This document shows positions 1-64,000 of a DNA stretch of 64,000 nucleotides, in pieces (position 1 is the first letter of the stretch; each line of letters opens with the position of its first letter). Source of the stretch: Candidatus Omnitrophota bacterium. GTDB taxonomy: Bacteria > Omnitrophota > Gorgyraeia > Velamenicoccales > JABMQK01. Both the position numbers and the translations under genes were made by a program. The stretch spans positions 966,032-1,030,031 of the forward strand of contig JAQTSV010000001.1 in the NCBI GenBank assembly GCA_028711115.1. Direction: 5' to 3'. The notes below the pieces were generated by a model. That model saw only the letters and a list, made by a program, of their open reading frames with translations. It did not search any database and was not told where the DNA came from.

Positions 1-900
1 AGCGTATGTGGCAATACCTTGGGCTGCCCATGCTGATACCTTTGAGTTATTAAGAGTACTATTGGCACCATCATTATAGGTACCAAACTGATAAGCTGTT
101 TCTCCCTGAAGATTTAACCTGGGAGTAGGAGTTACTTCTCCTCTTACACCAACAGTGTGGATTCTGGTTGCTTTCTTGTTTATATTAGCACCGGTAGGAG
201 AAATAGCTGCGTTTGTATCACGTACGCTGTTATCAATTTTACCAAAATAATACGTTTCACCTATTGTCTTCCACTTTCCGCCAAAATCATAGCGTGCATT
301 AATACCAAAAAGATCGATGTCGTCTTTTTCAGGATTTGTATTAGTACCTAAAACTGTATTTTCATCGATCTTTGCCCAGAATAAATCAAGAACGAGCGGA
401 TCATAATTTAAGGTACCTCTAACTGCATCAAATGCCTTCTTTGATGAAAGATCAAAATCAGTCAGAGTGGTTCCGGCTGCGTTATTATTGGCATCCGGGT
501 CGCCAACAATAAAATCATTACCAAAATGCAATTCCTGTCTACCTAAAGTCAAAGTCAAAGGAGAATAAAGGAATTCCTTTAAAGTAATGCTTGCCAAATC
601 AACTACTATTTCACTAGTGGATGCTGCTTCCGCATCCCAATCTCTTTCATTAATTAACCTGAGTGTTGCGCCTACATTTTCCGTCAAGTCAGCGTCAATT
701 CTTAAGCGAGCTATAGTTGCGGCGTGAGATTCTGTATCATCAGCTTTTATTGTCGTATCTCCCATATTAAAACCATCTCTGCTGATGCCATACATCGTGA
801 TATCTCCGCTAACCTTGATATTCTGGACTTCTGCATATGCCGGTATGACCAAACCCAATACCAGCGCAAAGACCAGTAACAACATTAAGCGTTTACCCAT
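1..900 (-). CDS. Porin-like outer-membrane beta-barrel protein, N-terminal 300 codons (3' end lies beyond the left window edge)
   Basis: Absent from the ORF track because it runs off the edge. Hand translation from ATG at 900..898 gives MGKRLMLLLVFALVLGLVIPAYA|EVQNIKVSGDITMYGISRDGFNMGD...LTLGRQELHFGNDFIVGD...LVLDLFWAKIDE. This is a signal peptide with an AxA site followed by amphipathic strand-like segments. Frame checked open from 900 down to ~300. AAGGAGGG SD sits just upstream of the ATG. Confidence 0.55.
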   Translation of the reverse strand, partial: MGKRLMLLLVFALVLGLVIPAYAEVQNIKVSGDITMYGISRDGFNMGDTTIKADDTESHAATIARLRIDADLTENVGATLRLINERDWDAEAASTSEIVVDLASITLKEFLYSPLTLTLGRQELHFGNDFIVGDPDANNNAAGTTLTDFDLSSKKAFDAVRGTLNYDPLVLDLFWAKIDENTVLGTNTNPEKDDIDLFGINARYDFGGKWKTIGETYYFGKIDNSVRDTNAAISPTGANINKKATRIHTVGVRGEVTPTPRLNLQGETAYQFGTYNDGANSTLNNSKVSAWAAQGIATYA

Positions 901-1099
901 TTAACCCTCCTTTTAAGTTGCTTGTTTTTTTCTTTTTATTCTTAACTAGGTTATCATTCCTAGCAGCGCGTAATAATCTATTTTTATGACTGTGTTATAT
1001 CCGCCATTTTTCCAACAACTTCCGGCTTCTATTTTCTCACCTTCCTTTCATACCTTGCTTTGAAGCTGCCTATGACGGTATAGCAATTACTTTTCCTTA

Positions 1100-1128
1100 T
1101 AATTATCATAGCCGCAACGAGTTGTCAA
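1100..1128 (-). promoter_or_regulatory. Putative sigma70-type promoter for the porin gene (TTGACA-17-TAATTA)
   Basis: Minus strand reads cTTGACAactcgttgcggctatgaTAATTAtaagg. -35 = 1128..1123, -10 = 1105..1100. This implies a ~195-nt leader. Confidence 0.35.
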
Positions 1129-1218
1129 GTATTTTTTATATTTTCTTGCAAGCTGCGTTGTTAGGAAAATTTTACTAACAATCCTTATATAATTCCTAAT
1201 ATATGTTTTGCTGTAGTT

Positions 1219-1863
1219 TTATGTAACTTTACCTATGAACTTAGCTGTATCCTCAAGTATCTTCTCGAGATACAGCTTATTAATGCCTAGTTTTAGGGTG
1301 TATTTTTCTTTTTGGGAAAACCTTATAATATCACAGGGAGAATGACTATCAGAATTAACCACTAATTTAGCATTAAGCTTTTTGGCCAGTCTTATAACGT
1401 GTTTGTTGGTATTGCGGTGACTTTTTCGCGTGGTAATTTCCAAAAACACTCCTCTGCGTTTTGCCAGCTTAACATCCTCAATATCTATCAGCCCCGGATG
1501 GGCTAAAATATCAATATCCGAACTTAGCGCCTTTTTATTTGTACCTTTGATAACCGGTTCTGAGATTGTCTCTCCATGCGCCACAATAACTTTAATACCA
1601 TTCTTTCTGGCGTATTTGATTAAAGGATTGAATTGCTCCAAAGGAATGTGAGTGAGTTCAATACCGGGAATAACCTTGATTCTGTTCTTGGGCCATTTCC
1701 TGCAGAATTCCACAATGGCAGGAACCACCATTTTAATATTGGATAAATCCACGTGGTCAGTAATGGCGATGGCTTTATAGCCAAGTTTCTCATATCTTCT
1801 GGCTACTTCTGACGGCAGCAAATCTCCGTCGCTGAGTAAAGAATGGGTATGCAGATCAAACAT
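1219..1863 (-). CDS. PHP-domain metal-dependent phosphoesterase (histidinol-phosphatase family)
   Basis: MFDLHTHSLLSDG (HxH), AITDHVD, VAHGE, LAHPG and NSDSH motifs are typical of the PHP fold. Confidence 0.8.
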   Translation of the reverse strand: MFDLHTHSLLSDGDLLPSEVARRYEKLGYKAIAITDHVDLSNIKMVVPAIVEFCRKWPKNRIKVIPGIELTHIPLEQFNPLIKYARKNGIKVIVAHGETISEPVIKGTNKKALSSDIDILAHPGLIDIEDVKLAKRRGVFLEITTRKSHRNTNKHVIRLAKKLNAKLVVNSDSHSPCDIIRFSQKEKYTLKLGINKLYLEKILEDTAKFIGKVT

Positions 1864-1879
1864 AATATAGTAGTTTTTA

Positions 1880-1933
1880 CCCCATACTCACGTATGGGGA
1901 ATTTTCGGATATTCCCCACGCGTGAGCGTGGGG
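1880..1933. repeat. Paired-hairpin intergenic element, copy 1 (two 8-bp GC-clamped stems with tetraloops)
   Basis: Plus strand: CCCCATAC-tcac-GTATGGGG (1880..1899), a 14-nt spacer aattttcggatatt, then CCCCACGC-gtga-GCGTGGGG (1914..1933). Same architecture as 9786..9842. Confidence 0.7.
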
Positions 1934-1947
1934 TTGACTCTCAAAAA

Positions 1948-2021
1948 TGCCCCAAGCAGGAATTGAACCTGCGACACCAGGTTTAGGAAACCTGTGCTCT
2001 ATCCGACTGAGCTACTGGGGC
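1948..2021 (-). tRNA. tRNA-Arg (anticodon CCT)
   Basis: Minus strand GCCCCAG-TA-GCTC-AGTCGGATA-GAGC-A-CAGGT-TTCCTAA-ACCTG-GTGTC-GCAGG-TTCAATT-CCTGC-TTGGGGC-A. All four stems pair in a cloverleaf, 74 nt, with no encoded CCA. Confidence 0.9.
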
Positions 2022-2025
2022 AAAA

Positions 2026-2553
2026 TCATTCCCCTTTAAATTTTATCAAAGAATGCAGAGGGTAATCTTTTAATTTTTCTTTACCTTTTAAATCCACCAA
2101 TTCTATCAAGAATAAAATGCCTACGATTTTTGCTTTTAACCTGTTCATCATTTCCACCACCGCTCCTACCGTGCCTCCGGTGGCCAGCAGGTCATCCACA
2201 ATCAAAACCCTCATGCCTTTTTTTATGGCATCGGTATGAACCTCTAAAGTGTCTGTGCCGTATTCCAAATCATAGCTAACCTGATGTGTTTTATAAGGCA
2301 GTTTGCCTTTTTTTCTTACGGGGACAAAACCCACGCCTAATTTATAAGCCAGCGCTCCGCCGAAGATAAATCCTCTTGCCTCCACTGCTGCCACCATATC
2401 AATTTTTTTACCTTTATAGATAGCTGCCATCTTGTCAATGGCCTGGCGGAAGGCTTTTTTATGCTTGATAAGCGTGGTAACGTCCCTGAATAAAATCCCT
2501 TTTTTGGGAAAATCCGGGATATTCCTGATATATCTGCTTAGCGGCTGAGCCAT
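2026..2553 (-). CDS. apt: Adenine phosphoribosyltransferase
   Basis: 175 aa. IRNIPDFPKKGILFRDVTTL N-terminus and VLIVDDLLATGGT PRPP-binding motif. GGGAGA SD. Confidence 0.9.
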   Translation of the reverse strand: MAQPLSRYIRNIPDFPKKGILFRDVTTLIKHKKAFRQAIDKMAAIYKGKKIDMVAAVEARGFIFGGALAYKLGVGFVPVRKKGKLPYKTHQVSYDLEYGTDTLEVHTDAIKKGMRVLIVDDLLATGGTVGAVVEMMNRLKAKIVGILFLIELVDLKGKEKLKDYPLHSLIKFKGE

Positions 2554-2568
2554 GACTTTCTCCCTGTC

Positions 2569-3387
2569 TTACAGCTTTTCCTTTTTTTGCTTTGATGCGA
2601 AAATACGCACTTTCTTAATCGCGCTTTCTTCGATCTGCCTTATCCTTTCACGGGAAACGCCTAATTTCTTAGCTACTTCCGAAAGCGTATGCGTTACACC
2701 GTCAGTAAGCCCAAAACGCAAATCCAGAACTTCTTTTTCTCTTGCATTGGGTATTTCCAAAAGAGATTCCACTCTTTCTTTATTAAAAAAAGAATCCAGT
2801 TCTTCTTTGGTACTGGTAGAACTCTGGTCTGCAACCAAATCCACTATGCTGCCTTCTCCGTCTTCGCTGATAGGTGCATCCAAAGAAGACGACGAAGTCA
2901 TCATGCGGCTATAAATCTTCTCTACTTTTTCTTCGGATATTTTCATGGTCCTGGCTAATTCCTTGATTGTAGGCAGCCTCTTATATTTCTGCGTAAGTTT
3001 CTCATTTGCCTTTCTCCATTTGGATACCAATTCGCTTACATATACAGGTAAACGCACAGTGCGGGATTGATCGAATATGGCGCGCGTTACGCTCTGTTTT
3101 ATCCACCAGGCAGCATAGGTAGAAAACCTGAATCCTCTGCGAGGATTGAATTTCTCCACAGCCTTCATAAGGCCGATATTCCCTTCCTCGATAAGATCCA
3201 AAAGCGGCATGCCTAAATGCATATACTTCTTGGCTATGCTGATGACTAAGCGTAAATTGGAGCGGATTAATCTGTCCTTGGCGTCTAAATCGCCTTTTCT
3301 GAACCGCTTGGCCAGATCGACTTCCTCTTCCGCGCTGAGAAGCGGCATCTTTCTTACATCTTTAATATATGCCCTGATTGGATCCAT
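2569..3387 (-). CDS. RNA polymerase sigma-70 family factor (short RpoD/RpoS-like, regions 2-4)
   Basis: 272 aa. Region 2 (LIRSNLRLVISIAKKY, DLIEEGNIGLMKAVEKF, FSTYAAWWIKQ) and region 4 HTH (TLSEVAKKLGVSRERIRQIE). Confidence 0.85.
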   Translation of the reverse strand: MDPIRAYIKDVRKMPLLSAEEEVDLAKRFRKGDLDAKDRLIRSNLRLVISIAKKYMHLGMPLLDLIEEGNIGLMKAVEKFNPRRGFRFSTYAAWWIKQSVTRAIFDQSRTVRLPVYVSELVSKWRKANEKLTQKYKRLPTIKELARTMKISEEKVEKIYSRMMTSSSSLDAPISEDGEGSIVDLVADQSSTSTKEELDSFFNKERVESLLEIPNAREKEVLDLRFGLTDGVTHTLSEVAKKLGVSRERIRQIEESAIKKVRIFASKQKKEKL

Positions 3388-3392
3388 TTACC

Positions 3393-6149
3393 CTACTTTT
3401 TGCCTTTTACTTTTTTAGATTTGCCTTCTTTAATCACAGCCTGAGCTGCTGCCAATCTGGCAATAGGAACTCTAAAGGGAGAACAGCTTACGTAATTCAT
3501 CCCTACTCTGTGGCAAAATTCCACTGATGCCGGTTCGCCGCCGTGTTCGCCGCAGATACCGACTTTTAATCCTTTGCGGGCTTTTCTGCCACGCGTAATT
3601 CCTATCTGCATCAATTCGCCCACACCCGCCTGATCAATTGTCTGAAACGGATCTACCGGAAGTATTCCTTTATTTAAATAATCCGGCAAAAATCCACCGA
3701 TATCGTCGCGCGAAAAACCGAATGTCATCTGCGTCAAATCATTGGTTCCGAACGAGAAGAATTCGGCGACTTCGGCGATTTTATCCGCAACCAAAGCCGC
3801 GCGGGGAATTTCAATCATCGTTCCTGTCAAATAGGAAATTTTCTTCAGGTTATATTTTGCCAAAACTTCCTTTTCAACTTTCTTGACTATGGCAAACTGG
3901 TTTTCCAGTTCTTTCACGTCGCAAACAACGGGAATCATTATCTCGGGAGAAACCTTTTTGCCTTCTTTGATTAATTCTGCCGCTGATTCAAGGATTGCGC
4001 GCACCTGCATCTCGGTTACTTCAGGATAAGTCACTCCCAACCTTACGCCGCGATGGCCCATCATAGGGTTACTTTCGTGCAGAAGCGCCGCTCTTTTATC
4101 CAAATCCTGACGGCTGATATTCAAACTCTTGGAAAGATTTTCCAATTGTTCTTCCTGTTTGGGCACAAATTCATGCAATGGCGGGTCAAGCAACCTGATT
4201 GTCACAGGCAAACTCTCCATCGCCTCTAATGTACCTTTGATATCGCTTTTAACAAAAGGAAACAATTCTTGCAAAGCAGCCTTGCGTTCTTTTTCACTAT
4301 TGGAAACAATCATTTTTCTTAATTTAAACAAAGGCTCTTCGGAATGTTCTCCGTAAAACATATGTTCTGTCCTGAATAATCCGATGCCTTCTGCGCCAAA
4401 TGAACGCGCGCGTCGAGCATCTTCCGGTGTATCTGCGTTGGTGCGGATATTTAACCTGCGCACAGAATCACAAAGCTTCAGAAAATCATTAAAAACTTTG
4501 TTTTCTGTACCGACATCCATCATAGCAAGTTTTCCTTCGTAAACATTGCCCTTGGTGCCATTTAAAGTAATCCAATCGCCTTCTTTTAATTTCTTTTCGC
4601 CGATGACTGCTGTCTTTGATTGGTAATCAATATGCAAAGCGCCGCAACCAACGATACAGCATTTTCCCCAGCCGCGCGCAACCAGTGCCGCGTGGGAAGT
4701 CATGCCGCCTCTGGCAGTCAAAATTGCCTCTGCTGCGCGCATTCCTTCTACGTCTTCCGGGCTGGTTTCTTCGCGGACTAAAATTACCTTCTTGCCTTTA
4801 TCTTTCCACTCCACAGCGTCGTCAGCGTTAAAAACTATCATTCCCGCTGCGCCTCCAGGGCCTGCGGGCAAACCTTTTGCCAAAGGCTTATGGTCTTTTT
4901 CTGCTTTGGGATCAATTATAGGATGCAAAAGCTCATCTATCTGAGCAGGTGTAACCCTGCTTATTGCCTCTTCTTTACTGATAAGTTTCTCTTTGTACAT
5001 ATCCACAGCCATTCTTACGGCTGCCGGGCCGTTACGTTTTCCTATGCGGCACTGCAGCATAAATAATCTTCCGCTTTCAATTGTAAATTCAATATCCTGC
5101 ATATCGTGATAATGTTCTTCGAGCCTGTTCTGGATATCGAAAAGTTCTTTGTAAATCTTAGGCATTGTCTCTTCCAGGGTTTTTAATTCTTTATTGTGTT
5201 CACTTCTGGAATATGAATTAATCGGAGCTGGCGTGCGGATGCCGGCAACAACGTCTTCGCCTTGCGCGTTGACAAGGTATTCGCCGTAGAATTCATTCTC
5301 GCCGTTTCCGGGGTTGCGCGTAAAAGCAACTCCTGTGGCAGAACTATTTCCCATATTTCCGAAAACCATGGTCTGCACGGTTACAGCCGTTCCCCACTCG
5401 TCGGGAATATTTTCAATGCGGCGGTAAGATATGGCGCGTTTACCGTTCCAGGACTGAAATACCGCGGCAACGCCACCCCAGAGCTGCTCGTATGCGTCGT
5501 CGGGAAAATCTTTTCTCAAAACTTCTTTTATCTTTTGTTTGAACCTGTCGCACAAATCTTTCAAATCCGCGGCGCTTAAATCAGTATCTAGCTTTACACC
5601 TTTTTTATTTTTGACTTCAGCCATTATGCGCTCTAATTGTTTCCTTATTCCCATCTCGTCGCTTTCCGGCTCGATTCCTGCGGCCTTTTCCATAACCACG
5701 TCGGAATACATCATAATCAACCGGCGGTACGCGTCATATACAAAGCGCTCGTTTTTGGTTTTATTGATCAAACCAGGGATTGTCTTTTGTGTCAGCCCCA
5801 CATTTAAAACTGTTTCCATCATTCCCGGCATTGACTTTCTTGCGCCGGAACGCACGGAAACCAATAACGGATCTTTTGTGTCGCCAAAATTCTTTCCCAT
5901 TATTTTTTCTACTTTTGCCAAAGCCTTTACCACTTCATCATTCAGGCTCTTGGGAAATTTCTTATTATTCTTATAGTAATAAGTACAGACTTCGGTAGTG
6001 ATTGTAAAACCCGGCGGTACAGGAAGCCTTAAATCTTTATTTCCGGCCATCTCTGCGAGGTTTGCGCCTTTACCTCCCAACAGGTTCTTCATTGAACCAT
6101 CGCCATCTGCCTTGCCAGCGCCAAAGAAGTAAACATTCTTGTTTGCCAT
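3393..6149 (-). CDS. ppdK: Pyruvate, phosphate dikinase
   Basis: 918 aa. MANKNVYFFG..GKGANLAEM N-terminus, phospho-His segment GGMTSHAALVARGWGK, C-terminal PEP-utilising TIM domain (GICGEHGG). Confidence 0.95.
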   Translation of the reverse strand: MANKNVYFFGAGKADGDGSMKNLLGGKGANLAEMAGNKDLRLPVPPGFTITTEVCTYYYKNNKKFPKSLNDEVVKALAKVEKIMGKNFGDTKDPLLVSVRSGARKSMPGMMETVLNVGLTQKTIPGLINKTKNERFVYDAYRRLIMMYSDVVMEKAAGIEPESDEMGIRKQLERIMAEVKNKKGVKLDTDLSAADLKDLCDRFKQKIKEVLRKDFPDDAYEQLWGGVAAVFQSWNGKRAISYRRIENIPDEWGTAVTVQTMVFGNMGNSSATGVAFTRNPGNGENEFYGEYLVNAQGEDVVAGIRTPAPINSYSRSEHNKELKTLEETMPKIYKELFDIQNRLEEHYHDMQDIEFTIESGRLFMLQCRIGKRNGPAAVRMAVDMYKEKLISKEEAISRVTPAQIDELLHPIIDPKAEKDHKPLAKGLPAGPGGAAGMIVFNADDAVEWKDKGKKVILVREETSPEDVEGMRAAEAILTARGGMTSHAALVARGWGKCCIVGCGALHIDYQSKTAVIGEKKLKEGDWITLNGTKGNVYEGKLAMMDVGTENKVFNDFLKLCDSVRRLNIRTNADTPEDARRARSFGAEGIGLFRTEHMFYGEHSEEPLFKLRKMIVSNSEKERKAALQELFPFVKSDIKGTLEAMESLPVTIRLLDPPLHEFVPKQEEQLENLSKSLNISRQDLDKRAALLHESNPMMGHRGVRLGVTYPEVTEMQVRAILESAAELIKEGKKVSPEIMIPVVCDVKELENQFAIVKKVEKEVLAKYNLKKISYLTGTMIEIPRAALVADKIAEVAEFFSFGTNDLTQMTFGFSRDDIGGFLPDYLNKGILPVDPFQTIDQAGVGELMQIGITRGRKARKGLKVGICGEHGGEPASVEFCHRVGMNYVSCSPFRVPIARLAAAQAVIKEGKSKKVKGKK

Positions 6150-6172
6150 TGCTACAAAACTCCTCTCTACTG

Positions 6173-7474
6173 TTACAGTTTGTTATGAAAATATTCTTCT
6201 AATTTCTCTATATCAATTCTTTCCTGCTGCATTGTGTCGCGGTCGCGCACTGTGACTTTTTTATCTTCCAATGATTGCACGTCAACCGTAATGCAAAATA
6301 ATGTCCCGACCTCATCCTGCCTGCGGTACAATTTTCCGATTGCCGCAGTATCATCATAAACACAGACGAATTTCTTTTTCAGACTTGAAGCGATATTCTT
6401 AGCGGTCTCAACCAACTGCGGCCTGTTTTTTAAAAGCGGAAAAACAGCGATTTTGGTGGGCGCCAGGTCTTTATGAAGTTTCAAAGATACGCGCGTCTCG
6501 CCTTTTACTTCTTCTTCGTTGTAAGAATCAACCAGAAACGCCAAAGTCGCCCTGTCCACTCCGCCTGACGGCTCAATTATATAAGGAAAATATTTTTCGT
6601 TTGTTTTATCGTCGAAATATTTCAATTCTTTTCCGCTGAATTGCGAATGCTGTTTCAAATCAAAATCCGAGCGATTGGCAATTCCTTCCAACTCCGACCA
6701 TCCGAAGGGAAAATTATATTCAATATCCGAACAGGATTTCGCATAATGCGCCAGTTCGTCTTTTTTGTGTTCCCTCTTTCTTAAATTTTCTTTTTTAATT
6801 CCTAAATTAAGATACCAGTCAAATCTTTCTTCAACCCAGGATTTATAATATTTGTCCGCGTCATTGGGATTTACGAAATATTCTATTTCCATTTGTTCGA
6901 ATTCACGCGTGCGGAAAGTGAAATTTCCCGGAGTGATTTCATTACGGAAAGATTTGCCGATTTGGGCAACGCCAAAAGGAAGTTTTTTGCGGGACGAATC
7001 TAAAATATTTGAGAAATTTACGAAAATTCCCTGCGCTGTTTCCGGGCGAAGATAAACAACAGCCGCGGTTTCTTTTACCGGGCCGTGATATGTTTCAAAC
7101 ATCAGATTAAACGGCCGCGCCTCTGTCAATTCGCCGCCGCACTCTTTGCATTTCTTCTTGTCGGATAAATCTTCGGCCTTAAATCTCTTTTTACACTTTT
7201 TGCAATCAACCATTAAATCCGCAAAACTTGTTAAATGCCCTGAGGCTTCCCAAGTCTTTGGATGCATTAAAATCGCAGCGTCTAAACCCACCATATCATC
7301 GCGGCTATAGACTACGGATTTCCACCAGGCTTCTTTTACATTGCGCTTTAATTCCACACCCAGCGGGCCGTAATCCCAAACACTGCCCAGGCCGCCGTAT
7401 ATTTCTGATGACTGGAAAATCAATCCGCGGCGCTTGCAAAGCGAAACTATTTTGTCCATTAAGTCATTTGCCAT
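6173..7474 (-). CDS. glyQS: Glycine--tRNA ligase (homodimeric alpha2 type)
   Basis: 433 aa. IFQSSEIYGGLGSVWDYGPLG, FRNEITPGNFTFRTREFEQMEIEYF, and a C-terminal anticodon-binding domain. Confidence 0.9.
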   Translation of the reverse strand: MANDLMDKIVSLCKRRGLIFQSSEIYGGLGSVWDYGPLGVELKRNVKEAWWKSVVYSRDDMVGLDAAILMHPKTWEASGHLTSFADLMVDCKKCKKRFKAEDLSDKKKCKECGGELTEARPFNLMFETYHGPVKETAAVVYLRPETAQGIFVNFSNILDSSRKKLPFGVAQIGKSFRNEITPGNFTFRTREFEQMEIEYFVNPNDADKYYKSWVEERFDWYLNLGIKKENLRKREHKKDELAHYAKSCSDIEYNFPFGWSELEGIANRSDFDLKQHSQFSGKELKYFDDKTNEKYFPYIIEPSGGVDRATLAFLVDSYNEEEVKGETRVSLKLHKDLAPTKIAVFPLLKNRPQLVETAKNIASSLKKKFVCVYDDTAAIGKLYRRQDEVGTLFCITVDVQSLEDKKVTVRDRDTMQQERIDIEKLEEYFHNKL

Positions 7475-7519
7475 AATTCCTCTTTTTTAACCTAAAATTT
7501 AGCGTATGTCAAGGTAAAT

Positions 7520-8353
7520 TCAAAGCTTTTTCAGTTCGTCTTCCTTTATGGTGAAACTGTGGTCCTTGTCAGGAAATTTTCCTTCCTTTACTTCTCGCTT
7601 AAATTCCTCTACCGCCTTCTGAATTTGCGGGCCCAGATTAATATATTGTTTCACGAATTTAGGTTTGTAGCGCTCAAAAAGCCCCAGCATATCGTGCGCC
7701 ACCAAAACCTGGCCGTCGCAATAAACTCCGGCGCCGATTCCGATTGTGGGAATCTTTAATTCTTTGGTGATTATTTGGGCAATCTTATCGGGAATACATT
7801 CCAGCACAATGCCGAAACAGCCGAGTTTTTCCAAAGCCTTTGCCTGCTCAATCAATTTATTCGCAGCTTCGGCGTCTTTTCCCTGGACTTTAAATCCGCC
7901 TAATTTATCTGCTGTCTGCGGCGTAAGGCCGATGTGGCCCATTACGGCGATTCCGGATTTTATAATCTCTTCTGTTACTTCCAAACATTTATCAAACCAT
8001 TCCAGTTTTACGGCGTCGCACTTTGCTTCATCGATAAACCTTCTGGCATTTTTTACGGATTCTTTGGTGTTAATCTGATACGACTCAAACGGCATATCGC
8101 CTATTACCAAAGCCCTTTTTACGGCTCTGGTAACTGCTTTGGAGTGATGAATCATCTCACTCATTCCGACTTCCGGAGTGCTGCCCAAGCCCAAAACAAC
8201 ATTGGCCACGGAATCGCCGACAAGAATTATTTCTATTCCTGCTTTATCAACATAATTCGCCAGGGGAAAATCATACGCCGTAAGCATGGTGATTTTCTCG
8301 CCGCGTTTTTTCATTTCCAAAATATCCCTGACTGTGATTTTCTTATCTTCCAT
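7520..8353 (-). CDS. panB: 3-methyl-2-oxobutanoate hydroxymethyltransferase
   Basis: 277 aa. ITMLTAYD, ILVGDS, VIGDMPF, GHIGLTPQ motifs. Confidence 0.9.
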   Translation of the reverse strand: MEDKKITVRDILEMKKRGEKITMLTAYDFPLANYVDKAGIEIILVGDSVANVVLGLGSTPEVGMSEMIHHSKAVTRAVKRALVIGDMPFESYQINTKESVKNARRFIDEAKCDAVKLEWFDKCLEVTEEIIKSGIAVMGHIGLTPQTADKLGGFKVQGKDAEAANKLIEQAKALEKLGCFGIVLECIPDKIAQIITKELKIPTIGIGAGVYCDGQVLVAHDMLGLFERYKPKFVKQYINLGPQIQKAVEEFKREVKEGKFPDKDHSFTIKEDELKKL

Positions 8354-8385
8354 TTATCGCTCCTAAAGGCAAACGCCTTTCAGAT

Positions 8386-9777
8386 TTATTTATGAGTTTT
8401 TATGTAATTATCTACTGCGCGCGCAGCTTTTTTTCCTGCGCCCATGGCAGAAATTACCGTGTCTGCTCCTGTGGTAATATCTCCGCCGGCAAATACGCCC
8501 GGAATAGTTGTCATATAATTTTCATCCACACAGATAGTTCCCTCGGGATTGGTTTTTAATTCTGGCGTGGACTTATAAATTAAAGGATTGGGCCGCTGGC
8601 CGATTGCCACGATTACATTGTCCACAGGAATTTCAAACTCAGAATTGGGAATTTCCACCGGACGCCTGCGGCCGGAACTATCAGGCTTACCCAATTCCAT
8701 CCTGCTGCATCTCATTGCGCTTGGCATTCTGTTTTTATCCAGAATAATTTCTTTGGGCTGAGTAAGCAATTGAAATTTTAAACCTTCAGCCTTGGCATTC
8801 TCAATTTCGTCTTCTCTGGCAGGCATTTCTGTTTCGCTGCGCCTGTAAACCAATGTTACATCTTTGCCTAATCTGATAGCTACACGCGCGCAATCGAATG
8901 CCACATTTCCTGCTCCTACCACCACAATTTTATTACCTATATGAATAGGCGTAATGGCTTGGGGAAACTTATAAGCCTTCATCAAATTTATACGCGTAAG
9001 AAATTCATTGGCGGAATAGACGCCCGGCGCATTTTCTCCGGGAATATTCAGGAATTGAGGAAGGCCTGCGCCCACACCGATAAATATCGCCTTGAATCCC
9101 TGTTTGAAAAGATCTTTTAATGTAAAAGTTTTTCCGATGAGGACATTAGTCTGGATATCCACGCCTAAAGATTTTATATATTCCACTTCGCCAAAGACAA
9201 TCTTTTTGGGCAGTCTGAATTCCGGAATGCCGTAAGAAAGTACGCCTCCGGCCAAATGCAGTGATTCAAAGAGCGCTACGGAATAACCCATTTTAACCAA
9301 ATCCGCTGCTGCTGTCAAGCCGGCCGGGCCTGAGCCGACCACAGCGACCTTTGCTGACTGTGTATCTTCTGCAGATTTTACCTTTTTCTTATTATCCGAT
9401 AACTTCTCGTCTGCAAAATCAGAAGCATAGCGCTCCAAAGCCCCGATATTTATAGGTATATTCTTCTTGCTCAGAATACAGGCAACCTCACACTGCTCTT
9501 CCTGAGGGCAAACCCTGCCGCAAATAGCCGGCAGATTGTTTTTTTCTTTAATCTTGGAAAGCGACTCTTTAATCTTTTTATCTTTGATTAATTTAATGAA
9601 CGCGGGAATATCGATTTCAACAGGGCAACCCTTTACGCAGGCAGGATTTTTGCACTGCAGGCATCTTTTTGCTTCGGCAAGCGCCTGCTCTTCTGTAAAG
9701 CCCAAAGAAACTTCGAAAAAATTCTTTATGCGTTCCTGAGGTGGCTGTTGTTTTACTTCTTGACGGTTTTGTTCCAT
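8386..9777 (-). CDS. GltD-family NAD(P)H-dependent iron-sulfur flavoprotein (NfnB/SudA/glutamate synthase small-chain-like)
   Basis: 463 aa. N-terminal Cys clusters (CLQCKNPACVKGCP, CGRVCPQEEQCEVAC) and two Rossmann motifs (VAVVGSGPAGL, VVVGAGNVAFD). Paired with a PyrK-like subunit upstream. Confidence 0.8.
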   Translation of the reverse strand: MEQNRQEVKQQPPQERIKNFFEVSLGFTEEQALAEAKRCLQCKNPACVKGCPVEIDIPAFIKLIKDKKIKESLSKIKEKNNLPAICGRVCPQEEQCEVACILSKKNIPINIGALERYASDFADEKLSDNKKKVKSAEDTQSAKVAVVGSGPAGLTAAADLVKMGYSVALFESLHLAGGVLSYGIPEFRLPKKIVFGEVEYIKSLGVDIQTNVLIGKTFTLKDLFKQGFKAIFIGVGAGLPQFLNIPGENAPGVYSANEFLTRINLMKAYKFPQAITPIHIGNKIVVVGAGNVAFDCARVAIRLGKDVTLVYRRSETEMPAREDEIENAKAEGLKFQLLTQPKEIILDKNRMPSAMRCSRMELGKPDSSGRRRPVEIPNSEFEIPVDNVIVAIGQRPNPLIYKSTPELKTNPEGTICVDENYMTTIPGVFAGGDITTGADTVISAMGAGKKAARAVDNYIKTHK

Positions 9778-9785
9778 ATTTTCCT

Positions 9786-9842
9786 CCCCGCACTCACGTG
9801 CGGGGTATCAATTCGAAAATATTACCTACGCGTAAGCGTAGG
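9786..9842. repeat. Paired-hairpin intergenic element, copy 2
   Basis: Plus strand: CCCCGCAC-tcac-GTGCGGGG (9786..9805), a 19-nt spacer tatcaattcgaaaatatta, then CCTACGC-gtaa-GCGTAGG (9825..9842). Differs from copy 1 by paired (compensatory) changes in both stems. Confidence 0.7.
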
Positions 9843-9848
9843 GTAAAA

Positions 9849-10691
9849 TTATTTCCTCGGACAATTCTTATTCAAACACTCTTGTTCCTGTTGTTTAAAA
9901 AACGAAAGCCGTTCTGTCAATTCCTTAAAATCAACCTGATGCGCATCAAATTCCGGGCCGTCTACGCAACCGAATTTTGTCTCGCCGGCTACTGTCACCC
10001 TGCAGCTTCCGCACATGCCTGTTGCGTCTACCATAATCGGATTCAAACTGACAACTGTCTTTACGTTATAAGGCCTGGTGACATCGGCAACTCTTGCCAT
10101 CATCGGTACCGGCCCTATGGCATAAACAAGACAATTATTTGTATCTTTCGCATTTGCTATTTTATCCAACTGTTCCTTTAAAACATCTGTGACAAAACCT
10201 TTGCGGCCGTAAGAACCATCGTCGGTCGTAACAAACAGCTCTTCGCATACTTTCTTCATTTCTTCTTCTAAAATCAGAAGTTCTTTCGAGCGCGCACCGA
10301 TAATTCCTATTACATGATTTCCGGCTTCTTTAAAAGCCCTGCTCACCGGATAAACCTCTGCAATGCCTACGCCACCGCCGATACATATAACTGTGCCGAC
10401 TTTCTCTGAATGCGTAGGTTTACCCAAAGGCCCTAAAACAGCGAATAATGTATCTCCTTCATTGAGCAATCCTAATTTCTTGGTTGTAAATCCCACTTCC
10501 TGAAAAATCAGACTAATCAATCCTTTTGATTTGTCTGTGTCGGCCAAAGTCAGCGGTATTCTTTCCCCGCTCTCCTCAATCATCACAACCACAAACTGGC
10601 CTGCCTTGGCATTTACAGAAACCAAAGGCGCCTCCACGATAATCCTTTTGACTGAATCGGCTAAAATTTCTTTTTTAATTATTCTGTACAT
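9849..10691 (-). CDS. PyrK-like FAD/[2Fe-2S] electron-transfer subunit (NfnA/SudB-like)
   Basis: 280 aa. GQFVVVM..ERIPLTLAD, ICIGGGVGIAEVYP, C-terminal CGSCRV..C cluster motif. Immediately upstream of the GltD-like partner. Confidence 0.8.
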   Translation of the reverse strand: MYRIIKKEILADSVKRIIVEAPLVSVNAKAGQFVVVMIEESGERIPLTLADTDKSKGLISLIFQEVGFTTKKLGLLNEGDTLFAVLGPLGKPTHSEKVGTVICIGGGVGIAEVYPVSRAFKEAGNHVIGIIGARSKELLILEEEMKKVCEELFVTTDDGSYGRKGFVTDVLKEQLDKIANAKDTNNCLVYAIGPVPMMARVADVTRPYNVKTVVSLNPIMVDATGMCGSCRVTVAGETKFGCVDGPEFDAHQVDFKELTERLSFFKQQEQECLNKNCPRK

Positions 10692-11610
10692 CGCTTTTAG
10701 TTATGACAATAATTTTTTCCACGCCGGGATAATTATTAAAAACTGCCGTGCCTTTTTCTTTTCCCAATAGAAAAACGCAAGTGCCCACAGCATCGGCAGT
10801 CATTGCATCTTTGGCAATAACCGTCACAGACATCACGTTATTATCCACCGGATATCCTGTCTTGGGATTAATTATATGAGAATATCTCTTTTTGTTAATT
10901 TCCATATATTGCTCATAATCACCGGAAGTAGCCACGGCCAGGTCCTTCAATTTTAAAGTGGTGAATAATTTGTTCTTTGTCCGGGGATGTTGCAAACCTA
11001 TCTGCCAGGACTGGCCGGATTTTGAGCCTAAACAATAGAGATTGCCTCCCACATTAACAATTGCGGAATCTATGCCTTTTATCTTTAATTCTTTTACGGC
11101 GCAATCCACGGCATAACCTTTGGCAATTGCGCCAAAATCAATCTGCATTCCTTTTACGTTAAACATAATGCTGTTGTTTGTTCTATCGATATAAACTTTA
11201 TCCAAACCGACTAAAGCTAAGGCATTTTTAATTTCTGCCTTATTGGGAATCCTGTTCTCCTGGAATGCCTGTTTCCAAATCTTTGTCAACGTCCCCACTG
11301 TAATATCAAATTGTCCGCCTGTAAGCTCGTAAAACCGCTTTGATTTCTCGACAAGTAAAGTAATTTCGAAATTTGTATTTAAGAATCCGGTTTTATTTAA
11401 ATGCGCTACGGGAGAATCTTTCCTGTATATAGAAAATATATTTTCCACGCGTTCAATCTCTTTGAAGGCTATACCAATGGCTTCCGGGTAGGGAGAAACC
11501 ACCTCTACTATCGTTCCCATGAGAAAACGTTTGCCGCTGTACATTTTCCTCTGGGAACATCCGATGATTGATAACGCCACCAAACCGAATATTATAATTT
11601 TTCTGTACAT
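10675..11610 (-). CDS. apbE: FAD:protein FMN transferase (ApbE family) lipoprotein
   Basis: 311 aa. Lipobox LSIIGC, FDFGAIAKGYAVD, and ATSGDYE motifs. Confidence 0.85.
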   Translation of the reverse strand: MYRKIIIFGLVALSIIGCSQRKMYSGKRFLMGTIVEVVSPYPEAIGIAFKEIERVENIFSIYRKDSPVAHLNKTGFLNTNFEITLLVEKSKRFYELTGGQFDITVGTLTKIWKQAFQENRIPNKAEIKNALALVGLDKVYIDRTNNSIMFNVKGMQIDFGAIAKGYAVDCAVKELKIKGIDSAIVNVGGNLYCLGSKSGQSWQIGLQHPRTKNKLFTTLKLKDLAVATSGDYEQYMEINKKRYSHIINPKTGYPVDNNVMSVTVIAKDAMTADAVGTCVFLLGKEKGTAVFNNYPGVEKIIVITKSDVQNN

Positions 11611-11612
11611 AG

Positions 11613-13322
11613 TTATTTTTTAAACTTAAGTATCTGTTTAAGCGAGAGAGTGTTTACGACATCTTCTTTTTGTAACCAGCCGCGGCGCGCCATTGCCACT
11701 CCAAACTTCATATAATCCAGATGTTCAGTCATATGTGAATCCGTATCAATTGCAAATTTTACGCCCTTTTCTTTGGCAGCCCTGATAAGCGTATCCGCCA
11801 AATCCAACCTGTTGGGAAAACCGTTTATTTCCAAGGCGGTGTTGGTATCTTTTGCCGCCTTAAAAACTTCCTCAAAATCCAATTCGTAAGAATCGCGCGT
11901 GCCCCAGAGCCTGCCTGTAGGATGCGCGATAATATCAACGTTGGGATTGCGGCAGGCCTTTACTATCCGGCGCGTCAATTGTTCTTTGGACTGTTTAAAT
12001 CCGGAATGTATGGCTGCGATAACAAAATCAAATTCCTGCAAAATCGCATTATTGTAATCCAAATTGCCCGAAGAATCAATTTCTATTTCACTTCCGTAGA
12101 AAATTACGAAATTCTTCATCTTTTTATTCAGCTTATCGATTTCATTCTTTTTGCGCTTAAGATCAGATAAAGAAAGCCCGCCGGCAACCTTCAATGCCTC
12201 AGAGTGGTCGCTTACGGCTACGTATTCATAGCCTTTGGATTTGCAAGCCTGGGCTATTTCCGCAATTGTATTTTTACCGTCGGAATAATTGGAATGAACG
12301 TGCAAATCGCCCTTTATATCATTTAACTGTATTAATTTTGGCAATTTGTTTTTCAGGGCGGCTTCTATTTCTCCCGTGTCTTCCCTTAACTCCGGCTCGA
12401 TATACCGCATACCCAATAAATCGTAAATCTCCTCTTCTGTTTTTGAGGCCAAGCACTTTTTTGTCTTCACGGAAAAAACTCCGTATTCATTTATCTTCCA
12501 TCCTTTTCTTACCGCCAGTGTCCTTAATTTTATGTTGTGGCTTTTTGAACCCGTAAAATACATAAGCGCAGCGCCAAACGAATCTGCCTTAACCACGCGC
12601 AGGTCTACCTGTGTGCCGTCTTTGGACAAGACTGAGGATTTAGTAATACCTTTGGCAGTTATTTCCTTTACTTCGCCGCAACCGCAGAAAGCATCCATTA
12701 CTTTCTGAGGCTTTCCGGAAATCGCCAGAATATCTATGTCTTTAACAGTCTCCTTCATTCTTCTTAAGCTTCCGGCAACTTCTATACGCTTAACCTCTTT
12801 TAATGAATTCAATTCTTTGATAAACCTGTCCGCTATTTCACAGGCGCTGGCAATATCCAGCCTTTCGCTCCCTCTTTTAACTATGGCGATACCTTTCAAA
12901 ATATTCTCCACCGTCTTTTCTTTTACGCCTTCCAATCCTAATAGCTTTCCTTCTTTGGCAAATTTTTCAAGCATTGATATATTTTTGATTTTTAATTTCT
13001 CGTATAATAATTTGGCGGTCTTCGGCCCTATGGAAGGTACTTTTAATAACTCTAAAATCCCCTCGGGAATTTCCTCTTTTAAATCCTCAAAATAGGAAAT
13101 CTTTCCGCTGGATAAATATTCTTTTATTTTCGCGGCCAGGTCCTGTCCTATACCGGGTATATCTGTCAGTTTATCTTCATTGGCATAATCCTCAATATTG
13201 TCAATTCCCTCCAGCGCCAGGGCAGCACGTTCATAGGCGCGTATCCTAAAGATGTTTTCACCTTTTATCTCCAGTATTTGGGCAATGGAATGAAATATCC
13301 GGCTAATCTCTAAATTTTTCAT
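11613..13322 (-). CDS. polX: Family X DNA polymerase with C-terminal PHP domain (PolX)
   Basis: Pol-beta-like N-terminus (IFRIRAYERAA, HhH GIGPKTA, GSLRR..ETVKDIDIL) plus a PHP domain (GDLHVHSNYSDG). Start moved to ATG 13322 (MKNLEISRIF), directly after the MFS stop. The track's 13391 start overlaps the MFS gene. Confidence 0.85.
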   Translation of the reverse strand: MKNLEISRIFHSIAQILEIKGENIFRIRAYERAALALEGIDNIEDYANEDKLTDIPGIGQDLAAKIKEYLSSGKISYFEDLKEEIPEGILELLKVPSIGPKTAKLLYEKLKIKNISMLEKFAKEGKLLGLEGVKEKTVENILKGIAIVKRGSERLDIASACEIADRFIKELNSLKEVKRIEVAGSLRRMKETVKDIDILAISGKPQKVMDAFCGCGEVKEITAKGITKSSVLSKDGTQVDLRVVKADSFGAALMYFTGSKSHNIKLRTLAVRKGWKINEYGVFSVKTKKCLASKTEEEIYDLLGMRYIEPELREDTGEIEAALKNKLPKLIQLNDIKGDLHVHSNYSDGKNTIAEIAQACKSKGYEYVAVSDHSEALKVAGGLSLSDLKRKKNEIDKLNKKMKNFVIFYGSEIEIDSSGNLDYNNAILQEFDFVIAAIHSGFKQSKEQLTRRIVKACRNPNVDIIAHPTGRLWGTRDSYELDFEEVFKAAKDTNTALEINGFPNRLDLADTLIRAAKEKGVKFAIDTDSHMTEHLDYMKFGVAMARRGWLQKEDVVNTLSLKQILKFKK

Positions 13323-13324
13323 AA

Positions 13325-14530
13325 TTAACTGCTGAGAGACGCTTTCGCTGTTTTTAAAAGCGGTGTCAAAAGCAAAAATAATACGAAACAAATAAAACCG
13401 ATTGTACCCAAGGCAATACGCACGCCTGACATCTGCGCCAAGGAACCTGCGATTATGCTGCCGAAAGGCGCAGTGCCGGCAAAAGTTAAAACGTATATAC
13501 TCATCATCCTGCCGCGAAATTCATCAGGCACCATAGTTTGTATCATGGAATTAATTATGACTGACGATGTCAATATCGAAAACCCGATCAATACCAAAAT
13601 TACCGCTGAAACAATAAAAGAATCCGAAACAGCAAGAAAAACCAAACCAAACGTTAGAAGGTATAGCGCAAAAATCATAAACTGTATTTTCTTGTGGGAA
13701 TCTTTTAATCCCGCCAAAGCCAACCCTGCCAATAAAGATCCCAATCCGCTAAAAGACATAAGCAATCCGAAACCCTTGGCATCCAAATTCAGAACTTCCT
13801 TGGCAAACACAGGAAGCAGAATCATATAAGACAAACCAAACAAACTAACTACAGCCACAATGCTGATAAGAATTAGGTATATGCGGTTATGTCTTATGAA
13901 ATTTATGCCGCCTTTCAAATCATCCATAAAACGCAAATCGCTGTTATTGCGACGCGGAGACTGAGGTTTTATCATAAGTAAAGCCACAATAAAAGCCAGA
14001 AAACTTATGGCGTTAATGTAGAAACATCCGGCAATGCTTATTGTGGCGATGAATATCCCTGCCAGCGCCGGGCCAAGCATCCTTGCGGCATGAAATCCTA
14101 TGGAAGTTAAGGCGATGCCGTTTAAAATATTTTTCTTTCCTACCAATTCTACAACGATAGCCTGCCTGGCCGGAGCGTCCAAAGATAAAACCATCCCGTT
14201 TAGTATTGCTATCAATAAAATAAAATTTACCGTAACAATATTAAGCTGCGTAAATACTGCCAATAAAAATGCAAGCAACATGGCAACAACCTGTGCAAAA
14301 ATGAGAAGGATTTTTTTATTAATTCTATCTACCAATACTCCGGAAAAAAGCGAAAACAAAAATACAGGCAAAGAACTTAAAAATCCCACCAAACCCAACA
14401 AAAAAGACGAGCGCGATAGTTCAAATACCAGCCAACTCTGTGCCATAACCTGTATCCAGGTCCCGCACATAGAGACAAACATACCTATCCAGTAAATCCG
14501 AAAATCCCGTATGGAAAATGAAGAAAACAT
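13325..14530 (-). CDS. MFS transporter
   Basis: 401 aa, ~12 hydrophobic segments. GVLVDRINKK loop motif between TM2 and TM3. Confidence 0.8.
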   Translation of the reverse strand: MFSSFSIRDFRIYWIGMFVSMCGTWIQVMAQSWLVFELSRSSFLLGLVGFLSSLPVFLFSLFSGVLVDRINKKILLIFAQVVAMLLAFLLAVFTQLNIVTVNFILLIAILNGMVLSLDAPARQAIVVELVGKKNILNGIALTSIGFHAARMLGPALAGIFIATISIAGCFYINAISFLAFIVALLMIKPQSPRRNNSDLRFMDDLKGGINFIRHNRIYLILISIVAVVSLFGLSYMILLPVFAKEVLNLDAKGFGLLMSFSGLGSLLAGLALAGLKDSHKKIQFMIFALYLLTFGLVFLAVSDSFIVSAVILVLIGFSILTSSVIINSMIQTMVPDEFRGRMMSIYVLTFAGTAPFGSIIAGSLAQMSGVRIALGTIGFICFVLFLLLTPLLKTAKASLSS

Positions 14531-14533
14531 TAT

Positions 14534-14956
14534 TTATTCACCTATGACTTTTACCACTACGCGCTTGCGGCGCTGCCCGTCAAATTCAGCGTAAAAAATC
14601 TGTTGCCACGGCCCAAAATCCAGTTTGCCCTGCGTAATCGGCACCAAAACCTCGTGGTGCATAATTAAATTCTTTAAATGCGCGTCGGCATTGGATTCAC
14701 CTGTATGATGATGTTTATAATCTCTTCTCTGTGGAGCAAGTTTGTCCAGCCACTCATCGATATCCTGGATAATTCCGTCCTCGTCGTCATTTACATACAC
14801 GCTAGCAGTAATATGCATTGCCGAAACCAAAACCATACCTTCCTTGACGCCACTATTTTTTACAATATCCTCAACCTGCTGAGTAATATTTATATACTCG
14901 CGTTTTTTCTTGGTATTAAACCAAAGATATTCTGTACAGGATTTCATGGTGAACAT
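14534..14956 (-). CDS. YjbQ/UPF0047 family protein (secondary thiamine-phosphate synthase)
   Basis: 140 aa. [40 protein letters not shown]. Confidence 0.75.
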
Positions 14957-14982
14957 TAACCTTTCAATAAGTAAGAGCGTAT

Positions 14983-14991
14983 ATTATATCA
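14983..14991 (-). promoter_or_regulatory. Putative extended -10 promoter element (TGaTATAAT) upstream of yjbQ
   Basis: Minus strand reads attcTGaTATAATatacgc, about 30 nt upstream of the yjbQ start. The -35 is weak. Confidence 0.3.
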
Positions 14992-15101
14992 GAATTTATT
15001 GATTAAGGTAATATAAAAATGGGCAGGATTCCTGATTTATTTTAATAAATTTTTATTTGGTGTTTCTCCGTAAGGATAAACCCTTATTCTGACCTTCTAG
15101 C

Positions 15102-15557
15102 CTATTCATTCTTCTGCCAAGACACAACAACTCCGTTCTGTAAGTACACATAATAAGTAGTATCGTAGGAAATATGGCCTCCTCCATATAGCCACTGTTC
15201 AAAAACGCCCTGCGGGCCTGCATTTTTATTAATATTTTTAGGTTTTCCCCAGGAAGAAAGCACCTGTTCCTCTAACATACCTATGGCTATCCTGCCTTCT
15301 TCTACAAGAGCCTTCATAGCAGGAGTCCATTCAGGATGGCGCTTAATCATTTCCTCTCTTAAAACCTTCCTGTCTTCTTCTGTGTTGATATAAGCGGAGA
15401 GCGTGCGTGTTAATGTGTAGATTTTATCGTCGGAAAGAGATCTCGCCAGCGCTATTTTATCCTCTAAAGTGGATACTGCCTGTCTGTCTTTGGTTATTAT
15501 TATCGTGGTGCATCCTGCGAAGTTAAGAACCAAAAGTAACGCTAATAAAAATTTCAT
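15102..15557 (-). CDS. Hypothetical lipoprotein
   Basis: 151 aa. Signal plus lipobox LVLNFAGC. No recognisable domain. Confidence 0.6.
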   Translation of the reverse strand: MKFLLALLLVLNFAGCTTIIITKDRQAVSTLEDKIALARSLSDDKIYTLTRTLSAYINTEEDRKVLREEMIKRHPEWTPAMKALVEEGRIAIGMLEEQVLSSWGKPKNINKNAGPQGVFEQWLYGGGHISYDTTYYVYLQNGVVVSWQKNE

Positions 15558-15568
15558 ACGAAGTTAAT

Positions 15569-16147
15569 TTAAAAATTCTCGGCCAAAACCTCATAATAGG
15601 CCTGAGGGTGCTTACAGGCAGGGCATTCTTTGGGAGCCTCTTTACCCTCAAAAACATAACCGCAATTAATGCAGTGCCATTTTACAGCTGTCTTCTTGGC
15701 AAATACTTGCTTGTTGGCAATGTTATTAATAAAACTCCTGTATCTGGATTCATGGAATTTCTCTACTGTGGATATCTGTTCAAAAGAACGGGCTATCTCG
15801 GGAAAGCCTTCGTCTTTAGCTATTTTGGCAAAATCAGAATACAAAACAGTCCACTCCATATTTTCTCCTGCGGATGCTTGTTCTAAATTATGCTTTGTAT
15901 CCTTTATCATTCCTGCGGGATAAGAAGCCGTAATTGTTACATCGCCGCCTTCCAGATATTTAAAAAATACCTTGGCGTGCTCTTTTTCATTTTCGGCAGT
16001 CTCCATAAATATGTTGGCTATCTGTTCAAAACCTTCTTTTCTGGCTGCGCTGGCAAAGTAGGTATACCGATTTCTCGCCTGTGCCTCTCCGGCAAAAGCA
16101 GCCAAAAGATTCTTCTCTGTTTTTGTACCTTTAATTGATTTGCTCAT
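15569..16147 (-). CDS. rbr: Rubrerythrin
   Basis: Ferritin-like diiron motifs (EAQARNRY, ENEKEHA, AGENMEW, EKFHESRY) plus C-terminal rubredoxin CINCG...CPACK. Start set to ATG 16147 with GAGGAGGTG SD. The track start at 16156 is a GTG inside the SD. Confidence 0.9.
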   Translation of the reverse strand: MSKSIKGTKTEKNLLAAFAGEAQARNRYTYFASAARKEGFEQIANIFMETAENEKEHAKVFFKYLEGGDVTITASYPAGMIKDTKHNLEQASAGENMEWTVLYSDFAKIAKDEGFPEIARSFEQISTVEKFHESRYRSFINNIANKQVFAKKTAVKWHCINCGYVFEGKEAPKECPACKHPQAYYEVLAENF

Positions 16148-16184
16148 CTTACCCACACCTCCTCTTTTGTCTTAAACATATAAA

Positions 16185-17189
16185 TTAACATATCCTCGGC
16201 AATGCTTCTCCTTCTAACAAAGGAAGCAGCCTGCTTGTACCTAATTTTGTCTCTAAGGCAACTTCTTGTTCCTTGATTACCCGACCGATAATCCTGGCTT
16301 TCTTGCCTGAGCCGTTCTTTTGCAATTTAGCTAATATTTTTCCCGCCATTCTGGAGTCAACGATAAAAACCACCCTGCCTTCATTAGCCATATTCAAATA
16401 ATCCAGGCCCAGAATTTCACAGGCAGCTTTTACTTCTTTCTTAACAGGAATATTTTCTTCGCGGATTTTTATACCTACCTTACTTTGTTTGGCAATTTCA
16501 TTTAAAACAGCCACCAGACCGCCCCTTGTGGGATCGCGCATAACATGGATATATTTAGCTAAGCTTAAACAGCTTTTGATTAAGGGATAAACAGAAGTCA
16601 CATCACTCTTTATGTCCGGCTTTAGACCTAAATTCTCCCGTGCATTTAAAATAGAAGTTCCGTGTTCGGCCAATTCTCCGGAGATAATCACCGAGTCCCC
16701 GGTTTTTGCATTGTTTGCTGATACATTCATATCTTTCTGCACAACACCTATGCCTGACGTAGTTATAAATATTCCGTCGCACTCTCCCTTGCCCACAACT
16801 TTAGTATCGCCGGTGACAATATCAACTCTGCATTCCTTTGCTGTCCTGGCCATAGAATTAACAATCCGTTTTAAATTATCGATTAAAAAACCATCCTCGA
16901 TAATAAAAGATGCGGATATGGCAATTGGCTGTGCACCCATTACCGCCAAATCATTGAGCGTGCCGCAAATTGCCAGCTTTCCAATGTCTCCGCCGGGGAA
17001 AAATAGAGGTTTGACGGTATATGAATCAGTGGTAAAGGCGACTTGAGCTCGTCCGATTTGCAATTTTGCGGCATCATCAAGCCTGTTTAAAATCTTATTA
17101 CCGAAACAATTCAAAAACACATTGCCGATTAAATCCGCCATTAACTTTCCGCCGCTGCCGTGAGAAAGTGTTATTCTCTCCTGATTCAT
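16185..17189 (-). CDS. hypE: Hydrogenase maturation carbamoyl dehydratase HypE
   Basis: 334 aa. ITLSHGSGG N-terminus, MRDPTRGGL, C-terminal PRIC. Confidence 0.9.
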   Translation of the reverse strand: MNQERITLSHGSGGKLMADLIGNVFLNCFGNKILNRLDDAAKLQIGRAQVAFTTDSYTVKPLFFPGGDIGKLAICGTLNDLAVMGAQPIAISASFIIEDGFLIDNLKRIVNSMARTAKECRVDIVTGDTKVVGKGECDGIFITTSGIGVVQKDMNVSANNAKTGDSVIISGELAEHGTSILNARENLGLKPDIKSDVTSVYPLIKSCLSLAKYIHVMRDPTRGGLVAVLNEIAKQSKVGIKIREENIPVKKEVKAACEILGLDYLNMANEGRVVFIVDSRMAGKILAKLQKNGSGKKARIIGRVIKEQEVALETKLGTSRLLPLLEGEALPRIC

Positions 17190-18286
17190 TATGATTTCGC
17201 TCCGTATTTATAGAATGCTGCACACGTGCCTTCGCTGGAAACCATACAAGGCCCCACAGGATTCTCAGGCGTGCATTCTTTCGCATAAAGCTTGCAATCC
17301 AAAGGCGTACTCATACCTTTTATCACGTCACCGCAAATACACTGAGGATTTTCCTCAGGCGATTTCAATTTTATATCTAAAACATTATCTATATCAAAAT
17401 CCCTGAATGCGCCGCGTAATTTTAAACCGCTCTGCCTGATTTTTCCCAAACCACGCCATTCTACATCTGTTTTCTCAAATACGCTATAAATTTTCTCCAT
17501 AGCTAATTTATTTCCTTCGGGATTAACCGAACGGCTGTATTCTATTTTTATCTGCGCCTGTTTATTCCTGGCCATATCCGAAAGAAAAAGTATCCCTTCC
17601 AGTATATCGACGACCTCAAAACCCGTAATTACTGCGGGCTTTTGAAATTCTTCGGCAATAAAACGATACTCCCCGCTGCCGATTATCGTGCTTACATGCC
17701 CCGGTAAAATAAAACCGTCGATATTTATATATTTTGACTCTAATAATGTTCTGATCGCCGGAGGAATTAATTTAAAAACCGAATATATATATAAGTTCTT
17801 TAACTTTTTTTCTCTTGCCCGGATTAATACAGCAGCAAACGCAGGAATTGTCGTCTCAAATCCCACGCCAAACATCACTATTTTTTTACTGGGTGATTTT
17901 TCTGCCAGCTCCAATGCCTCTATGGGGCTATACATAATCTTGACATTGGCGGCCAGTTCCCCTTTTGCCTTTTCTAAACTCAAAGATGTCCCCGGAACTC
18001 TGAGCATATCGCCAAAACAACATAAGATAAAATCTTTTGAGCCGGCAATGGTAATGGCTTTATCTATATCTCGAACAGAAGTCACGCACACCGGACAACC
18101 CGGCCCAGACAGAAGTTTTATATTGCTATTCAAACCTGTCCTTATGCCGGTCTTAAAAATCTGCACGGTGTGAGTTCCGCAGACCTCCATAAAAGAAAAT
18201 TCATCTTTATTGAGATTTATCCTCTCCAGAAGAATCCGTGCAATTTTTACGTCTTTAAATTGTTCATTAACCTGAATAGGCTTCAT
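17189..18286 (-). CDS. hypD: Hydrogenase maturation protein HypD
   Basis: 365 aa. FMEVCGTHT, GPGCPVCVT, FETT, PGHVS, C-terminal GTCAAFYKYG. Confidence 0.9.
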   Translation of the reverse strand: MKPIQVNEQFKDVKIARILLERINLNKDEFSFMEVCGTHTVQIFKTGIRTGLNSNIKLLSGPGCPVCVTSVRDIDKAITIAGSKDFILCCFGDMLRVPGTSLSLEKAKGELAANVKIMYSPIEALELAEKSPSKKIVMFGVGFETTIPAFAAVLIRAREKKLKNLYIYSVFKLIPPAIRTLLESKYINIDGFILPGHVSTIIGSGEYRFIAEEFQKPAVITGFEVVDILEGILFLSDMARNKQAQIKIEYSRSVNPEGNKLAMEKIYSVFEKTDVEWRGLGKIRQSGLKLRGAFRDFDIDNVLDIKLKSPEENPQCICGDVIKGMSTPLDCKLYAKECTPENPVGPCMVSSEGTCAAFYKYGAKS

Positions 18287-18485
18287 TTATATACCTTAAA
18301 TTCTCCTTTGCCTGTTTTTCGTCTATTTTGTTGATGGCGAACCCCACGTGCACATTGACATAATCTCCCACTTTAACATCGCGGAGGAAATCAATGCAAA
18401 CCTCTTTCTTTATGCCGCTGAAATCAACCAGGGCATAATTATTATCCAATATTTTTTCTACTTTACCGGGAATGGCTAAGCACAT
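18267..18485 (-). CDS. hypC: Hydrogenase maturation chaperone HypC
   Basis: 72 aa, canonical MCLAIPGKV N-terminus. Confidence 0.9.
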   Translation of the reverse strand: MCLAIPGKVEKILDNNYALVDFSGIKKEVCIDFLRDVKVGDYVNVHVGFAINKIDEKQAKENLRYINEAYSG

Positions 18486-18486
18486 T

Positions 18487-19572
18487 TTATTTGGAGTTTA
18501 AAGTTATGTAGGATTGTCCTAAGCAAATTCCTGAATCATTTAACGGGACGTCTTTATTATAAATCAAATTATAACCTGCCCTTTTTAATTCTTTCGATGC
18601 GCAATCAAAAAGTAATTTATTCCCAAATACGCCGCCGCTTAAAACTACATCTTTCCAATTGTATCGCTGGCTAATCTTATCTACTACTTTTTTTATAACT
18701 TCAGCCAGGCCATTGTGAAATCTTCTGGCAATGTCTTTTTTGGCTAATCTATTATTTATATCGTTTAACATTGCTTTGATTAATTTATTATAACCGATTA
18801 TCCAACCATTTTCTTCTTCTGAAATATCGAATTCGTACGAACTATCGTCTGTGCTTTGTGCAGCCAATTTTTCTAATTCTATTGCTGCCTGGGCCGGGAA
18901 ATTTATTTTATGACAAATTCCCAGAATAGATGAAACCGCATCAAATAATCTTCCCGCGCTGGATGTAAGCGGAGAATTGATATTCTGTTTAATCATCTTA
19001 ATCAAAACCTCAAAATAACTACGGGATTTTAATTTCAGGAATTCCAAATCCTGCTTAAAAATCTCATCTTTCAAACAATCATAAATAATGCTGAATGCCA
19101 TTCTCAGCGGTTCATTGACAGCCAGTTCTGCTCCGGGCATGTTTAAATATTTAAAATGTGCCTGGCGCCTGAAATTACCTTTATCTACAATCATAAATTC
19201 ACCGCCCCAGATATTGCCGTCGCTGCCATAACCTGTTCCGTCAAAAGCCACGCCGATAACGGGATTGGTGATTTTATTCTGAGCTAACGCTGAAGCTATA
19301 TGGGCGTGATGGTGCTGGACAGCTATTTTTTTCTTTGCCTTAAGCAAACCAGCTAAGCTGGAACTAAAATATCCCGGGTGCATATCAAAAGCAATAACAT
19401 TGGGAATTATCTTAAGATTCAATAGCGATTTTTTGAAACTTTTGAAATTATCCAAACTGCTTAAATCTCCGAATTCCGGAGAGAAAATAAATTCTCCGTC
19501 CTTAAAAATGCAGAATCTGCTTTTTATGTCTGCCCCTAAAGCAAGTATGGTGGGATTATTTGCCGGCTTCAT
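18487..19572 (-). CDS. hypF: HypF-like protein, C-terminal (Kae1/ASKHA-like) domain only
   Basis: 361 aa. QHHHAHIAS and FDGTGYGSDGNIWGGEF motifs of the HypF C-terminal domain. No acylphosphatase, Zn-finger or YrdC-like segments. Confidence 0.75.
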   Translation of the reverse strand: MKPANNPTILALGADIKSRFCIFKDGEFIFSPEFGDLSSLDNFKSFKKSLLNLKIIPNVIAFDMHPGYFSSSLAGLLKAKKKIAVQHHHAHIASALAQNKITNPVIGVAFDGTGYGSDGNIWGGEFMIVDKGNFRRQAHFKYLNMPGAELAVNEPLRMAFSIIYDCLKDEIFKQDLEFLKLKSRSYFEVLIKMIKQNINSPLTSSAGRLFDAVSSILGICHKINFPAQAAIELEKLAAQSTDDSSYEFDISEEENGWIIGYNKLIKAMLNDINNRLAKKDIARRFHNGLAEVIKKVVDKISQRYNWKDVVLSGGVFGNKLLFDCASKELKRAGYNLIYNKDVPLNDSGICLGQSYITLNSK

Positions 19573-20053
19573 TATTTCCTAAAATCTCCATAAAAATATT
19601 TCCCAATAAATTTAATTGTTTCCGTAATGGCGCAGAAATATCTTTGCCGAATTCCAAACTCTGAGGTTGTATCCCCAATAAAAATATTTTTGTTTTAATC
19701 TGGCTCTTTATATTTTCTATCATCAATTTTGGCGACATATTGTGCGTGGAGAATCCGTACTCCGGTATCTGTTCTTCACCGATCAAGCGGATGGCTGCGA
19801 CCGGTTCATTCATGCTCACGGCATCAACCAACAGAATCACATCGGGTTTGAACCTGACAATACTTCCCATATAATTCTCCGGGCTCAAGCCTGCATCCAG
19901 GCATTCGGCTTTTATCTTGCCTTTTATTTTATTGATTAATGCCGGGCCGAAACCGTCGTCTGCCCTTAATTGATTGCCTATACCGACAATCAATACCTTT
20001 CCTTGAAATAATCTGGGTAATTCTTTTCTGAGGTCTTCCGGATTCAGGGGCAT
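19556..20053 (-). CDS. Hydrogenase maturation endopeptidase (HycI/HyaD family)
   Basis: 165 aa. VLIVGIGNQLRADDGFG and LLVDAV motifs. Confidence 0.85.
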   Translation of the reverse strand: MPLNPEDLRKELPRLFQGKVLIVGIGNQLRADDGFGPALINKIKGKIKAECLDAGLSPENYMGSIVRFKPDVILLVDAVSMNEPVAAIRLIGEEQIPEYGFSTHNMSPKLMIENIKSQIKTKIFLLGIQPQSLEFGKDISAPLRKQLNLLGNIFMEILGNNEAGK

Positions 20054-20095
20054 GTTTTAAACCTCGCTAAAAACTTACTCCGCCAATATAAAATA

Positions 20096-20707
20096 TTATA
20101 TTTTCTCCGTGGTCAGAGTAGTTTTTCTTCGGCACCTCGCACAGACTATCTTCATCCTGTCTGAGCGCGATGAAATATTGACTGCAGATTTTACATCGTC
20201 GTCGGATATTCCCAGTTCTTTTAATCTGGTCATATAAAGGGTGGGATTGGAATACGCGAGTTCGCCAAGTTCTTTGGCAATCCAAATTATGTGGTCTTTG
20301 CAACCGATGGCAGCGCCGCAAACCTCGCATAACAAAAGTTCCTTCTCTATCGATTCTTCGCAATTTCTTCTGTCGAACATAGAAAGTTCCCATTCATTGG
20401 ATAATTTTATTCCCTCTTTAGTAATGCAATAGGCCTGGCATTGGCCACAAAAAATACAGGTATCAGAATAGTGGATCATCGTCCTTTTGGGCGGCTTATC
20501 TTCCAAAGAATCTCTGTGGGCGATAGCGCCTACCGGACAGACATTTTCACAGGCCAGGCAACCCACGCATATATCCTGATTGTATTTGGGCCTGCCCCTG
20601 AAATTCGGATGCGGCTTATGAGTTTGCCGCGGAAACTTGGAAGTGTATGGGCCTTTTATCAAGGCTACCACCGCTTCCTTTAGCTCTCTTAATTTAGGAT
20701 ACTTCAT
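20096..20707 (-). CDS. NuoI/MbhN-like 2x[4Fe-4S] hydrogenase subunit with Cys-rich C-terminal extension
   Basis: 203 aa. CVGCLACENVCP and CIFCGQCQAYC cluster motifs, with extra CEVCG...CARCRR pairs. Confidence 0.75.
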   Translation of the reverse strand: MKYPKLRELKEAVVALIKGPYTSKFPRQTHKPHPNFRGRPKYNQDICVGCLACENVCPVGAIAHRDSLEDKPPKRTMIHYSDTCIFCGQCQAYCITKEGIKLSNEWELSMFDRRNCEESIEKELLLCEVCGAAIGCKDHIIWIAKELGELAYSNPTLYMTRLKELGISDDDVKSAVNISSRSDRMKIVCARCRRKTTLTTEKI

Positions 20708-21036
20708 TATTCCTTCTTATCCTCTGCATATTTATCGCAAACAGACTTAACCCACAATTTTACGCCTGAACGGTGCGCAGCCCCAGCCAAGGCATGTGCA
20801 GAAACAGGTGCGGTTAAAATAATGAAACCAATGCACAAAAACGCCTTTATCCCCATTGATGAAAAACCATTAAATAAAAATAAACCGAATAATATGCTGA
20901 CTGTGCCCAGGGTCACACACTTAGTTGAAGCCTGAAGACGATTATAGACATCAGGCAGGCGTATTAAACCCAGACAACCGAAGAAATCAAATATTATCCC
21001 GACAAATATGAAAATAATCCCTATGGTCTCATTCAT
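20707..21036 (-). CDS. Mrp antiporter-like subunit G (MnhG/MbhC-like)
   Basis: FGCLGLIRLPDVYNRLQASTK motif. Start moved to ATG 21036 (MNETIGII). The track's longer ORF overlaps the MnhF-like gene. Confidence 0.75.
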   Translation of the reverse strand: MNETIGIIFIFVGIIFDFFGCLGLIRLPDVYNRLQASTKCVTLGTVSILFGLFLFNGFSSMGIKAFLCIGFIILTAPVSAHALAGAAHRSGVKLWVKSVCDKYAEDKKE

Positions 21037-21397
21037 CAAAATTCTTCCCTTCCAAATATTTCGCCAAAGCAAGTGTGCCGATAAAACTCTGTAAAGCCCA
21101 GGCAATAGCAATGTCGATATACCAGCTTCTCTTGGTAACCACTCCCAAAATTACACAGAATCCTACAACCAATATGCCCAAGATATCCAATGCCACCGCC
21201 CTATCAGCCGCAGTTGGACCTTTGAAGATGCGATACAGACAAAACATACCACACACAAATAAAATCAAGAAACTGTATTTTAACAATGGGGATTGCCATT
21301 CCAAAATTGAATTATTAGGATAAAATAATATCACCCAGTTAACTCCGATTAAAATAATCAGCCCTAAAAGCCAACGCATAAGTTTGTTTAATTTCAT
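21029..21397 (-). CDS. Mrp antiporter-like subunit F (MnhF/MbhB-like)
   Basis: 122 aa, 3 TM. GPTAADRAVALD motif. Confidence 0.7.
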   Translation of the reverse strand: MKLNKLMRWLLGLIILIGVNWVILFYPNNSILEWQSPLLKYSFLILFVCGMFCLYRIFKGPTAADRAVALDILGILVVGFCVILGVVTKRSWYIDIAIAWALQSFIGTLALAKYLEGKNFDE

Positions 21398-21888
21398 TCG
21401 AAAATCCTCTCCAAAATCTTCTCGAATTTCCTGACAATAGTTTTTGTCGCTTTATCGGTATCCGGACTCGCCACATCCATCCAGTGCACATAAATAAAAC
21501 CATTTTCTTTATCAATATCCACGCTTAAGGTCTCGCCTGTCAAAGTAATGGAATTAGCCAAAAGAGTCAAAGATATATCTTTTTTCAATTTCGTCCTTAC
21601 TTTTACAATACCCGGTTTTATAGGCACAAACGGATGTATCACCTTATAACTAACGCCGATATTTGCCTTCAGCCACTCCCATAAAAATACAGGGATATAA
21701 TATAAAAACCACAGATAACGGCTGGGGCGTTTTAAAATATTCACGCGGCCGACAAACATATCGCCCATAAAATAAACCACTAATGCCGATACGATAATCC
21801 CTGCCAATATATGCTGAATATCAATAGGCCAAGATAAACCCAGCCAGATTACAAATACCACGATAAATAAAACTACCCAACTTCTCAC
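21394..21888 (-). CDS. Mrp antiporter-like subunit E (MnhE/MbhA-like)
   Basis: 164 aa, 2 N-terminal TM plus a soluble domain. Position and size within the Mrp gene order support the call. ATGA overlaps on both sides. Confidence 0.65.
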   Translation of the reverse strand: MRSWVVLFIVVFVIWLGLSWPIDIQHILAGIIVSALVVYFMGDMFVGRVNILKRPSRYLWFLYYIPVFLWEWLKANIGVSYKVIHPFVPIKPGIVKVRTKLKKDISLTLLANSITLTGETLSVDIDKENGFIYVHWMDVASPDTDKATKTIVRKFEKILERIFE

Positions 21889-23372
21889 AAAACTCCTCCC
21901 AAAACAGTAAAGGCATAATTAGTTCCCAGCAACAAAACACTAACCGCTGGTTTTAAGAAATATACTAAAATTCGGGGAATAAATAAAATACCTCCCAATA
22001 AACATAAAACCGCCAGGACAATCATAGCTAAACGCATAGAAACAGGGACTTCTTTAATTTTATCGAATGCCGGATTTAATTTGCCGTAAAAAATAACCTT
22101 CTGTACTTTCATAAAATAAGCCAGGGTTATAATGCTGCCTGCCACAGCTATCAAGGCCAGCCCTATGCGATTTGCCTGGACGCAGGCAATAATTATAAGC
22201 AGTTTGCTCCAGAAGCCACTAAAAGGCGGAATGCCGGAAATAGACAGCGAGGCAATCCACGACGTGTTTGCCGTTATGGGCATTTTTTCTTTCAGTCCGC
22301 CCATTTCTTTTAAATTTCTGCAGCCTGTGGCATATTCTATGGCACCTGAATTAAGAAACAATAATGACTTAAATACCGAATGATTGAATAAATGGAAAAG
22401 ACCTCCCAAAATTCCCAAAGGCGTGGCTAAACTCAAACTCAATATTACATAACCAATCTGGCTGATAGAAGAATACGCCAACAGCCTCTTCAAATCCCAT
22501 TGGCCGATTGCTAAAATTGCTCCTACCAATATGGAAATTGCTCCTAATATCGCCAAAATCATCAGTATAATTTGGTTAACGCCGAAAATATTAAAAAATA
22601 TTCTCACCAGCGAATAAATTCCCAATACCTTAATCAATACTCCTGAAAGCATCGCTGAAACAGCTGCCGGCGCAGATGAATGGGCATCAGGGAGCCAGCC
22701 GTGGAACGGCACCAAAGCGCTCTTTGTGCCGAATCCGGCAATAAACAATACGCTCACCAAAAGAATTACCGTGTTAAAACCCTTATGGGCAATGGCCAGA
22801 GAAATATCCGCCATATTCAAAGTCGATGTATAGGCGTATAGCAAACCTATACCCAAAAGGATAAAACTGGCTGCGATGGCTCCCATCACAATATATTTGA
22901 AAGCAGCCTCCAGCTCTTCTGCCTCAGTCCCAAATGCAACCAGGGCATAACTGGCAACAGAAGCAATCTCCAAACATACAAATAAATTAAAAATATCTCC
23001 GGCAAGAATCACGCCATTCATACCGGTAATCATACACATAAACAAACAATAAAATCTGTATTTATCTGTGTATTTTTCCATATACGCCAGTGCATAGATA
23101 GCTACGATAAAAGATATGAAATTCAATACCAATAACATAAACGCGCTGAATCCGTCCAGAACCAGACAAATCCCCAGGGGAGGAATCCAGCCGCCAATAT
23201 TGTAGACGATTACGCCGGATTTATTGACCAGATACAGCGCATACAAAGACAGCAAAAACAAACTAAGCGTGGCAAGAATACTTGTCAAATGACAGAATAA
23301 CTTAGATTTTCTGCCGAACATGGCTATGAGAAACGCTGCGGCCAAAGATATGATAAAAAATAAAACTAACAT
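21885..23372 (-). CDS. Mrp subunit D / NuoM-N-like proton-conducting membrane subunit (MbhH-like)
   Basis: 495 aa polytopic. WLPDAHSSAPAAVSAMLSG and SSISQIGY motifs of the NuoL/M/N family. Confidence 0.85.
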   Translation of the reverse strand: MLVLFFIISLAAAFLIAMFGRKSKLFCHLTSILATLSLFLLSLYALYLVNKSGVIVYNIGGWIPPLGICLVLDGFSAFMLLVLNFISFIVAIYALAYMEKYTDKYRFYCLFMCMITGMNGVILAGDIFNLFVCLEIASVASYALVAFGTEAEELEAAFKYIVMGAIAASFILLGIGLLYAYTSTLNMADISLAIAHKGFNTVILLVSVLFIAGFGTKSALVPFHGWLPDAHSSAPAAVSAMLSGVLIKVLGIYSLVRIFFNIFGVNQIILMILAILGAISILVGAILAIGQWDLKRLLAYSSISQIGYVILSLSLATPLGILGGLFHLFNHSVFKSLLFLNSGAIEYATGCRNLKEMGGLKEKMPITANTSWIASLSISGIPPFSGFWSKLLIIIACVQANRIGLALIAVAGSIITLAYFMKVQKVIFYGKLNPAFDKIKEVPVSMRLAMIVLAVLCLLGGILFIPRILVYFLKPAVSVLLLGTNYAFTVLGGVL

Positions 23373-23373
23373 A

Positions 23374-23712
23374 TTATCCTTTTAGCTTCCTTATCTTGGT
23401 AATATCGAAAGTATTGTATTTATCAAAAATCTTTATGGCTATTGCTACCAATAAGGCCAACACCGAAAGCCCTATGACGATAGAAATCAAAATCAATTCC
23501 TGCGGGATAGGATCTACCATTCTTAAGACTTCCTGGTTTTGCGACAATAAAGGAGCCCTTCCATGCCAACGGTAACCAATAAGAATAAAAAATAAATTAA
23601 CAGCATATTCCATAATGCTTATGCCAATAATTATCTTTATTATGTTTCTCCTTCTTAAAACACAATAAAGCCCGATACTAAACAATACCAAACATAAAAA
23701 ATAAACGCTCAT
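23374..23712 (-). CDS. Mrp subunit C / NuoK-like (MbhG-like)
   Basis: 112 aa, 3 TM, in the Mrp gene order. Confidence 0.7.
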   Translation of the reverse strand: MSVYFLCLVLFSIGLYCVLRRRNIIKIIIGISIMEYAVNLFFILIGYRWHGRAPLLSQNQEVLRMVDPIPQELILISIVIGLSVLALLVAIAIKIFDKYNTFDITKIRKLKG

Positions 23713-24170
23713 TCTTCCTTCTTTGCTCTCTTGAGAATCACCAACACTATAAAAATCGAAAACAATCCCACTGCCACCTTAATCGCTATGGCGATATTAT
23801 AAAAAGGAATTGTGCCTGCGCTGAATAAAGTAAAAGGCCTGCCTTTGCTGGCAAAGAAATTGATTAAAAAGTGCCCGCCTAAAAAACCCAATGCGGCAAT
23901 GGTCAAAAATAATAAACCGCCCACGCTTTCTAAAACAGCTGCCTTTGCTTCTGATAATTTTCTTAAAGCAATATCTTTACCGAAAGCAATCATAACCTGG
24001 ACAAATGATAAGGCAATAATTAAGCCGCCGGCGAATCCGCCACCGGGGCTGATATGGCCGTGCAAGACAATATAAATTCCAAAAAGCAGAATCACCACCG
24101 CTGTCAGGCGCGTTACAGTCTTTACCATAAAACTCATACCTATTTCTTCTTTTTTGTTTGAATCAACCAT
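23709..24170 (-). CDS. Mrp subunit B-like (MnhB domain)
   Basis: 153 aa. HGHISPGGGFAGG motif. Confidence 0.75.
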   Translation of the reverse strand: MVDSNKKEEIGMSFMVKTVTRLTAVVILLFGIYIVLHGHISPGGGFAGGLIIALSFVQVMIAFGKDIALRKLSEAKAAVLESVGGLLFLTIAALGFLGGHFLINFFASKGRPFTLFSAGTIPFYNIAIAIKVAVGLFSIFIVLVILKRAKKEE

Positions 24171-24171
24171 A

Positions 24172-24699
24172 TCAGGCCCTTGGTTTATTCCTGCCGATTT
24201 TACGCATAACCGCAGCCACTCCTATGACAGCTGCAAACAGAATTGTTGCCTCGCCTAAAGTATCATATGCACGGAAATCTAAAATTACAGATGTAATAAA
24301 ATTTGTGGCGCCTGTTTTATCCAGACTGCCGGTCAAAATCTCCTTGGCTATTTTCATTTCCGGATTGCCAAAAACAGAAATTTCCTTTAGTGCTAAGAAT
24401 ACAAATATTAAAAATATCACTATAAAACAAAGTGTAGAGAATGTATTAAAAAACCATCTTCCGTCTCTAACCAAAGGCAGGTCCTGCTTTAAGGTAGCTC
24501 TTATCAAAATAATCAAGCAGAGAATTTCTGCCACCAATTGCGTGATCGCCAGATCCGGAGCCTTAAGCAGTAAAAATCCCAGACATAAACCTATTCCCAC
24601 CGTTCCCAAGGCAATAACGCTGGAAATCATATCCTTGGCTTCCACGGCGATGATTGCCGCGGATATCATAAATAATAAGAGTAACTGAAGTTCTAACAT
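24172..24699 (-). CDS. MbhD/MbhE-like membrane subunit (MrpA C-terminal / MrpB N-terminal-like)
   Basis: 175 aa polytopic. DLAITQLVAE and ILDFRAYDTLGE motifs. Confidence 0.65.
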   Translation of the reverse strand: MLELQLLLLFMISAAIIAVEAKDMISSVIALGTVGIGLCLGFLLLKAPDLAITQLVAEILCLIILIRATLKQDLPLVRDGRWFFNTFSTLCFIVIFLIFVFLALKEISVFGNPEMKIAKEILTGSLDKTGATNFITSVILDFRAYDTLGEATILFAAVIGVAAVMRKIGRNKPRA

Positions 24700-24700
24700 A

Positions 24701-26524
24701 TCACAAAATAACTAGCATTATCACAATCATTCCCAGCAATATCCACACGCAATAAGTGGGAAGTATCCCGTTATGCAGATAACTAAATAAAGAACTTACG
24801 CCAAATACCGCTCTCTTTCCCATTTCGTAAATATCAAACAATTTCTCTTCTGCCCTTTTATATAAAAATTGCAACAGGGGAATCTCTCTTACTGTATTGT
24901 AAAATTCTGCGCCTGAAGGATTCATTTGCGGATTCTTTTCCAAATCTTCACCGCCGATAAATTGCCTGACTTCCCTGGATTTTAGGCTGCCTAAAAGATA
25001 AATTATAAATCCGATTAATAAACCCACCAATATTAGTATCGTGGCCAAGGATGAATTCCACATACCGCTGAAAGTTAAATGCGTCTGCATGCTGGGCACG
25101 ATAAATAATCTGAGCGGAATCTGCGTGGCCCATACGCCGAAAATAATACACAGGCCAGCTAAAATAACCGGTGCTATATTCATTACAGCCGGTACTTCTT
25201 TTGCATCGTCTATTTTCTTAGCGGAAGGCTGACCCAGGAAAATCGCGTGTATCAGTTTCATAAAACTTGCCAGCGTTAATGCGCTGCCAAACATGGCCAC
25301 AGAAAGCCACAAAGGCCACAACTTTGTCCCCGTCTTGCCCAACTCTATAATCCCCTGATAGATCATCCACTTGGATACAAAACCGTTAAAAGGCGGAATG
25401 CCTGAGATGGAAAACGAGGCAATGGCAAAAGCAATAAAAGTAACTGGCATGAATTTTGCCAATCCGCCTAATTTACTCAAATCATCTGTCTTGGCCCGAT
25501 ACTCTACATTGCCGCCCGAAAGAAAGAGGCAACTTTTATAAACTGCGTTATTTAACATATGGAATAAACCTCCGGCAATGCCGATAGGATTAGCAGTGCC
25601 GATTCCTAAAATCATATAACCGACCTGGCTGACAGCATGATAAGATAACAATTTCTTAAAATTATGCTGCACCAAAGCCATCATTACTGCGGCAATAATT
25701 GTAATTGAACCTATAATCATTAAAAATAAGCTTATTGCTGAATTGGGCTGAATGTCAAAAATATTCACGGAAATCCTGAACAAAAGATATATGCCCAAAA
25801 GCTTATCTAAAGAAGCCGGCAAAAATGCCATAACCGGCGTAGGCGCAGTTTCTGCAGAATCCGGAATCCAGGTATGCAAAGGCATGGCGCCGGATTTGGC
25901 AAATGCGCCCAAGGCCAGGCAGATAAAAGAAAAAACTGCCAGATTATTAGTCAAAGGAATATGAATCCTGCTGATTTCCAAGAACGGGCTGAGCTGAAAT
26001 ACGGCGGCCATACCTAATAATATTAAGGCATCTGAACCGCCGATAATAATAAACGCCTTCTTTGCGCTTGCCGGTGCATCTTCTGTTCCCATGGCAATAA
26101 GCAGATATAAAGTTATCCCTAATACACCCCAGAATGTCAGAAATAACAAGAAATTATTGGAAATTACTGCACCGATAGAAGCAGAAATAGTCCAAAGCAC
26201 ATAGGCGTAATATTTATTTAATTCCTCTTTGTCTTTCATAAAACCCGAGGAATATAACACAATCAAAAAACCAAACAAACCTATAAACAGCGCAATAAAA
26301 GCAGAAAGATTATCCACCAGGAAATACTGGAGCGTATATATGTAGGAATTATCCAGATAAAACTTCGACTTCAGCATGAATACAGCGATACAAACGATAA
26401 AGGTCGCAAAAGAAGCAATAATGGCCAATGCGCAAGCCAGAGTTTTATTCTTCTTGGGCAGGATAAAAGAAACCAAACCCAAAATAAACGGCACAATCAA
26501 ACTCGATAAAAGCAGATTTCTCAT
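24701..26524 (-). CDS. MrpA/NuoL-like large antiporter-type subunit
   Basis: 607 aa polytopic. HTWIPDSAETAPTPVMAFL and LSYHAVSQVGYM motifs. Confidence 0.85.
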   Translation of the reverse strand: MRNLLLSSLIVPFILGLVSFILPKKNKTLACALAIIASFATFIVCIAVFMLKSKFYLDNSYIYTLQYFLVDNLSAFIALFIGLFGFLIVLYSSGFMKDKEELNKYYAYVLWTISASIGAVISNNFLLFLTFWGVLGITLYLLIAMGTEDAPASAKKAFIIIGGSDALILLGMAAVFQLSPFLEISRIHIPLTNNLAVFSFICLALGAFAKSGAMPLHTWIPDSAETAPTPVMAFLPASLDKLLGIYLLFRISVNIFDIQPNSAISLFLMIIGSITIIAAVMMALVQHNFKKLLSYHAVSQVGYMILGIGTANPIGIAGGLFHMLNNAVYKSCLFLSGGNVEYRAKTDDLSKLGGLAKFMPVTFIAFAIASFSISGIPPFNGFVSKWMIYQGIIELGKTGTKLWPLWLSVAMFGSALTLASFMKLIHAIFLGQPSAKKIDDAKEVPAVMNIAPVILAGLCIIFGVWATQIPLRLFIVPSMQTHLTFSGMWNSSLATILILVGLLIGFIIYLLGSLKSREVRQFIGGEDLEKNPQMNPSGAEFYNTVREIPLLQFLYKRAEEKLFDIYEMGKRAVFGVSSLFSYLHNGILPTYCVWILLGMIVIMLVIL

Positions 26525-27720
26525 CTGGCTCCTAATTTAGCCCTTATCTGTTCAGTCTTTCTTTGAGAAAGTTTTATCAAATCCTGCTGGGAATAGACTG
26601 TTTTATTTTTCTTGTTATTCGCATCGATTACCGTTACTCTTTCTGTGCAGCAATAACAAGGGTCAATCGCCGCCAAAATTATAGTGGCATCAGAAATTGT
26701 CTCGCCGATTAAGGCCTCTTTATAAGTAGGCAAATTCATATATGTGGGCGCTCTTACTTTATGCCTTACAGGCCTGTTGGTGCCGTCGCTTCTTACATAA
26801 TGAAAACATTCTCCCCGCGGCGCCTCGATATGCCCGATTCCTTCTCCGCAAGGAATATCTTTCACATTGTCATAGATAGGCCCTTTCGGCATTTTTTGCA
26901 TACATTCAATAACTATATTGATAGATTCCAGCGTTTCTAAAATTCTTACTACTGCCTTGGCAAACACATCTCCTTCTATCTGTGTAATAACATTCCATTT
27001 AACTTTGTCATAAGCAGCATAAGGATCGTCTTTTCTTACATCGTTGGCAATACCGCTTGCGCGCGCAGTCGGGCCCAAGGCGCAATAATCTATGCAATCC
27101 TGTTTTGTCAATACGCCCACGCCTTTTAATCTCGCGTGCAGAACCGGATCGTCCAGAACCGCTTTTTTAATCATCTGCACAAAATCTATGAGTTTATTTA
27201 ACCTGGTAATTACGCCGGCTAGAGATTTTTCTTCGAAATCCCTTCTTACGCCGCCCACTCTCATCATGGCATAATTATTTCTGTTGCCGCTCAATTCCTC
27301 AAATATATCCAAAACCGTTTCTCTCTCTTTCCATGCCCACATATAAACAGTATTGTATCCTAAGAAATGACCGGCTAAACCTATCCATAAAAGATGCGAA
27401 TGTATTCTTTCTAATTCTGCAATAATTGTCCTTATATAATTTGCACGTTCCGGCACAACACAATCATTACCTAAAATATCTTCTACGGCTCTTACATAAG
27501 CCAAGGGATGGCTGGTGGAACAAATTCCGCAGATTCTTTCCACCACAAAGGCCACCTGATCGAATGTCTTTAATTCCGAGAGCTTTTCGATGCCGCGGTG
27601 GTTATAGCCAATATTGGCAATTGCATCTACAATCTTTTCGCCCTCTACCACAAGCTGGAAAAACTCCGGTTCTTCTTGCAGAGGATGATAAGGCCCTATA
27701 GGGATTATTGTCTTTGCCAT
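26521..27720 (-). CDS. Group 4 membrane-bound [NiFe]-hydrogenase large subunit (MbhL/EchE/HycE/NuoD-like)
   Basis: 399 aa. Both Ni-Fe ligand pairs are present: RICGICSTSH near the N-terminus and DPCYCCTER near the C-terminus, followed by a 38-aa tail consistent with protease processing. Confidence 0.9.
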   Translation of the reverse strand: MAKTIIPIGPYHPLQEEPEFFQLVVEGEKIVDAIANIGYNHRGIEKLSELKTFDQVAFVVERICGICSTSHPLAYVRAVEDILGNDCVVPERANYIRTIIAELERIHSHLLWIGLAGHFLGYNTVYMWAWKERETVLDIFEELSGNRNNYAMMRVGGVRRDFEEKSLAGVITRLNKLIDFVQMIKKAVLDDPVLHARLKGVGVLTKQDCIDYCALGPTARASGIANDVRKDDPYAAYDKVKWNVITQIEGDVFAKAVVRILETLESINIVIECMQKMPKGPIYDNVKDIPCGEGIGHIEAPRGECFHYVRSDGTNRPVRHKVRAPTYMNLPTYKEALIGETISDATIILAAIDPCYCCTERVTVIDANNKKNKTVYSQQDLIKLSQRKTEQIRAKLGAR

Positions 27721-28194
27721 TTAAACTCCCCTATCTCTTATTGCGCCTTTATCCCACTCTTTGTAATCAGCCCTTAAAGGATATACGCCTTCGGGCCAAT
27801 CGTCAGAAAGCAACAACCTCTTTAGATTGGGATGACCTGTAAAATCTACGCCAATGAGCTCGTGTATTTCTCGTTCAATCCATTCCGCTCCTTTTATGAG
27901 CGGGGTTATGGAATCAACCTTGGGTTTGTCTCTGTCCAATTTTACCCTGATGGAAATTATGAGATTCAATCTCTCAATAGTAAAATGATAAATAATCTCG
28001 ATATTAAACCTTGTATCAATACCTGAGGCAATATTAAACCTCGCGCCTATATCCATAAAAAGGTATTCTGTTAATTCTTTTATATCTTTGGGGTCGATTT
28101 CAAAATAAACCCTGGTTTCAGATTTATCCAGGAAATCTTTTATGCTCTGTTTAAATTTTATCTTAATGCTTTTTAACAGTTCTTCTCTGTTCAT
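27721..28194 (-). CDS. NuoC/MbhK-like hydrogenase subunit
   Basis: 157 aa. AEWIEREIHELIGVDFTGHPN motif. Confidence 0.8.
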   Translation of the reverse strand: MNREELLKSIKIKFKQSIKDFLDKSETRVYFEIDPKDIKELTEYLFMDIGARFNIASGIDTRFNIEIIYHFTIERLNLIISIRVKLDRDKPKVDSITPLIKGAEWIEREIHELIGVDFTGHPNLKRLLLSDDWPEGVYPLRADYKEWDKGAIRDRGV

Positions 28195-28625
28195 TTTTTA
28201 TTTGCGTTGGCCTTTATCTTTTCAATTGCCTTTGCTATGCCGGCGATTATGGCCTCGGGCTTTGGAGGGCAACCGGGAATATAAACATCCACAGGTATTA
28301 TTTTATCCAAAGGCACCGGGCAATTATAAGAGTTTATAAACATCCCCCGCGAAAGAGAACACTCGCCGATTGCCACCACAATTACCGGCTTTGGCGCTTG
28401 CTCATAAATTTCCTTTATGCGCGGAATACATTTACGGTTTACAGAACCGGTGCAGACAAGCACGTCGGCGTGTCTGATGCTTCCCACCAACACCATGCCA
28501 AAACGTTCAATATCAAACCTCGGCGTCAAACAGTCCAAAATCTCAATATCGCAGTTATTACAGCTGCCTGTGGAAAGGTGAAATACCCAGGGTGATTTTA
28601 ATAAAGCTTTTAGTTTGATGCTCAT
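28191..28625 (-). CDS. NuoB/MbhJ-like hydrogenase small subunit ([4Fe-4S])
   Basis: 144 aa. GSCNNCDIE, AIGECS, IPGCPP cluster ligands. Confidence 0.85.
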   Translation of the reverse strand: MSIKLKALLKSPWVFHLSTGSCNNCDIEILDCLTPRFDIERFGMVLVGSIRHADVLVCTGSVNRKCIPRIKEIYEQAPKPVIVVAIGECSLSRGMFINSYNCPVPLDKIIPVDVYIPGCPPKPEAIIAGIAKAIEKIKANANKK

Positions 28626-29545
28626 AATCCTCTGCCTGCTAATACAAGCGCCAAGATTGCCAGAATAGTCATCGGTCCCCAGAAAAATCTCAATGCCTGG
28701 TCAACGCGCAGTCTTGGATTTGTATTCCTGATAACGATAATCAAAACAATTATCGCCACAAAACCCAATAAACTCCTTACAGCTGCCAGACCATTAAAAT
28801 TGAATCCGCCCAAAAATAGAATCACAATAAAATACGGCAGCACAAACAGCATCATCGCTTTGGTCAATTTAAAAATCGCCAGCGACGGTCCGGAATATTC
28901 TATCAACGCTCCGCCTGCGAGTTCTGTCTCTGCCTCAGCCATATCAAAAGGGACAAGCCCTAATTTTGCCTGCACGCAAAACAGAATAACAATAAAGCTT
29001 AAAACTCCGGACCAGTTACTTATAAAAGCGCCGTACGCCGACTGATAACTGATAATCTCCCCCAATTTAATGCTCAGACCGGATTTTGCTACCGGAACAA
29101 AAACCGCTAAAATAAAAGGCAATTCATAAGCCATAACCAGCTTCATCTCTCTGGAAGCGCCGATGCTTGCCAAAGGATTGCGCGAAGCAAAACCTCCCAG
29201 AATTATACCTAATGAAGGTAAGACCAGAAAATACAAAACCACAATCAAATCTCCGAAAAATGTTTTCTGTGGCCAGATATTCACTAACCAAAGCAATGTA
29301 GTAACAATCATAATGCTGATAATTCCCAGAATCGGTGAAAATAAAAACGTAATTTTAGACGCCCCCTTAGGCAAAAGCAATTCCTTACCCAAAAGTTTTA
29401 CAATATCCGTAAACGGCTGCAAAATCGGCGGGCCAACACGATATTGAAGCCTGGCAGTGACTTTGCGGTCTATCCAGCTTATCAAAAGCCCGGCTGTCAC
29501 GCTTACAAAGAATCCAAAAAATATAAAGTAAAAAATCATTGTCAT
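28622..29545 (-). CDS. NuoH/MbhM/HycD-like membrane subunit
   Basis: 307 aa polytopic. RKVTARLQYRVGP and PFDMAEAETEL motifs. Confidence 0.85.
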   Translation of the reverse strand: MTMIFYFIFFGFFVSVTAGLLISWIDRKVTARLQYRVGPPILQPFTDIVKLLGKELLLPKGASKITFLFSPILGIISIMIVTTLLWLVNIWPQKTFFGDLIVVLYFLVLPSLGIILGGFASRNPLASIGASREMKLVMAYELPFILAVFVPVAKSGLSIKLGEIISYQSAYGAFISNWSGVLSFIVILFCVQAKLGLVPFDMAEAETELAGGALIEYSGPSLAIFKLTKAMMLFVLPYFIVILFLGGFNFNGLAAVRSLLGFVAIIVLIIVIRNTNPRLRVDQALRFFWGPMTILAILALVLAGRGL

Positions 29546-29548
29546 AAA

Positions 29549-30043
29549 TTATGCCTTTTCTCTTATCCAGTGCGTAGAATGTGCAACTATATTATCTGTA
29601 ACCGAATAGATATGTTTTTCTTCGTTTGGTTCTGTATCATTCAAAGACAATGCTCCGTAAGGACAGGTTGGCACGCAAATCGGCTGATCTTTTTGTTTGC
29701 GCCTGTCCAAACATAAATCGCATTTTGAAGTTATGTAAGGAACCAACTCGGGATAAATAGTCCCATAAGGGCAAGCGTGAACGCAGCTTTTACAGCCAAT
29801 GCACCTCATATAATACCTTCTGAGAATTTTATCTTGCTGTTTTTCCAGTGCATTCTGAGGGCAGGAATTTACACAATGCGGCTCTTCGCATTTTCTGCAA
29901 ATCAATACATATGTGATTAATTCCCTCAAAGAATACATTCCATTATTTTCAGGATGATAGAAATAACTGCAATCCACAACGCATTTCTGGCAAGCGGTCG
30001 AACAAATATCCAAATCCACAAATAGTTTCTTCGGTTTTTCCAT
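29549..30043 (-). CDS. HycB/CooF-like polyferredoxin (four Cys-cluster motifs)
   Basis: CSTACQKCVVDC, CRKCEEPHCVNSCP, CIGCKSCVHACP, CDLC...CVPTCP. Start set to ATG 30043 (MEKPKK). The track start at 30055 is a TTG overlapping the upstream gene. Confidence 0.8.
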   Translation of the reverse strand: MEKPKKLFVDLDICSTACQKCVVDCSYFYHPENNGMYSLRELITYVLICRKCEEPHCVNSCPQNALEKQQDKILRRYYMRCIGCKSCVHACPYGTIYPELVPYITSKCDLCLDRRKQKDQPICVPTCPYGALSLNDTEPNEEKHIYSVTDNIVAHSTHWIREKA

Positions 30044-30045
30044 AG

Positions 30046-30870
30046 CTAATCCCAAACTTCGGGAAAATTCTTTATCTTGTCATAAGTAAATACCGGTCCG
30101 TCTTTACAGCAATAAAAATTCCCCACCCGGCAATGCCCACACTTGCCGATACCGCAGGACATATTCTTTTCCATAGAAAGATACAGCTGGCTGTCCTTAA
30201 AACCCATCTCTAACAGCTTGAAAGTGGCAAACTTCATCATTATCGGCGGGCCGCAGACCACAGCTACGGCATTATTTATATCCACGTCCTTTTTATCCAA
30301 AATAGTGGTGACAACTCCGACATTGCCTTTCCAGGAGCTATCCGATTTATCCACGGTAAGTCTTACATCAATTTCTTTTCCTGCGCGCCACTGTTCGACT
30401 AACTTTTTATAAATGATATCATTGGGAGTGCGCGCCCCGTATCTTAAAATAATTTTTTTGTAATCTTTCTTATCGTTTAGAAGAGAGAATAACAAACTGC
30501 GCAAAGGCGCCAAACCTACGCCGCCTCCCACGATATAAATTTCTTTACCTTTAAAATCCTGTAAAGGATAGCCTTTGCCGTAAGGACCTCTGACACCTAA
30601 TTCCGTATTTTTTCCGAGCGAATGTAATTTATCGGTGACTTTGCCGACCTTCATTATGGTAATATCAAACTGTTCTTTAACCGCAGGATTTGAAGAAGGC
30701 GTAAATGGCGCTTCGCCCAATCCCGGGACAGATAATTCTACAAACTGGCCGGTCTCAAACGAAAAACCGCCGTTAGAATTATTAAACACGAATGTCTTAA
30801 TAGTAGAACTCTCCTCAATTACATCAGCCAGTTCTATCTTTGCGGGATTGTAAGGATTATTTTCTCTCAT
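30046..30870 (-). CDS. FAD/NAD(P)-binding [2Fe-2S] oxidoreductase subunit (sulfhydrogenase gamma HydG / AsrB-like)
   Basis: 274 aa. GQFVELSVPGLGEAPFT, IVGGGVGLAPLRS, C-terminal CGIGKCGHCRVG..C. Confidence 0.8.
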   Translation of the reverse strand: MRENNPYNPAKIELADVIEESSTIKTFVFNNSNGGFSFETGQFVELSVPGLGEAPFTPSSNPAVKEQFDITIMKVGKVTDKLHSLGKNTELGVRGPYGKGYPLQDFKGKEIYIVGGGVGLAPLRSLLFSLLNDKKDYKKIILRYGARTPNDIIYKKLVEQWRAGKEIDVRLTVDKSDSSWKGNVGVVTTILDKKDVDINNAVAVVCGPPIMMKFATFKLLEMGFKDSQLYLSMEKNMSCGIGKCGHCRVGNFYCCKDGPVFTYDKIKNFPEVWD

Positions 30871-31937
30871 ACGCCTGATTTTGCCTCAGAAACCAGATTC
30901 TTTAATATTCTCCTTATATCTATTTTTGCGGGACATCCTGTAATGCACCTGCCACAACCCGTGCAGGCAATCTTGCCTGACACATTAGGAAAGAAATTAA
31001 ATTTCTTATCGTAACGGTTACGTAACCTCTGAAACAGGCGCTTTCTGGGATTTGCACCGCCAGCAACCACGGCAAAATCTTTATAAAGACAGGCATCCCA
31101 CATTTTATATCTTGTATTGCTGTCGCCTTTCTTAGAGTCTCCCAAAAAGAAACAATGGCAGGTAGGACAGATAAAGTTACAACAACCGCATTCAACGCAT
31201 GTCTGGATTTCGTCTTTCCAAATCTGCGAATCAAAACCTTTTTGCATTACGCCACGGAGTTGGGTTTTATCGGGAATCCCGTATTTCTTAACATTATCTT
31301 CGACTGCCTTAATCGTATTGCTTCTTACTTCTTCTCTCTTTTGCAGGTGATTGCCGGAAACCAGCTGGATTTTATCCTTGTATTGCACAATATATCTATT
31401 CGCCCTTTCACTGGCAGCCTCTACGACACATGAGTCTCCGATATCACAGACACCCATATCGTATATCTTTTCCGGATATGGTTGGATACCCAGCGCCAAA
31501 CAAAAACATGTATCTAAAGGATTTGTGCAATCGCTGGCGATAATAAACATCGACTGGCGCTTGTTTATATAAAAAGGATCCTTGAAGTCGCCATTTAAGA
31601 ATACAAAATCCGTAATCTCTAATCCCACGAGATCGCAATTTTTGGCTCCGATGAGCATAACCGGCTTATCGCTGTTGTCTTCTAGCCCTTTGAAATCCTT
31701 TGAAACTTTCTCTTTTGAAGAAAATACAAATTGTTTCAAAGGATCCTGCGCCCTTACTCCTCCGAGGACCAATTCCTGCAAATCCCCTTTGTATTCCTGC
31801 CAGAAGAGGAGCTTTCTTGTGCCGGCCTTCCAGTCAAATTGTGTACCTTTGCCTGTTAAATAGAAGGTGCGGAAGTTCTTTGCCAAATCAGCCAAGATAT
31901 CCAGGAAATTTGTTTTGTAAATATAATATGTGGCCAT
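30867..31937 (-). CDS. Iron-sulfur subunit (sulfhydrogenase beta HydB / AsrA-like)
   Basis: 356 aa. CVECGCCNFICPTCHCF and CTGCGRCITGCP motifs. ATGA overlap with the HydG-like gene. Confidence 0.75.
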   Translation of the reverse strand: MATYYIYKTNFLDILADLAKNFRTFYLTGKGTQFDWKAGTRKLLFWQEYKGDLQELVLGGVRAQDPLKQFVFSSKEKVSKDFKGLEDNSDKPVMLIGAKNCDLVGLEITDFVFLNGDFKDPFYINKRQSMFIIASDCTNPLDTCFCLALGIQPYPEKIYDMGVCDIGDSCVVEAASERANRYIVQYKDKIQLVSGNHLQKREEVRSNTIKAVEDNVKKYGIPDKTQLRGVMQKGFDSQIWKDEIQTCVECGCCNFICPTCHCFFLGDSKKGDSNTRYKMWDACLYKDFAVVAGGANPRKRLFQRLRNRYDKKFNFFPNVSGKIACTGCGRCITGCPAKIDIRRILKNLVSEAKSGV

Positions 31938-31938
31938 T

Positions 31939-32277
31939 CTATTCCTCTACCTCAATGCTATCGATATAACACTCCTCGCCGGCAATCAGTTCATTTGACT
32001 TTGAATTACACAAAGGGCAAGAAAAATTTATCTCTCTGGTCAAACTGAATATCTTGCCGCACGATAAACATTTAACTTTAGGATTGATTCTCTTTACCTC
32101 TAACTTGGCATGGGCCAAAGGCGTATTAACGGATGCGATTTTAAAAGCCTCTCTGATAGAATCGGGAGTGCCGTGGGCTAATCTGCCTAAAAAAAACACC
32201 GCGCTGCTAACCTTTTTACCCTCAATCTTATTTTTTATACGTTCGACTTCTTTTTTTACCAGACTGAATTCGTGCAT
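31939..32277 (-). CDS. hypA: Hydrogenase nickel-insertion protein HypA
   Basis: 112 aa. MHEFS N-terminus and Zn site CLSCG...CPLCNS. Confidence 0.9.
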   Translation of the reverse strand: MHEFSLVKKEVERIKNKIEGKKVSSAVFFLGRLAHGTPDSIREAFKIASVNTPLAHAKLEVKRINPKVKCLSCGKIFSLTREINFSCPLCNSKSNELIAGEECYIDSIEVEE

Positions 32278-32918
32278 TATTCGCTCGATTTAATAAAATA
32301 AGAAAAAATCTCCAATTCCCTGGATAAATCCACATTGCTGACCATAACATCATCCGGCACTTTTAAAATAAGCGGAGCAAAATTAAGGATGTACTTAATA
32401 CCGCAGTTAACCAATGTATCGGTTATCTTCTGGGCACTGAAAGCAGAAACCGCCAAAATCGCAATTTTCAACTTTTCCTTCTTTAAGAAATCCTGAATCT
32501 TTTCAATATCGTGAATGGGCACATCTGCGATTTTCTGTCCGATTTTACGCGTGTCAATATCAAAGGCAGCCTTGATATTAAATCCCTGGATTTTAAATCC
32601 GGAATAAGACAGGAGCGCTGAACCCAAATTCCCTGCCCCTATCAAGATTACATCCAAAACCTTACCTTTACCTAAAATATTCTTTATCTCTTCCTTTAAA
32701 GGAGAAACCTCGTAACCTGTGCCAGAAATCCCAAACTGGCCAAAATAAGAAAGGTCCTTTCTTACCTGGGTATCTGTGAGATCTGTCAATTCTGCGAGTT
32801 CCGAAGAGGAAATTGCCTTTTTTCCTTCTTGTTCTAGGCGAGTAAGCTCTCTCAAATAAAGAGACAGCCTTGTAATGGTATTCTTGGGGATTTTCTTTTT
32901 ATTCGAAGATTGTGACAT
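32277..32918 (-). CDS. rex: Redox-sensing transcriptional repressor Rex
   Basis: 213 aa. RLSLYLRELTRL wHTH, QVRKDLSYFGQFG, GAGNLGSAL Rossmann motif. Confidence 0.9.
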   Translation of the reverse strand: MSQSSNKKKIPKNTITRLSLYLRELTRLEQEGKKAISSSELAELTDLTDTQVRKDLSYFGQFGISGTGYEVSPLKEEIKNILGKGKVLDVILIGAGNLGSALLSYSGFKIQGFNIKAAFDIDTRKIGQKIADVPIHDIEKIQDFLKKEKLKIAILAVSAFSAQKITDTLVNCGIKYILNFAPLILKVPDDVMVSNVDLSRELEIFSYFIKSSE

Positions 32919-32957
32919 ATATTAAAAGATTGTGAAACTTTTCCCAATCAAAGTTAA

Positions 32958-32986
32958 ATTTTAACCCCCCTGCAAGAATATGTCAA
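32958..32986 (-). promoter_or_regulatory. Putative sigma70 promoter of the rex-hypA-hydrogenase unit (TTGACA-17-TAAAAT)
   Basis: Minus strand reads ttcTTGACAtattcttgcaggggggtTAAAATtt. -35 = 32986..32981, -10 = 32963..32958. Followed by a TTTCACAATCTT Rex-like half-site. Confidence 0.5.
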
Positions 32987-33087
32987 GAATTATTTTAAGT
33001 TTTTATTGCTTATTTGGCGAGTGTTAGAAGAGGAATAATACCACTAATCTATCAAAATGAGATATTTTTCTTATTTATTCAACGCCT

Positions 33088-33828
33088 TTAATGGCCGCCG
33101 AAAGTCTTTAACCAAACCATAAGCAGTATTCCCAGGATGAAAAATAATAAGGATACATTTGCCTTATGAGCATTCTTCTGCTTGTGCAATTCCGGTACTA
33201 AATCGCAGCTGGCAATATAGATAAAACCTCCTGCAGCAAATGGCAAGATAAAACTCGAAAGGTCGCTGACCTTGCTCGAAAAATAATAGCCGACTATTGT
33301 GCCGATGACAGCAGTCAGCGCTGATAAAAAATTATAGAAAAATGCTTTGAATCTACTGAAACCTCCGTATATTAAAATGCCGAAATCACCCAATTCCTGA
33401 GGTATCTCATGCATAACAATCGCAAGAGTGGCGATAATTCCGACTTTAATACCTACCATAAAACTTGTTCCGATGATAAGGCCATCGATAAAATTATGTA
33501 TTCCATCACCTACAAGACTAAGGTATGTGAAAGTGTGTATATCGCATTTCTCTTCATGGCAATGCCGCCAATAAAAATACCGTTCCAGAATAAAGAATGC
33601 AATAAAACCAATGATAGTAAATGAAAAAGTTCTGACTTCGGTCGAGTGTTCAAGTGCCTCGGGAAGCAGATGCAAAAATGCTCCTCCGATTAAGCCACCT
33701 GCAGAAAAACCGATCAGAACAATGAGAATCTCATTGAGCATATCTCCTTTGAGCAATAATGCAAAAATTCCCACGAAAGAAATAAGGCTTACAATAATGC
33801 TGGCGCTGATTGCCCATACTAAAACCAT
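33088..33828 (-). CDS. ZIP family divalent metal transporter (ZupT-like)
   Basis: 246 aa polytopic. FLHLLPEA, HNFIDGL, HEIPQELGDF motifs. Confidence 0.85.
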   Translation of the reverse strand: MVLVWAISASIIVSLISFVGIFALLLKGDMLNEILIVLIGFSAGGLIGGAFLHLLPEALEHSTEVRTFSFTIIGFIAFFILERYFYWRHCHEEKCDIHTFTYLSLVGDGIHNFIDGLIIGTSFMVGIKVGIIATLAIVMHEIPQELGDFGILIYGGFSRFKAFFYNFLSALTAVIGTIVGYYFSSKVSDLSSFILPFAAGGFIYIASCDLVPELHKQKNAHKANVSLLFFILGILLMVWLKTFGGH

Positions 33829-33846
33829 TTTTCAATTCCTCCTTAA

Positions 33847-34530
33847 TTAAAAGTTTAAATACTTATCCCAGTATTGAAAGAGTTTTTTCGTGGCAATAAT
33901 ATCGCCCAGGCAATATTTGGCTATTTTAAGAAACTCTCCAGCCTTAAACAAATCTTTTACCTGATAACCAGTCACTTCTCCCTCTTTTGGGCTGGCTATG
34001 CCAAAGGCCTTACACCACATATGCAGATTAAAACGCCTGCGCATAGAACCATAAAATGTCAATCTGTCCAATAAATCAATGTGCATATCTGAAGAATAAC
34101 GGTTTGGCATCAGATTTTTGGAAGAATTAACGTGATTAATTGCAGAACGAATCATCAGAAAAGGACAATCAAATGCCCTGCCATTAAAGGTTATTACCTG
34201 CTGGTATTCTTCTGTCTTCTTCCAGAATTTTCCCAATAATTCCTTCTCGTCTGGAACCGCTATAAACTCAGTATCTTTTTCCTTGAGTATCTTGCCTTCG
34301 CCTTTAGGATTTTGATAGAAGATAAAACTGCTGTCGGAATCTATATCTATCATGCCTATGGCTACTACCTGGGCGGTAAGCGGATAAAAACTCAGACTTT
34401 CCCTGACTTCTTTTTCTTCCTCTTCGCCTTCAGCATATTTAAGAAGCAGTTCCTTGGATATATCGTCCAAAGAATCGAAATCACAACCAGCAGTCTCAAT
34501 ATCAATAGCTACTCTCTTCATCTTTCCCAT
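33847..34530 (-). CDS. RNase H-fold 3'-5' exonuclease (PolB-exonuclease-like)
   Basis: VAIDIETAG (Exo I), ITFNGRAFDCPF (Exo II), YCLGDIIAT (Exo III). Start set to ATG 34530 behind an AAAGGA SD. The track start at 34548 is a TTG. Confidence 0.7.
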   Translation of the reverse strand: MGKMKRVAIDIETAGCDFDSLDDISKELLLKYAEGEEEEKEVRESLSFYPLTAQVVAIGMIDIDSDSSFIFYQNPKGEGKILKEKDTEFIAVPDEKELLGKFWKKTEEYQQVITFNGRAFDCPFLMIRSAINHVNSSKNLMPNRYSSDMHIDLLDRLTFYGSMRRRFNLHMWCKAFGIASPKEGEVTGYQVKDLFKAGEFLKIAKYCLGDIIATKKLFQYWDKYLNF

Positions 34531-34544
34531 ATTGACGTTTCCTT

Positions 34545-36563
34545 TCAATATTCAAAATAGTCGTATAATTTTCTCAAAACCTTGGCCTCGTCTTCATTGA
34601 CATCTATTTCTTTAAAGTCATCATATCCGTCTTCGAGTTTCTCAAATTTATTATAATCTATAAGCAGCCTGTTTAATACTTTTTTCTCGTTGATAAAACG
34701 CGATAGGCGGTTAAAACTAAAAATGCCTCCGTCCTGGCCCTGGTTATGCATAGAGAGGAATAATTTTGATTTTGCCCTCGTCACCGCCACATACAAAAGC
34801 CTTCTTTCCTCTTCTATGCTTTCAGGGTCTTCCATGGAATAAGATACCGGTAAATTTCCTTCCATAAGAGAAATGATGAATACCGCCTCCCATTCCAATC
34901 CTTTTGCAGAATGTATGGTAGATAACACTACCGGCTGCTCGTCCATATTTTTCCTGCTTATGCCTACCAGACTTTTCTCGGGTGCCTCAAGTGCTACGAA
35001 ATCCACCAAAAATTCCTCCCGCGTCTTGTACTCCGAAGAAATCTGAATCAACGCCCTCAGATCGTCGTTTCTTACATGGTAGTCATCAAACTTCTTCTTC
35101 ATTATAGGAAAATAAAAATCTCTGATTAAATCCAGCTCTTCGCAAATATCCAATTCTTTACTCTTAATTTTCTGGAATAATTTTAACAGCCTGTTTAATT
35201 CCGGCTTAATCTTGTGTTCCGGCAGGAATTCTTTAAATGCTGCATCTAATGACCGCTTTGATGTGATACTTTGATAAATTTTCTCGGCTGTGCGCGGCCC
35301 AATGCCGTCCAGCATGGTAAGAATCCTGTTCCAGGCCAGTTCATCGTCTCTATTCTGTAAAACTTTCATAAATGAAAGCACATCTTTAACGTGCGCTGTC
35401 TCGATAAAACGTATACCACCATAGACAATAAAAGGAATATCCATCCTGGATAAAGATAATTGCAAAGGCAGAGAATTATAATTTGAACGGTACAATACGC
35501 CCATGGAAGAAAGCCCGATTCCCTGATCATACAATTCTTTTATTTTATGGGCTATAAAATCAGCCTCTTTTTGTGCGTCTTTAAAAAAGTTTAATTCCGG
35601 TTTTGTCCCGTTTTTATTAACGGTGAATAAAACCTTGGTATATTTTTCTTTCTCGCCTTCTATAACGGCATTGGCCACATCTAAAATCGGCTGGGTGCTG
35701 CGATAATTATGCTCCAATTTGAGAATCTTACAGTTGGTAAATTTCTTGGGAAAATCAAACATATTCTTATAATAGGCGCCGCGAAAACTATAAATACTCT
35801 GCGTATCGTCTCCCACGACCATAACGTTTCCGTGAATCTTTCCCAACAAATAAACAATCTCAGCCTGGAGTTTGTTTGTATCCTGAAATTCATCAACCAT
35901 AATATAGGTAAACCTTGAGGAAACTTCTTTAAGTATTGCGTCTTTTTCCAGCAGAAACTTCGAATAAAGCAGCATATCGTCATAATCAATCACAGAATGA
36001 TTAATCTTGTAATCGATGTATGCCTTGTGTAATTCCTCCATATCTTTTCTTAAATCCAGAAAATGCGGATAATCTTTTTCCAATACAGAGTTTATATTTT
36101 GAGAGCGATTAATAGACATGCTGATTATGCTTCTCAACGTATCTTTTTTGGGAAATCTTAATTTGCGGTCCAGAAATCCTAACCTCGTAGCCAGTAAATG
36201 CAGAGCATCGGCGCTGTCTGCCTCATCTAAAAATGAAATATTATTCTGAAAACCCAGGTGTTTACGGAATTTCTTAATTAATTTATAGGCGAAGGAATGA
36301 AAAGTGCCGCCTTCGACCTGCTGGCAGAGCTTATTGTGGCCTGAAGCGCGGTCAAGCATCTCTCTTGCGGCCTTGCGCGTGAAAGTCAAAAGAAGGATTG
36401 AAGAAGGTTTTACGCCGCTGAGTATTAAATTCAATACGCGGTATTCTATGACTCTGGTTTTGCCTGTGCCTGCCCCTGCCACTACAAGCAAAGGACCTTG
36501 CGTAGTAGTCACTGCTTGGTATTGGGAAGGATTTAATATGCTCTTAAAATCTATTTCTTTCAT
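34545..36563 (-). CDS. UvrD/PcrA/Rep-family ATP-dependent DNA helicase
   Basis: 672 aa. AGAGTGKT (Walker A), MVDEFQDTN, YSFRGA, NYRS, TIHSAKGLEW, YVAVTRAK. Confidence 0.9.
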   Translation of the reverse strand: MKEIDFKSILNPSQYQAVTTTQGPLLVVAGAGTGKTRVIEYRVLNLILSGVKPSSILLLTFTRKAAREMLDRASGHNKLCQQVEGGTFHSFAYKLIKKFRKHLGFQNNISFLDEADSADALHLLATRLGFLDRKLRFPKKDTLRSIISMSINRSQNINSVLEKDYPHFLDLRKDMEELHKAYIDYKINHSVIDYDDMLLYSKFLLEKDAILKEVSSRFTYIMVDEFQDTNKLQAEIVYLLGKIHGNVMVVGDDTQSIYSFRGAYYKNMFDFPKKFTNCKILKLEHNYRSTQPILDVANAVIEGEKEKYTKVLFTVNKNGTKPELNFFKDAQKEADFIAHKIKELYDQGIGLSSMGVLYRSNYNSLPLQLSLSRMDIPFIVYGGIRFIETAHVKDVLSFMKVLQNRDDELAWNRILTMLDGIGPRTAEKIYQSITSKRSLDAAFKEFLPEHKIKPELNRLLKLFQKIKSKELDICEELDLIRDFYFPIMKKKFDDYHVRNDDLRALIQISSEYKTREEFLVDFVALEAPEKSLVGISRKNMDEQPVVLSTIHSAKGLEWEAVFIISLMEGNLPVSYSMEDPESIEEERRLLYVAVTRAKSKLFLSMHNQGQDGGIFSFNRLSRFINEKKVLNRLLIDYNKFEKLEDGYDDFKEIDVNEDEAKVLRKLYDYFEY

Positions 36564-36638
36564 CTATCTTAACAGCGTTGATAATTGCTCAGAAAAAAAG
36601 CTGCTTTAGACATATTTAAATTTAATTACTGTTTTGTT

Positions 36639-37412
36639 TTATACCTTTGGTTTATCTTCCGGTGAGCCAGAGGAAGGTTTTTCTTGCTTCTCTTCAGGCG
36701 GTTTTTCCTGTCCTGTTTTATTAACGCCAGTATCCGTTATCTTTTTATCAGGAGAGCCCTGCTCTGCAGCTGTTTTATCTTCCGGTTTAACAACCTGAGG
36801 GGTTTCTTCCTTCTGAGTTGTGTCCGTGGCGCCTGAAATTCTCTGCTTATTGATTTCTTCCAATTCCTTGCTTAACTCGTCGTATTGGCCCTTTAATCCT
36901 TCGTGGATTTCTTCCAGTGATTTCAGTTTCTTTCTTAAATCTGCATTTTCTTTCTGAAAAGGCTCAAGCTCTTTTTTCAGCATATCAAATTCTTTTTGCA
37001 GATTATCTTTTTCTTGCTTGGTCTGTTCTGTATCTTTTTTGATTCTATCTGCTTCAGCCTTAAATTTCTCTTTCTCAGAGACCTCTTTTTGCAAGGCCTC
37101 GTCTTTTTTATCCAAAGTTTCTCTGACTTTATCCAAATCGCTGGCCTTTAATTCCAACTCGTTCTTTGTGCTTTTTAGTTTATCCAATTCCTCTTTTGTC
37201 TTATATAAAAGGTCTTCTACGGTTTGTTTTTCGGCTTTTTCCTTGGCGAACTCATCCTGCGTCAGTTTAATTGTAGCCTCCAGGCCTGCGATTAATTCGG
37301 ACTTCTTCTGTTCTTTGCTCTTACGTTCTTTTTCCTCTTCCTGGAAAAATTTGACCGTAAATACGATAATGGCGATTAATGCCAAAAATAAAAGAGAAAT
37401 GATAAATTGCAT
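36639..37412 (-). CDS. Membrane-anchored K/E-rich coiled-coil protein
   Basis: 257 aa. N-terminal TM (FIISLLFLALIAIIVF), then heptad-like KE-rich sequence, and a P/E/K-rich tail. Confidence 0.6.
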   Translation of the reverse strand: MQFIISLLFLALIAIIVFTVKFFQEEEKERKSKEQKKSELIAGLEATIKLTQDEFAKEKAEKQTVEDLLYKTKEELDKLKSTKNELELKASDLDKVRETLDKKDEALQKEVSEKEKFKAEADRIKKDTEQTKQEKDNLQKEFDMLKKELEPFQKENADLRKKLKSLEEIHEGLKGQYDELSKELEEINKQRISGATDTTQKEETPQVVKPEDKTAAEQGSPDKKITDTGVNKTGQEKPPEEKQEKPSSGSPEDKPKV

Positions 37413-37417
37413 AGAAC

Positions 37418-38359
37418 CTACCCTTCCTTATCGCAAACAGTTTTATTATAACTCGCTTCGATGGATTTTACCAAATCCATTAATATTGAATTAACCGGCG
37501 TATGTATGCCCAGGCTCTGGCCCTGCTTGACTATCGCGCCGTTTATATAATCTATCTCTGTCTTTCTTTTTTTCAATACATCCTGCAGCATAGATGATAT
37601 ATTCTGCGCCGTAGCTTCGCATACTGCCTCTGTTTTTTCTATGGCATCGTCGTATATCAGCTTTATCCTTTTGCGCTTTACGATTTTCATCGCCTCACTT
37701 ACAGCCTGGCATAAAATATTGCGCGTGCCTTCATATTCGAGTAATTGTCCGTTTTTCAGATGCGTAATGGCTGTTAAGGCGTTTATACCTACATTTATTA
37801 TCAACTTTGACCATATCAATGCCCTGATATCCTTGGAAATGCGCGTAGGTATTCCGGCTTTATTGAATACCTCTCTTATGTCGCGTAAATATGCCGGTAT
37901 TTTACTGTCGGTCTTTCCTATTACGGTATCGCCGAACCCCGCGTGCCTGATCTTACCGTGGCTTATCACATTTGCGCCCTGGTTAGTTACACCACCGATT
38001 ACTCTTTCCTGACCCAGGATTTCACTGATGATTTCAATATTGCCCAAACCGTTTTGCAAAGTCAAAACCAAAGAGCTGTCCTTTAGAACTGGTTTTATAG
38101 ACATGGCTGCATCTTTGGTATCATAAGACTTGACGCAAATTATAAATAAATCTATGTCCTGTAAGTCGCCGGCCTTATCTGTAATCTTTACCTGATAGTT
38201 ATAGGTTTTGTCCTTGCTGTCTACTGTAATACCGTTTTTAGAAATAAAATCCACTCTCTGCTTATCGTGATCCAAAAGGCAGACATTTTGTCCGGCCTTA
38301 CTAAGCATTGTGGTGAAAAGAATACCAATGGCACCAGGCCCTACTATGGCTATATTCAT
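37418..38359 (-). CDS. panE: 2-dehydropantoate 2-reductase
   Basis: 313 aa. IAIVGPGAIG, LQNGLGN, SMLQD..K.TEIDYING motifs. Confidence 0.85.
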   Translation of the reverse strand: MNIAIVGPGAIGILFTTMLSKAGQNVCLLDHDKQRVDFISKNGITVDSKDKTYNYQVKITDKAGDLQDIDLFIICVKSYDTKDAAMSIKPVLKDSSLVLTLQNGLGNIEIISEILGQERVIGGVTNQGANVISHGKIRHAGFGDTVIGKTDSKIPAYLRDIREVFNKAGIPTRISKDIRALIWSKLIINVGINALTAITHLKNGQLLEYEGTRNILCQAVSEAMKIVKRKRIKLIYDDAIEKTEAVCEATAQNISSMLQDVLKKRKTEIDYINGAIVKQGQSLGIHTPVNSILMDLVKSIEASYNKTVCDKEG

Positions 38360-38365
38360 ACGGAT

Positions 38366-38830
38366 TTAATCCTCGGCATCCTCTTCTTTTTCATCATCAA
38401 TCAAAAATGGGCTATAAATACTAAGACCCGTAGCGCGCTTCCAATATTCATAGAACTTTTCGTAATCTTTCCTCTCCGCATACATAACAGCCAGATTTTT
38501 TAAGGCTATGGAATAATTCGGGTCTATGGCTACAGCTGTGTTATATTCTTCCTCTGCCCTGGCATAATCACGTCTCTGCGCATAGACTGTGCCTAAATTA
38601 TTGTGTGCCTTTGCATAATTAGGTTTGATATAAATTGCCTTGGTATACAAAGTTGTGGCATAATCTAAATTGCCAGACTTTTGCGCCTCTATGCCCTCAT
38701 TAAAATACTGTAATGCCTGCGGATCCATTGTCTTGTCTGCAAAAACACGGCTAAAAGAAAAAATCATAAAACCAATTAAACAGAATAACACCGATTTTCC
38801 TAAATTCATTTTCCTGATTTTATGATTCAT
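38366..38830 (-). CDS. Secreted TPR-repeat protein
   Basis: 154 aa. Signal peptide, then three TPR units (AKAHNNLGTVYAQRRDYARAEEEY etc.). Confidence 0.75.
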   Translation of the reverse strand: MNHKIRKMNLGKSVLFCLIGFMIFSFSRVFADKTMDPQALQYFNEGIEAQKSGNLDYATTLYTKAIYIKPNYAKAHNNLGTVYAQRRDYARAEEEYNTAVAIDPNYSIALKNLAVMYAERKDYEKFYEYWKRATGLSIYSPFLIDDEKEEDAED

Positions 38831-38902
38831 ATTCCCTCTCCTTTAACAAATCCGCCGCTGATTATTTGCGGATGTTTTAATTTTAATTCGTATAGTGTTA
38901 AA

Positions 38903-39667
38903 TTAACATATATTGACCTTACGGTCAAGCAATTCATTAAGCATTTTTACGCTCTTAAACTTCTTTTCCAGGTGAAAATCCAGGAAAGAAAAAATTACCC
39001 TGCTAAGCTGCCTCTCCACAGAAGGCAAAATGTCCAATCTCAGCGATTCCGGCCAGTTGCTGTTCTGAAAAAAGAGTATGGTGGCAATGGTACCGGCAAT
39101 AATACCCTCGCATTGCGCATCTTTATGGGAACATTCTGGGCACAACAGCCCGCCGAAGCGATTACTGAAAAATGCCTTTTCTTTTATAGACTTTCTGCAA
39201 ATTACACAACTTTCCAAATGGGGCTGAAAACCTGAAAGAGAAAGCAATTTCAGAGTAAAATTATATATGAGCTTCTGCGGAGCTCTAGTGTCTTCCAGGG
39301 AATGCAGGAAATCGAGTAGAAGTCCGTAGACTTCCGGATGGGCGTCTTCCGGCGGCATTATCGAATACACAAGCTCAGCGCAAAAACCCGCCAAGCCGAA
39401 TTTAGTCACATCCGATTTAAGGCAGCCGAACTCATTCTTAAAATCACACTGGCTTACCAGATGGAGCTCGGAAAATCTTTTTCTGTAAAAAATAATTTCA
39501 TTTATGGAGAGAAAATCCAGACGGGAAGCGAATTTCTTGGGGTCTTTGCGGATGCCTTTTAACAGACCGCTTATCTTTCCGAATTTTTTAGAATAAAATA
39601 CGGCAATCTTGCTGGTCTCACGGAAATCCCTGGTTTTTAATACTATGGCTTCATCTCGGCAAATCAT
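38903..39667 (-). CDS. recO: DNA repair protein RecO
   Basis: 254 aa. EAIVLKTRDFRETSKI OB-fold N-terminus and Zn motif CVICR...CPEC. Confidence 0.85.
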   Translation of the reverse strand: MICRDEAIVLKTRDFRETSKIAVFYSKKFGKISGLLKGIRKDPKKFASRLDFLSINEIIFYRKRFSELHLVSQCDFKNEFGCLKSDVTKFGLAGFCAELVYSIMPPEDAHPEVYGLLLDFLHSLEDTRAPQKLIYNFTLKLLSLSGFQPHLESCVICRKSIKEKAFFSNRFGGLLCPECSHKDAQCEGIIAGTIATILFFQNSNWPESLRLDILPSVERQLSRVIFSFLDFHLEKKFKSVKMLNELLDRKVNIC

Positions 39668-39692
39668 ATTTATGTAAAGTTTTAAAAGTTAT

Positions 39693-40904
39693 TTACAGAT
39701 GATTTTTCAGCAGGGCGAAGACTTGTTCCGGCTTAATCGCTTTTAAGCAATTATTATCCCTGCAGGAAGAATTTCTGTGGTTAAAAGCGGAAAAACAGGG
39801 CGAACAAGGAAAATCTGAATAAATTATCCAGTTGTTTTCTCCTAATGGGGAGTAGATTTGCGGGCTCTCCGGGCCAAAGAAAATAAACTTCTTTACAGGA
39901 GTCAATGAAGATATATGCGTTACGCCGCTGTCATTGGCAATCAAAGCCACAGCCATATAAAAAAGGGCCAGCAATTCAGACAGCGTCGTATTATTGCATA
40001 AATTGATACACCTTTTGTCTTTTAAGGCATCGTATAGCAATAACGATTTCCTGTCTTTAGAATTCTCATCTTTGCCCACTATAATAAGGTAATTTTTCCC
40101 GTCTTCCAGAATCTTCTTGGAAAGCACAATAAAATTCTCCAAAGGCCACTCTCTTAAAGGCAGCATACCATCGCCGGGATTTATAAGGAATATTTTTGAC
40201 CTGTCATTAACGCCGAACTCACTTAACCTCTTATACATTTGTTCTATTGTTTCCTTTGGTGCGCTTGCTTTCGGCAAAGTAATTTCTCTATCCTCGACTT
40301 TTCTCTCTAATTCCGGAGACATTTTCTCCGGCATAGCCACTACCTGCCACAAAGATAAAAATGACTTGCTGATATGGATTAAAGGATTGTGCCCAATGTT
40401 GTGCGTGAGGAGATTTCCCCGGTACAGCCCTTCAAAATGATAACGGTAGAATCCTATTCTCTTATCTGCGCTGCTTAAGTAAGCAAGTATTGCCGTGAAA
40501 CGCGAGAATAACTCCAAATCAAATGCTATATCTATCTTCTCTCTGTTTAATTTCCGAATTACCCTCAGAGTATCCCAGATAAATAAATGAGGCGGGCTTT
40601 CCCTTATGATCAGGATATTTTCCTCCGGAATAACCTTTAACAATTCGAATATGGATTTATTCCTTTCAAAGGTAAGGAAGAAAATCTTTGCCTGAGGATA
40701 TTCCTTGCGCGCCAAATCTATCAGGGAATAAGAAAGGATAATACTTCCTATCTCCGATAATTTAATAAACAGAATCTTCCGGGGTGTGGCATTCGGCTTT
40801 CTTCTGAAAGGGATAAACCTTGAAATGCTGTTTACCACGCTGAACATAAAGCACAAAGGAACACCTATCCAGTAATCTATTTTTCTCACTAAATTAAGAT
40901 TCAT
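39693..40904 (-). CDS. Glycosyltransferase family 9 (heptosyltransferase-like)
   Basis: 403 aa. LINPGDG...REWP and IANDSGVTHISS motifs. Confidence 0.75.
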   Translation of the reverse strand: MNLNLVRKIDYWIGVPLCFMFSVVNSISRFIPFRRKPNATPRKILFIKLSEIGSIILSYSLIDLARKEYPQAKIFFLTFERNKSIFELLKVIPEENILIIRESPPHLFIWDTLRVIRKLNREKIDIAFDLELFSRFTAILAYLSSADKRIGFYRYHFEGLYRGNLLTHNIGHNPLIHISKSFLSLWQVVAMPEKMSPELERKVEDREITLPKASAPKETIEQMYKRLSEFGVNDRSKIFLINPGDGMLPLREWPLENFIVLSKKILEDGKNYLIIVGKDENSKDRKSLLLYDALKDKRCINLCNNTTLSELLALFYMAVALIANDSGVTHISSLTPVKKFIFFGPESPQIYSPLGENNWIIYSDFPCSPCFSAFNHRNSSCRDNNCLKAIKPEQVFALLKNHL

Positions 40905-40919
40905 AATTTATGGCCTCGC

Positions 40920-41339
40920 TTATTTTGGTTTTTTGACCAGGATTTTCTTAAGAATTGATTCCTGCCTCTTCCACATTCTGGATCTTTCTTTTGAGTTTTC
41001 ATCATTATATCCGAATACGTGTAAAATCCCGTGGATAGTGCATCTGTAAAGCTCCTCTTTGAAACTTGCGCCAAAGTAGGCGGAATTACTCTTCACCACG
41101 CAAGGCGCGATAAATACCTCGGCATAGTCATTGCCTAAATTAAACGAAATCACATCTGTGAGGCGGTTCTTCTTGAAGAATTGCTGGTTGAGTTTCTTTA
41201 TAAGGAGATTTTCGACAAAATATAAGCTTAGCTTCAGATTATTTAACCGCGGAGGAGGATTAACCTTTTTAGCTATTTTTCTTATACTGGCTGGGTTTAT
41301 TGTGATCTTCCCTTGAAGATTCTTTATTATTATTTTCAC
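40920..41339 (-). CDS. ybeY: rRNA maturation endoribonuclease YbeY
   Basis: 139 aa. TIHGILHVFGYND metal motif. GTG start at 41339, 71-nt overlap with the upstream gene. Confidence 0.8.
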   Translation of the reverse strand: MKIIIKNLQGKITINPASIRKIAKKVNPPPRLNNLKLSLYFVENLLIKKLNQQFFKKNRLTDVISFNLGNDYAEVFIAPCVVKSNSAYFGASFKEELYRCTIHGILHVFGYNDENSKERSRMWKRQESILKKILVKKPK

Positions 41340-42681
41340 TTTTCTTTTCTGGATATTCTACTCGGCTATGATAAACAGCAGAAAGTATATGGATAAATAT
41401 CTTAGAGATTTTAGTCAGGTCCTTAAGAGTCAGATCGCAGTCGTCTAACTGGCCGTCGATAAATTTATTGTTAATTACCGTCTGCACTACTTCTTCTATG
41501 CGCTGGACATTGGGGACTTCCACAGCCCTGCAAGCCGCCTCCACAGAATCCGCCAAAAGCACAATGGCTGTTTCCTTTGTCTGTGGCTTTGGGCCGGCAT
41601 AACGAAAACCATCTTCTTTTATCTCGCTCTGTTCCTGTGTCTGTTCAAGCGCACGCAGATAGAAATAAAACACAAGGCTTGTGCCATGATGCTGCTCGAT
41701 AAATTGAGTTATGGCTGAATTCAATTTGTATTTCTTTGCCAGGCCGATCCCGTCTTTAACGTGATTTGTAATTACGATTTTAGACATAGAGGCCTTTAGC
41801 TGTTCGTGCCGCGATAATGGCTCAGGTTGATTTTCGGAGAAATATTCCGGCTTTTCCAATTTACCGATATCGTGATAATATGCGCCCACCCTTGCCAGGA
41901 GCGCATTGGCATTAATGGCTTCAGCGGCCATCTCAGCTAAATTGCCCACAAGCAGGCTGTGATGATATGTCCCCGGCGCTTCCAAAACCAGCCTTTTAAG
42001 AAGCGGATGATTGAAATCGGACAATTCCAAAAGGCTTATATTCGTTACCAAATTAAACAGTGATTCAAATATAGGCAAGGCCCCCGCCACTATAAAAGCC
42101 GAAACTATTCCGTTTATAAATGCCGGGATTAAATGGCGGTAAAAAACAGGTAATACTGCGATGGGAATCCTATAAATAAATATCAAAGACAAAACCATGG
42201 CCACGCTGACTGCCAGGCCTGCCTGAATTATTTTGGAGCGCTGGCGTATCCTGTAGGCAAAGAATACGCCTGACAGAGATCCTAAAAACATCACCACAGC
42301 GACATAGAGGCTGGCGTGAAAAATAAATCCTGTGAATATGCTCAAACAAAAAGACATAAGCAGGGCTATTTCTAAGTTGGAAAATAAAATAACGGTAAGC
42401 ATGGCTATGGCAGGAATAGGGACAAAATAGACAGAAAGATTGGTATATCTTTTAAAGAATACTGCGATGGCAAAACCCAGGGTAAACAAAAAACTCAGCT
42501 GCAAAATGTCTGTCTTTTTGGTTCTGCGCGACTCTATAATCTCCAAATAAGCGAATATGAAGAACAAAAGGAGCGTCAGAATCAGGTTAATCTGGGAAAT
42601 CCAGGAGAATGAAACTAAAAACACAAATGCCAGCGTATACAGAATAATTTTACGTATTATCTTTTTTGTTTGATCTTTCAT
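41269..42681 (-). CDS. 7TM-HD (HDIG) membrane phosphohydrolase, PgpH-like
   Basis: 470 aa. Seven hydrophobic segments, then HHSLLVGNLA...YYHDIGK...HHG HD-domain motifs. Lacks the long extracytoplasmic N-terminal domain. Confidence 0.75.
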   Translation of the reverse strand: MKDQTKKIIRKIILYTLAFVFLVSFSWISQINLILTLLLFFIFAYLEIIESRRTKKTDILQLSFLFTLGFAIAVFFKRYTNLSVYFVPIPAIAMLTVILFSNLEIALLMSFCLSIFTGFIFHASLYVAVVMFLGSLSGVFFAYRIRQRSKIIQAGLAVSVAMVLSLIFIYRIPIAVLPVFYRHLIPAFINGIVSAFIVAGALPIFESLFNLVTNISLLELSDFNHPLLKRLVLEAPGTYHHSLLVGNLAEMAAEAINANALLARVGAYYHDIGKLEKPEYFSENQPEPLSRHEQLKASMSKIVITNHVKDGIGLAKKYKLNSAITQFIEQHHGTSLVFYFYLRALEQTQEQSEIKEDGFRYAGPKPQTKETAIVLLADSVEAACRAVEVPNVQRIEEVVQTVINNKFIDGQLDDCDLTLKDLTKISKIFIHILSAVYHSRVEYPEKKSENNNKESSREDHNKPSQYKKNS

Positions 42682-43603
42682 ATGCCTCGATTATCTCCTG
42701 CACCAATGCGTGCCTTACTACATCTGCATAGCTGAAATATACAAATTTGATGCCTTCTATATCACTTAAAATTCTCTGCGCTTCCAGTAAGCCCAGGGGT
42801 TTTCCGCCGGGAAGGTCTGTCTGAGTGATGTCTCCGGTGATAACTGCCTTGGAATCAAATCCCAGCCGCGTAAGAAACATCTTCATCTGTTCGTGCGTGC
42901 AATTCTGCGCCTCGTCCAATATTATGAAGGCATCGTTTAATGTCCTGCCGCGCATATAAGCCAAAGGTGCGACTTCTATTACTCCTATCTCTAAATATTT
43001 CTCAATCCTGGCTGCGTCCATCATATCATATAATGCGTCATACAGAGGCCTAAGATATGGAGAAATTTTTTCTATCATATCACCCGGCAAATAACCCAGG
43101 CTTTCTCCGGCCTCAATGGCTGGCCTGGTTAAAATTATCCTGCGCACCTTGCCGCTCTTTAAGGCCTCAACCGCCATGGCCATAGCCAGGTAAGTCTTGC
43201 CTGTGCCTGCAGGTCCGATACTGAATACGATATCGTAATTCCTGATCGCATCCACATATTCTTTTTGGCCTTTGGTGCGCGGACCGATAGACTTCGCCAA
43301 TGAAGAATCTATTATGCGTTCTTCTCTGAGATTCAATGAACCGCCTTGCTTATATTCCTTTAAGCTATAGGCGACATCCTGCCGGGTAAGTTCTTTTCCC
43401 TGACGGATTAAATTTAACAGTTGGCAGATAAAGTTTAAGGATTTTTCTAAATTATCTTTTTTGTGAGAGGCAATTTTTATGCCTTCGGCGCTGCTGGAAA
43501 CACGGATATCAAATGCATCCTCGATAAGGCGCATATTCTCATCGTGAGAGCCAAAGATTTTTTGTATCTCCTTGCTGGATTCAATAGGAATTATCCTATT
43601 CAT
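42650..43603 (-). CDS. phoH: PhoH-like ATPase
   Basis: 317 aa. GPAGTGKTYLA Walker A, ILDEAQN Walker B, ITGDITQTDLP. Confidence 0.9.
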   Translation of the reverse strand: MNRIIPIESSKEIQKIFGSHDENMRLIEDAFDIRVSSSAEGIKIASHKKDNLEKSLNFICQLLNLIRQGKELTRQDVAYSLKEYKQGGSLNLREERIIDSSLAKSIGPRTKGQKEYVDAIRNYDIVFSIGPAGTGKTYLAMAMAVEALKSGKVRRIILTRPAIEAGESLGYLPGDMIEKISPYLRPLYDALYDMMDAARIEKYLEIGVIEVAPLAYMRGRTLNDAFIILDEAQNCTHEQMKMFLTRLGFDSKAVITGDITQTDLPGGKPLGLLEAQRILSDIEGIKFVYFSYADVVRHALVQEIIEAYERSNKKDNT

Positions 43604-43609
43604 AAAGAA

Positions 43610-44164
43610 TTACTCTTCTGCGGGAATATTCAGCACCTGTCCAGGATAAATTTTGTTCGGCGTCTTTAATTGCCCTTCATTGGCCTTAAAGATCTTGTAC
43701 CATTTATGTTTGGTGCCATAGATTTCTGGCCTTGCGGAAATTTTCTCTAATGTGTCACCTTGTTTTACCACGTATGTCTTTGACTTTTTGGCTGTTTCCG
43801 TGGAAGCTGCCGGAGTTGCGGCCGGAGCCTGTTCCGGCGCTGCAACGCTTTCCTCATAAATCATGGCGTTCTGGGAAACACCTTCTTTTCCTTCGGCCTT
43901 TTGAGAAGTAGCCTCTGCCTGCGCAGCTTGCTTATTATGCTTGCCTAATTCGACTTCCGTCACGTAAGTAGTGCGTGTCTTTTTCTCTACAGTCTTTCTC
44001 GCCGGGGCGCTGCCTTTCAAATATCCCTGATTTCCTTCGATTACCTGATCAGGGCGTTCCTTTACAACTGTATATGACCTGACCAAACATCCGGAACTTG
44101 CAAACGCCAGCACAAAAACCATTAAGCATAAATATTGAATTCTTGAAATCTTTTTATTATCCAT
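43610..44164 (-). CDS. LysM-domain lipoprotein
   Basis: 184 aa. Lipobox FASSGC and C-terminal LysM (YVVKQGDTLEKIS...IYPGQVLNIP). Confidence 0.8.
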   Translation of the reverse strand: MDNKKISRIQYLCLMVFVLAFASSGCLVRSYTVVKERPDQVIEGNQGYLKGSAPARKTVEKKTRTTYVTEVELGKHNKQAAQAEATSQKAEGKEGVSQNAMIYEESVAAPEQAPAATPAASTETAKKSKTYVVKQGDTLEKISARPEIYGTKHKWYKIFKANEGQLKTPNKIYPGQVLNIPAEE

Positions 44165-44232
44165 CCTGTTTCCTCCTTTGATTATCGGTATCCCTAAAAT
44201 AATATTTATTCAAAAACTCCTTTTTACAGCTT

Positions 44233-45618
44233 TTATTTGGAGTCGTCAATATTAATATTTAATTCCTTTAACTGTTTCTTATTAACACTGGAAGGTGCAT
44301 TTGTCAATGGACAAAATGCTTTTTGCGTCTTGGGAAAAGCAATCACGTCCCTTATTGTATCACTTCTGCACATTATAGCAAGCAATCTGTCAATGCCAAA
44401 GGCAATGCCGCCGTGTGGCGGGGCGCCGTATTCAAATGCCTTTAACAGGAATCCGAATCTTTCCTCAATCTCTTTTTCCTCAAGATTTAAGAGCTTGAAA
44501 ATCTTATTCTGCAGCTCTCTTTGGTGAATCCTGATTGAACCGCTGGCCATTTCATTGCCATTTAACACCAAATCATAGGAACAGGCGCGTATCTTTGAAG
44601 GGTCTTTGTCCAATAAATGTATGTCTTCTTTCTTGGGCATGGTAAAAGGATGGTGCTCGCTGTCCCAGCGTTTTTCCTCGTCGTTATATTTAAATAATGG
44701 GAAATCCACCACCCAAAGGAAAGAAAAACCTTCTTTTTTATTTCTTATGTCCGGCTTGTCCGAACCGTATTTGGACACCGCTTCATTATAAGTTAAACGT
44801 TTGAAAGGAATTTCCAATTCTACGCCCAGTGTGTCTTTGAATAACTTATGCATAAGCCTTTCGCTTAATTTGAAAATATCTTCCTCTTCGCAAAAAGACA
44901 TCTCAATATCAATCTGCGTAAATTCTGGCTGCCTGTCGGCGCGAAGGTCTTCATCGCGGAAACACTTGGCTATCTGAAAATATTTGTCAAAACCCGAAAC
45001 CATTAATATCTGTTTGAATAACTGGGGCGACTGGGGAAGCGCAAAGAAATTCCCCGGGCTAAGGCGCGAAGGCACCAGAAAATCCCGCGCCCCTTCGGGC
45101 GTGGATTTCGTAAGAATGGGCGTCTCCACCTCCACAAAATCCTCTTTGGATAAAAACTGGCGCGCCACCTGAAAGAAACGGTGCCGCAAAAGCAATTTAT
45201 CCAGCATCTTCTTCCTTCTCAAATCCAGATAGCGGTGCTGCAGCCGGATTTCCTCGGTCAGTTCGATGTCGTCCTCAATTTCAAAAGGCGGATTAAGCGA
45301 ACTATTTAAGATTTCCAATTCTTTGGCCAATACTTCAACTTCGCCTGTCTTAAGATTGGGATTCTTGGTGTTTTCCGGACGGGGATTTACAATACCTTTT
45401 ATGCGCACCACAAATTCCGCGCGTAATTCCGCGGCTAATTTATAACTTTCGCCGCAATCCTTGGGGATAAAAACCACCTGCGTAATTCCGTATCTGTCGC
45501 GCAAATCTATAAAAATAAGTTTTCCGTGGTCGCGCCTGCGAAAAACCCAACCGCACAAAATAACTTCTTTGTCTTTATCCTTTAGCGTCAATTCACCGCA
45601 GGTTACAGTCCTTAGCAT
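44233..45618 (-). CDS. aspS: Aspartate--tRNA ligase, bacterial-type core without the GAD insertion domain
   Basis: 461 aa. OB-fold N-terminus (GWVFRRRDHGKLIFIDLRD), motif 2 (FRDEDLRADRQPEFTQID), motif 3 (GIAFGIDRL). YGSDKPDIRN is followed after ~8 aa by FLWVVDFPLF. Confidence 0.85.
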   Translation of the reverse strand: MLRTVTCGELTLKDKDKEVILCGWVFRRRDHGKLIFIDLRDRYGITQVVFIPKDCGESYKLAAELRAEFVVRIKGIVNPRPENTKNPNLKTGEVEVLAKELEILNSSLNPPFEIEDDIELTEEIRLQHRYLDLRRKKMLDKLLLRHRFFQVARQFLSKEDFVEVETPILTKSTPEGARDFLVPSRLSPGNFFALPQSPQLFKQILMVSGFDKYFQIAKCFRDEDLRADRQPEFTQIDIEMSFCEEEDIFKLSERLMHKLFKDTLGVELEIPFKRLTYNEAVSKYGSDKPDIRNKKEGFSFLWVVDFPLFKYNDEEKRWDSEHHPFTMPKKEDIHLLDKDPSKIRACSYDLVLNGNEMASGSIRIHQRELQNKIFKLLNLEEKEIEERFGFLLKAFEYGAPPHGGIAFGIDRLLAIMCRSDTIRDVIAFPKTQKAFCPLTNAPSSVNKKQLKELNINIDDSK

Positions 45619-45619
45619 A

Positions 45620-46870
45620 TCACTCCTTTAAAATGTTTTTGATAAATCCAACTGCGTTTACGAATTCAACTTCTTCCTGCTTTCCTTCCTGCATAAATTT
45701 AACAACCAGCTTGCCTTTGTTAATCTCGTCGTCTCCGATAATAATGGCAAATCTTGCGCCTAATTTATTCGCCTCATTTAATTTTGACTTTAATGAGCCG
45801 TCGGAATAATCAAAATCGCAGCTCACTCCCGCGCTTCTTAAATTTTTTACCAATTCCAAACTTTTATCCGCGGCTTTATCGCCTAAGCTCATCACATAAA
45901 CATTTAATTTCTTTGAGCTTTCTTTTTTGGGAAGCGCAAGCATTAAACGCTCCTCGCCAAAGGCAAATCCCACAGCGCCGATTTCCTTATTTGCCAATTC
46001 TTTAAACAGGTAATCGTATCTTCCGCCGGCGCCCAAGGCATCTTGCGCGCCCAAGTCCGGATGGACAACTTCGAATACAACTCCGGAATAATAATCCAAA
46101 CCGCGCACCAATTGCTCTTTTACCTCGTATTTTATACCAAATTTATCCAAACCTTTCAAAACTTTATCGAAATGAGATTTGCAATCGCCGCAAAGATAGC
46201 TCTGTCCGATTTTTAATGAGTGGGTTATTTCTTTGCATTTTTCATTCTTGCAATCTAATACTCTGAAAACATTCTTGGTAATTCTTTTCTGGCAATCCTT
46301 GCACAGAACTTTTTTATGTTTTGCCAAAGCTTGTTTTAATAAATCCGCGAATTTAGCTTTATCTTTAACACAGCCCAGCGAATTTATGACAAATTTATAA
46401 TTGGAAATTCCGAATTCGCGGAGTAATTTGTCTGCCAGCTCAATTACCTCTATATCCAGATTAGGATTGGTCAAACCAATTGCCTCAACGCCGATATGGT
46501 GGAATTGTCTTAATCTGCCTTTTTGCGGGCGCTCAGCGCGGAACATGGGCCCGATATAAAATAACTTTCTTAATTTTACGCCAAAGCCCAGATTATTTTC
46601 CAGATAGGCGCGGGCTATGGAAGCAGTTGCCTCAGGCCGTAGCACAAAGTGATCATCACCCTGTTTAAACACAAACATCTGTTTCTGAACAATGTCTGTA
46701 ACATCGCCTAATGCGCGCTTGAATAATGTGACATTTTCAAAAACAGGCGTGCGGATTTCCGCATAGTTATATAAGGAAAAAATGCGCCTGGCTTTGGATT
46801 CAACTTCTTGCCAGACAGGAGTTTCCTCCGGAAGGATATCTTTTGTGCCTCGGGGAACCTGAAGTAACAT
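45620..46870 (-). CDS. hisS: Histidine--tRNA ligase
   Basis: 416 aa. PRGTKDILP, FRAERPQKGRLRQFHHIG, GGRYD, GFAFGEERL motifs. Confidence 0.9.
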   Translation of the reverse strand: MLLQVPRGTKDILPEETPVWQEVESKARRIFSLYNYAEIRTPVFENVTLFKRALGDVTDIVQKQMFVFKQGDDHFVLRPEATASIARAYLENNLGFGVKLRKLFYIGPMFRAERPQKGRLRQFHHIGVEAIGLTNPNLDIEVIELADKLLREFGISNYKFVINSLGCVKDKAKFADLLKQALAKHKKVLCKDCQKRITKNVFRVLDCKNEKCKEITHSLKIGQSYLCGDCKSHFDKVLKGLDKFGIKYEVKEQLVRGLDYYSGVVFEVVHPDLGAQDALGAGGRYDYLFKELANKEIGAVGFAFGEERLMLALPKKESSKKLNVYVMSLGDKAADKSLELVKNLRSAGVSCDFDYSDGSLKSKLNEANKLGARFAIIIGDDEINKGKLVVKFMQEGKQEEVEFVNAVGFIKNILKE

Positions 46871-46891
46871 AAGGTCTTAATTCCTAATCTG

Positions 46892-46918
46892 AAAAAAGGC
46901 GGGATTAAACCCGCCCTT
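46892..46918 (-). terminator. Rho-independent terminator downstream of hup
   Basis: Minus strand reads aaGGGCGGGtttaatCCCGCCttttttc, a GC stem followed by a T6 run. Confidence 0.8.
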
Positions 46919-46962
46919 GAGTTATTTTCTAAGTTTATATCTAAGAATTATATCGATGATTG

Positions 46963-47235
46963 CTATTTTATCTTGTTCTTCATCTCCAGGCCCGGCTTAA
47001 ACACAGCTACCTTGCGCGAAGGAACTGGGACAACCTCGCCTGTGCGCGGATTTCTGCCTGTGCGGCTGCGCCTCTCTTTGATTTTGAACACGCCGAAATT
47101 GCGCAGTTCCACCTTCTCCCCGCGCACCAAACTATCTATAATCTGGTCGAAAGTCTTTTGTACAACTTTCTTTACGTCAATCTGCTTTATGTTAGTCTCG
47201 TCCGAAATCTTCAGCACAATATCTTTTTTCGTCAT
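46963..47235 (-). CDS. hup: HU/IHF-family DNA-binding protein
   Basis: 90 aa. GEKVELRNFGVFKIKERRSRTGRNPRTGEVVPVP arm motif. AAAGGAGG SD. Confidence 0.9.
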   Translation of the reverse strand: MTKKDIVLKISDETNIKQIDVKKVVQKTFDQIIDSLVRGEKVELRNFGVFKIKERRSRTGRNPRTGEVVPVPSRKVAVFKPGLEMKNKIK

Positions 47236-47352
47236 AACTAACCTCCTTTAATGAGCAGATAATTTATGGAATGTTAGTGAACATAAGTGAAGCTAAGTTT
47301 GGGCTTTATTTGAAATTTTATATAACTACCATAGCACTAAGCAGTTATGAAG

Positions 47353-47398
47353 TCAAGGAAAATCGCCTTTGCTAAAACCCTGAAGCGATTTTCCTTGA
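47353..47398 (-). terminator. 14-bp perfect-stem hairpin (terminator-like, no U tract) downstream of the orphan gene
   Basis: TCAAGGAAAATCGC, an 18-nt loop, then GCGATTTTCCTTGA. Confidence 0.4.
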
Positions 47399-47462
47399 TT
47401 CCGAGCGTCAGCGAAGAATCTAGAGGCAATTCCAATGGCTTATCTAGAAACGGTTTAAGTTA

Positions 47463-48035
47463 CTACTTTGATTCCGTCTGACAATATGTTTTAATTACTT
47501 GTAAATATAAAGGGATTTTAAAATAACAAAAATAAATTAAAGCAGCAATACCTATAATAGCAAATAAGCGTCTCGTCCTAATAAACCATTTGTTAGGGTA
47601 TCTTGTGACCAAAAGAGGTATCTCTCTTGCGACTCCTTGATCATAGACAATTTGACCTTCTATCGCGGTTGGAGAATAATCAACATAGTCTAAATAAGTA
47701 ATTGTTACTAGTTCTCCTGGTGCTATTGACGCTATGGTAATCGTTCTATTTGGACGATCATCTCTGGTTTTACTGATAGCGGGTACAGATACATTCAGAT
47801 AAAAAGGAATCAATCTATGCGGAATTACTATATTTGTAGCCGGAGTCTTTCCCCAATTTGTTAAATAGATAGATTGTTGCCATAAATGAATATTGGGATT
47901 GCTGGGTTGCGTTGCTGGAATGTTAAAACCTCTTATTATTTCAATATTAAAAACTACCTTTGGACCTCTATCAAAAATACGTTCGTAAAAAAACCGTATT
48001 ACATAACCAACTATTATTAAGAAAAAATCTTTCAT
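47463..48035 (-). CDS. Hypothetical membrane protein (N- and C-terminal TM segments flanking a ~140-aa domain)
   Basis: 190 aa. No recognisable motif. Visibly AT-richer than the flanking dnaE and hup. Confidence 0.5.
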   Translation of the reverse strand: MKDFFLIIVGYVIRFFYERIFDRGPKVVFNIEIIRGFNIPATQPSNPNIHLWQQSIYLTNWGKTPATNIVIPHRLIPFYLNVSVPAISKTRDDRPNRTITIASIAPGELVTITYLDYVDYSPTAIEGQIVYDQGVAREIPLLVTRYPNKWFIRTRRLFAIIGIAALIYFCYFKIPLYLQVIKTYCQTESK

Positions 48036-48092
48036 GCCGTCCTCCTATGTAGAAACTTATGAACTGTTACCTCTGTTCTAAATTCATCTTAT

Positions 48093-51000
48093 CTATATCG
48101 CCAACGAAATCTGTTCCTCGCCTAAAAGTTCGCTCAATTCCTTAATCAAAGTCTCGTTGGATGAAACGAATAATTGGCTGCCCACTAAAACCTTGACTCT
48201 TTCTTTCTGCGGCGTGTGGAAGTGCAAATAGACCGGAATCTGTCCGGGATGGCTGGCTAATTTTTCTTTCACAGACTCAAGCATACTTTCCCTGGCCTGG
48301 GGAAGTTTGATATTTATGGCGGTGACTAAATTATATGCCTCTTCCACGGGAAGAATTGTATTGGCAATGATTTTCGGCCGGTCTTCTTTCAAATCCAATC
48401 TTCCTTTTAAGAATACGACATTGTTGGCTGCGATATACTGCGAGCTCTGGCGAAATGCTGCAGGAAATACCAGAACCTCAGCCGTATCTTCCAAATCCTC
48501 AATCATTAAAATCGCCATTCTCTCGTTTTTGGCGCGGGTGGTGGTGTGTTTTGCCTTATTTATCAAAGCTACTAAAGAAATATCGTCTCCGTCGGCCTTT
48601 TCCTTTAAATGCGCAATGGAACATGAAGAAAACATACTCAATAAATGCGCGTAACGCGCCAGAGGATGCCCTGTGACATAAAATCCCAGATATTCTTTTT
48701 CAAAGGCAAGCAATTGAATCTCCGGCCACTCCTTTATTTTCGGCGGCTCAGGTTTTTCTCTGGCAAAACCGCCTGCGCTTTCATCGCCGTTATCAAAAAA
48801 TGAGAGCTGGCCTTTGCTGCGCTCTTTGTGCAATCGGGATGCCTGCTCCAGGCAGCTGTCGAGCATACTCATCAGCTGGCTGCGGTATAATCCAAAGCTG
48901 TCAAATGCTCCGCATTTAATCAGACTCTCCATAACCTTTCGGTTGCAAACTCGTAAATCAACTCTTTCGCAGAAATCGAAGAAATCCTTGAACTCAACAC
49001 CGCTTTTCCTTGCTTCCACAATTGAATCTATAGCGGTCTGGCCCACATTTTTAATTGCCAGCAATCCGAAGCGTATGGAATTCTTATCCTCCACCGTAAA
49101 TTTGGCAAAACTTTTGCGCACATCTGCGGTAAGAATTTTTATGTTCATACGATTGGATTCGCTGACGTATTCCACAACTTTATCGGTATTTTCTTTTTCG
49201 CTGGTGAGAAGCGCTGTCATAAATTCCACAGGATAATTTGCCTTAAGATAGGCGGTGCGGTAAGAAATAAGAGCATAGGCTGCGCTGTGGCTGCGGTTAA
49301 ATCCGTAACCGGAAAAATAAACCACCAGGTCAAATATTTTTGATGAAACTTTTTCGCTCACTCCGTTTTTGGCACAGCCTTCCATAAATTTTTTGCGCTG
49401 CTGCTCCATTACCTCAGGAATCTTCTTTGCCATTGCGCGGCGCAATAAATCTGCTTCGGATAAACTGAATCCCGCCACCTGCGAGGCAATATGCATAACC
49501 TGTTCCTGATAAACGATTATTCCGTAGGTCTCTTTTAAAATCGGTTCAAGCTTGGGATGGTCGTATTTAATCACGCCGCGGCCGTGTTTACGCTGGATAA
49601 AATCATCCAACATTCCCGAGCCGATTGGGCCGGGACGGTATAAAGCCAAAAGCGCAATCAAATCCTCAAATTTCGACGTCTCCAGTTTGCGCAGCAAATC
49701 GCGCATTCCCGAGCTTTCCAATTGGAACACTCCCATTGTCTGGGCGCTGGCCAATAATTTAAAAGTCGCGGCATCATCCAAGGCTATTGTGGAGATATCG
49801 ATTTTCTTTGCCTGCGTGCGCTCTATAATTTTAACAGTTTCGCTGATGACTGTGAGCGTGCGCAGCCCCAGAAAATCCATTTTCAGTAAACCGATTTTTT
49901 CCAGAGGAAACATAGAATAACCGGTGGTAATCTGGTCATCCTGGGTTTTGCACAACGGAACATAATCGGTGAGTTTTGTGTCGGCAATAACAACGCCAGC
50001 TGCGTGAATTGAGGCGTGGCGCGTCAGTCCTTCCAGAATCATCGCTGTATCCACCAATTTTTTTATTTCAGGATTGGTGGTATACATTGTGCGTATTTCC
50101 TGTTCGTTTGCCAGAGAATCCATTAAAGTAATATTTGGATCCGGCGGAATAGACTTGGCAATTCTGTCCACTTCCTGATAAGGCATGCCCATAACTCTGC
50201 CCACATCTCTTATGGCAGCTCTGGCCTGCATCGTCCCGAATGTAATAATCTGGGCCACGTTTTCTTTGCCGTATTTATTGGCTACGTAATCAATTACTTC
50301 CTGGCGGCGTTCGTAACAGAAATCAATATCTATATCAGGCAGGCTTAATCTGTCAGGATTTAAAAATCTTTCAAACAATAAACCGTATCTTAAAGGATCG
50401 ATATCCGTAATGCCCAATAGGAAACTCACCAGACTTCCGGCTGCCGAACCGCGGCCCGGGCCGACCGGTATTCCTTTACTCTTTGCATAATGGATAAAAT
50501 CCCAGACAATCAGAAAGTAACTGGTAAATCCCATGCTCTTAATGACGCTGATTTCGTGTTCTAATCTATTTTTGATTTCCGGGCTTACTTGTTTAAAACG
50601 CCTGGTTAATCCTTCGCGGCAGAGGTTCATCAGGAATTCATCTTTATCCTGATTGTCCGGAGGATGGTATTTGGGCAGATGAATCTGTGAGAAATCCAGT
50701 TCCAGATTGCACTTGTTTGTAATTTCTATGGTGTTGGCTATGGCCTGGGGCAATTCTTTGAACAACTGTTTCATCTCGTTGGGATCTTTGAAGTAGAATT
50801 CATCAGTCTGAAAACGCATGTGCTGTGGGTCGGTGAGAATAGCCTGTGTCTGAATGCATAAAAGCGCTTCGTGGGCGCGGGCGTGTTCTTTCTTCAAATA
50901 GTGGGTATCGTTTGTGGCCACGATGGGCAGGTTTAATTCCTGGCTTATCTTAAGCAGCCCCTGGTTTACTTTTGTCTGTTCCTGTATTTTATTTTCCTGC

Positions 51001-51533
51001 AGCTCTAAATAAAAATCTCCTTTATCAAAAATATGGCTGAATTCATCGGCTGCCTTTATGGCCTCGTTAATTTTATCCTCCTGGATAAGACAGGCAAGCT
51101 CGCCTTTTAAACAGGCAGACAAACCAACCAATCCTTTGGAGTGCTGGGCAAGCACTTCCTTATCAATCCTGGGCCGGTAATAAAATCCCTCCAGATAGCC
51201 TATGGTAATAAGCTTCATCAGATTTTTATAACCGGTTTCATCTTTGGCCAATAATATAAAGTGGTTGGATGAATCCTGAATGCCGTTGACTGATTTTTTA
51301 AGCCTGGACTCCGGCGCAATATAAACCTCGCAGCCGATAATCGGCTTTATGCCCATCTTCTGGCAGTTCAGATAAAAATCAATGGCACCGAACATATTAC
51401 CGTGGTCGGTAATAGCCAGTGCCGGCATTTTAAAACTCTGTGTTAATTTGATAAGCTCTTCTATCTGGCAGGCGCCGTCGAGGAGGCTGTACTGGGTATG
51501 CACATGTAAATGCACAAAATCGGAGTGAACCAT
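48093..51533 (-). CDS. dnaE: DNA polymerase III alpha subunit
   Basis: 1146 aa. PHP N-terminus (FVHLHVHTQYSLLDGA), PDIDIDF, GLLKMDFLGLRTL, OB-fold C-terminus. Confidence 0.95.
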   Translation of the reverse strand: MVHSDFVHLHVHTQYSLLDGACQIEELIKLTQSFKMPALAITDHGNMFGAIDFYLNCQKMGIKPIIGCEVYIAPESRLKKSVNGIQDSSNHFILLAKDETGYKNLMKLITIGYLEGFYYRPRIDKEVLAQHSKGLVGLSACLKGELACLIQEDKINEAIKAADEFSHIFDKGDFYLELQENKIQEQTKVNQGLLKISQELNLPIVATNDTHYLKKEHARAHEALLCIQTQAILTDPQHMRFQTDEFYFKDPNEMKQLFKELPQAIANTIEITNKCNLELDFSQIHLPKYHPPDNQDKDEFLMNLCREGLTRRFKQVSPEIKNRLEHEISVIKSMGFTSYFLIVWDFIHYAKSKGIPVGPGRGSAAGSLVSFLLGITDIDPLRYGLLFERFLNPDRLSLPDIDIDFCYERRQEVIDYVANKYGKENVAQIITFGTMQARAAIRDVGRVMGMPYQEVDRIAKSIPPDPNITLMDSLANEQEIRTMYTTNPEIKKLVDTAMILEGLTRHASIHAAGVVIADTKLTDYVPLCKTQDDQITTGYSMFPLEKIGLLKMDFLGLRTLTVISETVKIIERTQAKKIDISTIALDDAATFKLLASAQTMGVFQLESSGMRDLLRKLETSKFEDLIALLALYRPGPIGSGMLDDFIQRKHGRGVIKYDHPKLEPILKETYGIIVYQEQVMHIASQVAGFSLSEADLLRRAMAKKIPEVMEQQRKKFMEGCAKNGVSEKVSSKIFDLVVYFSGYGFNRSHSAAYALISYRTAYLKANYPVEFMTALLTSEKENTDKVVEYVSESNRMNIKILTADVRKSFAKFTVEDKNSIRFGLLAIKNVGQTAIDSIVEARKSGVEFKDFFDFCERVDLRVCNRKVMESLIKCGAFDSFGLYRSQLMSMLDSCLEQASRLHKERSKGQLSFFDNGDESAGGFAREKPEPPKIKEWPEIQLLAFEKEYLGFYVTGHPLARYAHLLSMFSSCSIAHLKEKADGDDISLVALINKAKHTTTRAKNERMAILMIEDLEDTAEVLVFPAAFRQSSQYIAANNVVFLKGRLDLKEDRPKIIANTILPVEEAYNLVTAINIKLPQARESMLESVKEKLASHPGQIPVYLHFHTPQKERVKVLVGSQLFVSSNETLIKELSELLGEEQISLAI

Positions 51534-51547
51534 AAAATCGTTATTGG

Positions 51548-51579
51548 TTAAACGCTATAACGCAATAACGCTATAACGC
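51548..51579. repeat. 4 x 8-bp tandem repeat (WWAAACGC-type) between guaA and dnaE
   Basis: ttaaacgc tataacgc aataacgc tataacgc. Lies 15-46 nt upstream of the dnaE ATG. Confidence 0.8.
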
Positions 51580-51588
51580 AAAACTATA

Positions 51589-53130
51589 TTATTCCCATTC
51601 AATCGTTGCGGGCGGCTTGGAACTTATATCGTAGACAACGCGGTTTACGCCTTTGACTTCATTTATAATGCGATTGGATATTTTTTCTAAAACCTCATAA
51701 GGTATCTTTGCCCAGTCTGCTGTCATGCCGTCTGAGCTGACCACGCATCTTAGGGCTACCACATTTTCATAAGTGCGCTCATCGCCCATAACGCCCACAG
51801 TTTTAATCGGCAATAACACTGCAAAAGACTGCCACAATTGGTCGTAAAGTTTTGCCTTGGTGATTTCCGCCAAAACAACTTCTTCGGCTTCCCTTAAAAT
51901 GCGCAGCCTCTCGGAATCAACCTCGCCAATTATCCTGATTGCCAATCCCGGGCCGGGGAACGGCTGGCGGGAAATTATGGAATCAGGCAAACCTAATTCT
52001 TTGGCGATTTCCCTGGCTTCATCTTTGAATAATTCCTTAAGAGGTTCAATCAGCTTGAGCCTCATCTTCAGAGGAAGGCCGCCCACATTGTGATGGGTCT
52101 TTATCTTTGCCGAAGGAGAACCTGTAGCGGAGACAGACTCGATTACATCAGGATATAATGTGCCCTGCGCCAGAAACTCCACATTCTTTATCTTGGCAGC
52201 CCTCTCTTCGAATATCTTTATAAATTCATTGCCGATAATTTTTCTCTTCTGCTCCGGATCGGTTACGCCTTTTAACCTGTTGAGAAACCTTGTAGAGGCA
52301 TCCACGCATTCCAGATTCATTTTGAAATTAATTTTGAATATTCTTTTAACCTGCTCTGCCTCGTCTTTTCTCAGCAATCCGTTATCCACAAAAATACATC
52401 TTAAGTTTTTTCCGATTGCGCGGTGCACCAAAACAGCCGTGACAGATGAATCCACTCCGCCGCTCAATCCGCATACCACTTTTCCTTTTCTCACTGCTTC
52501 TTTTATGCGCTTCTCCGCCTGTCTTATAAAAGAGGCTATCTGCCAGCTGGGCGCACAACCGCATACGCGGTATAAAAAGTTGGCTATAATTTTATCGCCC
52601 TTGGAGGTGTGCACGACTTCAGGATGAAACTGCACGCCAAAAACATTTCTCTGTTTATTGGCAAATGAGGCTATCTGTGTATTCAATGTGTGGGCCAATA
52701 CGGAAAATCCTTTGGGTAGTTTGGAAACATAATCTCCGTGGCTCATCCAGCAGGTGAGATTTCCCGGCAGATTGGTAAAAATATCCGAGTGGTCATCTAA
52801 AAATAATTCTGCCCTGCCGAATTCCCTGTCTCTGGTATTTTTTACTTTGCCGCCGAAATACTCGGCGATTAACTGCATTCCGTAACATATGCCTAAAACA
52901 GGAATGCCCAGTTTAAATATTTTTGCATCCATCTTGGGGCTGCCTTTTGCGGTTACGCTGGCAGGCCCGCCGGAAAGAATCAAGCCCTTAGGGGCAATTT
53001 CCTTTATTTCACTTGCGGAAATATCGTGCGGGACAATCCTGCTGTAAACGCGGCCTTCGCGCACCCTGCGCGCGATTAACTGTGAATATTGCGAACCAAA
53101 ATCAAGAATTAAAATTATGTCTTTATACAT
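51589..53130 (-). CDS. guaA: GMP synthase (glutamine-hydrolysing)
   Basis: 513 aa. GATase (GICYGMQ, HPE), SGGVDSS PP-loop, C-terminal PPATIEWE. Confidence 0.95.
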
Positions 53131-53131
53131 T

Positions 53132-54292
53132 TTATTTTCCCATCCCCACTCTTTGTACTACCTGGAATATTTTTCCTTCTGTCTGAATCGAAGGCGCAAT
53201 GATAATTTCTGTAAAATGCATATCTTTGATTGTCCTGGCTCCCAGGCAACCCATAGATGTCATTAAAGCCCCCATTAAATTCTGCGAGCCGTCATCAACT
53301 TTTGCCGGTCCGAAAAGTATTTCTTCTAATGTCCCTGCTGTGCCTACGTGAATCCTTGTGCCTCTGGGTAAATTTACGTGCGATGTGGCCATACCCCAGT
53401 GATAACCTCTGCCCGGCGCTTCTTTTGCGCGCGCGAATGCAGAACCCACCATCACCGCGTCAGCGTTTGCGGCAAATGCCTTGCAGATATCTCCGGCAGT
53501 GCGCATTCCTCCGTCGGTGATTATAGGAACGTATTTTCCTGTTCTTTTATAAAAATAATCCCTGGCTGCGGCGGTATCCAAAGTAGCGGTGACCTGCGGC
53601 ACGCCTATGCCTAAGACGCCGCGCGTGGTACATGCTGCCCCGGGACCGATTCCTACTAAAAGCCCTGCGCAACCTGTATGCATCAATTCCAGAGCCACTT
53701 CATAAGTAACGCAATTGCCGATAACCACCGGCACCTTCATTGTCTTGCAGAATCTGGATAAATCCAATGCCTTGTATTCGTTGGAAATATGCTGCGTGCT
53801 GGTGACTGTGGACTGCACTACAAATAAATCCACGCCTGCATCCTGTGCGATTTTTCCGAAACGCTCTGCATTCTGGGGAATACAGCTTACCATAGCAGAT
53901 GCTTTATGTTTTTTGATTTCCTGGATTCTTTTGGAGATAAGTTTTTCTTTGACCGGCTTAAGATAAATACTCTGGACCAATTCTGTGGCTTTCTGCGGGC
54001 TGGCCTTGGCGATTTTATCCAGGACTTCTCCGGGATTATCATACCGTGTCTGGACGCCGTCAAGATTTAATACCGCGATTCCGCCGAGCTTTCCCATAGC
54101 CACGGCAAAATCCACATCCACTACGCCGTCCATGGCTGCAGCTAAAATCGGCACCTTAAATCTCTTGCCGTCAATAACCCAGGAAGTATCCACCTCGTTG
54201 GGATTTATGGTCTTCATTCCGGGGACTAATGCCACTTCATCAAAACCATAGCACCTGCGGGCTTTTCTGTTAATTCCGATAAATTCTGCCAT
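53132..54292 (-). CDS. IMP dehydrogenase family protein without CBS pair (GuaB3-like)
   Basis: 386 aa. [20 protein letters not shown] catalytic-loop-like motif with Cys, and ITDGGMR. The region where the CBS/Bateman insert sits in canonical IMPDH is short. Confidence 0.75.
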
Positions 54293-54342
54293 AGATTTAT
54301 CTCCTTATTTATGAAGTTTATTCGGTAGGATAGTAAAGTCTA

Positions 54343-54371
54343 ATGATACAGAATATTGTTTTATTTGTCAA
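54343..54371 (-). promoter_or_regulatory. Putative promoter for guaB3-guaA-dnaE (TTGACA-17-TATCAT)
   Basis: Minus strand reads atatTGACAaataaaacaatattctgTATCATtag. -35 = 54371..54366, -10 = 54348..54343. Confidence 0.4.
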
Positions 54372-54400
54372 TATTAATTATATATCTTATATAAATATTT

Positions 54401-54422
54401 AAGGCCAGATTTCTCTGGCCTT
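54401..54422 (-). terminator. Hairpin downstream of groEL (terminator-like)
   Basis: AAGGCCAG-atttct-CTGGCCTT, 46 nt after the groEL stop. Flanked by A/T-rich sequence but with no clean U run. Confidence 0.45.
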
Positions 54423-54467
54423 AAATATACAGCTATTTATTAAGTTTGCGCTTTTGAGCACAACTTA

Positions 54468-56120
<1,653 letters not shown>

Positions 56121-56177
56121 TTAATGAACACATCACTTATGGAACAAAGTGAACATAAGTGATAGGTGTGAATTAAT

Positions 56178-56211
56178 CCCCCCTGCTTTCTTGCGAAAGC
56201 AAGAAGGGGGG
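56178..56211 (-). other. Bulged GC-clamped hairpin with GAAA/TTTC tetraloop in the groES-groEL spacer
   Basis: Plus strand: CCCCCC-tgct-TTCTTGC-gaaa-GCAAGAA-GGGGGG. Confidence 0.6.
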
Positions 56212-56279
56212 ATAAGTTCGGACTGATAAGTTATGTCGCATAAATTTTCAATATAAGTCTCCATAACTTATGTCCTCAC

Positions 56280-56573
56280 TTATTTCTTTTTTATAATCGC
56301 TAAAATATCTTCTGCCTTGACAAATAAATATTCGTCGCCATCCTTGGTGATTTCTGTGCCGGAATATTTTCCGTATAAAACGATGTCGCCAACCTTGACT
56401 TCCAAAGGCTCCACCTTACCGCTCTCTAAAAGTTTTCCTTTGCCTACTGCCACAACCTGGCCTTCCTGTGGTTTTTCTTTGGCTGTATCCGGTAAAAGTA
56501 TTCCGCCTTTTGTCTTCTCTTCTGCCTCTAAAGGCTTAATGAGAATTCTGTCGCCTAATGGTTGAATATTCAT
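56280..56573 (-). CDS. groS: Co-chaperonin GroES
   Basis: 97 aa from ATG 56573 ([14 protein letters not shown]...) behind a GGGAGGTG SD. The track's 118-aa version runs through the CIRCE operator and is rejected. Confidence 0.95.
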
Positions 56574-56629
56574 TAAAACACCTCCCGTTAACTTGTTTGT
56601 TTTAATCTCTTTATGATGATACTGCTGAA

Positions 56630-56656
56630 TTGGCACTCTTTATTTGGGAGTGCTAA
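56630..56656. promoter_or_regulatory. CIRCE operator (HrcA-binding inverted repeat)
   Basis: TTGGCACTC-tttatttgg-GAGTGCTAA, versus consensus TTAGCACTC-N9-GAGTGCTAA. Confidence 0.9.
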
Positions 56657-56684
56657 TTATAAATAAATTTAGAAATCTTGTCAA
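56656..56684 (-). promoter_or_regulatory. Consensus sigma70 promoter of groES (TTGACA-17-TATAAT)
   Basis: Minus strand reads cccTTGACAagatttctaaatttattTATAATtagcactc. The -10 abuts CIRCE. Confidence 0.8.
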
Positions 56685-56716
56685 GGGAAATTTTCATTAA
56701 TGAAAATTTCCCTTGA
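56681..56716. terminator. 36-bp perfect palindrome (probable terminator of the uvrB-pilZ-coaX unit) overlapping the groES -35
   Basis: TCAAGGGAAATTTTCATT|AATGAAAATTTCCCTTGA. Begins 25 nt after the coaX stop. Confidence 0.5.
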
Positions 56717-56740
56717 TTCTGAGGCAATGTGCCGAAGAAT

Positions 56741-57550
56741 CTACCCCAACATCCTCAATCCTAGAAGCGTAAGATTTGGACGGACGATTTTAACCCTGCG
56801 GGAATACTGTTTGATAAAATTAACGTTGCCGCCTGTGGCAATAACTTTATATCCCTTGAACTTCCTGAGCAACCTTTCAATTACCTCGTCGCAGACTCCT
56901 GCCATTCCGAACACAATTCCGTTATTCATACTGGAAATCGTATCTTTGCCGATTAGATTTTTCGGCTTTCTGATTTTAATGCGCGGAAGTAACGCTGTTT
57001 TGTAATACAAGGCATCCAGAGATAAATCCAATCCGGGGAATATCAATCCGCCGAGGTATTCTTTATTTTTGGAAACCACGTCGAATGTAACCGCTGTTCC
57101 GAAATCAACCAGGATTAAACCTTTGCCGAACAATTTTAATCCTGCATAAGCATTGACCAACCTATCCTGGCCAACCTGTTTGGGATTTTTATACTTATTT
57201 ATAATGGGAACTTTGACATTTTTTCCCACCACAGAAACTTTCTTCTTAAAAATTCCTGCGAGCAGATTTTTCAAAACGTTGGTCTTCTCCGGCACAACGC
57301 TGCAGATAATAATCTTATCAACCCATTCGACTCCTGCTGATTTAAAAGCTGACCGTCGCTCAGGGTTGATGCTGAGCGAAGTCGAAGCATCAATCTTCTT
57401 TTTACCCAACGCTCGTAAAATACTTTTCTTATAAAATTCCCTGCTTTTATTGTGCGTAGGAAGTTTGAAATTCAAAACGAGACGCTTGCCTTTGAACAAT
57501 CCAAAAGCAATAGTTGTATTACCTATATCTATGGCCAATAACTGTGACAT
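56741..57550 (-). CDS. coaX: Type III pantothenate kinase
   Basis: 269 aa. LAIDIGNTT N-terminus, VDFGTAVTFD, and GGN near the C-terminus. Confidence 0.85.
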   Translation of the reverse strand: MSQLLAIDIGNTTIAFGLFKGKRLVLNFKLPTHNKSREFYKKSILRALGKKKIDASTSLSINPERRSAFKSAGVEWVDKIIICSVVPEKTNVLKNLLAGIFKKKVSVVGKNVKVPIINKYKNPKQVGQDRLVNAYAGLKLFGKGLILVDFGTAVTFDVVSKNKEYLGGLIFPGLDLSLDALYYKTALLPRIKIRKPKNLIGKDTISSMNNGIVFGMAGVCDEVIERLLRKFKGYKVIATGGNVNFIKQYSRRVKIVRPNLTLLGLRMLG

Positions 57551-57552
57551 AT

Positions 57553-58038
57553 TTAAGTCGCCACCCGCCTTTCTGCGAGCCTCCTGAAACTTCCGAAAAA
57601 CGATTCCAATACCGGGCTCCAGATAATCTGATTTGCGCCGTCGTGGTATGTAGAGCCGAGCACGGCCTTGCCGTTTACATTGGTTAACTTTACACCGGTT
57701 TCAAATTTAAGATCGTCTTTTTGGCCTGATGATTCCTGGCACCACCTTACCTCGCCCTGCATAGTAATCGGCTCTTTTGCGTCGGGCAGATACACGTATA
57801 AATTGAGAAAATCCCCTTTTTTCAATTCCCTGGTGGAGATAAAACATAAACCTTCTACGCTCACGTTCTTGGTCATCGCGGAAAGTTTCTCTGAAAGAGT
57901 TTTATCGTGTTTGTCTTTATCTAAAATCTGAAATTTAAGCCTAGCCATTACCTGATAACTAACATTAAAATAAACCTTTGCCTCAACCGGGTAACGCTCG
58001 TGCCTTCTCTGCTCATTCTCCTTGCTGGGATTATTCAT
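57553..58038 (-). CDS. PilZ-domain protein (putative c-di-GMP receptor)
   Basis: 161 aa. RRHERYPV (RxxxR) and NVSVEGLCF (D/NxSxxG) motifs. Confidence 0.75.
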   Translation of the reverse strand: MNNPSKENEQRRHERYPVEAKVYFNVSYQVMARLKFQILDKDKHDKTLSEKLSAMTKNVSVEGLCFISTRELKKGDFLNLYVYLPDAKEPITMQGEVRWCQESSGQKDDLKFETGVKLTNVNGKAVLGSTYHDGANQIIWSPVLESFFGSFRRLAERRVAT

Positions 58039-58041
58039 AGA

Positions 58042-60003
58042 CTATTTCTGCAATTTTTTGAGCTTGTCTCTTAATTCAATTGCCTTTTCGAATTGAAGAT
58101 TTCGCGCTGCTGATTCCATCTGATATTCTAACTCAGAAATGAGATATTGCAATTCGAATTCCTTTTCGCCTAAGCCGGTGGAATCTATGACAATCTTGGC
58201 GGCTTCCTCTTCGCCTCTTATTCCTTCCTGAATTTTTTTCTTAATCGTAGCCGGCGTGATTTTGTATTTTTTGTTGAATTCAATCTGGACTTCGCGCCTG
58301 CGTGAGCTTTCTCTCATTGCCTCTTTCATCGAACCGGTAATCTGGTCTGCGTACATAATTACTTTTCCGTTGATATTCCTGGCTGCCCGTCCTGCCAACT
58401 GTATCAATGAAACTTCCGAACGCAGGAATCCTTCCTTGTCCGCATCGAATATCGCAACCAAAGAAACCTCCGGCAAATCCAGGCCTTCGCGCAATAAATT
58501 CACTCCCACGAGGCAATCGAATTCCTTTAATCTCAATTTGCGCAAGATTTCCACGCGCTCAAGTGTTTCAACCTCCGAATGCAGATACTGCACGCGAAGG
58601 CCTTCTTCCTGCAGATAATTCGCCAAATCCTCAGACATGCGCTTGGTCAAAGTCGTAACCAACACGCGTTCGTTTTTCTTTGCGCGCTGTTTTATCTCAA
58701 GCATTAAATCATCGACTTGTCCTTGCGTCGGCCTTATTTCAATCGCCGGATCGATAATTCCTGTCGGCCTGACTAATTGCTCCGCGCTTATTCCTTTGCT
58801 CAATCTTATTTCATAATCCGACGGCGTGGCTGAAACATAAACAAATTGTCTGATTAATGAATTGAACTCATCGAATTTCAAAGGACGGTTATCCAGACAC
58901 GAAGGCAGGCGGAAACCAAAATCAACCAAGGTTTGTTTCCGTGACCTGTCGCCTTCATACATTCCTCTGATTTGCGGAATTGTCACGTGGCTTTCATCAA
59001 TAATCACAAGAAAATCCTGGGGAAAATAATCTAACAAACAAAACGGCCGCGAGCCTTCGGGCCTTGCCGACAAATGGCGCGAGTAATTTTCAATTCCATG
59101 GCAGTAGCCGACTTCGCGTAACATCTCCATATCATATTTTGTGCGCTGCTCCAGGCGCTGCGCCTCAAGAAGTTTGCCGTTTTTCGTCAGATATTCCACA
59201 CGGTCCTGCATTTCCCGAATAATTGCCTTAATCGCGTCTTCTAATGTGTCCTGCGAAACAATATAATGTTTTGCCGGATAAATCCCGATTTTATCAAGCG
59301 TCGTGATTTTCTTTCCGGTTACAGGATTAAATTCCTCGATTGATTTAATTTTATCCAGATTAAATGTTACGCGGATTGCCTTCTCCGAATACGCAGGATA
59401 AATATCCACAACTTCGCCGCGCACGCGGAACTTCGACCTTTTGAAATCATAGTCGTTTCTTTCGTATAACATTTCAATCAAACGCCGCAGCAGTTTATCG
59501 CGGTTATATTCTGCGCCTTTTTCCAGAAATAAAAGTAATCCTTTGTATTCCTCAGGCGAACCCAGATTATAAATACAGGAAACCGACGCCACAATTATCA
59601 CATCGCGACGCGACATTAAAGAACTTGTGGATGATAATCTCAATCTGTCCAATCTGTCATTAATGGATGAATCTTTTTCAATGTATGTGTCTGTCTGGGG
59701 AATGTAAGCTTCCGGCTGGTAATAATCGTAGTAACTTACGAAATACTCCACGCTATTGTGCGGAAAAAACTCTTTGAATTCCGTGTAAAGTTGCGCAGCC
59801 AGGGTTTTATTGTGGGAAATGACAAGCGTGGGCTTATTTACTTCGGCAATCACGTTTGCCATTGTGAATGTTTTTCCCGAACCTGTAACGCCCAAAAGCG
59901 TCTGGTGTGCCTTTTTCGCCAAAACACCAGCACTAATCTTTTCTATCGCCTGCGGCTGATCGCCGGTAGGCTTAAATTTGCTGACTAATCTGAATTTTTC
60001 CAT
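58042..60003 (-). CDS. uvrB: Excinuclease ABC subunit B
   Basis: 653 aa. [10 protein letters not shown] Walker A, DESH, beta-hairpin region, C-terminal UVR domain ([14 protein letters not shown]). Confidence 0.95.
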
Positions 60004-60020
60004 GGGATTTTTAATTACAA

Positions 60021-60452
60021 CTAGAGTGGCTCAGCTTCGATTGAAGCCGGAATAGCAGTTAATTCTCTCTTAGAAAATGAACCGCCTGAACTGCTGTATA
60101 CATAAACCCCTCCATTTGGTCCGGTATAAGTATTGCCTCTTTTTGACCAATCAGAAGTTATTCCTCCCTGCGACAGCACCATATCAAAACAAGCGTTGCC
60201 AGCCGCGCAATTTCCATTGGCAGCGCTATCTAAGGCTGCCGGATAAGCGCCTGCGGAGACAACACACTTATTAGCATAATAATTAGAAATACCGGTCCTT
60301 ATTGCCGCGACTACGCTATTTTCTGTAGCTTCCTTGGCCGGCGCCTGCAAATCAAGATATCTCGGCAGAGCCACGGCTGCTAAAATGCCGAGGATAACAA
60401 TAACCATAACTAATTCAATTAACGTAAAGCCTCTTTTGTTTTCTTTAATCAT
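60021..60452 (-). CDS. Type IV pilin / T2SS pseudopilin-like protein with prepilin N-terminal methylation motif
   Basis: 143 aa. [25 protein letters not shown]. Confidence 0.85.
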
Positions 60453-60496
60453 ATTTTAATTTTGAAACGAGTTTGAATTTTTCCATCAATGAGTAC

Positions 60497-60530
60497 ATAA
60501 CTTACGAACACGCAAGTGTGAGTAAGTTAT
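60497..60530. other. Compound hairpin with GCAA tetraloop in the gap between the cassette and the pilin gene
   Basis: ATAACTTAC-ga-ACAC-gcaa-GTGT-ga-GTAAGTTAT. Confidence 0.55.
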
Positions 60531-60673
60531 TTGTGCGAATTGATCCCGAAGTCTAACTTAAAAATATCGCAGAGATTTTTAAGTTGATTAGACAAGGGAC
60601 ACATTGTTTTATTTGGGGACAGTTCTATCAGAACTTAATGTGCTACAAATACTTATCAAGAAACGGTCCTAAT

Positions 60674-61384
60674 TTATGCTATTCCGATAGTTGTTTCTAT
60701 CGATGAGGTAATCCTTGAGAATGCAAAAAGGCGATGTGCTTCTGAAGCAGGTTTATTCTTTATAGGTGGAAGCAAAATCTTATACTTTTGCTTTAAGGCA
60801 TCAAATACCATAACACCTATCTTAAATTTCTTGAATTGTCCAATATTTTTTAGTATCAAATTTTCTTTTTCCACAGGAAAAACAATAATTAGGCGATCTG
60901 CAAAAGCTCTATACTGCAGCGACTGAAAAAGAGCTCTTTTCCAATTGCTAATTTTAAGCTCAAAAGCCCATAATTCCATTGATTTTATACGCCATTTTGG
61001 CGACAATATAAAATAGCCGTTAGGTAATTCTAGTATAGCCTTTTTATGTCTTAGGTTAGTTAATATGCTTTTAATTGTTTTTAAAGAAAGACCACTATTC
61101 TCTATGATATATTTTTTGCTTCGAGGAATTAAATGTCTTAGGAGGGAAAAAACTTTTATATAACTTTCAGTTGAGCCATCAAATACGTGGTTAATCTTTG
61201 CAAAGTATTTTTTCTCTAATCCATGGCCAGATATTGTTATGAAATCAGCTATTCCTTGACGACAACTTATCTCTCGAGCGATTAACTTAAATTCCGGAAA
61301 TTCGTTGAAGCATTTCTTACGAAGGCAATCTTCAAAAGTAGCAGCTAAAAAAGCTTCAGATATTTTTCTATTTTCAGTAACCAT
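60674..61384 (-). CDS. Hypothetical protein, PD-(D/E)xK nuclease-like motifs with an inserted wHTH-like segment (cassette gene 3)
   Basis: 236 aa from ATG 61384, which overlaps the gene 2 stop (TGATG). GIADFITIS ... WAFELKISNWKRALFQSLQY gives a D / ExK / Q spacing pattern. Between them, GLSLKTIKSILTNLRHKKAILELPNGYFIL looks like a helix-turn-helix plus wing. Confidence 0.55.
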   Translation of the reverse strand: MVTENRKISEAFLAATFEDCLRKKCFNEFPEFKLIAREISCRQGIADFITISGHGLEKKYFAKINHVFDGSTESYIKVFSLLRHLIPRSKKYIIENSGLSLKTIKSILTNLRHKKAILELPNGYFILSPKWRIKSMELWAFELKISNWKRALFQSLQYRAFADRLIIVFPVEKENLILKNIGQFKKFKIGVMVFDALKQKYKILLPPIKNKPASEAHRLFAFSRITSSIETTIGIA

Positions 61385-62571
61385 CAAATACTAGTATCCG
61401 TTCTAAAATTCTGAATAGCTCTCTGCCATTGTTCCAAGTGTGCTGAGTTTGAATATGGTTCGAACGCTACTGCACCCTGCTCTAATCTAGCATAAATTGC
61501 TCTTGCTCTTGCAATCATCTCAAGCATTGAATTCAGTCTTTGACCAATCGTCCCTGTAGCTACTTGCCCTATAGCTTGCTGAACTGCATTCCAATGATGC
61601 AAGTAACTTATATCTTTTGTCCAAGGTGCATTTGCCGGATCAGTACGAAGTATACCATCGTAAGATGTTGCGGTCAATACTTCATCTATAAGCCCACTTC
61701 TGTAAATTGAATCTAATTCTGGGATTACTAAAATAGAATTTAGCAGGGGTATAGAAGTATATCTATCTCTAGCAGGCCTACCTCCTGTGGATGGTTGAAA
61801 TCTCGAGAGGGAAAACTGCCTTAGAGAATTGAACCAACCACATGCTGTTGCTGCTGCTCCAACCACATGAAGTAATATACCCATTATATCTGTATAACCA
61901 TAAATAACCTCAAAAGAATTTAGTTCGGCAAGTGCATAAGTCATATATAATAAATTTTGTAACGTACTAGAATCCATTTGAGTTGTATAGTGATCATTTG
62001 ATCGTCTCAAGATGATATAAAATCCGGCTGCCTGGAAAACCGAAATTATATCAAGGAATTCTCCCATCCTATCTGCGGAACGAAGAGCTGTTTCAGAAAA
62101 TACTAGTGATATCAATAAAGGAGGCGCTCCTCTTAAATTTGCTTGATAAGCAATTGACTCTTGAGCCATTGATAAAGCAATTTGACTCCAAGGATCCTGA
62201 AAATCATCAAAGAGAACTGTAGGTGAAACAAGATAAGACAAGGGTAATTGCATCTGATAATCTATACTTTCTCTAATATATCGACCAATATCAGCAGGCG
62301 CAATAAAATCACCTCTTGTGAGACCAGCATGATAATATGGGTAACTTGATAAATTTCCTTCTTTCACGGGAGAAACCGTGGTGACATAAAACTGAGTGTC
62401 AAAAATAATAGGAATATTAGAAAATTCCTGACGTAAACTTGCAACATAACTCTGAAGATTTACGGGATCCTCATCTCGCGGGCTCATTATAACACCTTGA
62501 AGATGTCCTGCCTGTATGCCTCTAGTTATCTTATCTGATTTTCCATATCCATGCTGTACAAAAAAAGCCAT
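61384..62571 (-). CDS. Hypothetical protein, unknown function, (beta/alpha)8-like alternation plus helical C-terminal region (cassette gene 2)
   Basis: 395 aa. ATG 62571 behind a GGGAGGGG SD. Eight short hydrophobic strand-like segments alternate with amphipathic helices. No P-loop or other motif recognised. Confidence 0.6.
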   Translation of the reverse strand: MAFFVQHGYGKSDKITRGIQAGHLQGVIMSPRDEDPVNLQSYVASLRQEFSNIPIIFDTQFYVTTVSPVKEGNLSSYPYYHAGLTRGDFIAPADIGRYIRESIDYQMQLPLSYLVSPTVLFDDFQDPWSQIALSMAQESIAYQANLRGAPPLLISLVFSETALRSADRMGEFLDIISVFQAAGFYIILRRSNDHYTTQMDSSTLQNLLYMTYALAELNSFEVIYGYTDIMGILLHVVGAAATACGWFNSLRQFSLSRFQPSTGGRPARDRYTSIPLLNSILVIPELDSIYRSGLIDEVLTATSYDGILRTDPANAPWTKDISYLHHWNAVQQAIGQVATGTIGQRLNSMLEMIARARAIYARLEQGAVAFEPYSNSAHLEQWQRAIQNFRTDTSI

Positions 62572-62594
62572 TTTGTCCCCTCCCTATCTCTTTA

Positions 62595-63506
62595 TTATAT
62601 CCTTACTGCAGCAAGGGCTTCATCTAGTTGCTTACACGTGCTATAACGAAGATGAGGCTTTTTGGCTAAAAGTCGCATAATTATATTATCAAGTTCTATT
62701 GGTAAATCACTTCTAAGTGATATTGGCGAAGGTGGCTTACTATCCAAAATTTTAGCAATAATATCTGTAGGGTTATTCACACCTGTCATAAAAGGATGAT
62801 GACCAGTAGCTGCTTCATATAAAACAACACCTAACGAAAAAATATCCGAACGGAAATCCATTTGACGTTTACGTGCTAAATCTATTTGATCCGGCGATAG
62901 ATACATCAGTGTACCTGGGACAATTCCAGTTTTTGAAAGCGATTCGTCAAGAAGGTCTAAAACAAGCCCCAGATCTAATAGTATAAAATCACCAGACTGC
63001 TTGCTTCGCATAATGTTGCCTGGCTTTATGTCCCTATGTATCTTTGCGCACATCCAAAGGACTCTTATAGCTTCTGTAATATTTCTCCCTAAACGAATTA
63101 TCTCTTTTATGGATAATTTTTGCTTTTTTATAATAATATTCCTGAGATCAACTCCTTCAATAAATTGTTCTGTAAAATAAAGCAACGTTTGCCCTTTATA
63201 GTCTAAAGACGTTAAGGGTATGGGACCTAATTTGACTAAATAAGGAGACTGACATTTTTCTATCACCTTAACTTCTCTTCTGGCTCTGGCCGTTACTTCA
63301 TCAATCAAAATCCTTATTTGTCCTTCTTCATCTTCAACGGACTGCGGTATATTAACTAACATGAATTTGATTGCGAACAATTCATCATTAATCTTAATAG
63401 GAAAAACTATCTTCTGTCCACCTTTCGCTGGTTTACCCATAACCGCTACAGGCGTATCAACTAAGATTTTGTTAATGTCTTCTTTTGTAAGATTAGGAAG
63501 GGCCAT
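62595..63506 (-). CDS. Stand-alone Hanks-type Ser/Thr protein kinase (cassette gene 1)
   Basis: 303 aa. KGGQKIVF loop, FAIKF (catalytic Lys), REVKVIEK (helix C Glu), IHRDIKPGNIM, LLDLGL (DFG-like), GTLMYLSPD (APE-like), DIFSLGVVLYE. No extra domains. Confidence 0.85.
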   Translation of the reverse strand: MALPNLTKEDINKILVDTPVAVMGKPAKGGQKIVFPIKINDELFAIKFMLVNIPQSVEDEEGQIRILIDEVTARARREVKVIEKCQSPYLVKLGPIPLTSLDYKGQTLLYFTEQFIEGVDLRNIIIKKQKLSIKEIIRLGRNITEAIRVLWMCAKIHRDIKPGNIMRSKQSGDFILLDLGLVLDLLDESLSKTGIVPGTLMYLSPDQIDLARKRQMDFRSDIFSLGVVLYEAATGHHPFMTGVNNPTDIIAKILDSKPPSPISLRSDLPIELDNIIMRLLAKKPHLRYSTCKQLDEALAAVRI

Positions 63507-63534
63507 TTTTATCTTAATAATATTACATATTTAT

Positions 63535-63563
63535 ATTATAGCCCATTTATATTCAATAGACAA
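63535..63563 (-). promoter_or_regulatory. Putative promoter of the kinase cassette (TTGTCT-17-TATAAT)
   Basis: Minus strand reads gaaTTGTCTattgaatataaatgggcTATAATataaat. -35 = 63563..63558, -10 = 63540..63535, 29 nt upstream of the kinase ATG. Confidence 0.55.
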
Positions 63564-63601
63564 TTCTTATCTAAACAATAATTTGTTCATCCAGAGAATT
63601 T

Positions 63602-63645
63602 CGGGGACAACCTTGATTTTATTCTCAAGGTTGTCCCCGTTTTTC
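63602..63645. terminator. 15-bp perfect-stem hairpin between the upstream membrane-protein gene and the cassette promoter
   Basis: CGGGGACAACCTTGA-ttttattc-TCAAGGTTGTCCCCG. The T5 run follows on the plus strand only. On the gene (minus) strand the tail is gaaattctc. Confidence 0.5.
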
Positions 63646-63652
63646 TTCCGAT

Positions 63653-64000
63653 TTATATCTTAACTATAAACTTGGTCAGATATATCGCCAATAAAACAAC
63701 TAAGGCGTTGCCAACCAGAAAACGCACATATGGCGGCCTGTGGGATTTCTGCCATCTGTCCCAATGCAGCGCTATCTTTATTACAATCCATGCCGCAATA
63801 AGAGACCATTTGCCCCAGACAATAATGGCCGGGTAAACATACAATTCCAGACCACCCAGTATGGTAGGAAGAAAATAGTCGTTTAATTTAGCGTGTCTTT
63901 CCTGGCTGAGGAATAAATTCGAGAAAAGTTCCATTCCTTTCTTTTTATATATTTTACTGAGATTATACCCCTTGGCATCTGCTTTCCCCTGCAGAATAGC
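63653..64000 (-). CDS. Hypothetical small membrane protein, 5' end uncertain (frame stays open to the right window edge)
   Basis: The track gives 93 aa from ATG 63934 (2-3 TM segments). I translated 63935..64000 in the same frame and found no stop (AILQGKADAKGYNLSKIYKKKG-M...). The true start may therefore lie outside the window. Confidence 0.45.
   Translation of the reverse strand, partial: AILQGKADAKGYNLSKIYKKKGMELFSNLFLSQERHAKLNDYFLPTILGGLELYVYPAIIVWGKWSLIAAWIVIKIALHWDRWQKSHRPPYVRFLVGNALVVLLAIYLTKFIVKI

What the first reader, a model, noticed from the sequence alone, without database searches (positions are those of the whole stretch)
29549..31937. NAD(P)H-type donor module (AsrA/HydB-like plus AsrB/HydG-like plus HycB-like polyferredoxin) in place of formate dehydrogenase or CODH
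In formate- or CO-linked group-4 hydrogenases, a HycB/CooF polyferredoxin wires the substrate-oxidising enzyme to the membrane arm. Here the polyferredoxin (29549..30043) is preceded by a PyrK/AsrB-like flavoprotein with a GGGVGLAP nucleotide-binding motif and a [2Fe-2S] site. An AsrA/HydB-like Fe-S protein overlaps it by ATGA. This is the same beta-gamma pair that gives Pyrococcus sulfhydrogenase its NAD(P)H link. Together with Rex as the operon's first gene, this suggests an ion-translocating NAD(P)H:H+ oxidoreductase. It could run as H2-driven NAD(P)+ reduction conserving energy, or as ion-gradient-driven H2 evolution from NAD(P)H. I am not aware of a biochemically characterised enzyme of this composition.
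Basis: inference. Interest (0 to 1): 0.65.

Follow-up and report, generated by a model that had tools for sequence, protein, structure and literature searches.

The report
Hun hydrogenase operon's NAD(P)H-type input module
Three adjacent genes encode a flavin and iron-sulfur module, like the NADPH-handling half of a known soluble hydrogenase, wired into a membrane-bound ion-pumping hydrogenase; the cluster is real, widespread and already named "Hun", but whether it runs on NAD(P)H or on ferredoxin has never been tested.

Summary
Window 29549-31937 (minus strand) holds three tightly packed genes. One is a 356-aa Fe-S protein like sulfhydrogenase beta/AsrA. One is a 274-aa FNR/PyrK-type flavoprotein like sulfhydrogenase gamma/AsrB, with every FAD, NAD(P) and [2Fe-2S] motif intact. 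One is a 16-Cys HycB-type polyferredoxin. They sit inside one operon: rex-hypA-[these three]-NuoH/B/C/D-like [NiFe] hydrogenase-Mrp-like subunits-NuoI/HycF-like-hycI-hyp. A near-consensus Rex operator lies at the promoter. The same gene order recurs in 63 of 64 informative loci from more than 15 phyla, including the cultured Desulfosarcina variabilis. It is not new as a gene cluster. Glass et al. 2021 named this 16-gene operon "hun" (HunA-P), with the catalytic-subunit signature CGIC...CYCC, which is present here. Two other MAG papers noted the asrA/asrB/cooF-like "oxidoreductase module". Those papers assumed ferredoxin as donor or left the function unknown, and I found no biochemistry. It includes fold matches to the NADPH-bound P. 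furiosus SHI gamma (TM 0.89) and beta (TM 0.70-0.76), nucleotide motifs invariant across phyla, and Rex control. Donor, direction and ion coupling remain inference.

The parts
32958..32986 (-). Best sigma-70-like promoter of the region (TTGACA-17-TAAAAT, 11/12)
   Evidence: a consensus match only
32930..32947 (-). Rex operator-like palindrome TTGGGAAAAGTTTCACAA (1 mismatch to TTGTGAAnnnnTTCACAA), between the -10 hexamer and the rex ATG
   Evidence: Only site with 2 or fewer mismatches in 64 kb; conserved upstream of rex in L001, L002, L009, L004, L008, L013 and L019
32277..32918 (-). rex, redox-sensing repressor, first gene of the operon
   Evidence: NF003995 257.6 bits against cutoff 126; Pfam Put_DNA-bind_N + CoA_binding
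31939..32277 (-). hypA, nickel metallochaperone
   Evidence: PF01155 2e-23
30867..31937 (-). HunA: sulfhydrogenase-beta/AsrA-like Fe-S protein; 15 invariant Cys
   Evidence: AF2 model best fold match 9nf0_B/9nez_B, TM 0.70-0.76
30046..30870 (-). HunB: FNR/PyrK-type FAD + NAD(P) + [2Fe-2S] flavoprotein (sulfhydrogenase-gamma/AsrB-like)
   Evidence: AF2 pLDDT 88, best fold match 9nf0_C (NADPH-bound SHI), TM 0.89
29549..30043 (-). HunC: HycB/CooF/DmsB-type polyferredoxin, 16 Cys, four [4Fe-4S]-type motifs
28622..29545 (-). HunD: NuoH/HycD/MbhM-like membrane subunit
   Evidence: PF00146 1e-64
28191..28625 (-). HunE: NuoB-like hydrogenase small subunit
   Evidence: PF01058 1e-28
27721..28194 (-). 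HunF: NuoC-like subunit
   Evidence: PF00329 7e-29
26521..27720 (-). [quoted passage not shown]
   Evidence: (MbhL 3e-87, HycE 2e-82)
24701..26524 (-). HunH: MrpA/NuoL-like antiporter-type subunit (607 aa)
   Evidence: PF00361 5e-54
24172..24699 (-). HunI: MbhD+MbhE-like
23709..24170 (-). HunJ: MnhB-like
23374..23712 (-). HunK: MnhC/NuoK-like
21885..23372 (-). HunL: MrpD/MbhH-like antiporter-type subunit; the TM5 Glu and the TM7, TM8 and TM12 Lys align with MbhH
   Evidence: 6cfw_H 9e-80 over the full length, alignment
21394..21888 (-). HunM: MrpE-like
21029..21397 (-). HunN: MrpF-like
20707..21111 (-). HunO: MrpG-like (the real start is probably the internal ATG near 21036)
20096..20707 (-). 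HunP: NuoI/HycF-like 2x[4Fe-4S] subunit with a Cys-rich C-terminal extension
   Evidence: best solved match E. coli HycF 7z0s_F 3e-16, against MbhN 5e-13
16185..20053 (-). Maturation genes: hycI, short hypF (C-terminal half only), hypC, hypD, hypE

Best explanation
The three genes are HunA, HunB and HunC of a 16-subunit Hun complex, an Mrp-Mbh-type group-4 [NiFe] hydrogenase. Its electron-input/output module is a sulfhydrogenase beta-gamma-like NAD(P)(H) oxidoreductase, not a formate dehydrogenase or CODH. Proposed path: NAD(P)H binds HunB (FAD, then [2Fe-2S]). Electrons pass through the [4Fe-4S] clusters of HunA, then the four clusters of the HycB-like HunC. They continue to the HycF/NuoI-like HunP, the NuoB-like HunE and the [NiFe] site of HunG. 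The NuoH-like and Mrp-like membrane arm couples this to H+/Na+ movement. NAD(P)H to H2 is uphill by about 90 mV under standard conditions (established thermodynamics). The complex would therefore either use the ion gradient or very low H2 to vent NADH electrons as H2, or run backwards as an ion-pumping H2:NAD(P)+ oxidoreductase. Rex at the promoter suggests induction when NADH accumulates, which favours the H2-evolving, NADH-disposing direction in this fermentative Omnitrophota bacterium. Shown: gene content, operon structure, cofactor motifs, folds, conserved synteny and the Rex box. Inferred: the donor identity, the direction and the ion coupling.
For: (1) One operon: overlaps or spacers of 1-4 nt, with no convincing terminator between genes. 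(2) HunB keeps every FNR-family motif invariant in 33 homologues of 61-83% identity: PFTPSS, MxxGxxT, GGGxGLAP, CGPPxMM and four [2Fe-2S] Cys. Position 147 is always R or K, as in NADPH-dependent SHI gamma. (3) The AF2 model of HunB (pLDDT 88) best matches the gamma chain of the 'NADPH-bound P. furiosus SHI complex' 9nf0_C (TM 0.89, E 2e-27). All further matches are NAD(P)H flavoproteins: b5R, PyrK, NfnA, NqrF. HunA best matches SHI beta (TM 0.70-0.76), and all 15 invariant Cys align to Cys of SHI beta. (4) Of 64 related loci with enough downstream sequence, 63 carry HunB + HunC + NuoB/C/D. Of those 63, 62 also carry NuoH. An MrpA-like gene is present in 55 of 58 loci long enough to show it. 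The loci span Omnitrophota, Planctomycetia, Atribacterota, Elusimicrobia, Spirochaetota, Nitrospirota, Desulfosarcina/Desulfococcus, Clostridia, Sumerlaeota, Hydrogenedentota, Fermentibacteria and Auribacterota. The catalytic subunit carries the CYCC signature in 62 of 65 loci, including variants with no Mrp-like subunits in the locus. (5) HunP is closest to HycF, the HycB-docking subunit of E. coli FHL. (6) A Rex operator sits at the promoter. rex lies directly upstream and co-oriented in 20 of 72 loci across four phyla. (7) HunL keeps the charged residues of MbhH. (8) Context from the literature: each Ace Lake Omnitrophota MAG has only one hydrogenase, either 3b, 3d or A3 (all NAD(P)-linked) or this Mrp-linked '4g' type (PMC8542988).
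Against: No biochemical data exist for any Hun complex. The only paper that names it predicts ferredoxin as donor. Scores to ShyB/ShyC, HydB/HydG and AsrA/AsrB are all below the NCBIfam equivalog cutoffs, so function cannot be transferred by membership. NAD(P)H-driven H2 evolution is endergonic at standard state. A four-cluster polyferredoxin and the NuoI-like subunit could accept ferredoxin as well. Rex regulons include genes that do not use NADH, and rex is adjacent in only about 28% of loci. NADH versus NADPH is unresolved: the basic residue at position 147 resembles NADPH enzymes, but NADH-specific NqrF also has one (own knowledge).
Confidence: 0.55

Rival explanations
1. Ferredoxin-driven Hun, the published reading. 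HunABC only relay electrons from reduced ferredoxin to the [NiFe] site. The complex works like P. furiosus Mbh, evolving H2 and pumping Na+/H+, and the nucleotide site of HunB is vestigial or regulatory.
For: Proposed by Glass et al.. HydDB types these large subunits as 4g, 'predicted ferredoxin-coupled'. MbhL is the best solved match to HunG. The reaction is exergonic, so pumping is easy to rationalise.
Against: An Mbh needs no such module, because MbhN accepts ferredoxin directly. All NAD(P)- and FAD-binding motifs of HunB are invariant across phyla, which is unexpected for a vestigial site. The argument from AsrAB rests on AsrAB taking electrons from ferredoxin, whereas Salmonella Asr is described as NADH-linked (own knowledge, not checked here). 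The characterised relatives SHI and SHII are NAD(P)H enzymes.
Confidence: 0.2
2. Three-way junction. The complex exchanges electrons with both ferredoxin (at HunC or HunP) and NAD(P)(H) (at HunB). It would act as an ion-translocating ferredoxin:NAD(P)+ oxidoreductase with H2 as an overflow valve, or co-oxidise Fd and NAD(P)H to make H2.
For: Both kinds of site are plausibly present. Soluble and reduced-membrane-arm variants keep the same HunABC plus catalytic core, which shows modular use. An NfnAB-like pair in the same window shows that the cell links the Fd, NADH and NADPH pools.
Against: No second flavin or known bifurcating site is evident. HunB's FAD corresponds to the non-bifurcating FAD of NfnA/PyrK-type proteins (role assignment from own knowledge). 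Nothing here tests ferredoxin binding.
Confidence: 0.17
3. The module serves a catalytic partner encoded elsewhere, such as a formate dehydrogenase. Some relatives carry a molybdopterin gene next to the asrA/asrB/cooF-like genes, so the complex would be a formate hydrogenlyase with an NAD(P) side branch.
For: Saganbacteria and some MAGs carry a molybdopterin protein beside or between these genes. HunC and HunP resemble HycB and HycF.
Against: The scanned ORFs of the window show no molybdopterin or CODH gene. None of the 80 genome loci has room for one between HunB and HunC: gaps are about 0.9 kb or less, and the one inspected holds a TPR protein.
Confidence: 0.05
4. A separate sulfite, polysulfide or sulfur reductase (AsrABC- or sulfhydrogenase-type sulfur reduction) that merely sits next to the hydrogenase.
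For: Sources annotate homologues as 'sulfite reductase subunit B' or 'sulfhydrogenase subunit beta (sulfur reductase)'. AsrB is the top NCBIfam hit, 235 bits.
Against: No AsrC or siroheme domain follows; the next gene is a plain polyferredoxin. AsrA and AsrB scores are below cutoff (109 against 323; 235 against 289). Genes overlap or abut the hydrogenase genes. Synteny with the hydrogenase holds in 63 of 64 loci.
Confidence: 0.03

Closest known systems
hun operon / Hun supercomplex (Glass et al. 2021, bioRxiv 10.1101/536078)
   Same: The same 16 genes in the same order (HunA-P). HunAB are AsrAB-like and HunC is an Fe-S protein. HunG has the CGIC...CYCC signature and the subunits are Mrp-like. 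It was reported in Omnitrophica, Atribacteria, Elusimicrobia, Firmicutes, Bacteroidetes and Kosmotoga. The window operon fits on every point.
   Different: Here rex and hypA precede hunA, and a Rex operator sits at the promoter. The paper predicts ferredoxin as donor, whereas my analysis favours NAD(P)(H). There is no experimental characterisation in either case.
P. furiosus soluble hydrogenase I (sulfhydrogenase) beta and gamma subunits, PDB 9nez/9nf0
   Same: HunA and HunB match over their full length. All cluster-binding Cys and the FAD/NAD(P) motifs are shared. Fold TM is 0.70-0.89.
   Different: SHI is a soluble group-3b enzyme whose beta-gamma pair docks on its own small subunit. Here the pair is followed by a HycB-type polyferredoxin and a membrane-bound group-4 enzyme. 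Sequence scores are far below the ShyB/C and HydB/G equivalog cutoffs.
P. furiosus membrane-bound hydrogenase Mbh (PDB 6CFW)
   Same: Catalytic core and Mrp-like arm: MbhL 3e-87 and MbhH 9e-80, with conserved charged residues.
   Different: Mbh takes electrons directly from ferredoxin at MbhN and has no HunABC-like module. Hun has a second large antiporter-like subunit (607 aa) and a HycF-like rather than MbhN-like NuoI homologue.
E. coli formate hydrogenlyase (PDB 7Z0S) and Thermococcus Fdh-Mfh-Mnh / CODH-Mch-Mnh
   Same: The modular logic is shared: a substrate-oxidising module, then a HycB/CooF polyferredoxin, then HycF/NuoI-like and NuoB-like subunits, then [NiFe]. HycE matches at 2e-82 and HycF is the best match to HunP.
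   Different: The substrate module is an NAD(P)H-type flavoprotein pair, not a molybdopterin FDH or a Ni-CODH.
Salmonella anaerobic sulfite reductase AsrABC
   Same: AsrA-like and AsrB-like domain architectures.
   Different: No AsrC. Scores are below the TIGR02910/TIGR02911 cutoffs. The genomic partner is a hydrogenase.
Respiratory complex I
   Same: The idea is shared: an NAD(P)H-oxidising peripheral module feeds a NuoB/C/D/H/I core and antiporter-like subunits.
   Different: The N-module here is unrelated to NuoEFG. The acceptor site is a [NiFe] centre for protons, not a quinone pocket.

Membership tests
Hun complex (Glass et al. 2021) | 16-gene order HunA-P (AsrA-like, AsrB-like, Fe-S, NuoH, NuoB, NuoC, NuoD, Mrp-like x8, NuoI) | tested here: met
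   against the description
Hun complex (Glass et al. 2021) | Large-subunit metal-site motifs CGIC (L1) and CYCC (L2) | tested here: met
   RICGIC and DPCYCC in the window; CYCC in 62 of 65 related loci
Group-3b sulfhydrogenase beta/gamma (ShyBC, HydBG) | Score above the NCBIfam equivalog cutoff | tested here: not met
   ShyB 154 against 690; HydB 121 against 750; ShyC 182 against 600; HydG 181 against 650
Group-3b sulfhydrogenase beta/gamma (ShyBC, HydBG) | Same fold and cofactor-binding residues | tested here: met
Group-3b sulfhydrogenase beta/gamma (ShyBC, HydBG) | Encoded with group-3 alpha/delta hydrogenase subunits | tested here: not met
   Neighbours are group-4 NuoB/C/D/H-like subunits
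Anaerobic sulfite reductase AsrABC | AsrA and AsrB above the TIGRFAM cutoffs, with an AsrC siroheme subunit downstream | tested here: not met
   109.5 against 323 and 235 against 288.6; the downstream gene is a Fer4_11 polyferredoxin with no NIR_SIR domain
FNR-superfamily NAD(P)H flavoprotein | FAD_binding_6 + NAD_binding_1 fold with the GxGxxP and CGPxxM motifs and the FAD-contact motif | tested here: met
FNR-superfamily NAD(P)H flavoprotein | Actual binding and oxidation of NADH or NADPH | not testable with these tools
   Needs an enzyme assay or a ligand-bound structure
Group-4 Mrp-Mbh-type [NiFe] hydrogenase | [NiFe]-ligating CxxC pairs in a NuoD-like subunit, with NuoB/C/H/I and Mrp-like subunits | tested here: met
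Group-4 Mrp-Mbh-type [NiFe] hydrogenase | Redox-coupled ion translocation | not testable with these tools
   Only conservation of the charged residues of MbhH could be checked
Formate hydrogenlyase-type wiring | HycB-type 4x[4Fe-4S] polyferredoxin plus a HycF-like subunit | tested here: met
   16 Cys in four motifs; HycB 7z0s_B 1e-6; HycF is the best match
Formate hydrogenlyase-type wiring | Molybdopterin FdhH (or CooS) in the cluster | tested here: not met
   None found in the scanned ORFs of the window or between HunB and HunC in 80 loci
Rex regulon | Rex protein and an 18-bp operator TTGTGAAnnnnTTCACAA at the promoter | tested here: met
   Rex 257 bits against 126; operator with 1 mismatch at 32930-32947, unique in the window and conserved in 7 other loci. 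Binding itself was not tested

The most novel reading that the evidence does not exclude
Hun is a reversible, ion-translocating NAD(P)H:H+ oxidoreductase: in effect a hydrogenase-type complex I whose NADH module is sulfhydrogenase beta-gamma-like rather than NuoEFG. It would let fermenters in many uncultured phyla vent NADH electrons as H2 at the expense of the ion gradient. It would also let H2 oxidisers and acetogens conserve energy while reducing NAD(P)+. This would be a third kind of chemiosmotic pyridine-nucleotide coupling site beside Rnf and complex I.
Probability: 0.4. Interest if true: 0.8.

Novelty: new member of a known kind. Interest (0 to 1): 0.5.

Why it matters
Hun-type operons are common in Omnitrophota, Atribacterota, Planctomycetota, Elusimicrobiota, Spirochaetota and other anaerobes that dominate sediments and the subsurface. 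Metabolic reconstructions currently book them as ferredoxin-dependent '4g' hydrogenases. If the donor or acceptor is NAD(P)(H), the redox and energy budgets inferred for these organisms change: how glycolytic NADH is disposed of, whether H2 uptake conserves energy, and how low H2 must be kept by partners. It would also add a new module combination to the evolutionary series linking group-4 hydrogenases and complex I. Two cultured carriers (Desulfosarcina variabilis, found here; Kosmotoga, from the literature) make the question directly testable.

Tried and rejected
(1) My first Rex-box search used the wrong spacing (N6) and gave only chance-level hits. Aligning rex upstream regions from eight loci revealed the 7-4-7 palindrome, which a corrected search confirmed. 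(2) Ten full-text searches covered sulfhydrogenase + Mrp, asrA/asrB/cooF, HydB/HydG + Mbh, group 4g, Hun and Kosmotoga. They found three genomic descriptions and no enzymology. The paper behind PDB 9nez/9nf0 was not in the library. (3) I correlated divergence of HunA/B/C with divergence of the hydrogenase core across loci. HunC tracks NuoB and NuoH (rho 0.76 and 0.67). HunA tracks only weakly (about 0.3) and HunB not at all, because its identity range is narrow. I treat this as inconclusive for co-inheritance of HunAB. (4) NADH versus NADPH specificity could not be called from the residue at position 147: it is always R or K, like SHI gamma, but NADH-specific NqrF is a counter-example known to me. 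(5) The sulfite-reductase reading was rejected for lack of AsrC. (6) A formate- or CO-linked reading for this genome was rejected for the window only. The rest of the 1.57-Mb contig could not be inspected. (7) Terminator-like hits inside the operon are short stems within coding sequence and were not taken as evidence of separate transcription.
Full report
OBSERVATION. The finding's coordinates hold three minus-strand ORFs: 30867-31937 (356 aa), 30046-30870 (274 aa) and 29549-30043 (164 aa from the ATG; the mechanical ORF list starts it at a TTG at 30055). The junctions were read directly from the sequence. The first two genes overlap as ATGA. Two nucleotides separate the second from the third. 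Three separate the third from the NuoH-like gene. One separates hypA from the first.

The 356-aa protein carries Fer4_22. It is closest to sulfhydrogenase beta (ShyB 4e-45, HydB 5e-35) and AsrA (2e-31). The 274-aa protein has FAD_binding_6, NAD_binding_1 and the PyrK-type [2Fe-2S] domain. It is closest to AsrB (7e-70) and sulfhydrogenase gamma (1e-53). The third is a Fer4_11 polyferredoxin of the DmsB/HycB/CooF kind, with 16 cysteines in four cluster motifs. All scores to named equivalogs are below their curated cutoffs, so these are relatives, not members, of ShyBC/HydBG/AsrAB.

OPERON. The three genes lie inside one compact minus-strand operon. Its order is as follows:
- rex and hypA;
- the three genes of the finding;
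- NuoH-, NuoB-, NuoC- and NuoD-like genes;
- a 607-aa MrpA/NuoL-like gene;
- MbhD/E-, MnhB-, MnhC-, MrpD-, MrpE-, MrpF- and MrpG-like genes;
- a NuoI/HycF-like gene;
- hycI, a short hypF, hypC, hypD and hypE.

The NuoD-like subunit has both [NiFe]-ligating cysteine pairs (RICGIC, DPCYCC). Its best solved matches are MbhL of P. furiosus (3e-87) and HycE of E. coli (2e-82). The MrpD-like subunit aligns end to end with MbhH (9e-80) and keeps the charged membrane residues. The NuoI-like subunit is closest to HycF (3e-16), the subunit that docks HycB in E. coli formate hydrogenlyase, rather than to MbhN. I scanned 21 of the window's 44 ORFs of 180 aa or more, plus the shorter operon genes. None encodes a molybdopterin formate dehydrogenase, a CODH or an AsrC-like siroheme protein.

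REGULATION. The best sigma-70-like site of the region (TTGACA-17-TAAAAT) lies upstream of rex. My first operator search used the wrong spacing and found nothing above chance. Aligning the regions upstream of rex from eight loci exposed a conserved palindrome. A corrected search with TTGTGAAnnnnTTCACAA then found a single site in the whole 64-kb window. It has one mismatch and lies at 32930-32947, between the -10 hexamer and the rex start codon. About 0.6 sites with two or fewer mismatches are expected per window. The chance of one falling in this 169-bp spacer is therefore of order 0.002 (my arithmetic). The operon is thus very probably Rex-controlled. Binding itself was not tested.

RELATIVES. 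The window is from a Candidatus Omnitrophota MAG: the proteins are identical to MDD5005846.1 and MDD5005845.1 on a 1.57-Mb contig. Contigs carrying homologues of the 356-aa protein at 44-65% identity show the same order of genes in JGI, ENA and NCBI assemblies. One Spirochaetales contig is a soluble-looking variant, described below.

A scan of one genome per GTDB species found more than 536 confirmed relatives. I compared the best 80 with every protein of the window operon. Of 64 loci with enough downstream sequence, 63 carry the flavoprotein, the polyferredoxin and NuoB/C/D. Of those 63, 62 also carry NuoH. An MrpA-like gene is present in 55 of the 58 loci long enough to show it. The loci come from the following taxa:
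- Omnitrophota, Planctomycetia, Atribacterota, Elusimicrobia, Spirochaetota and Nitrospirota;
- the cultured Desulfosarcina variabilis, and Desulfococcus;
- Clostridia, Sumerlaeota, Hydrogenedentota, Fermentibacteria and Aegiribacteria;
- Auribacterota (including Ca. Tritonobacter lacicola), Kiritimatiellae and an actinomycete.

rex lies directly upstream and co-oriented in 20 of 72 loci. Caveat: these are the 80 closest relatives. More distant ones, presumably true group-3b and Asr proteins, were not returned.

WHAT IS ALREADY KNOWN. Three papers describe this arrangement.
- Matheus Carnevali et al. 2019 (PMC6349859) called it an 'enigmatic' group-4 hydrogenase in Saganbacteria. They noted cooF-, asrA- and asrB-like genes, there together with a molybdopterin protein, as a possible oxidoreductase module. 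They named Omnitrophica and Zixibacteria as closest relatives.
- Meheust et al. 2020 (10.1101/765248) listed an 'Mbh-Mrp-oxidoreductase type' of unknown function in Elusimicrobia lineages they predict to be acetogens.
- Glass et al. 2021 (10.1101/536078) named the 16-gene operon hun (HunA-P). They reported it in Atribacteria, Firmicutes, Omnitrophica, Elusimicrobia, Bacteroidetes and cultured Kosmotoga. They typed HunG as a distant '4g' hydrogenase with the signature CGIC...CYCC. They predicted that HunABC take electrons from ferredoxin, by analogy with AsrAB.

The window operon matches hun gene for gene and has the CYCC signature, as do 62 of 65 related loci. Williams et al. 2021 (PMC8542988) book the Omnitrophota versions as ferredoxin-coupled 4g enzymes. 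I found no enzymology for any of them in ten searches. The gene cluster is therefore known and named. Its donor is an untested assumption.

DONOR: NAD(P)H OR FERREDOXIN? Several results bear on this.

First, the flavoprotein is highly conserved: 61-83% identity among 33 sampled homologues. Every motif that defines an FNR-type NAD(P)H flavoprotein is invariant: PFTPSS (the FAD contact), MxxGxxT, GGGxGLAP, CGPPxMM and the four [2Fe-2S] cysteines. Residue 147, after the second strand of the nucleotide domain, is always Arg or Lys. A vestigial site would not be expected to stay invariant across so many phyla.

Second, the AlphaFold model (pLDDT 88) superposes best on the gamma chain of the entry titled 'NADPH-bound Pyrococcus furiosus SHI complex' (9nf0_C, TM 0.89). 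The next matches are cytochrome b5 reductases, PyrK, NfnA and NqrF, all pyridine-nucleotide enzymes.

Third, the Fe-S partner (model pLDDT 79) best matches SHI beta (TM 0.70-0.76). All 15 of its invariant cysteines align with cysteines of SHI beta. The pair therefore has the full cofactor set of the NADPH-oxidoreductase half of SHI.

Fourth, Rex control ties expression to the NADH/NAD+ ratio.

Fifth, in the Ace Lake Omnitrophota each MAG has a single hydrogenase. It is either this type or one of three NAD(P)-linked types (3b, 3d, A3). That fits functional equivalence.

Against this stand several points. There is no direct evidence. Membership tests for ShyBC/HydBG/AsrAB fail on score. NAD(P)H to H2 is uphill by about 18 kJ/mol at standard state (established values of -320 and -414 mV). 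A four-cluster polyferredoxin could also accept ferredoxin. The published argument for ferredoxin rests on AsrAB being ferredoxin-dependent. As far as I know the Salmonella enzyme is NADH-linked, but I did not verify this here.

MECHANISM PROPOSED. NAD(P)H reduces the FAD of HunB. Electrons then pass through the HunB [2Fe-2S] cluster, the HunA clusters and the four HunC clusters. They continue to the two clusters of HycF-like HunP, the NuoB-like cluster and the [NiFe] site. The NuoH-like and Mrp-like arm couples the reaction to H+/Na+ movement.

The NAD(P)H/H2 gap is about as large as the ferredoxin/H2 gap that drives pumping in Mbh, but of opposite sign. The same machinery could therefore use the ion gradient to push NADH electrons onto protons. 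That reaction also becomes exergonic on its own below roughly 50-100 Pa H2. Alternatively the complex could pump ions while H2 reduces NAD(P)+. Rex derepression at high NADH points to the H2-evolving, NADH-disposing direction in this organism. The occurrence in predicted acetogens and in a sulfate reducer suggests the uptake direction elsewhere. These last steps are inference.

VARIANTS. A Spirochaetales contig carries HunABC plus NuoB/C/D and NuoI, with no membrane subunit within 10 kb. An Auribacterota contig has HunA-HunB-TPR protein-HunC-NuoH-NuoB/C/D-NuoI-HycI with no antiporter-like subunits. Several Spirochaetota place the Mrp genes divergently upstream. All keep the CYCC catalytic subunit. 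The constant unit is therefore HunABC plus the catalytic core, and the membrane arm varies.

VERDICT. The composition and wiring logic are right, and the NAD(P)H link is better supported than the published ferredoxin assumption. However, the cluster is already described and named, and the function is unproven. I rate it a new member of a known, uncharacterised kind, of moderate interest. The interest lies in a specific, testable disagreement with the literature about the donor, in a complex that is widespread in uncultured anaerobes and present in at least two cultured genera.

Noticed in passing
window 8386-11610 (minus strand): There is an NfnAB/Sud-like pair. It consists of a GltD-like protein (Fer4_20 + Pyr_redox_2, 463 aa) and a second PyrK-like protein (NAD_binding_1 + DHODB_Fe-S_bind, 280 aa). 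An ApbE flavin transferase follows. The cell thus has a separate link between the Fd, NADH and NADPH pools about 20 kb from the hun operon.
   Followed up: partly
window 18487-19572 (minus strand); also L004 4306-5463 and L008 4306-5496: HypF is only 361-396 aa and consists of the C-terminal Kae1-like half (HypF_C + HypF_C_2). It lacks the acylphosphatase, zinc-finger and YrdC-like parts of canonical HypF. The same short form sits near hun in two other loci. I did not look for where the N-terminal functions are encoded.
   Followed up: no
L007 10001-15226 (Spirochaetales MAG JAFGHO010000057.1): A soluble-looking variant: HunA-HunB-HunC-NuoB-NuoC-NuoD-NuoI, with no NuoH or Mrp-like gene within 10 kb on either side. 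It would be a group-4-type catalytic core used as a cytoplasmic NAD(P)H-type hydrogenase, unless the membrane genes lie elsewhere in the genome.
   Followed up: partly
L084 9950-18600 (Auribacterota MAG JAPLCW010000175.1): A variant with a TPR-repeat protein inserted between HunB and HunC. NuoH is the only membrane subunit in the locus, and there are no antiporter-like subunits.
   Followed up: partly
whole window 1-64000: All 44 ORFs of 180 aa or more are on the minus strand, and GC skew is negative in every 2-kb bin. This is an unusually complete strand bias over 64 kb, consistent with one replichore with co-directional genes.
   Followed up: no
window 30867-31937 (HunA model): Beyond SHI beta, the next fold matches of HunA are FdhB/FrhB-family F420/FAD-binding subunits. 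These include 7bkb_E, 8rvu_E, the F420-dependent sulfite reductase, HCAR and FrhB. This hints that the sulfhydrogenase-beta/AsrA family derives from the FrhB fold. I could not assess whether a flavin site survives.
   Followed up: no
L015 (Atribacterota DAOUTX010000032.1) 1-9137: A rex-hunA pair sits immediately downstream of a different group-4 hydrogenase cluster, which has L2 motif CIAC and only 45% identity to HunG. This genome therefore carries two group-4 enzymes side by side.
   Followed up: no
window 15569-16156 and 11613-13391: A rubrerythrin gene follows the hyp genes, and a PolX-type DNA polymerase (pol beta thumb + PHP domain) lies further downstream. Both look like ordinary anaerobe housekeeping genes.
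   Followed up: no

Follow-up and report, generated by a model that had tools for sequence, protein, structure and literature searches.

The window (the whole 64,000-nucleotide stretch of Candidatus Omnitrophota DNA analyzed) carries on its minus strand a compact three-gene cassette: a gene for a Ser/Thr protein kinase, a middle gene whose product is modeled as a barrel, and a gene for a predicted nuclease with an inserted winged helix (Table 1). Two further features lie upstream of the kinase gene. The best sigma-70-like match 5′ of it, TTGTCT-17-TATAAT, is a candidate promoter, though a match from a consensus scan is not evidence of function. Between the cassette and an upstream gene for a 201-aa protein is a GC-rich hairpin that, from its sequence and the gene layout of the contig, is probably a terminator insulating the cassette.

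Table 1. Coordinates in the window of the cassette genes and of associated features
Feature	Coordinates	Strand	Basis
Gene 3, 236/237 aa, predicted PD-(D/E)xK-type nuclease core with inserted winged helix	60674..61387	minus	Alignment, model, structure match
Gene 2, barrel protein, 395 aa	61384..62571	minus	ORF, ATG start
Kinase-barrel spacer, 23 nt, with GGGAGGGG Shine-Dalgarno	62572..62594	minus	Direct sequence reading
Gene 1, 303-aa Hanks-type Ser/Thr protein kinase	62595..63506	minus	Pfam Pkinase 1.7e-29
Candidate cassette promoter	63535..63563	minus	Sigma-70-like consensus scan, 10/12 matches
15-bp GC-rich hairpin	63602..63639		Terminator-like scan

The middle gene, which the initial annotation had singled out as a 395-aa protein with a strong Shine-Dalgarno and no recognizable motif, is a genuine ORF with homologues. 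By direct reading, the minus-strand letters in front of it are AGATAGGGAGGGGACAAA-ATG; the Shine-Dalgarno, GGGAGGGG, is at plus-strand coordinates 62577-62584, 5 nt from the ATG, and the remark that it is strong is correct. The gene is also the largest in the cassette, its product having 395 aa as against 303 and 237. No match was found in Pfam, NCBIfam, PADLOC, PHROGs or PDB sequences with the single sequence, with a 57-member family profile or in permissive scans of individual members. Even at E <= 10, Pfam matches to each of the 57 members were zero, and with PADLOC-DB v2.0.0 at E <= 1 zero families were recovered for either the barrel or the third protein. A P-loop or other nucleotide-binding motif is rejected, being absent from all family scans. 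The homologue search that had been suggested defines a large family: one search yielded 385 homologues of uniform length and an exhaustive one some 1,310 cluster representatives at 50% identity, distributed over many bacterial phyla and some archaea. These homologues show the protein to be real and under selection, and it is a member of an unannotated family of ~395-aa proteins. No description of the family, or of the kinase-barrel-nuclease triad, was found in the literature, which does not prove that there is none.

In an AlphaFold2 model built from the 57-sequence alignment (pLDDT 95.1, pTM 0.93) the protein folds as a (beta/alpha)8 barrel, with a hairpin and a helical domain C-terminal to it. 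The strands assigned by DSSP in the model (residues 2-6, 26-29, 55-57, 114-121, 152-159, 183-189, 221-225 and 241-244) correspond to FFVQH, GVIM, IIF, LV..LF, LLISLVFS, GFYIILR, EVIYG and ATAC, with a helix after each, and match strand for strand all eight runs from which a barrel had been called by eye (pLDDT 95). The C-terminal region had been described as helical and ~130 aa long; the extension of ~90-125 aa comes close to this, and the model also shows a beta-hairpin (270-281) ahead of the helical region (306-393). With structure prediction and Foldseek, both proposed at the outset, the fold is thus a barrel, and no match to a housekeeping enzyme family was confident.

At all loci inspected, the kinase gene lies directly 5′ of the barrel gene. 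Its product is a minimal domain with its motifs intact (K47, E78, HRDIKPGN, DLG and SP[DE]Q), with K47, E78, HRDIKPxN and DxG invariant in the kinase alignment. It matches the PADLOC PD-T4-6 models with E-values down to 2.8e-46 (best PDLC04053), and the match to PglW is weak (7.5e-13). Outside the window the junction of the two genes is mostly a 4-nt overlap or a few nt, and the kinase is usually coupled translationally to the barrel. The two are joined in a 677-aa kinase+barrel fusion protein encoded on a plasmid of Priestia megaterium.

The start of the third gene overlaps the barrel stop codon (the NCBI call is of 236 aa from an ATG). Its AlphaFold2 model (pLDDT 92) has the arrangement alpha-beta-beta-[wHTH 59-128]-beta-alpha-beta; the inserted winged-helix domain, which gives MarR/ArsR-type matches, separates the D motif from the ExK motif. 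The best structural match of the core is 3dnx, a PD-(D/E)XK structure (PMC3045609). In 34- and 39-member alignments E39, G45, D48, E143, K145 and Q155 are invariant or nearly so. A nuclease family match in Pfam is absent; the modeled core fold together with the E...D...ExK(...Q) motif is nevertheless that of the PD-(D/E)xK superfamily. The gene is present in 54/55 informative loci. Its seeming absence from two of the loci (L051 and L052) is rejected, as a more diverse HMM detects it there at 1e-28 to 1e-43; Sulfidibacter corallicola, by contrast, is naturally devoid of gene 3.

Analysis of the homologues' gene neighborhoods, another of the original suggestions, places the barrel gene in the middle of a cassette that is obligate and horizontally mobile, with kinase and nuclease flanking it in 54/55 informative loci. 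The linkage is essentially absolute across phyla, even where identity is down to 23-30%. In all-vs-all clustering of the neighbors at 57 loci only the kinase, the barrel and the third gene recur. A fourth conserved gene is rejected, the remaining clusters being antisense shadow ORFs inside the triad genes. Pairwise divergences are correlated (Spearman 0.72 for barrel and kinase, 0.59 for barrel and third gene). The nuclease gene is often transcribed separately and convergently, and in 30/34 of the convergent loci its 3′ end overlaps that of the barrel gene.

The distribution is sparse but pan-phylum: 49 loci, one in an archaeal MAG, among ~186,000 species genomes, with at least ten phyla represented. 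Azospirillum sp. Sh1 and Granulicella sp. dw_53 are among the carriers of a triad. Cassettes are carried by plasmids of Bacillus, including Bacillus mycoides, of Priestia and of haloarchaea, and one provirus copy is situated in the lysogeny module, between the integrase and repressor/anti-repressor genes. A tblastn search of 50,697 phage genomes with the barrel gave zero matches, and in IMG/VR it is on only 2 contigs. Cassette GC is 32-39% as against 40-50% in the flanks. The neighbors include Type I RM, MADS, BrxC/PglZ (BREX), integrases, TnsD, TrwC and HigBA/MazE-PIN pairs, those of the RM, BREX, MADS and toxin-antitoxin kinds in a minority of loci, and enrichment in defense islands appears modest. 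At many loci, that of the window included, the neighbors are ordinary housekeeping genes; here the cassette adjoins uvrB. Such surroundings, together with the MarR/ArsR-type winged helix of the third protein and the CapK/CapS precedent for regulation by kinase-repressor pairs (PMC13373217), would fit a mobile stress-response, DNA-repair or regulatory module unconnected with defense, in which the kinase phosphorylates a wHTH transcription factor or repair nuclease and the barrel enzyme serves in metabolism or damage processing. However, a conserved downstream operon to be regulated is absent, the invariant catalytic residues of the nuclease would be superfluous in a pure regulator, and the patchy spread over phyla, the presence on plasmids and in prophages, the low GC and the decay of some copies are reminiscent of accessory conflict genes. 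A module of that sort is accordingly considered rather unlikely.

What the barrel itself may do is best approached from its conserved residues. According to alignment and model, the conserved polar and aromatic residues of the barrel are at or after the C-terminal ends of strands. Among 247 members D58, at the end of strand 3, is 100% conserved, with Y62 at +4 from it, and D228, after strand 7, is 92% conserved. Conservation after strand 8 is of G245-W246 and not of an Asp. Candidate pocket residues are D58, Y62, D228, E160, D126, several Tyr/Trp and K/R. In the same 247 members no His within the barrel is conserved at 75% or above, the sole conserved His being H326 in the C-terminal domain; a metal-dependent barrel of TatD/amidohydrolase type is rejected on the lack of a conserved barrel His. 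QatD, a TatD-like defense barrel, has an HxH metal-ligand feature (PMC13434339) that is missing from this family. Barrel and kinase evolve at similarly slow rates, with median pairwise identities of 0.37 and 0.40 against 0.26 for the third gene, which argues that the barrel is an enzyme or senses a conserved ligand and is not a fast-evolving protein sensor.

By structure only, the known proteins closest to the modeled barrel are tRNA/DNA-guanine transglycosylases. Human, mouse and archaeal TGT (7nq4, 7owz, 7ovo and 1iq8) are its top Foldseek matches in the PDB, with TMq 0.48-0.55 over ~400 columns, i.e. full length, as against 0.3-0.39 for generic barrels. In the BFVD viral library the named top matches are a phage ‘tRNA guanine transglycosylase’ and a queuine ribosyltransferase. 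The initial annotation had mentioned TGT-like DpdA as an example only, while disclaiming any relationship; TGT proved to be the top structural neighbor in both libraries, and the caution was justified, since the similarity is weak (Foldseek alone gives the best TGT match E = 6e-5 at ~10% identity) and defining TGT features are absent. In the TGT/DpdA superfamily (PF01702, with human QTRT1 7nq4, archaeal ArcTGT 1iq8 and phage DpdA) a barrel is also combined with a C-terminal subdomain, in a similar total length of ~390 aa, and an early strand ends, C-terminally, in an acidic residue with an aromatic after it (DPQFY here, DSGGFQ in TGT and DSGAFS in DpdA). From this motif D58 may be the counterpart of the TGT catalytic-pocket Asp.

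The differences are as instructive. The structural zinc site of TGT consists of three Cys and one His in the C-terminal subdomain, and its catalytic Asp pair of the early-strand DSGGF Asp and a second Asp, the nucleophile, beyond the last strand (D102/D280 in Z. mobilis TGT). The zinc motif, CxCxxC...H, is missing here: the window protein has one Cys, non-conserved, and no column of the 247-member alignment is a conserved Cys (maximum 32%). After strand 8, where TGT has its nucleophile, the family is without a conserved Asp. It has no PF01702 signal, and a search of PDB sequences with its profile retrieved no TGT. With HHalign, the family gave E = 0.45-0.55 against DpdA and TGT, a non-discriminating result as the positive DpdA-TGT control reached only 0.015 and the negative barrel-kinase and TGT-kinase controls, at 0.03, were on a par with it. 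The alignments were home-made (DpdA 11-36 sequences, TGT 5), and the homologues of phage 9g DpdA, among which only matches of >70% identity were listed, barely added to their depth. The TGT zinc site and sequence signature have thus been lost by the barrel family or were never present in it. At the 57 loci preQ0-pathway and DpdB/DpdC genes are unlinked to the barrel; the phage dpdA loci compared have FolE, QueC or ParB neighbors, a linkage that the barrel loci lack, and the barrel's partner, unlike that of TGT/DpdA, is a protein kinase.

DpdA illustrates that transglycosylase-type enzymes can serve defense at the DNA level (PMC10164549, PMC12839542). The cassette might be restriction-modification-like and based on base exchange, the barrel marking host DNA as a DpdA-like DNA transglycosylase or glycosylase, the wHTH-PD-(D/E)xK protein restricting unmarked DNA and the kinase maintaining the balance. 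TGT and DpdA being the nearest structural neighbors, invariant D58 and the aromatics after it, which recall DSGGF/DSGAF, and the 3′ overlap of barrel and nuclease genes in nearly all convergent loci are all on its side. (A convergent, 3′-overlapping layout is common among R and M gene pairs.) Its probability is put low, given that the zinc site, the Asp after strand 8 and a PF01702 signal are all absent, that neither preQ0-synthesis genes nor a DpdB-like ATPase are linked and no fourth gene recurs, and that the tight coupling and fusion join the barrel to the kinase, which restriction-modification logic does not need.

Structural matches weaker than those to TGT point elsewhere, to GH5 cellulases, dehydroquinase, KDO8P synthase and pyruvate kinase, and with a pocket rich in Asp/Glu and aromatics they could be taken to mean that the barrel is an ordinary carbohydrate or metabolite enzyme, glycoside hydrolase-like or PEP-utilizing, with its kinase linkage being fortuitous. 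But these matches span just the barrel (~250 columns) where that to TGT is full length, no Pfam signal for any such family was detected, and chance would have to account for both the Priestia fusion and a near-absolute kinase/nuclease linkage maintained across phyla at such low identity. An ordinary enzyme is, in consequence, very improbable.

Several known systems share parts of the cassette. PD-T4-6 and Stk2-type Ser/Thr-kinase abortive-infection defenses are single-gene systems. The cassette kinase, catalytically intact, matches PD-T4-6 models, and the ‘kinase + C-terminal domain’ layout of these defenses is mimicked by the Priestia fusion. However, the cassette kinase is a bare domain that always has the barrel alongside it and nearly always the nuclease, and the barrel matches zero PADLOC models. 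PglW (of type 2 BREX/Pgl) and kinase-containing DndF combine a NERD nuclease, S/T kinase, wHTH and C-terminal sensor (PMC12839542). The domain vocabulary is common to the cassette (restriction-endonuclease-fold nuclease, Hanks kinase, winged helices and a further sensing module), but there it is in one giant protein within multi-gene BREX or Dnd and here in three small stand-alone genes, and their sensor is fast-evolving whereas the cassette's putative sensor is a slowly evolving TIM barrel.

CapK-CapS-VapC is an anti-phage module in which a nuclease toxin is controlled by a kinase and its partner, CapS being a STAS protein and the toxin a PIN/VapC RNase (PMC13373217). The logic matches that proposed here in the absence of homology; CapK/CapS as a homologue is rejected, CapK being an anti-sigma-factor-type kinase of a different class. 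With such gating of the VapC toxin as precedent (PMC13373217), a three-part toxin-antitoxin or addiction module may be envisaged, devoid of a specific sensing enzyme, where a kinase-barrel neutralizer holds the nuclease toxin in check and the mobile element is stabilized. The frequently separate, convergent and 3′-overlapping nuclease gene, and the presence of cassettes on plasmids and beside other toxin-antitoxin pairs, accord with this. We consider it decidedly unlikely, as a simple antitoxin needs no 395-aa barrel with an enzyme-like pocket conserved to the level of the kinase; it also largely overlaps a defense role for the cassette, many toxin-antitoxin systems being defense systems.

The reading preferred here, for and against which the balance is about even, is that of a new kinase- and nuclease-based defense cassette in which the barrel is the kinase's conserved ligand-binding or catalytic partner. 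Its defense role, the order of events and the nature of the ligand are what we infer from the comparisons above. Translational coupling, co-divergence and the Priestia fusion suggest that barrel and kinase act as a single unit. The conserved pocket on the C-terminal face of the barrel would bind or process a nucleobase, nucleotide or nucleic-acid cue appearing upon phage or plasmid invasion, and the cue would turn the kinase on. The active kinase would phosphorylate the nuclease, or lift its inhibition, and the wHTH-guided nuclease would then cleave DNA, with the invader halted or the infected cell killed. The barrel would be the sensor or enzymatic core of the cassette, as the initial annotation proposed, a role that fits because of its kinase-level conservation, its conserved polar residues after the strands and, in one lineage, its fusion to the kinase. 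An extension of this defense reading, of rather low probability, is that a zinc-less descendant of the transglycosylase fold flips out and reads, excises or exchanges a nucleobase of the invader and is wired to a kinase that licenses the nuclease. The target might then be, again improbably, e.g. a base, hypermodified or of the 7-deazaguanine type, that escapes ordinary restriction.

Should the cassette prove to be a defense system, it would be a compact three-gene module unrecognized by any library searched here, in which a Ser/Thr kinase of eukaryotic-like type and a conserved TIM-barrel protein are obligate partners. The kinase-barrel pairing would be a tractable route to what activates kinase-based bacterial immunity, PD-T4-6-type systems included, with the kinase+barrel fusion and four alternative gene orders providing ready-made constructs and testable predictions. 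The barrel is a new, well-modeled family with a clear candidate active site (D58, D228 and an aromatic cage), and may represent a zinc-free version of the transglycosylase fold. If the base-reading possibility were true, a TGT-fold protein signaling through protein phosphorylation would be a new class of immune sensor.

The barrel gene, which encodes the 395-aa protein singled out in the initial annotation, belongs to an obligate triad with genes for a kinase and a predicted nuclease. When the fetched loci were all scanned with family HMMs, the kinase gene always lay immediately upstream of the barrel gene, and the nuclease gene was present in 54 of 57 loci. Two of the three that lack it are truncated contigs; the one true exception, in Sulfidibacter corallicola M133, has a complete kinase and barrel locus and no nuclease gene detectable within 6 kb, and is either a natural two-gene variant or a case where the nuclease is encoded elsewhere. 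Clustering of all cassette neighbours did not reveal a recurrent fourth gene. Confidence in this architecture is high.

Features of the window and of other loci carrying the cassette (window coordinates unless a locus is named)
Feature	Position	Strand	Remarks
Kinase gene	62595-63506	-	303-aa Hanks-type Ser/Thr kinase; upstream of barrel gene; Pfam Pkinase 1.7e-29
Shine-Dalgarno GGGAGGGG	62577-62584	-	5 nt upstream of barrel ATG
Barrel gene	61384-62571	-	ATG start; 395 aa
Predicted nuclease gene	60674-61387	-	237 aa; downstream; overlaps barrel stop codon
GC-rich hairpin	63602-63639		15 bp; between cassette and upstream gene
93-aa ORF	63653-63934		3' part of 201-aa gene
201-aa gene	63653-64000 and beyond; L076 (source contig):8314-8919		runs past window end; uncharacterised
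Pilin-like gene	60021-60452	-	143 aa; type IV pilin N-terminal methylation motif (PF07963, 2.7e-9); between cassette and uvrB
PilZ-domain gene	57553-58038 (L076:14534-15019)	-	161 aa; Pfam; between uvrB and type III pantothenate kinase gene
Kinase ORF, Planctomycetaceae	L017:4090-5994		634 aa; uncharacterised N-terminal extension of ~340 aa
Second, unrelated kinase gene	L017:2334-4034	opposite	
Kinase and barrel, S. corallicola M133 chromosome	L045:4997-7194		
Kinase-barrel fusion, Priestia megaterium plasmid p6_CACC119	L058:3885-5918		WP_322552809.1; 677 aa
Triad, Natribaculum breve plasmid CP095393.1	L060:3432-6188		archaeal, complete; region without any annotation in the record
Triad, IMG/VR provirus UViG_2687453591_000001	L078:6335-12060		

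Four gene orders occur among the 43 complete triads. Most frequent is kinase then barrel with a convergent nuclease gene (26), followed by kinase, barrel and nuclease in series (15, the window included) and by nuclease, kinase, barrel (2, on a Bacillus mycoides plasmid and the haloarchaeal Natribaculum plasmid). The fourth order, counted among the 26, is a fusion annotated only as 'serine/threonine-protein kinase', whose residues 42-271 are kinase and 333-665 barrel, with a convergent and overlapping nuclease gene after it. Elsewhere the commonest kinase-barrel junction is a 4-nt overlap. Of 34 convergent loci, 30 have barrel and nuclease genes whose 3' ends overlap (median 31 nt, maximum 86), so that there is no room for a terminator, which suggests antisense or transcriptional-interference coupling of the kinase-barrel operon with the nuclease gene (loci entered for this junction: L012, L015, L018-L020, L022-L024, L027-L038, L041, L043, L044, L046, L049, L050, L053, L054 and L058). 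Divergence in any one of the three proteins is correlated with that in the others (Spearman 0.72, 0.59 and 0.68), and they thus travel together; with median pairwise identities of 0.37 for the barrel, 0.40 for the kinase and 0.26 for the nuclease, the barrel is as slow-evolving as the kinase, and the nuclease faster.

The strong Shine-Dalgarno that had been remarked on upstream of the barrel gene is borne out. Structure prediction from an alignment of 57 homologues gave a model (pLDDT 95.1, pTM 0.93) without low-confidence segments, in which the eight hydrophobic runs picked out by eye are the eight DSSP strands (2-6, 26-29, 55-57, 114-121, 152-159, 183-189, 221-225 and 241-244), with a helix after each; the chain then forms a beta-hairpin (270-281), C-terminal to the barrel, and after it a helical domain (306-393). 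The top-ranked PDB matches in Foldseek are human and mouse QTRT1 and archaeal ArcTGT (E = 6e-5 to 5e-4, TMq 0.48-0.55), aligned over about 400 columns that span the barrel and C-terminal domain, as against about 250 columns only (TMq 0.3-0.39) for generic TIM barrels such as mandelate racemase, dehydroquinase and GH5. Among predicted viral structures the named top matches are DpdA-type proteins, a phage 'tRNA guanine transglycosylase' and others named 'queuine tRNA-ribosyltransferase'; by both rankings the family of TGT-like DpdA, earlier offered as an example only, is the nearest known fold. However, the barrel fails TGT/DpdA membership on those defining features that were testable: sequence or profile signal, zinc site (a single Cys in the window protein, and at most 32% Cys in any column of the 247-member alignment), the conserved Asp after strand 8 and, by neighbour clustering, linkage to deazaguanine-pathway or DpdB genes are all lacking. 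The resemblance of D58-P-Q-F-Y62 to DSGGFQ of TGT and DSGAFS of DpdA is a lead only, and on the model the closeness is one of fold only. The main rival to the mechanism proposed below is an R-M-like scheme, with the barrel exchanging bases to mark DNA in the manner of DpdA; it has the fold on its side, the missing features against it, and is unlikely.

Across the 247 members, which include relatives at 23-30% identity, the only invariant charged residue is D58, at the C-terminal end of strand 3. Conserved polar or aromatic residues lie at or after strand ends (Q6, K11/K14, S30/E34, Q60/Y62, D126/W128, E160, Y185, Y226/D228, with D228 at 92%, and W246), in loops and helices (Y77/Y79, Q106, N218, R251) and in the hairpin (R270/Y271/S273). 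By alignment and model they are laid out as a candidate TIM-barrel active or ligand site, whose acidic, aromatic and basic make-up would suit a nucleobase, sugar or phosphate ligand.

In the kinase, K47, E78, HRDIKPxN and DxG are invariant, and among PADLOC models those of PD-T4-6 match best (down to 2.8e-46). The 634-aa Planctomycetaceae version may be an over-extended ORF call. In the nuclease, E39, G45, D48, E143, K145 and Q155 vary little or not at all among 34-39 divergent members, the model (pLDDT 92) has the order alpha-beta-beta-[insert]-beta-alpha-beta, with a MarR/ArsR-type winged helix as the insert (residues ~59-128; missing in one member, L054), and the best structural match of the core is 3dnx, a PD-(D/E)XK structure (Laganeckas et al., PMC3045609). 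Taken together, these predict a PD-(D/E)xK nuclease whose catalytic motif is intact and into which a DNA-binding domain has been inserted.

In the mechanism proposed, whose chances we put at about even, kinase and barrel would be one functional unit, a nucleobase-, nucleotide- or nucleic-acid-type cue bound or processed in the conserved barrel pocket would switch on the kinase, and phosphorylation would license the wHTH-guided nuclease. Confidence in the order of these events is low, and in a defence role moderate. Pertinent to the latter is the provirus triad, in a lysogeny or 'moron' position between an integrase gene and those for an ImmA-like metalloprotease, cI-like repressors and Ant anti-repressor, a classic slot for prophage-borne defence cargo. 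Of the phage genomes, lytic or temperate, in a collection of 50,697 records, none carries the cassette. Other loci adjoin IS66/TnsD genes or HigB/HigA-like and MazE/PIN pairs; that the cassette is itself a plain three-part TA module is improbable, less likely than the R-M-like scheme. Type I RM subunits, MADS mad2/mad5, BrxC, PglZ, three integrases and a TrwC relaxase are among the 147 nearest neighbours, with many metabolic genes mixed in. That the barrel is a metabolic enzyme, fortuitously linked to a kinase gene adjacent in every locus, is very improbable. In the window the cassette has a GC of 32-39% versus 40-50% in the flanks. It sits amid housekeeping genes of the source contig: valS, nadC and the 201-aa gene to one side, and uvrB, coaX and groES/EL, together with the pilin-like gene, to the other. 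That it is a regulatory or repair module with no part in defence is about as unlikely as the R-M-like scheme. At other loci the cassette is not accompanied by the 201-aa gene; the pilin-like gene apparently stands alone.

The barrel is a sequence-level orphan, yet a large real family. Pfam, NCBIfam, PADLOC, PHROGs and PDB sequences gave no match, nor did profile searches and permissive scans with all 57 members. An indexed search returned 385 homologues; those among the matches listed are of ~390-400 aa bar a few shorter ones, every named one a 'hypothetical protein', and a Candidatus Omnitrophica MAG protein is identical to that of the window. Exhaustive profile search gave 1,310 cluster representatives at E <= 1e-3 and 351 at E <= 1e-30, the best 150 of the 1,310 containing no fusion proteins, and shorter entries being partial sequences. 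One-genome-per-species data hold 49 loci in ~186,000 species, from Planctomycetota, Acidobacteriota, Chloroflexota, Bacillota, Actinomycetota, Alphaproteobacteria, Latescibacterota, Cloacimonadota and a Bathyarchaeia MAG (L040, also a complete archaeal triad), a scarce yet very broad spread of the kind that horizontal transfer gives rise to. Three plasmids carry the cassette, and copies with a split kinase (L024), a barrel in 81-aa and 294-aa pieces (L041) or fragments only (L056) are apparently decayed.

PD-T4-6 and Stk2, which are single-gene systems, resemble the cassette in the kinase only. PglW and kinase-DndF share its domain vocabulary, but all in one giant protein (PMC12839542), and CapK-CapS-VapC has the same logic without homology (PMC13373217). 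No description of the barrel family or triad was found in the libraries and literature searched. We regard it as a conflict cassette based on a kinase and a nuclease, with a new protein family at its centre; the link of the barrel to any known enzymology is weak, and the case, from sequence and predicted structure, for a novel, widely distributed system that yields testable predictions is strong and clean.
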